Shown: positions 1 through 20,708 of the stretch, piece by piece | How positions within the stretch are numbered: the stretch's first letter is position 1 | Layout: each line of letters opens with the position of its first letter | Source: Amoeboaphelidium protococcarum X5 | Lineage: Eukaryota; Fungi; Aphelidiomycota | Direction of reading: 5' to 3' | DNA: 20,708 nucleotides | Assembly: GCA_023515725.1 (NCBI GenBank) | Contig: JALDTO010000316.1 | Coordinates: forward strand, 1 to 20,708 | Translations under genes and position numbers: made by a program | Notes under the pieces: model-generated | What the model saw: only the letters and a program-made list of their open reading frames with translations | Databases searched by the model: none | What the model was told of the DNA's origin: nothing

Positions 1-2
1 TT

Positions 3-3000
3 TCCAACTAGCCACTGTCTGCCCCGCCTATGAAGCTGGCACCGAAACCTGATATCAACTAGATTAAAATGGTTGTTAAAGAACAGTAGCAGTAATAATA
101 GCTGTAGTAGTAGTAGTAACAGCGATAGAGACAATCGATTGATTAAGGGACTTCTAATGAACAGCTCGACAAGTTGGCGTCAACGTATCAGTCAAAGGTG
201 TCGCTGAGTGATTAGCCTGGAACGATTGCTCCGAAATCTGACGCTGTAACTGGAAGTCATTAAGATTTATTGAGTCGCGCTTATGGAGCTGGTAAGATTG
301 GCGCAGGTCAATCAAAGACCACCACGTTTGGATTCCCAAAGTCTTCTGTTTAGAAAATTGCAGAGAGATTTGAAGAGTCATCGCCGTCATCAAATAATCT
401 AAGCACGTCCAACAATTCTTTTTCGCTTCGCAAGTCGGCAGATAATCTAGCTCGTGGTATTGAAAAGGTTATTCATGGTGCATAGGACACTAAGGCTAAG
501 CCAGTTGTTGCTGCGAATGGGAACTCTAGTGTTCACGATAAGAAGTCCTAACTAAACACGTTGAATGTGGCAGCTCTTAGTCCGGTCGATAATCCGGACG
601 ATAAATCACCAGGTGCTAGAGCAAGACGTAAGTCTTTCTTACTTATGCAGCAGCAGGAGTAGTAGGAGAGTAAAGATGTTGTCGCTGAAGGGAATAATGG
701 TAAGAAGCCATCATTGACTAGATCTAAGGCGGTGAATAATAAGAAGAGAAACTCAACTTCCAGACGCGCGGAGACTAATCTGGCCATGGCTTCTTATGGT
801 CGACGTAAACTCAGTACATCCATAACTCAGATTGGGCAGTCATTGAAGTAATAGAGCGGTCCTGTAGATAGAGTTCAGGGACTGTATAGATTGTACAGAA
901 TTATAGCGATGATTGCGGATGAAATTTGCATGGTGTACGATAGTTGGTCTTATGCTGTGACTGATCTATATAAACTGATTCTGCATGATAAGCCGAATGT
1001 GGACCGTGATTCTTCGAATAATGGTTCAGAAGAGTTTCCCTTTGATTATTGCATGATTGTGGTTAAGGATTTTCTTTCCGCTGCTAATGAGATTGCAGTC
1101 ACTCTTGGCGAGAATCCCAATAATGATGTGAAAGCTCTGAAGCGTGCTATCATTGATGCTGAAGCATGTCTCAAATAGGATCAGATTTTGGATAAGATTC
1201 CCGCTAAGGACCGTGAGAATGAAGCTAAAAAGAGTGCTCAGAAGGCAAGAAAAGCCTGCACTGGTGTTATCAGTGCATCGCTATCGTGTATCGCAGCTTT
1301 TTTGAAGTCGGGCTAGATGCTGCCTATTCTTAGTGTTGCCGGCTGGAAGATTGAAGCTGTGAGTCTTTTGGCTATGCCTGCCTGGCTCCAATTGTATGGG
1401 ATGGAAAGTCATGAGTTGGACAAGGAGAAGGCGCTGGATTTTGATGAAGGCTCTCTGAGAGAACATTTTCATGATCGCTTGGTGCGTAGTTAAAGCTTAT
1501 TTGGTAAAGTGAAGAATGAGGTGTTTCTCAATGCTAAGCCTCAGTATATCATAAGCAAATCTATGAGCTCAATGCTTAACTCGTCGCGTAACAGACACTT
1601 TTCTAGTCAGAGCAAGATGGATATTAATGAGGATGGAGTGAATTTGTATCCTATTGAGTATTTCGATGTTGATGCTCTAGCTTATAGATGTTACTTTCAA
1701 GGCACTGATCACCGTAATTATATCGGTATGACTGAGAGATTTGGTGAGGTTGCTATTAGTGTGAAGAGGGAGTTGCTTGTCAAGTAGGACGATTCACAAC
1801 AGTCTCCTCTTACGTAGTTTGACCAGAAGCTAAATGGCAACGATTTTACCGCGACTTCGGGGTAAGGTAGCTATTACTTTAGAGTTCTCTTTCGCTGCAA
1901 GAATTATCTTGGACAGTTGACGCATCTGCTTATTCCTGAATCTGATCTACCGACTGCGTCACGTCTGAATATATTCGGCAGTAAGAAGGATGATGACCAG
2001 AAAGAGAAGGGTGCGTCAGAGCGAATGTACAAGGCTCTCTTTTCCATGATACATCCCAAGTTGGATATGTCTAAACTGCGCCGATTTGATGTTGATATGG
2101 ATTCGTATGATGATAGATGTTAGAAGCTTGAGAAGGCGCTTGTGTAGTTGGATGAGCATAAAACTGCATTTAATTACAAGTTTGGTCTGCTGTATGTTGT
2201 CGATGGTTAGTCTAATGAAAGTGAATGGTTCAACAACGTCAAGGTCTCCGATTCATATCTTTCTTTTTGTAATATACTGGGAGAGACCATAAGTTTGAAA
2301 GGACATCAAGGTTTTGCCGGTGGTTTGGACACTAGAAATGGCAATACTGGAGAAAAGTCTATTTACACCAAGTGGAGATTCAATCCTGTTGGACAGGCTC
2401 CTCTTCCGTTACTCGGCGATGGTGAAGAGCTGTTTAACTGCGAAGATGATATCACCTTCGAAATCATGTATCATGTGAGCACTCTTTTGCCGTTCACTCC
2501 CGGTGATGAGTAATAGATTTAGAGGAAGCGTCATATTGGTAATGATTTAGTGTCGCTCGTGTTCCTAGAGTCTTCTTAAGGGGACAATGCATCTGCGAAC
2601 GATTGGTTTGTTAAAACTCCATTCGATCCCAAGTAGATCAAGAGTCAATTTCTTCATGTGTACATTGTGGTGTAAGAAGTGAAAGTTGATCCTAGTATTG
2701 TACAAGTTTTGAAGCCTGGCCTATCCAGTGATAGTTTGAATTGTGTTGGATATCGCGTGTATGCAACGTCTAATATTGAGGTCCCTAATTACTAGCCTTC
2801 TCTATGTGATCCTCCTGTCTATCTGATTTAGAATGATGATGACAAGAAACAGTTTGGTGACTTCCTCATAGCCAAGTTGATCAGTGCTGAAAATGCAGCT
2901 TTTGAGGCATCCAAATTCAAGACCTTGCACAATAGAACATACACTGGTTTGATGGAACAGCTTCTGCGCGATTTTAATGATGAAGTCAAAGGCAAAATCT

Positions 3001-4274
3001 CTGCTAGGCCCTCTATGCGTAAAAACTCAGTTATGGAGGCATCTACTGTGTCTAGTAGTGCGACCAAAGACTCTCTGCAAGGAAAGAAGTCTGTGTCAAT
3101 TGCAGATTCACAGGAGGATGGCGGACAAGTTGCTGCCAGTAAAAGGTAAAGCCTGATTAGAGACAAGGAGGAGCAGAACTCTGCCGATGTTAAAGAGTAG
3201 TAGTCACCTTCTGGTAATATTGGGCTTTTCGGTCGTCATTTCAGTAGTGTTCGTAAGAGCGCTGCCGTCATGCCATAGGAAGAAGCATCGAAGAAGTCTG
3301 GCAATTAGATTGCTGAGGCTGGTGCTGATTTAGCGTCCGGTGAGCAGAATAAAGGATCCGTGTTACAGCCTTAAATCACAGTTGATGCTATTGATGACGA
3401 TATTAAGGCGGTATCTGTAGCCAAAGATGAACAGAAGACGTTTGTACCGGTCATGTTGAAAATCAATGATCAGACTCCTGCCACTTCTTACGGATCTGAT
3501 ATTAATATTGTCTCCAATGGCTAAGAGGTATCTGATATATCCGTTTAAGAAGCAGATGCCGGTCAATCACCTGATCAATAAAGCGTTGCCACCACTCGTG
3601 TTAGTTTATCTAGTGACAAAATTGAGAGTAATGCACACTCTAATGAGACTCTGGAGAAAGCTAGTCCATCAAGTGTCAGGGTCAATTCTACCTAGACGTC
3701 GACTCAAGAAATAAAGAATTCTGGTTTAGCGGAAGATGTTGATGACTTGTAGCAATGGCATTCTGAGAGAGTTCGCACTTAAAGCTCACCTGCCATGCTT
3801 CGTCTGCGTCCAAGAATTGATAGCGGTAAGAATCGTTTGTCTTCAACTCGTCTTGCTGACAGCGATGAAGAGGATGATGAAGAAGATGCAAAACTTAAGA
3901 AGAGGGAGAACACGTAAAGTTTTCTAGATTTTTTGAATAGCGGCCCACCTGAGGAGCTGTTAAACGTTGGTAATGCCACTAATGCACAGGCTACAAAATC
4001 CAGAAATAGTTTACTGAGAGCTTTCAAAAAGAAATCAGAAGATAACACTGACTCTGGCTTGTCACCGTAGCATTCTCGAAAATCGTAGAGCTCGTCTTAT
4101 GTTGCACTGCCTGGTTCTGCAGGTCGATCTGCCAACCATCTTCCTAAAGTTTCTCCTGTGTCATAACCAGGATCAAGTGTAGTAAATACCGAGGGAGATG
4201 TTTCGAATCAAGAAGTTGGACTTGAAGATATACTGGGTCTCGACCCGTCGGTTGAATTGTCGTATAAATCTTGA
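3..4274 (+). CDS. Rap/Ran-GAP domain protein (Rap1GAP-like), 5' end outside window, >1400 aa
   Basis: One frame joins track ORFs 891, 1509, 1917, 2295 and 2877 when TAA/TAG=Gln and ends at TGA 4272-4274. RapGAP motifs YKFGLLYV, LKGHQGFAGGLD, FEIMYHVSTLLPF, QQIQRKRHIGNDLV (Asn thumb) and IKSQFLHVYIVV lie at about 2170-2670. The flanks are long and low-complexity. Confidence 0.93.
84..122 (+). repeat. Poly-Gln tract of mixed CAG/TAG/TAA codons
   Basis: In frame with the RapGAP: cag tag cag taa taa tag ctg tag tag tag tag taa cag. Confidence 0.9.
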
Positions 4275-4319
4275 GAGATGATTGGTGATTTATAGATTAT
4301 CGAATTTAAAAATATTTTG

Positions 4320-4516
4320 TCGATTGGCCAGCTTTAAACGCTGATTTTCATTCTTGATTGGCTGTCTTTTTGCGCCACCTGAATTTTTTTGTTGCTACGA
4401 TTGTAAACACTCCTCATTTGTATTCGTTTTCTTTTTCGCCTAGATTTCGGCCGATTGGGCTTTTTACAAGTGCATGATTGCATTGGCCACCGCCACCTGA
4501 GCCGATACTATAATAA
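4320..4516 (+). promoter_or_regulatory. Promoter-like cluster: four ATTGG (CCAAT-box) motifs, two CGCCACCTGA motifs and a TATA-like tataataa
   Basis: gattggcc ~4322, gattggct ~4357, gattgggc ~4453, cattggcc ~4481; cgccacctga at ~4374 and 4491; tataataa ~4509. It lies between two convergent gene 3' ends. Confidence 0.5.
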
Positions 4517-4539
4517 TATTCTAATCTCTTGCTGATGTA

Positions 4540-4876
4540 GTCAAACTACAACTTATCAGTAATTAACGCCACTGCTGTTTAGTATGAAGTGGTCTTATTT
4601 ATTGATTTGTTGTAGTTTGCGTGAACATCATTGCTTTTGTGCTGCTGCTTGCCTTTTACTTCTTCTGGACTGTTTTTATCTTAACCGACAGCCAAAATGC
4701 AAAACGCTGCTACTCTTTTCCGGCTTTATAAATGAGTCAGAAAGGGGGTCGCATTTCCCAATGTATACGGCACAAAGCTTAAATACTATTAATGCTGATT
4801 GATAGTCTGTAGTGTATTTGCACACACAACCCCGTTTAATCAAAGACGTTGTCAAGGCGTTTATTGATGGACACTT
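4540..4876 (+). ncRNA. Putative structured ncRNA with box H/ACA-like layout
   Basis: Perfect 11-bp stem 4542-4552/4609-4619; ANANNA at 4625-4630; stem 4633-4644/4768-4778; hairpin 4781-4819; ANANNA at 4824-4829; hairpin ~4839-4868 followed by ACA at 4871-4873. Family not recognised. Confidence 0.4.
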
Positions 4877-4977
4877 CACAGTCGGTCAGAATATTACAAT
4901 TGCTTTTAAACACGTCTATTTTTATATTAAATCATCTTCAAAGTAAATCATCAATCGTTTATACTACTCGAATCGGC

Positions 4978-5832
4978 TCATCTGAATCCAAAAACGGTGG
5001 CATTACCCGTTGAACCCGTGTTGAAAATATCTGAGGCACCTCCAATCGGCTTACCGCTAATCTTACTTCTGACAATCGCAACCACTATTGTAGTAATTAT
5101 CGCAATAATGACTAGCAGCACCATTGCCAGAATGACTTTATCTGTGGCCATGCGTCTCAAAAAGATTCGGATCTACTTATCGGCTCTTGTCAGATTCGAT
5201 TCAATCAGATCGACATTTTGATCAATCGTCTCAAGCTGGACAGTTTACTCTTTCAGCACCTCGTTCGTCTTTGTTCCCACATCAATGGTGTGCTATAAAA
5301 CTTGTTTAGTCCTCTCAGTCGACTACTTGGACTCTTTCTAGACATTGGATGCGTGATCTACTAGCTCCTTCGCTGTCATTTAATCAGCATTTCGCGTTGG
5401 CTTATTGAACAGATCATCTCGCTCTGCAGAGGTCATCGCCCAACTGAGATCGTCATTCAACTTGGTGATTTCTTGATCAAACGTTCTAGCTTTCTCTTCC
5501 CATGGCTTTGCAGACTCACGACTCAGCTCTCTCAGTTCAACGTTAAAGGATTTCAACACTTGCCTGGCTCTGTTGATTCGATTTTTGAGATATTCGCATT
5601 TCTACACAAGATTTGTTTCAATATGACAAAATACGAATATACAGAGGGAATCCAGCAATAATAGCTCTTACCTCTACTTTGGCTTTGCCTTGCAATTTGG
5701 GTACAGCCACAGTCAATGTGTTTCTAATCTCGCCAATGATGTCGGTCAGCTATTCGTCAAAATCTCTAATCTCTACATGGATTACTTTATCATTGTGAAT
5801 GGAACAGAAATTTAATACGTACCGTCAGACAT
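4978..5832 (-). CDS. Qb-SNARE, NPSN (novel plant SNARE)/Vti1-like, 244 aa, 3 exons (5832-5823, 5772-5672, 5601-4978)
   Basis: Spliced code-6 translation MSDEIRDFDEQL...VLKEQTVQLETIDQNVDLIESNLTRADKQIRIFLRRMATDKVILAMVLLVIIAII has an N-terminal helical bundle, a SNARE heptad with central Q (a TAA codon), an NPSN-type ATDK motif and a C-terminal TM helix. GT-AG introns 5822-5773 (50 nt) and 5671-5602 (70 nt) keep the frame. Confidence 0.85.
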
Positions 5833-6226
5833 TATGGATGACAATCGAGTATCGTGCTGTAACTAGAACTATTATTTGGGTGTAAAGTACTGGCTGGATT
5901 AAAGCAAAAATTTAAAAGATGTTGTTGGATCAGGCAGAGTATCATGCCATCTCCACCTTGCCTACCGGCAACCAGCTTAACAAACAACACCGTATCTACC
6001 AACGCTTGTACTTTTCACATCTTCCCTCTCTCTCCCTCTAATGTAGAATGAAGTTTTCAAGAGAGTCTCTGTTGAACATGTAAACGTTAGGAATCAAAAC
6101 AGATAATTGTTACAACCTCATTAGAACTAATCAAAGCCTGTGATCAATTTGAAGAACGGATGACGCGACAAGGTTTAAAAATATTGATCACCTGCAATGA
6201 ACAGTATCGATATTACACTGAATATT

Positions 6227-7321
6227 TCATTCTTCTTTCTTGTTACTTAGTTATAACTAAAGACTTGATCTCTTCATGCTTACGTCCTTTACCGTCAAAC
6301 CTCGCGCGCGCATTCGATTGACATCAGCATTGTTCTTCATAAAGAACCCGCTAATCTCCGCCAACAAATTCCAATCTAAAACTTTCAGCAATAACTTCAT
6401 ACCAATAGAAAAGTAACCTTGATCGTAGATTACACACTTGCCAGCGGATTTGAAAATGATATCTGCAATCGTTGACGGAGCCAATGCAGTCCACTTGAAA
6501 GCAGTGATTAACGATACATCTTTGGCATTGTCGTAAAAGTTGGTGCGAATAGGTGACGGATGTACGCAGATCACGTCAATATTGGTATCTGACACTTAAA
6601 GTTCTACAGACAGCGCGGCAGCGAAACTGGTCATCAACGTCTTTGTACATCCATATATGCTAGATATAGGACACGGCAGAAAGCCAGCTGATGAAGAGGT
6701 GAAGGAAATCAGACCACGCTTCCCATCGCTCATCACTGGCAGTTTGATCATTGTCTAAAGAACGCGGTGAGTTATGGCTATCATTGCCGAAGCATTGCAG
6801 TTTACATTGTTCATATGCTTCTCCAGCGGTATCTGTGAAAACAATCCCGGCACAATGTATCCCGCATTATTGAAAAGCATTCGAACTTCCCCACCAGCCA
6901 GCGCAACTTCAGTCATTGCCTCATCAATAGGATCCAAGTAGGACTTTGGATCAGTGGCACCAAGATCTAATGCGATTTTCTTAAATTCAACTTGAGGAAA
7001 TCTGGAAGTGATCTCAAGGAAACTTTTGTCAAAGATGGCATCAGGCAGAGCAATCATTATGACATTGATGTTTTACTGAGCTAGCTTTTCAGCTATTGCC
7101 TTGCCAATACCAGAAGATGCACCCGTGACTATGGCCCAGCACTTGGCGCCCTCGGAAGTCTTGTACATTTGACGCAGATCTTGATCTTTATAGAGCCACT
7201 GCACAAAGTTCATACCCAAGTATAGAGAGATCGACAGGTAACCAACAAGGAAGCATGTCAACACTAGCCAAGACGGAGCGAACCATGTCGTTATGTCTAA
7301 CAAAGTCTTTGCACTCAACAT
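6227..7321 (-). CDS. Short-chain dehydrogenase/reductase, 3-ketoacyl-CoA reductase/17beta-HSD12-like, 364 aa
   Basis: Three track ORFs fall in one frame with TAA/TAG=Gln. It has an N-terminal TM segment, WAIVTGASSGIG, LFNNAG, FTSS and catalytic YGCTK (YxxxK). TGA at 6229-6227. Confidence 0.9.
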
Positions 7322-7499
7322 CTTACGCAATAATACTTTGACACTTAGAAGATAGAGAGATCAAAGTTAGTTGTAAGAAGCGAAATGAACTCGTGCAGTG
7401 TCGCGTGAGAAATAACAGTGATGGCGCCACTAAACATCAACGCCACAATGCCAAGTTATCCAAAACAATTAGTTCATGACTTTATTAGTTCATAAAATG

Positions 7500-8940
7500 T
7501 CAAAATATCAGGCTAGAAGTTTTATGAATCTTGTTAGGCGGGTTAGATACAGGATCAAGTTGGTCTGGAGGAGAGTTATGGTCCCTGGAGCGGAATCGTC
7601 CAAGTCGCTTCTTATCGAATCTCTTCAACCAGTTTATAGTGTCTTCATTGGGAACTACTAAAGATCCCATGAAAATGCCAATAGATAGAGCCAACGCCAG
7701 TTCTATGAATGTCAGCGACATCTGAATACCACCCGTGTCGTCTGTCTGACTGAAGTAGGTGAAGAAGGACGTGACTGCCAGTGATCCGGGGACAAGCATC
7801 ACCAAACCAGAAAGCACGTACAGAATAGGTGGAGTTGCAGAGTATCTGGCATAAAGATTGGACATAACGGCCAACACAAAGGCTGAGCTCATAGATGAGA
7901 AAGACATTCCCAATTTCAGAACTGAATCTGATAAAAACCCAGTAATGTAACCCAACGCCGAGCATGCAACCATAGGCAACAACTAAGTTCTATGAGAATT
8001 CATCGACAAACTGAATGATGTTGCTGCCATGACGAACAACAGTGGATAAAATGCCTTATATACGCCACGATCAGCAGAGCATACTGACATTTACATCGCC
8101 TCCAGTTTAGTGACGCCTATTATACTAGCAAACAATTTGGTGGCCACGTCAAGACCAAATCCAATCGAAGCACTTATCACTATGCCATAGAACAATCTAA
8201 CTGTTCCGGACACGTAATTCTTTGTGATGATTTCAACGATCGACAAGGTGATAGTTACACCTTTAAGAGAATTAATAAAAGCACTAAACGCCACGGCTTT
8301 GAAGCATAAAGGAGTTATCCAGTAGTGAACAAAACGCGTAATCAGAGCTGCCAGAAAGCCAGAGAAGCATTCATTCAAACGATTATATGCTGACAGGCGA
8401 CTTCCAAACAGGTTTATTCCAAATATTATGGCAGCAAGTAATGTTGTCACAAGGACATCTGTCCAATTTCCACCGAAAAACAGACCACAGCACCCGGCAG
8501 AGCTCACACTATTGAATAGCAACTGAACAGGCCTAGAGTACAATGGACTAGCCGCCCTAATCTCATTAAGAGTGGTCGCTGCATCTTCAACTGCTAATTA
8601 ACTAAACATCTTGGCATACTGGCTTCTATTGTCGCTATCCCCCGACTTGTGATTAGGATCCTCCAAGTTGAGTGGCTATAGAGGGATATCTTTCGAGCGT
8701 CCAGGAAGCATTGGTTGCATCAACTGCTGTTATTTGGCCTTTTGTTTGTAATAGAATCCTTGTCCATACGCGGCGAGGTCCAGTATCTTTCTCCTTAGCA
8801 TGGGCCCTCCAATGCTGGCACCAGATGCTACAGATGGGTGCCGGTACAGAGATTTTATTGAGGCACTGTCTAACTTTGGCGTCTCTACAACATCTCTACC
8901 GGCCAGGTCTGTGATATCGGCAGTTTCCAGAGCCTAAACT
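7500..8940 (-). pseudogene. ThrE/Prm10-family multi-pass membrane protein, 5'-truncated at 8940
   Basis: Open frame from 8940 to TGA at 7502-7500 with AVEDAATTLNEIRAASPLY, FFGGNW, EIITKNYVSGTVRL, SNLYAR and MLVPGSLA. The N-terminal part of the ThrE domain is absent and the frame runs directly into rDNA-derived sequence. Confidence 0.8.
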
Positions 8941-8993
8941 TTGTGACATTGTTGATGTTGAATTGTGTGACAAATCCTTAGAACGGGCGAGCT
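8941..8993. repeat. Direct repeat, copy 1 (copy 2 at 20654-20708)
   Basis: ttgtgacattgttgatgttgaattgtg(tg)tgacaaatccttagaacgggcgagct is identical in both copies except for one extra TG in copy 2. Confidence 0.97.
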
Positions 8994-9398
8994 TAATCTC
9001 AGCAGATCGTAGCAACAAGGCTACTCTACTGCTTACAATACTCGGTTCACGTAAAGTCGTCTGCAATGGATCTACTAGATTTCCTGGTTTTGTGAATTGT
9101 TGTTATGAGACTGAGATTGGCAAAGAATCTTGCACAATCTGTGGCAGACTCGCAAACATGACTTGGACCACATAGGTGGCTATTGCTGTCAATGACAGAA
9201 AATCATTAAAATGAAGCCTCTGCACTCGCTAGCACGGATTCCGACTTAGAGGCGTTCAGCCGTAATCCAACGGATGATAGCTTCGCGTCAGTATAGCTGG
9301 TCAGCTAAACGCAAATGCCATGGATCCGAAACAACGGTTCCTCTCGTACTGAGTTGTATTACTATGGAGAGACTCTGTAATCGTATACTACTACTCAT

Positions 9399-9453
<55 letters not shown>

Positions 9454-9498
9454 ATTAGTGGGTGAACAATCCAACGCTTGGCGAATTCTGCTTCGCCG

Positions 9499-9534
<36 letters not shown>

Positions 9535-9572
9535 GCGTCGCTTTGAACGCTCTGCCGCCACAAGCCAGTTAT
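8970..9572 (-). rRNA. 3'-terminal ~600-nt fragment of eukaryotic 28S (LSU) rRNA
   Basis: Reverse complements of conserved LSU segments: gcttaatctcagcagatcgt (near 3' end), gttcctctcgtact (sarcin-ricin loop, 9337-9350), agggtaaaactaacctgtctcacgacggtctaaacccagctcacgttccc and gccacaagccagttat. The expected continuation ccctgtggtaac is missing. Confidence 0.97.
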
Positions 9573-9748
9573 TACTACTTATATCTTATTCGGCACTTCG
9601 TGACCCCTTGCAACAAAATTGATTCGCTGATGGAGTCCCCTTAATGTTTGATTGGCCGATATTACAACTCGTGAACCCAACACCTTTTCTCCTCCAATCA
9701 AAAACGCAATACCATATCTAAAAGTTGATCGATAGCTTAAATCTGAAT

Positions 9749-10135
9749 ATGTCGTTAAAACAAGGCTGCTACTTTAAGTATCTTGGCACAATTGAGTCTC
9801 TGCAAACCAAGCCCACTGCCGACGGAACCAAACAGTACACAATGATAAAAATGCGCGTGAATGGGAAGACCAAAACCATTATGGACTTTGACAATACCAT
9901 ATGCAATTATGACGTGCAGATTGGTTCTTATTCTCGTATATCAGGTGAGTTAGAGTTGACCTATGACAGTGTTAAGAAGAGCAATAATTGCATCTTCAAA
10001 GTCCAGGATTACAAGGCATTGACGTCCAAGGAAGAGCTAGAGCTGATTGCAAAGTTAAGTGTTAAGGATCTAGTGAAGGCTGCAGTTAATCGTAGCAAGA
10101 GATAGAGAGAGCCAAGTCCAACACCATCATAGTGA
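9749..10135 (+). CDS. Small putative OB-fold / single-stranded DNA-binding protein, 128 aa
   Basis: MSLKQGCYFKYLGTIESLQTKPTADGTKQYTMIKMRVNGKTKTIMDFDN...VQIGSYSRISGELEL has a beta-strand pattern resembling SSB/RPA OB folds, judged by eye only. It reads through TAG 10103 to TGA 10133-10135. CCAAT motifs lie upstream (~9650, ~9694). Confidence 0.6.
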
Positions 10136-10470
10136 TCATCTGTGACAAGAGATAAAGAAAGCCATTTTCCACACCATCAGAATGACTTTCAAGTAACCAC
10201 GAACAATAATAATTCAGTTTAATACATGCATTTTTCATTTATCTTTTGTTGCAATCGATATCAATTTCAAAGCAAACTTTTTCAGATTTCGACCGTATAT
10301 TTTAAATAGTAATAGGTTAATTAGGTTGTACAAATTCGTTGTATAAATGTTTTAAAATTACGGTTAAGGTAAGTGTATAAAATTTTATCATCTGCTGAAA
10401 CAGTGGCGCATTGCTTCATCCAAAAAAAGTGAAAAAATATCACGTCGTTGATTAGAAATTGATCATCACT

Positions 10471-10908
10471 ATGGTGGCGCCTTCTGCTTTGCATGATATA
10501 AAACTGTTGGAATTATTATTGGCATTTGAGATTCGCGGAACTACTGAAGATATTCTGTATTTGGCATATACTGTCAAATATGAATTCTTCAGTCATCTGT
10601 TATATCTCAACAGTTTTTGCCATGTCCCATTGTAACTAAATCTAGCAGCGATCGATCACGCTGCTAGTGATATTGATTAGTTTATATAATGGGCCATGGT
10701 TCCTGAAATTGCAGTATATCTATTCCAATTTTGGAATGCAAGACTTCATGTATATGATTGCAATGATGTCTTGGATATCATCAGAGGAATGGATTCTGAA
10801 TTCTACCAAACGGGTGTTCATTTGGTAGATTTTGTTAGAAGGACCATTGATCCTGATGAGTTAAATGTTGTTGCATCGAATCTAGGATTGCCAAAATTAG
10901 ATATATGA
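10471..10908 (+). CDS. Hypothetical protein, 145 aa
   Basis: ATG 10471 to TGA 10906-10908 in code 6 (MVAPSALHDIKLLELLLAFEIRG...NLGLPKLDI), flanked by AT-rich spacers. No motif recognised. Confidence 0.6.
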
Positions 10909-11170
10909 AAGATTTAATTTTTGATTATTAATATACGTGTTTTTCAATTCACCTTATGTTTTTAGTTTTAATCAATTGTAACATTTCAAATGAATAGTGT
11001 CACTTACTGTGATAGTGTGCCTATTATATATTTTATTTCAACTTGATTGTAACATTGATTGCGCGTGATCACCACGCATGACTTGTATGAACCCATCAAT
11101 CGTTTACTGTGCATTTTCTTCATCAACTTTATTGTACTATCAAAATTATCATCAATTTAATATTAATATA

Positions 11171-13426
11171 ATGGCTGATATCGAAGAAATAATTGCATAA
11201 TTGCCCTTTCCTTTAGGAGAACAAGTTGTAAACCGATAAGGTGTACGTCCGGGTGCTCCGGTCCCATACGTAAGGATAAATGAAAAGCTAAATGAAAATG
11301 CTGATATAATATGTTGTGTCTGCTCTGCACGATTGTATGATGAAGAAGCCCATATTAGAACTGATGGTATCATAAATAACGCCCTCTTCAATGCTCTGTA
11401 GTAGTAGCCAACCCGCTCAGATGACAACCGTTATCTAGCCTGCAACGTTTGCTCGAAATTAGCTGTCAATAAATTCCCGTAACCATTCATGCCCTATCGC
11501 GATCTGTAATAATTCATTGATTAAGGTCTTGCTGTTGGTGTTGTTAAAGTGATAACTACTTACTAAAGAACTCACTCAGTTATTCGTAATGTTCCAGGAT
11601 TTCTAAAATTCAAAGGGGATGTCAAGCTGGTGTTTAATGATCAATTGATACTAGCTATTCGTGCTCTACGTAATAATCAATTTGTGTTTAACGTGGAAGA
11701 CTAATATGTGGCACTGGCACAATGCTTATTGGAGAAATAGCATTTTGCATAATCTCTAAACTCCCCCGTTGGTCGTGCTTTGCTTGATGGAGAACCCGTG
11801 ACTATCCGCGATGTTGCTAAAGATAATCTACTCACTCTATGGGCTTACCCACAATACTTTAATGATATAAGTTAATTGCCTGATGTCACCAGTGAATCAA
11901 CTATCCTTTAATGGCTGCGTCTCCGTCTGTTCGGTCCATGCTTTCCATATCGAGATGATTCAGTCTTTCAATATTATTTGTTCACTGAAATGGAATTGCA
12001 ACGCGCGTATAGGCATTTTCATTATCGTGCCAAGAACCCTGATGAGCATAATCGCCCATTGCGGAACTAGGACGTGTTGATGAATGTCGGTTAGCGATTA
12101 TCGTATAATCAATTAACCACATGTCCAGTGCCATCCAGTTTCCGACTTAGTGCATCGTTCAAAGTCAGCAAGTACCTCGACTTGTTAGCCGTTGCCAAAG
12201 ATTTCGGTGAGCCTACCTTATTCCTCACCTTCTCCTCAAATATGTTTGGATGGCCTTCCTTGACTGAGTTTATCCGTCGTGTAAAGGGAAGAAATTCACC
12301 TCCAAACAATGAGGCAATTCTATACGCCAGATACTTTAAACGGAGATTTTAAATCTTTTATAATGAGTATATTTTAAAAGTATTCGCCAGAAAAGTAGGT
12401 GGTATAGATTGGTCTTATTAAGTCGTGGAAACTGGTAAAAATGGTTTCTTGCATGTGCATTTAATCATGAAAACTGGCGACTCCATTTAAAGAATGATTG
12501 ACAAAAATATCATTAGGAGTTCTGCACATGGCGCGTCTAGAGTGGTATTTGATAAACTACATAAATATCAAATCCACAAATGCGGTGATTACTGTCTGGT
12601 CGATGGAAAATGTCGGTTTGATATACCTCGACAACGGCAATAGGAAACCGAACTAGTTGGGGATCACGTCAAATACAAGATGAGATGCGCGTTTGATATC
12701 CGTCTGGTGAATTGCATTGATGAAATGCTTTTGTGTTGGGATGGGTAGATGAACGCGTAGTATGTGCCTAGTGGGAAAATTGGACAATACGTTACTAAAT
12801 ATTGTTCCAAGTCTGATTCTTCTGTTGAAAATCCAGCCTTTGTAGTTGCTAACAATGTTGATACATAGTTACGATAATCATTGGCTGTGTATTTTCGACA
12901 AAGAACAGTTCATACCACATATCTAACGTATATTATGCTTGGCTATGGGACTGATTGTTGCACTCGGGATGTTATATATATCCCTCCGATTTTACAGTCT
13001 TACCAGCATGGTATACTGAGACCGTTACATGTCCTAGAGTAACTTGAGGATGATAGTGATTAAATATTTTACTACAGTAAAGTTGTAAAATATTTAAAAA
13101 GGCCACCACAATACCATCACTTATCATACCCTGAGTTCTATAGGCGCGTGATAGTTACCGAACACCAAGATGGACATACAACCTACCGGGAGAGAAGACG
13201 ACCAGTTGCAGTGCGCTCGTATTACTTTTCAGTCTCTGCAGGGGAAAAGTTTTACGAGTAAGCACTTTTATGGACAACTTGTCCAATTTATTAGGAAGCT
13301 GGCTATCCGGGAAATGACTATCTCTCAAATATGCATCCGAATAATAGGATGGCATTCCTGGAGAGTCATAGAAATCCTGATGTTGTACGCATTTTACGCG
13401 CTCATCATAGACTGACTCAAGATTGA
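11171..13426 (+). CDS. Helitron-type HUH (Y2) Rep transposase without fused helicase, 751 aa
   Basis: Uninterrupted code-6 ORF with N-terminal CCVC...CNVC Zn site, motif 1 GEPTLFLTFSS, motif 2 VVETGKNGFLHVHLI (HVH at 12452-12460), HKCGDYC...CRFDIP, motif 3 YVTKYCSK (from 12788) and C-terminal YLKRP...LSYPEFY. Confidence 0.92.
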
Positions 13427-13454
13427 ACACAACTTAATATAAAACACGTATAAT

Positions 13455-14150
13455 TCATAATTCTATTTCTTTTTCTTCATAATACTAATAGACGCGATTG
13501 TCATTGCACAACAGACTTTATCCGTCAAACTATCCTAGCAGGTGTACATTTTAATGGTTGGGAACTCTTGCAATCGCCGAATATGCCAACCCATGACCAA
13601 ACAATGGAGACATGAGAATGTTTAGCCCAGGAAGAGTTTGTGACTACACTTTATGTATTGTGGCCGCATAACCAGGACTGATAGCAAACTGAATTCTTGT
13701 AAATCCACTTGGTGCATCTGTTCCAATAAACCTTGGAATTTCAACAATTTATCCGGGCCATGCATCAAATTCAATGAAAACACTAGTTCCATCGCGCGAT
13801 ATTCGATGCAAGTACCCAAACATCCCATTTTTAATGTGTGACAATGCTCCCAAATGATTAGCAACAATCATAATCCTCATACCTTCAACCAATAAAACAT
13901 TGGCCTTCAGATCATAAGTACCACCACGTACTCTTCGCGCGTCATCGCGTTCCAGATACTCCCAATCTTGAATATCAATCGCCGGTATGTTGACAGCATA
14001 TCTATTGGGGTCGTTCAGCAGAACAGCCAATCTGAAATTATTTATTTCGTCACACTACTGCACTGTAGGAGCAAGCACCATAAAGCGTTGGTCGTAGTTA
14101 ACAGACCGCATTTGCTGCAACATAGCAAAACAACGATCATTAATCATTCG
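13455..14150 (-). CDS. Pif1-family (SF1B) helicase, 3' part (gene split by copia insertion)
   Basis: VLAPTVQQCDEINN, GMRIMIVAN...IKNGMFG, RIQFAISPGYAATIHKVQSQTL and FGHGLAYSAIARV. TGA at 13457-13455. Confidence 0.92.
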
Positions 14151-14270
14151 TGTTAGGTTGTGACGAAACACGTACAACGTCAGTGAAAAATGATCAAACT
14201 ACTTCTTCAAGTGAAGTAGAAATAACAATAATTGGTTATTATTTATTTTCTACTTATTACGTTTTTAACA
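14151..14270 (+). repeat. 5' LTR (120 bp)
   Basis: 119/120 identical to the 3' LTR (acgtacAacg vs acgtacGacg). Confidence 0.97.
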
Positions 14271-14281
14271 TTTCTACTTCA
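14271..14281 (+). promoter_or_regulatory. Non-tRNA primer-binding site, complementary to LTR 14212-14222
   Basis: TTTCTACTTCA follows the LTR directly and is the exact reverse complement of TGAAGTAGAAA inside the LTR. There is no TGG. Confidence 0.6.
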
Positions 14282-14318
14282 ATTTATCATATCATATCAG
14301 GTTCTATCAAAAGCTAAT

Positions 14319-17300
14319 ATGGACAGCAGCAAGGACGATGCGTATCATGGAACGATATTTTGCGGCCCTAATTTCACTGCCTGGCACAAGTCGTTACTCA
14401 CTTAAGCCAGAGAGAAGAAGGTGGACGCGGTGCTGGGTAAGAAGGTGTACAAAGAGATCAAGAAGCTTGGCTCTGTTGAAGACTATTATGCAAATCTCTT
14501 GTCTAATCTGGATAGCGCCAGCCAAACTCGCGTCGTCTCCGTCGGAACGGACGCGTCAGCCGTTAATCAGGCAGCTCCCGATAGTAGTGCATAGAGAGGT
14601 GACGTTGGAAAGTAAGGTGGAGCTAGAAAGGATGTAGTCCCGTCCTCTGTACAGTCCGTATCTTCAGGTGGATCTTCAAGTCTGGATAAGCATAAGGTGA
14701 TTTCGGAAGTTTTGGGAATGAACAGCAAAGCTCTGGCAATTATCGAGAATTCCATCGAACCTCAGCTGAGATATATCATCATCAAGTGCAAGTACGCGTA
14801 TGAAGCAGTATAAGCAGTGGAGGCATATTGGAACGCTAAGTCTCCTAAGCACTCTGGCCTGCTTGCTGAACAATTGGAAAGTCTCACCTTCCAACAGTTC
14901 AATCATTCAGTGAAACTTCTATTTGCGATGAGAACGATTGTTGAGGAGATGTAGAAGTGTGGAGATACTTCTATTTCGGAGTAAAAACTAGCCTAGAAGT
15001 TCTTAGATAAGCTACCGTAGGGCCCAACGTATGGCGATATCCGCGCGTTGGACAACGTTTCCACTTACTTAAAGAAGCCTCTGACTACCGCGGATCTGAT
15101 GGACACTCTGACTAGTATTGAGCTATAGCGCCAGATACAAGCCTTACGTTAATCTGGTGGTGAGTCTACTGAATCTGTGTAAGCTAATGCAATGGTTAAG
15201 TAAGGAGCTTCGTTTAAAGGTAATCGCAAGCAGTAATTCTCTACAGGCGGGAGTAGTAGCAAGTACTGCACTAACTGCAAGAAAGCGAACCATACTGCTG
15301 AAGAATGCTACTGGCCTGGTGGAGGTGCTGAGCACAAACGTCCTGCTCACTTAATACCTAGAGACAAAGATTAAAGTCATGGCATAAAGAAAGTCAAGTT
15401 CAGTGCTAATGTTGCTCAAAGTGCTGAAGACGCTAACTTTGTGTCTCTAGTGACTCACGTCATGACCCTCAATGCGGCTATTGACTCTACTGCTCTAGAC
15501 AACCAGAATGTCTGGTTAAGTGATGGAGGTTGCAACAAATTTGTTACGTGTAGAAAAGACTGGTTGTACAATTACCAAGATTGTTCTGCTGTTTGCACCA
15601 CTATTGATAATAGCACTTTGGTTACCGTGGTAGGTAGAGGCAGCATATAGTTTGAAATGCGTAATGACCAAGGTAAACTAACCATTGCCACTGTTGAGGA
15701 CGTCTTGTACTCTCCTAGCTTCTCCTTTAATTTATTCCCTGTTGGGCCGGTTGATGACAAGAAAATGTATGTGGTATTTGGGGAAGGCATGAAGAAAATC
15801 TACCAAAATGGAGAATGTATTGCAACTGGTTAGAAAATGAGTTCTGGACGTTTTGATGGATTGTATGTTATGGACATCAAGGTGATCTGGCCCAAGTCTC
15901 ATCAATCCGAAGGCAGTGATCCGAAGCGTCACAAGTCTGATGATCAAAGTAAGAGCGAGGCAGATGTAGTCAGTCTGTCAGCAAGTATCAATGCTAAGAC
16001 CATCCACGAACGTCTCGGACATCCTAGCAAGGGAATCGTGAAGAAAATGGTGTGACTAGATATGTTAGGATAAGTTAGCCATGACATCGACTTTGATTAA
16101 ATAGATCACTGTGATCCCTGTCTGCAAGCGAAAGCTACTCGCGCTCATTTTTCTAAACGGAAAGATTCTCGGTGGGACAAGAAAGAGATGCCTCTACGGA
16201 CACCTCGTGTTCTTTATATGCTTCATGCGGATCTCATCGGTCCCATTGGCATTCAAACACCTCAGAAGTAATCCTACATCTTGACTATAGTAGATGACTA
16301 CTCAGGCTATGCATGGGCGGAATTGTTGTACAGCAAAGATTAAGCATCCTCGGCCATTTAAGTGCTTAACGCTAGAATGAACGTGGAAACTGGTGAGAAG
16401 ATCAACACTCTAAAATGCGACTAAGGTACTGAGTTTGTGAACTAAGATCTTAAAGGATTCTGTCGTGATTATGGAATCCTTTTAGATATGGTGCCTAGAT
16501 ATACACCTTAGTTGAACGGAGTAGCTGAAAGATATAATCGTCGGATTGTAGAAGGTGTATGCAGTATGTTACTATCCAGTGGGTTGCCCAGAAGATATTG
16601 GGGCCTTGCAGTGCAGGCTTATGTATATGTGGCGAATAGAGTTTTAACAAGTGCTCGTAATGCCGCCGGATAACTGTAAATAACACCGTACGAAGTATAC
16701 CATGGGAGCTAACCGCGCTACAATCATTTGAGAATTTGGGGCTGTCCCGTTACGTACTTCGTACCTAAAGAAGCAAGAGCTGATAAATTCAAATTCTCTA
16801 GTCGTACTGCTAAAGGTCATTTCATTGGGTATAGACCAAGCGGTTATCAGATTCTCACTGCTTAAAATTCATTACTCGATGTTCCTTTTGATGAAGTCGT
16901 CTTTCACGAGGTTGCACGTTAGACTTATGGTGCCTAGGAGTTTGACTTGATGTATGAATCGTTCTATCCTCCAGATCTCTCAGACACATAGTCGGAATCT
17001 GGTTTGATGTTGGGCGAAAGCAGCACCTCTTGTGACTTGACATAGAATCCAGATTAATCCCGTTCTTCATTCGGCGAAAGCTCTGATAATATGCGCTCCA
17101 CTTTGGGCGAAAGACATGTAGATTAGACCAATGTGCATGACAATGATTAACATACGCCAAATCCTCAGATGGAGGTGGGCGGAAGTGATGATGTTGATGT
17201 TATGCCTACCGGTTTGGTAGATGATGTTTATGTGAACACTTAAAGTGATGTGTCTTAAGTGAATGTGTAAGTATCGGGCTCGAATGTGCCGTAAGAGAAT

Positions 17301-19349
17301 GTGAATGTGAATGTTCAAGATCTTAATGTGAATGCGAATGATTAAGAGCCTAATGTGAATGTGAATGATTAAGAGCCTAATGTGAATGTGAGGGATGATG
17401 CAGACGCGACGAATGTGTAAGCTATATAACAGAGATCTGCGTGTCTTAAAGTTGGTGGTAAGCGAATCAGTCGTCGCCTGCGTAATATCAGTGCAGAGTC
17501 TAATCCTTTAGAGCAAAGTGAAGAGCAAGAGGATGAGGAAGACGCTCTGGTGAATAAGAGACTCAAACGCCTGGTTGAAGAACTCAAAATCGACATGAAC
17601 ACACGGGCTGATATCAAGGCACTCTCGTCTCAGGTGAAGATAAACGAACTAATTGATGACTTTGTTCAATGCTATCTCTCTAAGCTTGAGGTTGAAGAGA
17701 TGCCGTATGATGTGACTTGTCTATTCAATGAAATCTATTGTGGCTCAGACATACCTGTGACTCCTAAGACCGTTGCAGAGGCTATGTTACTTAAAGAATG
17801 GCCGCAGTGGAAGGCTGCGATGGAGGATGAGTTGAGGAGTCTTCTTAAACATGGGACTTGGAAAAGGTCCATTCTGCCATAAGGCTTTAAAGCGCTCCCT
17901 TGCAAATGGGTTTTTAAGATCAAGCTTGATTCCAGTGGGTAGGTGGAGAGATTCAAGGCTCGATTAGTTATTTAAGGATTCCGTCAAGTGAAGGATGTTG
18001 ATTACACCGAGACATTTGCTCCGGTGGCTAAGTTTAACACGATTAGGATGGTAATTGCTATAGCTGCAAAGTATGATATGATAATCCATTAAATGGATGT
18101 AAATACTGCGTTTTTAAACGGAATACTGAATGAGGAGATTTACATGAAAGGGCCTGTGGGTACCGAATTTGAAGGTCAGATACTGCGTCTACTGAGAAGT
18201 CTTTATGGGCTCAAATAAGCACCGAAATGCTGGAACAATACAATTCATTAGTTTCTTGTCGAGATTGGTTTCAAGAGAAGCCATGCCGACAATTGTCTTT
18301 ACATCAGGCGCAAGCACGGTAGATTATTTATGATAGTGCTCTATGTCGATGATATTCTTTTAATTACTTAGCGCTAATCAGATATTGATGCCGTCATAGC
18401 ACAGCTGGCTCAGCGTTTTGACATGAAAGATTTAGGTCCTGCTGAGCATATTGTTGGGATTCGGATCAAGAGGTCAATGCCTTAGAAGATTATCTAATTA
18501 GATCAACGCACTTACCTGGAACGTGTTCTTACTCGCTTTGAAGCGGACAACTGTGTTGGAGTCTCAACACCCATGAGTCTTTAGGCGATTAACGTTGATG
18601 TTGATGATGGTTTCTTGGATGTTTCTTATAGAGCGTTGATTGGTTCATTGATGTATCTTATGGTGGGTACGCGTCCCGACATTGCATTCGTTGTTGGTTA
18701 CTTAAGTAAATATCTGTCGAATCCTAAGATGGAACACTACAGTATGGTCAGAAGGGTCCTGCGATACTTGGCTGGTAGTAAAGATCTTGTTTTGATTTTC
18801 GATGGGAAGAAAGATCTGCTTCCCATTGCTTATGCCGATGCAGACTTTGCTAACGATTAAGAGGGAAGGCGGTCTACCACCGGCTATGTAATTCAAATGT
18901 GTGGCGCTAGTATCTCTTGGAAGTCCAAGTTGTAAAGTGCAGTTGCGTTAAGTAGCACTGAAGCAGAGTACTATGCCGCTGCTGCTGTGTGTTAAGAGCT
19001 GTGCTGGTTTAGGGAGATTCTGAATGAAGTAGGGCTCGATATTGTGGTTGATGGGCTAAGGTTGTTAGCTGATGAAGAAACTGTTGATAGAGTGAAGGTT
19101 CATCCACTTAAAGTTATGGAAGACAACCAGAGTTGTATTGCCATTACAAAGAATCCGGAGAAGTTTAGCAGAACTAAGCATATCGAAGTTAAGTATCATT
19201 TTGTCAGGGAGTTAACTGAAAGCGGCCGCGTTATGTTTGAATATGTGAATACGTAGGAGCAGACTGCTGATGTTCTAACCAAGCCGCTGACTCCTACGCT
19301 ATTCCGAAGACATGTTGCCAGATTGGGTCTAGATTAAAGTCGCTGTTGA
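14319..19349 (+). CDS. Copia gag-pol polyprotein in a single frame (~1676 codons) with one internal TGA at 16053-16055
   Basis: CTNCKKANHTAEEC zinc knuckle; protease WLSDGG; integrase HERLGH..CDPC, LHADLIGP, IVDDYS, CDQGTEF, TPQLNGVAERYNR; RT KARLVIQG, HQMDVNTAFLNG, SLYGLKQAP, YVDD; RNase H YADADFA, STEAEY, EDNQS, RTKHIE, ADVLTK. Confidence 0.93.
17325..17390 (+). repeat. 27-bp in-frame tandem repeat (NVNxNDQEP, ~2.4 copies) in the IN-RT linker
   Basis: aatgtgaatgcgaatgattaagagcct aatgtgaatgtgaatgattaagagcct aatgtgaatgtg. Confidence 0.85.
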
Positions 19350-19375
19350 GTTGCACGTATATCCTCAGGCGAAAG

Positions 19376-19495
19376 TGTTAGGTTGTGACGAAACACGTAC
19401 GACGTCAGTGAAAAATGATCAAACTACTTCTTCAAGTGAAGTAGAAATAACAATAATTGGTTATTATTTATTTTCTACTTATTACGTTTTTAACA
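19376..19495 (+). repeat. 3' LTR (120 bp), preceded by a short atypical PPT (aggcgaaag)
   Basis: Direct repeat of 14151-14270. Confidence 0.97.
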
Positions 19496-19500
19496 ATTCG

Positions 19501-20106
19501 CCTTCTCAAAAACCTCAAAAAGTACATCATATCAGGATCATTACGATGTCTGATACTTTCCTTCATCTCTACCACAGCCAATCGCCTGAATGGAGCATAC
19601 ATGAAAATCCAACTTCCAGAAGGTGGAGCGCATTAGAAAAAGTCTCCAAAAAACACAACTTCAACGCCACCACAAAACGAATCAACTTGATCGAATAGAA
19701 CTCTCAACTTATTGTCCACAGCCATGATAAGTTCAGCCTACAGCATACTCACTTCATCGACAATCATCACAACATCCGCAGCTTGCGCGTCATCAGGAAG
19801 TCCAAGGTCTGATTTTGTTTGCACAGTGGAATGCCATACTTCTTCTCTTGTAATCGTTTGTCGTTTACTCAGACGAAACGTTGAATGTATTGTATGAGCG
19901 GCAACATTGATTGATGATATTCCAGTTGGAGCAACTAGCACGACATGTTTACCAATTGATTATGCATACGCCTAACATCTCTAAAGTAGAAATGATTTGC
20001 CAGTACCAGGTAGTCCAAGAACCACTTTACTCTCTGCATTTTCAAATACCCATTAAAAAGTAGGCCTCTACTCAACTGGATCTAACTAATTAAGAAATTA
20101 TTCCAT
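19501..20106 (-). CDS. Pif1-family helicase, 5' part; 433 aa when rejoined with 14150-13455
   Basis: ATG at 20106; Walker A GLPGTGKS, VAPTG, TIHS, Walker B IVDEVSM and GGVEVVFFGDFFQ. Removing the copia element and one TSD restores the frame (..FLRR|RMIND..). Confidence 0.92.
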
Positions 20107-20634
20107 ACTACAACTTCTAGATTATACTGATTATACTATATGAATCAGAGGTGCAATAAATGTAATTTTAAACTACCGAAAGAAGATATAGATCACTAAT
20201 CAATCTGGACTCAATCATGACTTCGCCAAGCACCACACATGCAACTGTCCAATGAGCTCTCTACGGAACGACGCGTCAGGCCACATTGTTCTGACCAATC
20301 AGGATCAGCTACCAACAAAATTCTCGATTCCAATATGCGCGTACACTAACACTATCTCATACTTTCATCTCGGTTTAAATACATGTATTGTTATAGCTAC
20401 CGTTTTAAATACGCGCAAATCCAATGATTGTCATGCACGCCTACGATTTGCTGTTTTCAAGTGTCGGCGTGTATTTCTGTCTTTACAGCAATGTACACAC
20501 GTGACATGCCCGCTCGCCAGGTTATACTGTAATTGAAGCATGCACTTTGTGGAGCAAGGCGCATGTTTACACTATACACCCCTACAGCCATACATATGAC
20601 AATGGTTGAAATTGCTTCGTGTGTTGAAGCGGAA

Positions 20635-20679
20635 ACAATATCAACAGCAACAATTGTGACATTGTTGATGTTGAATTGT
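20635..20679 (-). other. Imperfect hairpin just downstream of the 28S 3' end (3'-ETS-like stem-loop)
   Basis: acaat-a-tcaaca-g-caacaat [tgtgac] attgttg-a-tgttga-attgt. Confidence 0.7.
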
Positions 20680-20684
20680 GTGTG

Positions 20685-20708
20685 ACAAATCCTTAGAACG
20701 GGCGAGCT
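20685..20708 (-). rRNA. 3' end of a second 28S rRNA copy or fragment, running out of the window
   Basis: acaaatccttagaacgggcgagct is identical to 8970-8993. Confidence 0.85.

Follow-up and report, generated by a model that had tools for sequence, protein, structure and literature searches.

A putative rDNA-specialised, Helitron-derived rolling-circle element between repeated 28S rRNA 3' ends in Amoeboaphelidium protococcarum

Our analysis points, with a probability of roughly 0.5, to an rDNA-specialised, Helitron-derived rolling-circle element, E, that preserves or restores the 28S rRNA 3' end. The stretch of DNA analysed (the window) is the whole of a 20,708-nt contig (C314), and this assembly holds no sequence beyond 20708. 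E occupies approximately positions 9573-20510 (5.6 kb without a nested copia retrotransposon) and carries a Y2-HUH Rep and a Pif1 helicase as separate, convergent genes, with two small ORFs ahead of Rep. On either side of it lies a direct repeat of ∼0.8 kb of rDNA, made up of the final 600 nt of 28S and about 175 nt of spacer. Read in the sense of the rRNA, the order of parts is 28S 5' part, 28S 3' part, spacer, E, displaced 28S 3' part, spacer; because of this order, a whole rRNA gene lies upstream of E, and the displaced piece is no more than a spare 3' fragment.

The two rDNA copies were delimited by Rfam and by comparison with the genome's own rDNA. To the left of E, Rfam calls the 3' part of a eukaryotic LSU rRNA on the minus strand (8970/8972-9602), and identity to intact 28S places the displaced copy, the last ∼600 nt of the gene, at 8971-9572 (minus strand). 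Together with the first 30 nt of spacer past the 28S end (IGS1, or 3' ETS; 8941-8970, minus strand), this segment agrees with the intact 28S copies of contigs C233 and C162 at 631 of 632 positions (99.84%). To the right of E lies a second spacer of ∼175 nt (20511-20683, minus strand), a diverged IGS1 variant that is 85-88% identical to the genome's genuine IGS1, followed by the start of a second 28S 3' end (20684-20708, minus strand), which stops at the contig end and is complete in another assembly, GCA_023515745.1. This right-hand copy (20511-20708) has the same orientation as the first, and 20654-20708 repeats 8941-8995 apart from one 2-nt indel. Thus 28S 3' ends in the same orientation do flank the Rep/helicase DNA, as a reading of the sequence alone had claimed, and the repeat spacing given there, 11,713 nt or 6,363 nt minus copia, is correct. 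The copies are unequal: the right one has ∼175 nt of IGS1, while the left one ends 30 nt beyond the 28S end, at an unrelated junction with a ThrE gene. On its other side, the displaced copy breaks off between A and T of GGGA|TAAC. This point belongs to the peptidyl-transferase-centre loop and, by our own count, corresponds to A2448|U2449 of E. coli 23S. E meets 28S at this one nucleotide, the A|T in ...GCCAGTTA|TCCC..., within the DNA for the loop.

The genes of E appear broken under the standard code; they, and the 100%-identical copia copies, are open only when TAA and TAG are sense codons (Gln). Module A (9573-11034, plus strand; 1,462-1,463 nt) contains ORF1 (9749-10135, plus; 128 aa) and ORF2c (10471-10908, plus; 145 aa). 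ORF1 is beta-rich and belongs to no known family: it has no Pfam match, its AlphaFold model (six strands plus helices) is of low confidence with a pLDDT of 43, and its Atlas neighbours (DUF961, SSB, DUF3127) are weak, with scores of 0.90 or less; these results do not confirm an SSB-like (OB-fold) protein, as the sequence-only reading had it. The intact Rep gene (11078-13426, plus) encodes 782 aa under the TAR=Gln code, with zinc-finger-like CxxC pairs, motif I (LFLTFSSN), the HUH motif (LHVHL) and two tyrosines (YVTKY). The helicase gene, on the minus strand, is split into a 5' part with Walker A (GTGKS) and Walker B (DEVS) motifs (19501-20106) and a 3' part encoding the C-terminal half (13455-14150); with copia taken out, the ORF is 433 aa long, and its stop codon lies ∼30 nt from that of Rep. 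Both genes were part of the sequence-only reading and are borne out by Pfam (Helitron_like_N and PIF1). The sequence that splits the helicase gene is a copia-type LTR retrotransposon of 5,345 nt (14151-19495, plus), with LTRs of about 120-130 nt and a target duplication, ATTCG, at 14146-14150 and 19496-19500. It has three further copies in the genome, all 100% identical, and is missing from E in other sources; the insertion is very young. Upstream of the helicase, a non-coding region (20107-20510, minus) is hypervariable between lineages and holds a conserved block, at about 20425-20480, that is able to form a stem-loop.

In comparisons with the fused RepHel protein P0007, Rep matched residues 143-753 (E 7e-101; 32% identity over 633 aa) and the helicase residues 815-1219 (E 7e-74; 33% identity over 415 aa): the two proteins correspond to the halves of a fused RepHel, divided exactly at the linker. 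The closest relatives found are fused RepHel proteins of compact size (1,169-1,219 aa), and the match of Rep to Helraiser is weak. E shares with canonical Helitrons (fused RepHel; Helraiser, PDB 7LCC) the CxxC pairs, the Rep domain with HUH and two tyrosines, the Pif1-like SF1B helicase and, in a short copy described below, insertion at A|T without target-site duplication. It differs from them in having two convergent genes in place of a single fused protein, and in that its intact copies are seen only in rDNA, at one nucleotide, with 0.8-kb target repeats around them. The left end of E is TTACTAC, and the other end of the short copy is ...TATATATTTT; a search for canonical Helitron marks at the left border and the provisional right border of E found no 5' TC, no 3' hairpin-CTRR and no terminal inverted repeats.

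The arrangement recurs elsewhere. In GCA_023515745.1, an independent assembly from A. protococcarum, which is an algal parasite, locus L025 reads 5S, IGS1, the 600-nt 28S 3' part, E without copia, IGS1 and a complete 28S. Past E, this locus runs through the second spacer and 28S end into gccagtta, then tccctttggtaac, and then more than 2.4 kb of further 28S. The upstream rRNA sequence had first been given as tccctgtggtaac, which has to be corrected, since the organism's 28S reads tccctttggtaac; this continuation is the outcome that had been assigned to an element carrying the 28S 3' end, whose integration regenerates the gene. Two JGI metagenome contigs (L026 and L027) have the same junctions at about 93% identity, and two metagenome scans for further copies of E found none. 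It is thus extremely improbable that repeats were simply misjoined at the rDNA, a doubt raised by the contig end inside rDNA and by the shortness of the contig with the short copy: the 28S/element and element/spacer junctions both recur, in three independent sources. The complete 28S after E in L025 supports regeneration in part only, because a deletion or recombination with a circle gives the same map.

The first of these alternatives is a single Helitron-like insertion at the A|T of 28S, followed by an ∼11-kb deletion of the remainder of that rDNA unit, from the right side of the element into IGS1 of the following one. What is seen as the second 28S end would then simply belong to that following, normal unit, and E would carry no rDNA and be inherited vertically near the array edge. 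The observed order needs only one deletion, and both the window copy and that of L025 were assembled beside array or contig edges. A deletion of ∼17 nt in the spacer, common to the window, L025 and L026 and not found in the host's IGS1 copies, also agrees with one ancestral junction. Since this derived variant is present in all three full copies, they may descend from one ancestral event and are therefore no proof of repeated integration of an rDNA-carrying form. In yeast rDNA the IGS1 region is a recombination hot spot, and ordinary recombination could have made the IGS1 breakpoints. We nevertheless consider insertion plus deletion rather unlikely, in view of the following observations.

A 1.6-kb contig (C21) contains the first 1,463 nt of E inside an otherwise intact 28S, at the same A|T. 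The insert equals window positions 9573-11034 at 100%, the 28S sequence on both sides matches intact 28S at 100%, and the junctions read GCCAGTTA, the 1,463-nt insert, TCCCTTTGG, with no base gained or lost and no target duplication; a one-base shift of the site to T|C is equally possible. C21 thus appears to be a second, very recent insertion at the 28S nucleotide used in the window, as judged from one short contig of this assembly, so that two forms of E, full and short, occupy this nucleotide in the genome. Element DNA newly placed at the same position is not expected of an immobile relic. Relics of the group also recur at other rDNA edges: contig C211 has a relic of E 4 kb from the edge of an rDNA array, and on C83 a second family, with 54% Rep identity and the same convergent layout, begins about 0.4 kb away from a piece of rDNA spacer that lies at the contig start. 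Non-rDNA places yielded only fragments, on C192 and C212, that are truncated at both ends; intact E genes occur within this genome in the window alone.

An end-truncated, immobile relic would also be expected to decay. Instead, dN/dS is 0.05-0.19 for ORF1, ORF2c, Rep and helicase, with dS up to 0.5, and all four ORFs are, on these sequence comparisons, under purifying selection. In addition, identity between the window and L025 is 98-100% over module A and Rep and 82-93% over the helicase, a mosaic of divergence indicating that diverged copies have recombined, which again counts against insertion plus deletion. The strong selection, together with a position conserved in three lineages, could instead reflect a domesticated resident, with Rep, helicase and small ORFs kept by the host in the rDNA locus (e.g., for rolling-circle amplification or repair of rDNA) after the loss of transposition. 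This is very improbable: Rep, though intact in the window and L026, is broken in L025, the helicase is intact in L025 and L026 but disrupted by copia in the window, so that neither gene is indispensable, and C21 and the dispersed fragments indicate mobility. The convergent Rep/helicase layout is itself conserved in the window, L025, L026, the partial copies and the second family.

We favour the reading in which E brings the 28S end with it and thereby regenerates the gene. Rep would nick single-stranded DNA at the 28S site sequence, and the mobile or persistent unit would be E plus the following spacer and 28S 3' end. Such a unit could arise when rolling-circle copying reads through to the next 28S site or, alternatively, be a circle that recombines back into rDNA; both routes would leave a whole 28S after integration. 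Prophages and integrative elements in tRNA genes offer a parallel, in that the insert supplies the 3' end of the gene, the target remains intact and the opposite border is marked by the 3' fragment that was displaced, as E would do if it carries this end; they differ in their tyrosine or serine integrases, short att sites and bacterial hosts, where E has an HUH nuclease, 0.8 kb duplicated and a eukaryotic host. By analogy, E also resembles IS91/ISCR and IS200/IS605, which are bacterial HUH transposons, in its apparent single-strand or rolling-circle logic, one constant end with variable termination (C21 versus the full copy) and a specific short site without duplication, although these are far smaller and lack a Pif1 helicase.

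Among rDNA-specific elements, the non-LTR retrotransposons R1, R2 and R4-R9 and the piggyBac element Pokey likewise occupy one fixed and highly conserved position in the multicopy 28S gene, with truncated copies at the same site. They rely on reverse transcription or a DDE transposase and disrupt 28S, whereas E has an HUH Rep and a helicase and a complete 28S upstream. To our knowledge, rDNA-specific mobile elements comprise retrotransposons, one piggyBac family and introns, and our literature searches found no earlier report of a Helitron among them; a Helitron-type element in this niche would add a fourth mechanism. If the reading is true, eukaryotic HUH rolling-circle elements can be strictly site-specific. 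The apparent sparing of the complete rRNA gene, mirroring the bacterial elements at tRNA genes, would explain how a DNA element persists at low cost in an essential gene family. That RepHel is divided here into two convergent genes, both under selection, is relevant to the origin and necessity of the Rep-helicase fusion, and a nuclease recognising an invariant 28S sequence could find practical use in safe-harbour targeting.

The left border of the rDNA provides a further clue. Positions 1-8940 are host flank outside the element, a homeologue or paralogue of C156:43830-52766 (92-94% identical), and include a ThrE-family gene (7503 to 8940, minus strand) whose 5' part is lost at 8940/8941. The rDNA-containing insert in this gene starts and stops at one IGS1 nucleotide, and is thus circularly permuted; the breakpoint lies in the loop of an IGS1 hairpin. 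Such a permutation is the mark of a circle, or of a rolling-circle product of unit length, and a single crossover of a circle made of element, spacer and 28S 3' end yields exactly the observed direct repeats. E might accordingly be an episome or head-to-tail rolling-circle concatemer that captured an rDNA fragment, or a circle integrated by homologous recombination through the 0.8-kb rDNA segment. We consider this improbable: head-to-tail continuation, the other option of the sequence-only reading, fails in L025, where the second 28S end continues into 28S and not into the element again; no contig has a tandem element-to-element junction; and recombination leaves C21 unexplained. Extrachromosomal rDNA circles that reintegrate resemble the permuted insert, but are not known to carry Rep and helicase. 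A bolder form of the favoured reading, possible but on the doubtful side, is that E represents a lineage of rDNA-specific, self-repairing Helitrons whose RepHel is split, an HUH transposon using the 28S peptidyl-transferase-loop sequence as both start and stop site and hence always carrying a spare 28S 3' end and terminator. The same Rep may also nick the IGS1 hairpin, moving whole rDNA units as circles, which would explain the permuted insert in the ThrE gene. Lying beside E, this insert is a concrete case for how rDNA loci move.

The sequence-only reading placed a Rep/helicase module between two same-orientation copies of the 28S rRNA 3' end, and our analysis confirms this observation. The window is the entire contig C314 of a 23.6-Mb assembly of 346 contigs, and its minus strand carries the single rRNA feature detected by Rfam, the 3' part of a eukaryotic LSU rRNA. 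Positions 8941-9572 match the intact 28S genes on contigs C233 and C162 at 631 of 632 positions, including 30 nt beyond the 28S end. The 28S match breaks off at GCCAGTTA/T (slashes mark break points); beyond it, intact 28S reads CCCTTTGGTAAC, while the window reads TACTACTT. In rRNA sense the break point is GGGA/UAAC, in the central loop of domain V, which from our own count on the E. coli 23S sequence we take to be A2448/U2449. The second copy, 20654-20708, repeats 8941-8995 with one 2-nt indel, and the coordinates and spacings given earlier are correct. Sensitive alignment extends homology to the rDNA spacer IGS1 back to ~20511, at 85-88% identity to real IGS1. The resulting map, in rRNA sense, is 28S 5' part, S (the last 600 nt of 28S), I1 (~175 nt of IGS1), E (the inserted element, 9573 to ~20510), S, I1.

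To compare this arrangement with other sources, we used ORF1 of E, which is stop-free, as a search query and reached a 2.24-Mb contig of a second A. protococcarum assembly, GCA_023515745.1. On the left side of E this contig carries 5S, IGS1 and the 28S 3' 600 nt; E itself lacks the copia-type element present in the window and over 5.2 kb matches the window at 96.7% identity; E is followed by ~120-175 nt of IGS1 and then a 28S 3' end. A JGI metagenome contig of 5,851 nt begins 109 nt before the 28S/E junction, contains E at ~93% identity and stops 86 nt into the second spacer plus 28S end, and a second JGI contig has the left junction. Because the same junctions recur in GCA_023515745.1 and two JGI contigs, the 28S/E and E/spacer junctions are real. 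Metagenome scans with the ORF1 protein and the 28S/element junction as queries gave no matches, in a collection that may lack close relatives. The earlier interpretation offered two options, an element carrying the 28S 3' end so that a complete rRNA gene is regenerated, or captured rDNA in concatemers or circles, and proposed following the sequence past the second 28S end. In GCA_023515745.1 this end crosses the A/T site unbroken into >2.4 kb of 28S. The interpretation is thus supported in part, the complete 28S after E falling on the side of the first option; no tandem E-to-E junction was seen.

In the standard code only short ORFs are found across the region, and the stops are nearly all TAA or TAG. 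Even the copia-type element shows no long ORF in this code, despite having three 100%-identical copies elsewhere in the genome. When TAA and TAG are read as Gln, the copia element yields ORFs of 622 and 1,097 codons, and the remaining window likewise opens. Repeat-induced point mutation was rejected as the source of these stops on two grounds: copies differ by a transition/transversion ratio of only 1.0-2.2, and the Gln code opens the ORFs. Read in this code, E encodes four products: ORF1 (9749-10135, 128 aa), a candidate SSB; ORF2c (10471-10908); a Rep on the plus strand (11078-13426, 782 aa) with CxxC pairs, motif I, an HUH motif (LHVHL) and YVTKY; and a Pif1 helicase on the minus strand (20106 to 19501 and 14150 to 13455, 433 aa) with Walker A and B motifs. 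The copia element, flanked by the target duplication ATTCG, interrupts the helicase gene. This gene and that of Rep are convergent, with stop codons ~30 nt apart. A library search with a stop-free Rep piece returned only 16 matches, of which the best long ones are fused RepHel proteins. In full-length alignment to one such protein, P0007, Rep covers residues 143-753 and the helicase 815-1219; E thus carries a RepHel cut in two precisely at the linker, its helicase half lying in inverted orientation. We tentatively regard the split state as derived. Canonical Helitrons with fused Rep and helicase are also present in the same genome, on C179 and C207.

A candidate case of specificity for the 28S site is C21, a contig of 1,614 nt (window 9497-11034 plus 28S). 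Here a 76-nt piece of 28S, with GCCAGTTA at its end, is followed by an insert of 1,462-1,463 nt that is identical to window 9573-11034 (module A), after which the sequence resumes with TCCCTTTGGTAAC..., identical to intact 28S, with zero bases duplicated or lost. From this comparison, C21 appears to be a second insertion at the same 28S nucleotide, and its junction cannot have originated by recombination between repeats. The C21 insert has the same left end as E and stops between ORF2 and Rep; this short form could have come from a rolling-circle event that terminated early, or from Rep-mediated excision of the remainder.

Other classes of insert were considered for the 28S site. Group I, group II and spliceosomal introns were rejected, as the 5' exon ends in A and the insert in ...GTAA; on our own reading, the GU/AG and GUGYG marks of introns are also absent. 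A non-LTR R-type element was likewise rejected, since the ORF pieces scanned gave no reverse-transcriptase signal and the coding content is Rep plus helicase. The ends of E lack TC, the hairpin-CTRR of canonical Helitrons and inverted repeats, terminal inverted repeats of module A scoring no better than shuffles. The only hairpin ending in CTAG before a T (10642-10667) lies inside ORF2. This palindrome has a perfect 9-bp stem, CTAGCAGCG...CGCTGCTAG, then T; the surrounding 425 nt (10477-10901) have copies on C155 (93%) and C146 (78%), the C146 copy adjoining another Rep fragment. In single-stranded DNA, the 28S site and the window's left rDNA border (8940/8941) both lie in or beside small stem-loops, which suits the action of an HUH nuclease and proves nothing. 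E is of the Helitron kind, with a split RepHel and residence in rDNA, and it apparently spares its target. The literature searched, with incomplete coverage, yielded neither an rDNA-specific Helitron nor a paper linking Amoeboaphelidium with Helitrons.

The question of whether E is alive was approached through the evolution of its genes. Pairwise dN/dS between three copies (the window; L025, the locus in GCA_023515745.1; and L026, a JGI contig), with dS up to 0.5, is 0.10 for ORF1, 0.15-0.19 for ORF2c, 0.12-0.19 for Rep and 0.05-0.08 for the helicase. Of the three copies, L025 alone has a broken Rep and the window alone a broken helicase, the latter interrupted by a copia 100% identical to its other copies; the remaining Rep and helicase genes are intact. 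The rDNA-bracketed map would follow if E, I1 and S move as one unit that integrates at the 28S site, or if a circle of E + I1 + S enters through a crossover in S. It would also follow if E simply inserted into 28S and the ~11 kb left of that rDNA unit were later deleted, but E would then be without its right end; we rank this route second because such an outcome is hard to square with long-term purifying selection and with C21. In all three sources, the I1 beside E shares a ~17-nt deletion absent from host IGS1 copies, which argues that the E/I1 junction arose once, as is compatible with all three routes. The window and L025 are 98-100% identical over module A and Rep versus 82-93% over the helicase, a jump that shows recombination between diverged copies. 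The stretch from the helicase start to the spacer is hypervariable.

In this genome, the left border can be compared with an empty site. Window 1-8940 and C164 from position 77 onward are together collinear with C156 at 92-94% identity; there the stretch is uninterrupted, and the empty site (43830) reads AACTT/CATTAG. The rDNA-containing insert, found in C314 and C164, cuts a ThrE-family gene; its first bases are (T)TGTGACATT and its last are ...CAACAAT(T). Both borders (8940/8941; C164:76/77) fall at the identical IGS1 point and share 1-2 nt of T. This point, 30 nt beyond the end of 28S, belongs to the loop of a hairpin, CAACAAT-TGTGAC-ATTGTTG. This arrangement bears the signature of a circle or unit-length rolling-circle product that would have entered the chromosome, with Rep as the candidate maker, and it is a possible case of rDNA relocation.

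Additional copies of E and its relatives occur elsewhere in the genome. Fragments on C192 and C212 are cut at both ends, are 83-89% identical to E and have no rDNA nearby. On C211, an E relic lies 4 kb from the edge of an rDNA array; its description as a second copy in which rDNA follows the element is only partly true, as the intervening helicase shares 29% identity and comes from another family. C83 (1-3500) holds a second family with 54% Rep identity, whose Rep and helicase are likewise convergent; it lies ~0.4 kb from a fragment of rDNA spacer at the beginning of the contig, the opening 81 nt of C83 matching the rDNA external spacer region at 85% identity. By our rough estimate, DNA adjacent to rDNA makes up far less than 1% of the genome, so chance is an unlikely explanation for two more relics next to rDNA. 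The assembly collapses the main rDNA array (C233:154261-170151) to ~1.2 units of ~13.6 kb, in which 5S and 28S lie on opposite strands; the array contains a 1,544-nt duplicate joined via a single N and a 219-N gap, which look like scaffolding artefacts. At C192:918347-921293, a 5'-truncated 28S (last ~2.9 kb) adjoins non-rDNA sequence at the contig end and looks like another decayed rDNA edge.

The copia-type element (14151-19495) is young, with its three identical copies on C207, C164 and C253. A single TGA lies between its two long ORFs (14187-16052 and 16056-19346), suggesting that gag-pol is made by stop read-through in an organism with TGA as its only stop. The coding region contains three 27-nt tandem repeats at 17298-17396, with AATGTGAATG... 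units. Two further ORFs open in the Gln code only, one of 1,423 codons that the contig start truncates (3-4271, plus strand) and one of 377 codons with a weak short-chain dehydrogenase match (6230-7360, minus strand); both are host genes in the duplicated C156-like block.

What the first reader, a model, noticed from the sequence alone, without database searches (positions are those of the whole stretch)
11171..20106. Helitron Rep and Pif1 helicase as two separate, tail-to-tail genes
Seen: Rep stops at 13426 (+) and the helicase stops at 13455 (-), leaving 28 bp between them. Both are intronless and intact apart from the copia insert. Known: canonical Helitrons and Helentrons encode one fused RepHel protein, the split Helitron2 cases I recall are co-directional, and Replitrons lack a helicase. 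Motif 2 is also divergent (ETGKNGFLHVH versus EFQxRGxPHxH). Inference: a distinct lineage with a plasmid- or ssDNA-virus-like gene layout.
Basis: partly seen in the sequence, partly recalled or inferred. Interest (0 to 1): 0.85.

Follow-up and report, generated by a model that had tools for sequence, protein, structure and literature searches.

The report
Helitron transposase split into two genes
In the algal parasite Amoeboaphelidium protococcarum, a rare type of rolling-circle transposon has had its normally single "RepHel" transposase gene broken into a nuclease gene and a helicase gene that face each other, and both kept evolving under selection afterwards, which suggests the two halves can work as separate proteins.

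Summary
Read with TAA/TAG as Gln, window 11171-13426 (+) is an intact 751-aa Helitron-type Rep. Window 20106..13455 (-) is a 433-aa Pif1-type helicase. The helicase is interrupted only by a copia-type LTR element (14151-19495, 5-bp target-site duplication, TSD). The two stop codons are 28 nt apart.

The layout is neither an assembly artefact nor a private inversion. It recurs in three other loci of this genome, in a ~54%-identical subfamily (C83 and an SRA contig), and in a second A. protococcarum assembly. In that assembly the helicase is an uninterrupted, annotated 433-aa gene.

The nearest relatives of both genes are two rare compact fused RepHel proteins, P0005 (1219 aa) and P0003 (1169 aa). 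Clade support is 98-100% in the Rep tree and in both helicase trees. Both fused proteins share the "divergent" motif 2.

So the split is best read as a derived fission by inversion of the helicase module, not a primitive plasmid-like layout. dN/dS of 0.05-0.34 for both genes after the split argues that both stayed functional.

Other first readers of this scan noted converging Rep/PIF1 relics on other pieces of this genome. No RNA evidence could be obtained.

The parts
9573..20528 (.). Whole element as it lies in the window, including the nested LTR element. It is about 5.6 kb without the insert.
   Evidence: Left junction with the 28S fragment is at 9572/9573. rDNA-IGS homology resumes at 20529-20531. 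The region is colinear at 96.7% with L068 1204-~6720 in a second assembly. The right end is not confirmed by an independent insertion.
9573..11034 (+). Left module. It also exists alone as a 1463-bp short element inserted precisely into a continuous 28S gene (contig C21).
   Evidence: C21 = 28S + window 9573-11034 (100% identical) + 28S. Uninterrupted rDNA reads CCAGTTAT|CCCTTTGG. There is no TSD, only a 1-nt T ambiguity. In C211 the homologue of this module runs on into Rep without a break (window 9776-11902).
9749..10135 (+). Small ORF1, 128 aa, co-directional with Rep. Possible OB-fold/ssDNA-binding protein (weak lead).
   Evidence: Annotated as a gene in the sister assembly (L068 1381-1767) and identical over the first 118 aa compared. 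No Pfam hit. AlphaFold2 (AF2) single-sequence model pLDDT 43, all-beta plus a C-terminal helix. ESM-Atlas look-alikes are OB-fold/SSB/RMI2 at scores of 0.84 or less, and the same top clusters appear for the small ORF upstream of the fused relative P0003.
10471..10908 (+). Small ORF2, 145 aa, function unknown.
   Evidence: Annotated in the sister assembly (L068 2102-2539). No Pfam hit. This stretch alone has extra copies at C155:726719 (93%) and C146:1061194 (78%).
11171..13426 (+). Rep gene, 751 aa. It has an N-terminal Cys-rich region (CCVCS 11312-11326, CNVCS 11441-11455) and a Helitron-type HUH-Y2 endonuclease domain, and no helicase domain.
   Evidence: Helitron_like_N 69.7 bits. The only PDB hit is Helraiser 7LCC (E 0.024). 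32% identity over 633 aa to the fused P0005, E 2e-101. Rep tree clade support 100/100.
12218..12238 (+). Rep motif 1 (LFLTFSS)
   Evidence: Aligned with PTLF(L/I)T(F/L)S of P0005/P0003 and with LFIT of Helraiser and canonical Helitrons.
12428..12460 (+). Rep motif 2 (ETGKNGFLHVH, HUH = HVH)
   Evidence: Shared as E-x-x-x-NG-x-LHVH with the fused P0005 and P0003.
12788..12802 (+). Rep motif 3 (YVTKY, two catalytic tyrosines)
   Evidence: Aligned with YLYKY/YLFKY of canonical Helitrons and Y(I/L)NKY of P0005/P0003.
13427..13454 (.). 28-nt A/T-rich spacer between the two convergent stop codons
   Evidence: It is also 28 nt in L068, with a different sequence, and about 30-40 nt in C212 and C192.
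13455..14150 (-). Helicase 3' half (aa 203-433 plus stop)
   Evidence: 32% over 228 aa to P0005 residues 1002-1219, E 9e-31. Tree clade 100/99.
14151..19495 (+). Nested copia-type LTR retrotransposon with 5-bp TSD ATTCG (14146-14150 and 19496-19500)
   Evidence: Empty sites in C192, C212 and L068. TG..CA ends. LTRs are 96.9% identical over 131 nt. Sub-threshold Pol_BBD and gag_pre-integrase hits lie upstream of the pol region.
19501..20106 (-). Helicase 5' half (aa 1-202): Walker A GLPGTGKS 19993-20016, Walker B DEVSM 19744-19758, Pif1 signature FCGGVEVVFFGDFFQ 19633-19677
   Evidence: PIF1 60.7 bits. 37% over 166 aa to P0005 residues 815-980, E 3e-42. Tree clade 98/95. Coordinates.
20107..20528 (.). 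Region upstream of the helicase start up to the rDNA-IGS junction. Presumed helicase promoter plus the element's right terminus.
   Evidence: The block 20424-20483 is conserved with L068 6511-6570 (91.7%) and folds into a hairpin (z -2.4 and -1.7). Window 20154-20333 is a separate repeat (92% copy at C192:409041) that is absent from L068.
8972..9572 (-). Context: orphan 3' fragment (last ~600 nt) of 28S rRNA abutting the element's left end
   Evidence: Rfam LSU_rRNA_eukarya 407 bits. 99.8% identical to the rDNA units on C162/C233, whose 28S runs on past this point.
20529..20708 (-). Context: rDNA intergenic spacer (IGS) and the 28S 3' end again, at the window's right end
   Evidence: 85-88% identical to the IGS of C162/C233. 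Window 20654-20708 = 8941-8993 at 96%. In L068 a complete 28S-5.8S-18S unit follows.

Best explanation
This is a Helitron-like rolling-circle transposon of Amoeboaphelidium protococcarum. It belongs to a rare, compact RepHel clade whose other known members (P0005, P0003) encode one ~1200-aa Rep-linker-Hel protein.

In the aphelid branch, the helicase-coding module was cut off inside the Rep-Hel linker and inverted. The break corresponds to about residues 755-798 of P0005. The element now carries a 751-aa HUH-Y2 Rep gene and a 433-aa minimal Pif1-type helicase gene. The two converge on a ~28-nt spacer, and two small co-directional ORFs lie upstream of Rep.

Proposed mechanism (inferred). Rep nicks the element's end and becomes linked to the 5' DNA end through one of its two tyrosines. 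The separately translated helicase is recruited in trans to unwind 5'->3'. This resembles the way rolling-circle plasmid and phage Reps recruit a separate helicase. The displaced strand is then inserted without a target-site duplication.

What is shown: the gene structures; the conservation of the convergent layout across copies, subfamilies and assemblies; common descent of both genes from a fused RepHel-type lineage; purifying selection on both genes after the split; and a TSD-less precise insertion of a short derivative into 28S rDNA.

What is inferred: that the two proteins cooperate, that the split form transposed autonomously, and the direction of the change (fission rather than fusion).
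For: 1. Both genes are real and otherwise intact. Their domains pass Pfam's curated cut-offs.

2. The same tail-to-tail layout is found in several places:
- C192 and C212 (83% and 89% nt identity).
- The C211 deletion derivative.
- C83, at ~54% aa identity.
- An independent SRA contig, L067.
- Assembly GCA_023515745.1, where NCBI annotates a Helitron_like_N gene (+) and an uninterrupted 433-aa PIF1 gene (-).

3. The nearest relatives are fused.
- An exhaustive phmmer search of 1.84 billion proteins gave P0005 and P0003. Both carry Helitron_like_N and PIF1.
- P0003 is one continuous ORF, checked on its DNA. P0005's called gene is 3660 nt for 1219 aa, but no DNA was available for it.
- Window Rep, helicase 5' half (HelN) and helicase 3' half (HelC) match P0005 colinearly, with E 2e-101, 3e-42 and 9e-31.
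- In phmmer with P0005's segments as query, P0005's helicase halves score 144 and 95 bits with the window's halves, against 40 bits or less for any host Pif1-like ORF.

4. Trees. The clade (window, P0005, P0003) has support of Rep 100/100, HelN 98/95 and HelC 100/99. In a broader helicase tree with bacterial-type stand-alone Pif1, support is 99.

5. All sampled outgroup Helitron-like proteins are fused: C179 (1490 aa, this genome), P0017, P0018, P0019, P0020 and P0021.

6. dN/dS between copies that all share the split:
- Rep 0.12-0.24.
- Helicase 0.05-0.34.
- Between the two assemblies: Rep 0.14 (41 substitutions) and helicase 0.05 (127 substitutions).

7. Rolling-circle-type insertion. The 1463-bp left module sits precisely in a continuous 28S gene with no TSD.
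Against: - No copy in either assembly is fully intact. The window copy has the LTR element in the helicase. The L068 copy has CGA->TGA at Rep codon 568. All other copies are truncated or frameshifted.
- No RNA or protein evidence exists.
- The number of independent insertions after the split is small (about 4 loci), and C192/C212 are one insertion duplicated along with its flanks.
- The best-conserved copy sits at the same rDNA-linked position in both assemblies. This would also fit a host-retained gene pair.
- The element's full-length termini are not defined. No inverted repeats mark the inversion breakpoints. The terminal hairpins are statistically weak.
- Branching order inside the three-member clade is unresolved, so the polarity of the change rests on outgroup parsimony with only two fused ingroup relatives.
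- The organisms that carry P0005 and P0003 are unknown.
Confidence: 0.66

Rival explanations
1. Primitive, never-fused layout. The element descends from a plasmid- or ssDNA-virus-like ancestor in which Rep and helicase were always separate genes, and the fused P0005/P0003 arose from it by gene fusion.
For: Branch order within the clade (window, P0005, P0003) is unresolved in three of the four trees. The clade sits outside the sampled HLE1-like and HLE2-like groups without support. The helicase is a minimal 433-aa Pif1 core, the same size as bacterial Pif1. Heringer & Kuhn (PMC8788227) propose a plasmid-like ancestry for Helitrons.
Against: Every other Helitron-like protein sampled is fused and colinear, including both ingroup relatives. 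Window Rep ends, and the helicase begins, exactly at the linker of P0005, which is what a cut in a fused gene would give. This reading needs a split ancestor plus at least one re-fusion in exactly the canonical order. The broader tree pairs P0005 with P0003 as sister to the aphelid family (support 80), which does not help this reading. PMC8788227 itself argues that RepHel was fused before Helitrons entered eukaryotes.
Confidence: 0.1
2. Domesticated or host-retained gene pair at the edge of the rDNA array. The rDNA-linked copy is kept by the host (for example for rDNA maintenance or amplification) and no longer transposes. The other copies are old relics.
For: The same locus structure (28S 3' fragment, element, IGS, complete rDNA unit) occurs in two assemblies at 96.7% identity, with strong purifying selection (omega 0.05-0.14). 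All non-rDNA copies are decayed.
Against: Each assembly's copy carries a disabling lesion in a different gene: an LTR insertion in the helicase, and a nonsense codon in Rep. The helicase dS (0.48) is about 9 times the Rep dS (0.056) between the two 'orthologous' copies. That indicates exchange among element copies rather than simple vertical descent. The 100%-identical short derivative precisely inserted in another 28S gene suggests recent mobility.
Confidence: 0.14
3. Dead-on-arrival rearrangement. An inversion killed a fused RepHel element, and everything seen now is neutral decay of relics spread by segmental or whole-genome duplication.
For: No fully intact copy exists. C192 and C212 are duplicates of one locus. 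Copy number is low.
Against: All copies share the inversion, so their divergence post-dates it. That divergence shows dN/dS of 0.05-0.34 in both genes, with hundreds of substitutions and almost no TGA stops. The copies lie at loci with unrelated flanks: rDNA, C192/C212, C211 and C83. Two subfamilies at ~54% aa identity both keep long ORF segments.
Confidence: 0.06

Closest known systems
Compact fused RepHel proteins P0005 (1219 aa, JGI metagenome 3300059473) and P0003 (1169 aa, GCA_013565735.1 contig JACCDR012677971.1): unnamed, singleton clusters
   Same: Closest relatives of both window genes (28-37% identity). They share motif 1 PTLF(L/I)T, motif 2 E-x-x-x-NG-x-LHVH and motif 3 Y-x-(T/N)-K-Y. 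They have the same short N-terminal region and lack DUF6570. A small 146-156-aa ORF lies just upstream of Rep in both contigs.
   Different: Rep and Hel form one continuous ORF in the canonical order. They use the standard genetic code. Their host organisms are unknown.
Canonical Helitrons (HLE1), e.g. Helraiser (PDB 7LCC), and the 1490-aa RepHel on C179 of this genome
   Same: Helitron_like_N HUH-Y2 Rep plus a Pif1-family SF1B helicase. Insertion without TSD. A possible A|T target.
   Different: HLE1 has one fused RepHel protein of about 1400-1500 aa, 5'-TC...CTRR-3' termini, and motif 2 E(F/W)QxRGxPHxH. The window Rep is only 26% identical to C179 over 158 aa.
HLE2 (Helitron2/Helentron), e.g. 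P0017, P0019 and the C207 element of this genome
   Same: After P0003 and the aphelid's own annotated Rep (P0022), these are the next-nearest database relatives of P0005 (P0017, E 1.6e-23). ssDNA-binding/RPA-type ORFs lie upstream of RepHel in HLE2 (PMC11417382), as the small ORFs may here. A T|C target is allowed for Helitron2 (PMC13085455).
   Different: HLE2 proteins are fused. They carry the DUF6570 marker and often OTU/EN domains, none of which is found here. No 12-16-nt terminal inverted repeats were found at the ends of the short element.
Rolling-circle plasmids/phages and IS91/ISCR, and Replitrons
   Same: The HUH Rep acts without a covalently fused helicase.
   Different: Those systems rely on a host helicase or encode none. 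Here the element carries its own Pif1-type helicase, which descends from a RepHel helicase domain. The Rep matches the Helitron family, not those families.

Membership tests
Helitron-like elements (HLE, general) | Rep of the Helitron_like_N family with an HUH motif and two catalytic tyrosines | tested here: met
   PF14214 69.7 bits (cut-off 28.9). HVH at 12452-12460 and YVTKY at 12788-12802, aligned to canonical motifs. Sole PDB hit is Helraiser.
Helitron-like elements (HLE, general) | Pif1-family SF1B helicase encoded by the element | tested here: met
   PF05970 60.7 bits (cut-off 25.9). Walker A, Walker B and the Pif1 signature are present. Groups with the Hel domains of RepHel proteins.
Helitron-like elements (HLE, general) | Rep and helicase fused in one RepHel transposase polypeptide | tested here: not met
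   Separate ORFs on opposite strands in the window, 4 other loci and a second assembly.
Helitron-like elements (HLE, general) | Insertion without target-site duplication | tested here: met
   Shown only for the 1463-bp short form in 28S (C21): CCAGTTAT|element|(T)CCCTTTGG, against uninterrupted CCAGTTAT|CCCTTTGG. Not testable for the full-length copy.
HLE1 (canonical Helitron) | 5'-TC ... CTRR-3' termini with a 3' subterminal hairpin | tested here: not met
   The short form starts with (T)TACTAC and ends with TATATATTTT. A hairpin-like stretch 16 nt from the end is not significant as DNA (z -0.99).
HLE1 (canonical Helitron) | Insertion between A and T | tested here: inconclusive
   The 1-nt T ambiguity allows either an A|T or a T|C target. 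Only one site is available.
HLE2 (Helitron2/Helentron) | DUF6570 marker domain (PMC11417382); EN/OTU domains in Helentrons | tested here: not met
   PF20209 is found on C207 and C249 but not in the window. It is absent from P0003 and P0005.
HLE2 (Helitron2/Helentron) | Short (12-16 nt) terminal inverted repeats; T|T (or T|C) target | tested here: inconclusive
   No inverted match of 9 nt or more between the window's left end (9573-10000) and its right end (20107-20528). No local inverted alignment scoring 22 or more between the two ends of the short form. A T|C target is possible. The full-length right terminus is undefined.
Compact RepHel clade (P0005/P0003) | Shared Rep motifs and monophyly of both Rep and Hel | tested here: met
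   Tree support: Rep 100/100, HelN 98/95, HelC 100/99, and 99 in the broader helicase tree.
Replitron | Replitron-type Rep, no helicase | not tested
   No Replitron profile was available. The element does encode a helicase, and its Rep matches Helitron_like_N, so membership is unlikely.

The most novel reading that the evidence does not exclude
A naturally two-subunit Helitron transposase. After fission, Rep and the Pif1-type helicase kept driving rolling-circle transposition as separate polypeptides, possibly with a preference for one 28S rDNA site. If so, covalent Rep-Hel fusion, the hallmark of all described autonomous Helitron-like elements, is not mechanistically required. The aphelid would then offer a ready-made system for studying what the helicase does in trans.
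Probability: 0.4. Interest if true: 0.75.

Novelty: new variant of a known kind. Interest (0 to 1): 0.6.

Why it matters
All autonomous Helitron-like elements described so far, including in the 404-genome HELIANO survey (PMC11417382), encode a single RepHel protein. Annotation tools rely on that. So do models of Helitron origin; PMC8788227, for example, argues that the fusion predates entry into eukaryotes.

A lineage in which the two domains were separated and inverted, yet both stayed under strong purifying selection, matters in three ways:
- It suggests the fusion is convenient rather than obligatory.
- It gives a natural test of cis versus trans helicase action in rolling-circle transposition.
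- It warns that detection pipelines which expect Rep and Hel as one RepHel transposase may miss such elements, especially in genomes with reassigned stop codons.

It also brings to light a rare, compact RepHel clade with a distinctive motif 2, known so far from only two singleton proteins.

Tried and rejected
- **Local inversion private to this copy:** rejected. The same junction occurs in C192, C212, C83, L067 and L068.
- **Helicase is a host Pif1 or an unrelated neighbour:** rejected.
- **Empty site for the C192/C212 insertion, to define termini:** none exists in the genome.
- **Metagenome scan with the Rep piece:** 266 pattern matches, none confirmed.
- **Structure of small ORF1:** pLDDT 43, unusable, so no fold search was run. 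The Atlas look-alikes are only weak OB-fold leads. Pfam found nothing for either small ORF.
- **RNA and read evidence:** The look-up of sequencing runs found 4 runs of 'organism A' that hold the stretch and one soil metatranscriptome with a 5% share.
  - I sent those positions to no search tool.
  - Rfam on L068 was restricted to 7500-14505 to avoid the equivalent stretch.
  - My own local pairwise BLAST scripts did read the whole window file: as the query against L068, and as one of the subject sequences for a search with the C21 tail.
- **Inverted repeats at the inversion breakpoints:** only short, imperfect chance-level pairs.
- **Terminal hairpins:** weak, z -1 to -2.4.
- **Literature:** no paper in the library describes split or opposite-strand Rep and Hel, nor 28S-targeting Helitrons.
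- **Joining the helicase halves:**
  - The halves were never sent joined to any search or folding tool.
  - They were searched and treed as separate rows.
  - They were concatenated once, inside a local script, only to count substitutions against the naturally uninterrupted L068 gene.
- **Complex prediction was not used:** no stop-free reference or protein id exists for the full helicase.

Full report
**Setting**

The window is the whole 20,708-bp contig C314 of a 23.6-Mb, 346-contig genome. Two results identify the organism as Amoeboaphelidium protococcarum. Protein P0024, 'MIR68_008375 [Amoeboaphelidium protococcarum]', lies on an 845,833-bp contig, which is the length of C212. Protein P0023 is the window's own product.

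With table 11 no ORF exceeds 168 aa. With TGA as the only stop, long ORFs appear. Gln is the best reading of TAA/TAG. In alignments to the standard-code relatives P0005 and P0003, Q lies opposite 18 of 73 such codons, against a background of 4.5%. Y appears once.

**Observation**

Rep:
- It runs from 11171 to 13426 (+) and is 751 aa, with 29 in-frame TAA/TAG and a single terminal TGA.
- It matches Pfam Helitron_like_N at 69.7 bits.
- It has motif 1 LFLTFSS, motif 2 ETGKNGFLHVH and motif 3 YVTKY.
- Its only PDB hit is the bat Helitron transposase Helraiser.

Helicase:
- It starts at 20106 on the minus strand and ends at 13455.
- Its two halves (202 and 231 aa) are in frame and give 433 aa.
- It has Walker A, Walker B and the Pif1 signature motif.
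- It scores 60.7 bits against PF05970.
- The stop codons of the two genes are 28 nt apart.

The interruption:
- It is a 5,345-bp LTR element (14151-19495) with TG..CA ends and the TSD ATTCG.
- It is delimited by empty sites in three other copies.
- It gives weak copia-type gag_pre-integrase and Pol_BBD hits.

**Is the layout real and general?**

Yes.
- C192 (83% nt) and C212 (89%) span the Rep 3' part, the junction and the helicase in the same convergent order. They are one old insertion duplicated with its flanking genes.
- C211 is a deletion derivative. It joins the upstream module and the Rep 5' part to the helicase 3' part.
- C83 carries a second subfamily, about 54% aa identical in Rep, with the helicase 3' end again converging on the Rep 3' end.
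- A contig from an independent SRA run (L067) is 88% identical to C83 and shows the same layout.
- A second A. protococcarum assembly (GCA_023515745.1, L068) is the strongest case:
  - It has the locus at 96.7% identity and without the LTR element.
  - NCBI annotates a Helitron_like_N gene (+) with the same start as window 11171.
  - On the opposite strand it annotates an uninterrupted single-exon 433-aa PIF1 gene.
  - In that copy, Rep has CGA->TGA at codon 568.
- Other first readers of this scan noted converging Rep/PIF1 relics on other pieces of this genome.

**What is it related to?**

An exhaustive phmmer search of 1.84 billion proteins with the Rep core piece returned 16 hits. Two stand out: P0005 (1219 aa) and P0003 (1169 aa). 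Both carry Helitron_like_N and PIF1.
- P0003 is one continuous ORF. I verified this on its DNA, L066.
- P0005's called gene is 3660 nt for 1219 aa, but no DNA was available for it.

Both are the best relatives of both window genes, colinear as Rep then Hel:

| Window gene | Region of P0005 matched | E-value |
|---|---|---|
| Rep | 143-753 | 2e-101 |
| Helicase 5' half | 815-980 | 3e-42 |
| Helicase 3' half | 1002-1219 | 9e-31 |

By contrast, every Pif1-like ORF in the host genome and the canonical 1490-aa RepHel on C179 match the window helicase halves only at E of 1e-13 or weaker. In phmmer with P0005's segments as query, they score 40 bits or less, against 144 and 95 bits for the window's halves.

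Maximum-likelihood trees give a clade of window + P0005 + P0003:
- Rep: 100/100.
- Helicase 5' half: 98/95.
- Helicase 3' half: 100/99.
- A broader helicase tree, using the naturally uninterrupted L068 helicase and 15 stand-alone bacterial-type Pif1 proteins: 99.

The 'divergent' motif 2 is shared by P0005 (ESNKNGMLHVH) and P0003 (EQNANGLLHVH). It therefore marks the clade, not the split.

The clade is rare. All its database members are singleton clusters, and two further searches found only aphelid proteins and more distant Helitron-like proteins. It lacks the HLE2 marker DUF6570. Its position relative to HLE1-like and HLE2-like proteins is unresolved.

**Direction of change**

All outgroups and both non-aphelid ingroup members are fused. 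Window Rep aligns to P0005 up to about residue 754, and the helicase aligns from about residue 806. The cut therefore falls in the linker.

One fission by inversion on the aphelid branch is the simplest history. The alternative, an ancestrally split layout with later re-fusion in the canonical order, needs more steps. I give it about 10%. No inverted repeats mark the breakpoints.

**Did the split element keep working?**

All the copies compared share the split, so their divergence came after it. Nei-Gojobori estimates under code 6 are as follows.

| Comparison | Gene | dN/dS | Notes |
|---|---|---|---|
| Window vs other copies | Rep | 0.12-0.24 | dS 0.2-0.95 across both genes |
| Window vs other copies | Helicase | 0.05-0.34 | very few TGA codons in the copies |
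| Window vs L068 | Rep | 0.14 | 41 substitutions |
| Window vs L068 | Helicase | 0.05 | 127 substitutions |

The copies lie at no fewer than four unrelated loci.

The left module (9573-11034, carrying two small ORFs) also exists alone on contig C21. There it is inserted precisely into a continuous 28S gene, with no target-site duplication, and it is 100% identical to the window. That is the signature expected of HUH-mediated insertion.

Together this supports a functional two-gene transposase until recently.

Against current activity, each assembly's best copy has one disabled gene, and there is no expression evidence.

**Context**

In both assemblies the element lies between an orphan 600-nt 28S 3' fragment and the IGS about 150 nt downstream of a complete rDNA unit. 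About 750 bp of rDNA is therefore duplicated around it. That belongs to a neighbouring finding of this scan, and I did not resolve it.

Between the assemblies, the helicase dS (0.48) is far higher than the Rep dS (0.056). This points to exchange between element copies.

**Limits**
- The tools do not accept proteins read through stops, so window genes were searched as stop-free pieces.
- The helicase halves were never joined for any search or fold. They were concatenated once in a local script to count substitutions.
Two local BLAST scripts did read the whole window file.

**Verdict**

This is a new variant of a known kind: a Helitron-like element whose RepHel was secondarily split into two convergent genes, in a rare compact RepHel clade.

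Noticed in passing
window 9573-11034; contig C21 (L044): The left 1463 bp of the element, carrying two small ORFs, occurs alone. It is 100% identical and inserted precisely, without a TSD, into an otherwise continuous 28S rRNA gene about 600 nt from its 3' end. It looks like a short mobile derivative, and this may indicate a preferred 28S target site.
   Followed up: partly
window 8941-9572 and 20529-20708; L068 432-1203 and 6725-12533: In two assemblies the element is bracketed by a duplicated ~750-bp stretch of rDNA (the last 600 nt of 28S plus ~150 nt of IGS). A complete 18S-5.8S-28S unit lies on one side. In the window, a ThrE-family host gene (7503-8933, minus strand) lies on the other side. 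It looks like the edge of the rDNA array, rearranged around the element.
   Followed up: partly
L068 2802-6387 vs window: Between the two assemblies the helicase has dS 0.48 but Rep only 0.056. The 'orthologous' copies are therefore mosaics, through recombination or conversion among element copies. L068 Rep has CGA->TGA at codon 568, while its helicase is intact.
   Followed up: partly
window 10471-10908: Small ORF2 (145 aa, no known domain) has separate copies at C155:726719-727146 (93%) and C146:1061194-1061617 (78%), away from any Rep or helicase. It may be a captured host fragment or an independent small repeat.
   Followed up: no
window 20154-20333: A 180-bp stretch upstream of the helicase start has a 92% copy at C192:409041-409220 and is missing from the L068 copy of the element. 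It is probably a small secondary insertion.
   Followed up: no
G000:C179:637237-641706; G000:C207:37360-38825: The same genome also holds a canonical fused RepHel ORF of 1490 aa (C179) and an HLE2-type element with DUF6570 plus Helitron_like_N (C207). So three different Helitron-like lineages coexist in this genome.
   Followed up: partly
window 14151-14280 and 19375-19505: The two LTRs of the nested copia-type element are 96.9% identical over 131 nt, not identical. The insertion is absent from the sister assembly.
   Followed up: partly
L066 2099-2539; P0005 contig gene 860-1330: Both fused relatives also have a small (146-156 aa) co-directional ORF just upstream of RepHel. The window's ORF1 and the L066 ORF draw the same weak OB-fold look-alike clusters in the ESM Atlas, which may point to a conserved accessory ssDNA-binding gene.
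   Followed up: partly
run X1: A 2024 soil metatranscriptome holds about 5% of the sampled 31-mers of window 11000-14150.
   Followed up: no
L047 2326-2445, L046 942-1061, L058 1278-1397: A 5S rRNA gene sits in the rDNA intergenic spacer on the strand opposite to 28S in this organism's rDNA units.
   Followed up: no
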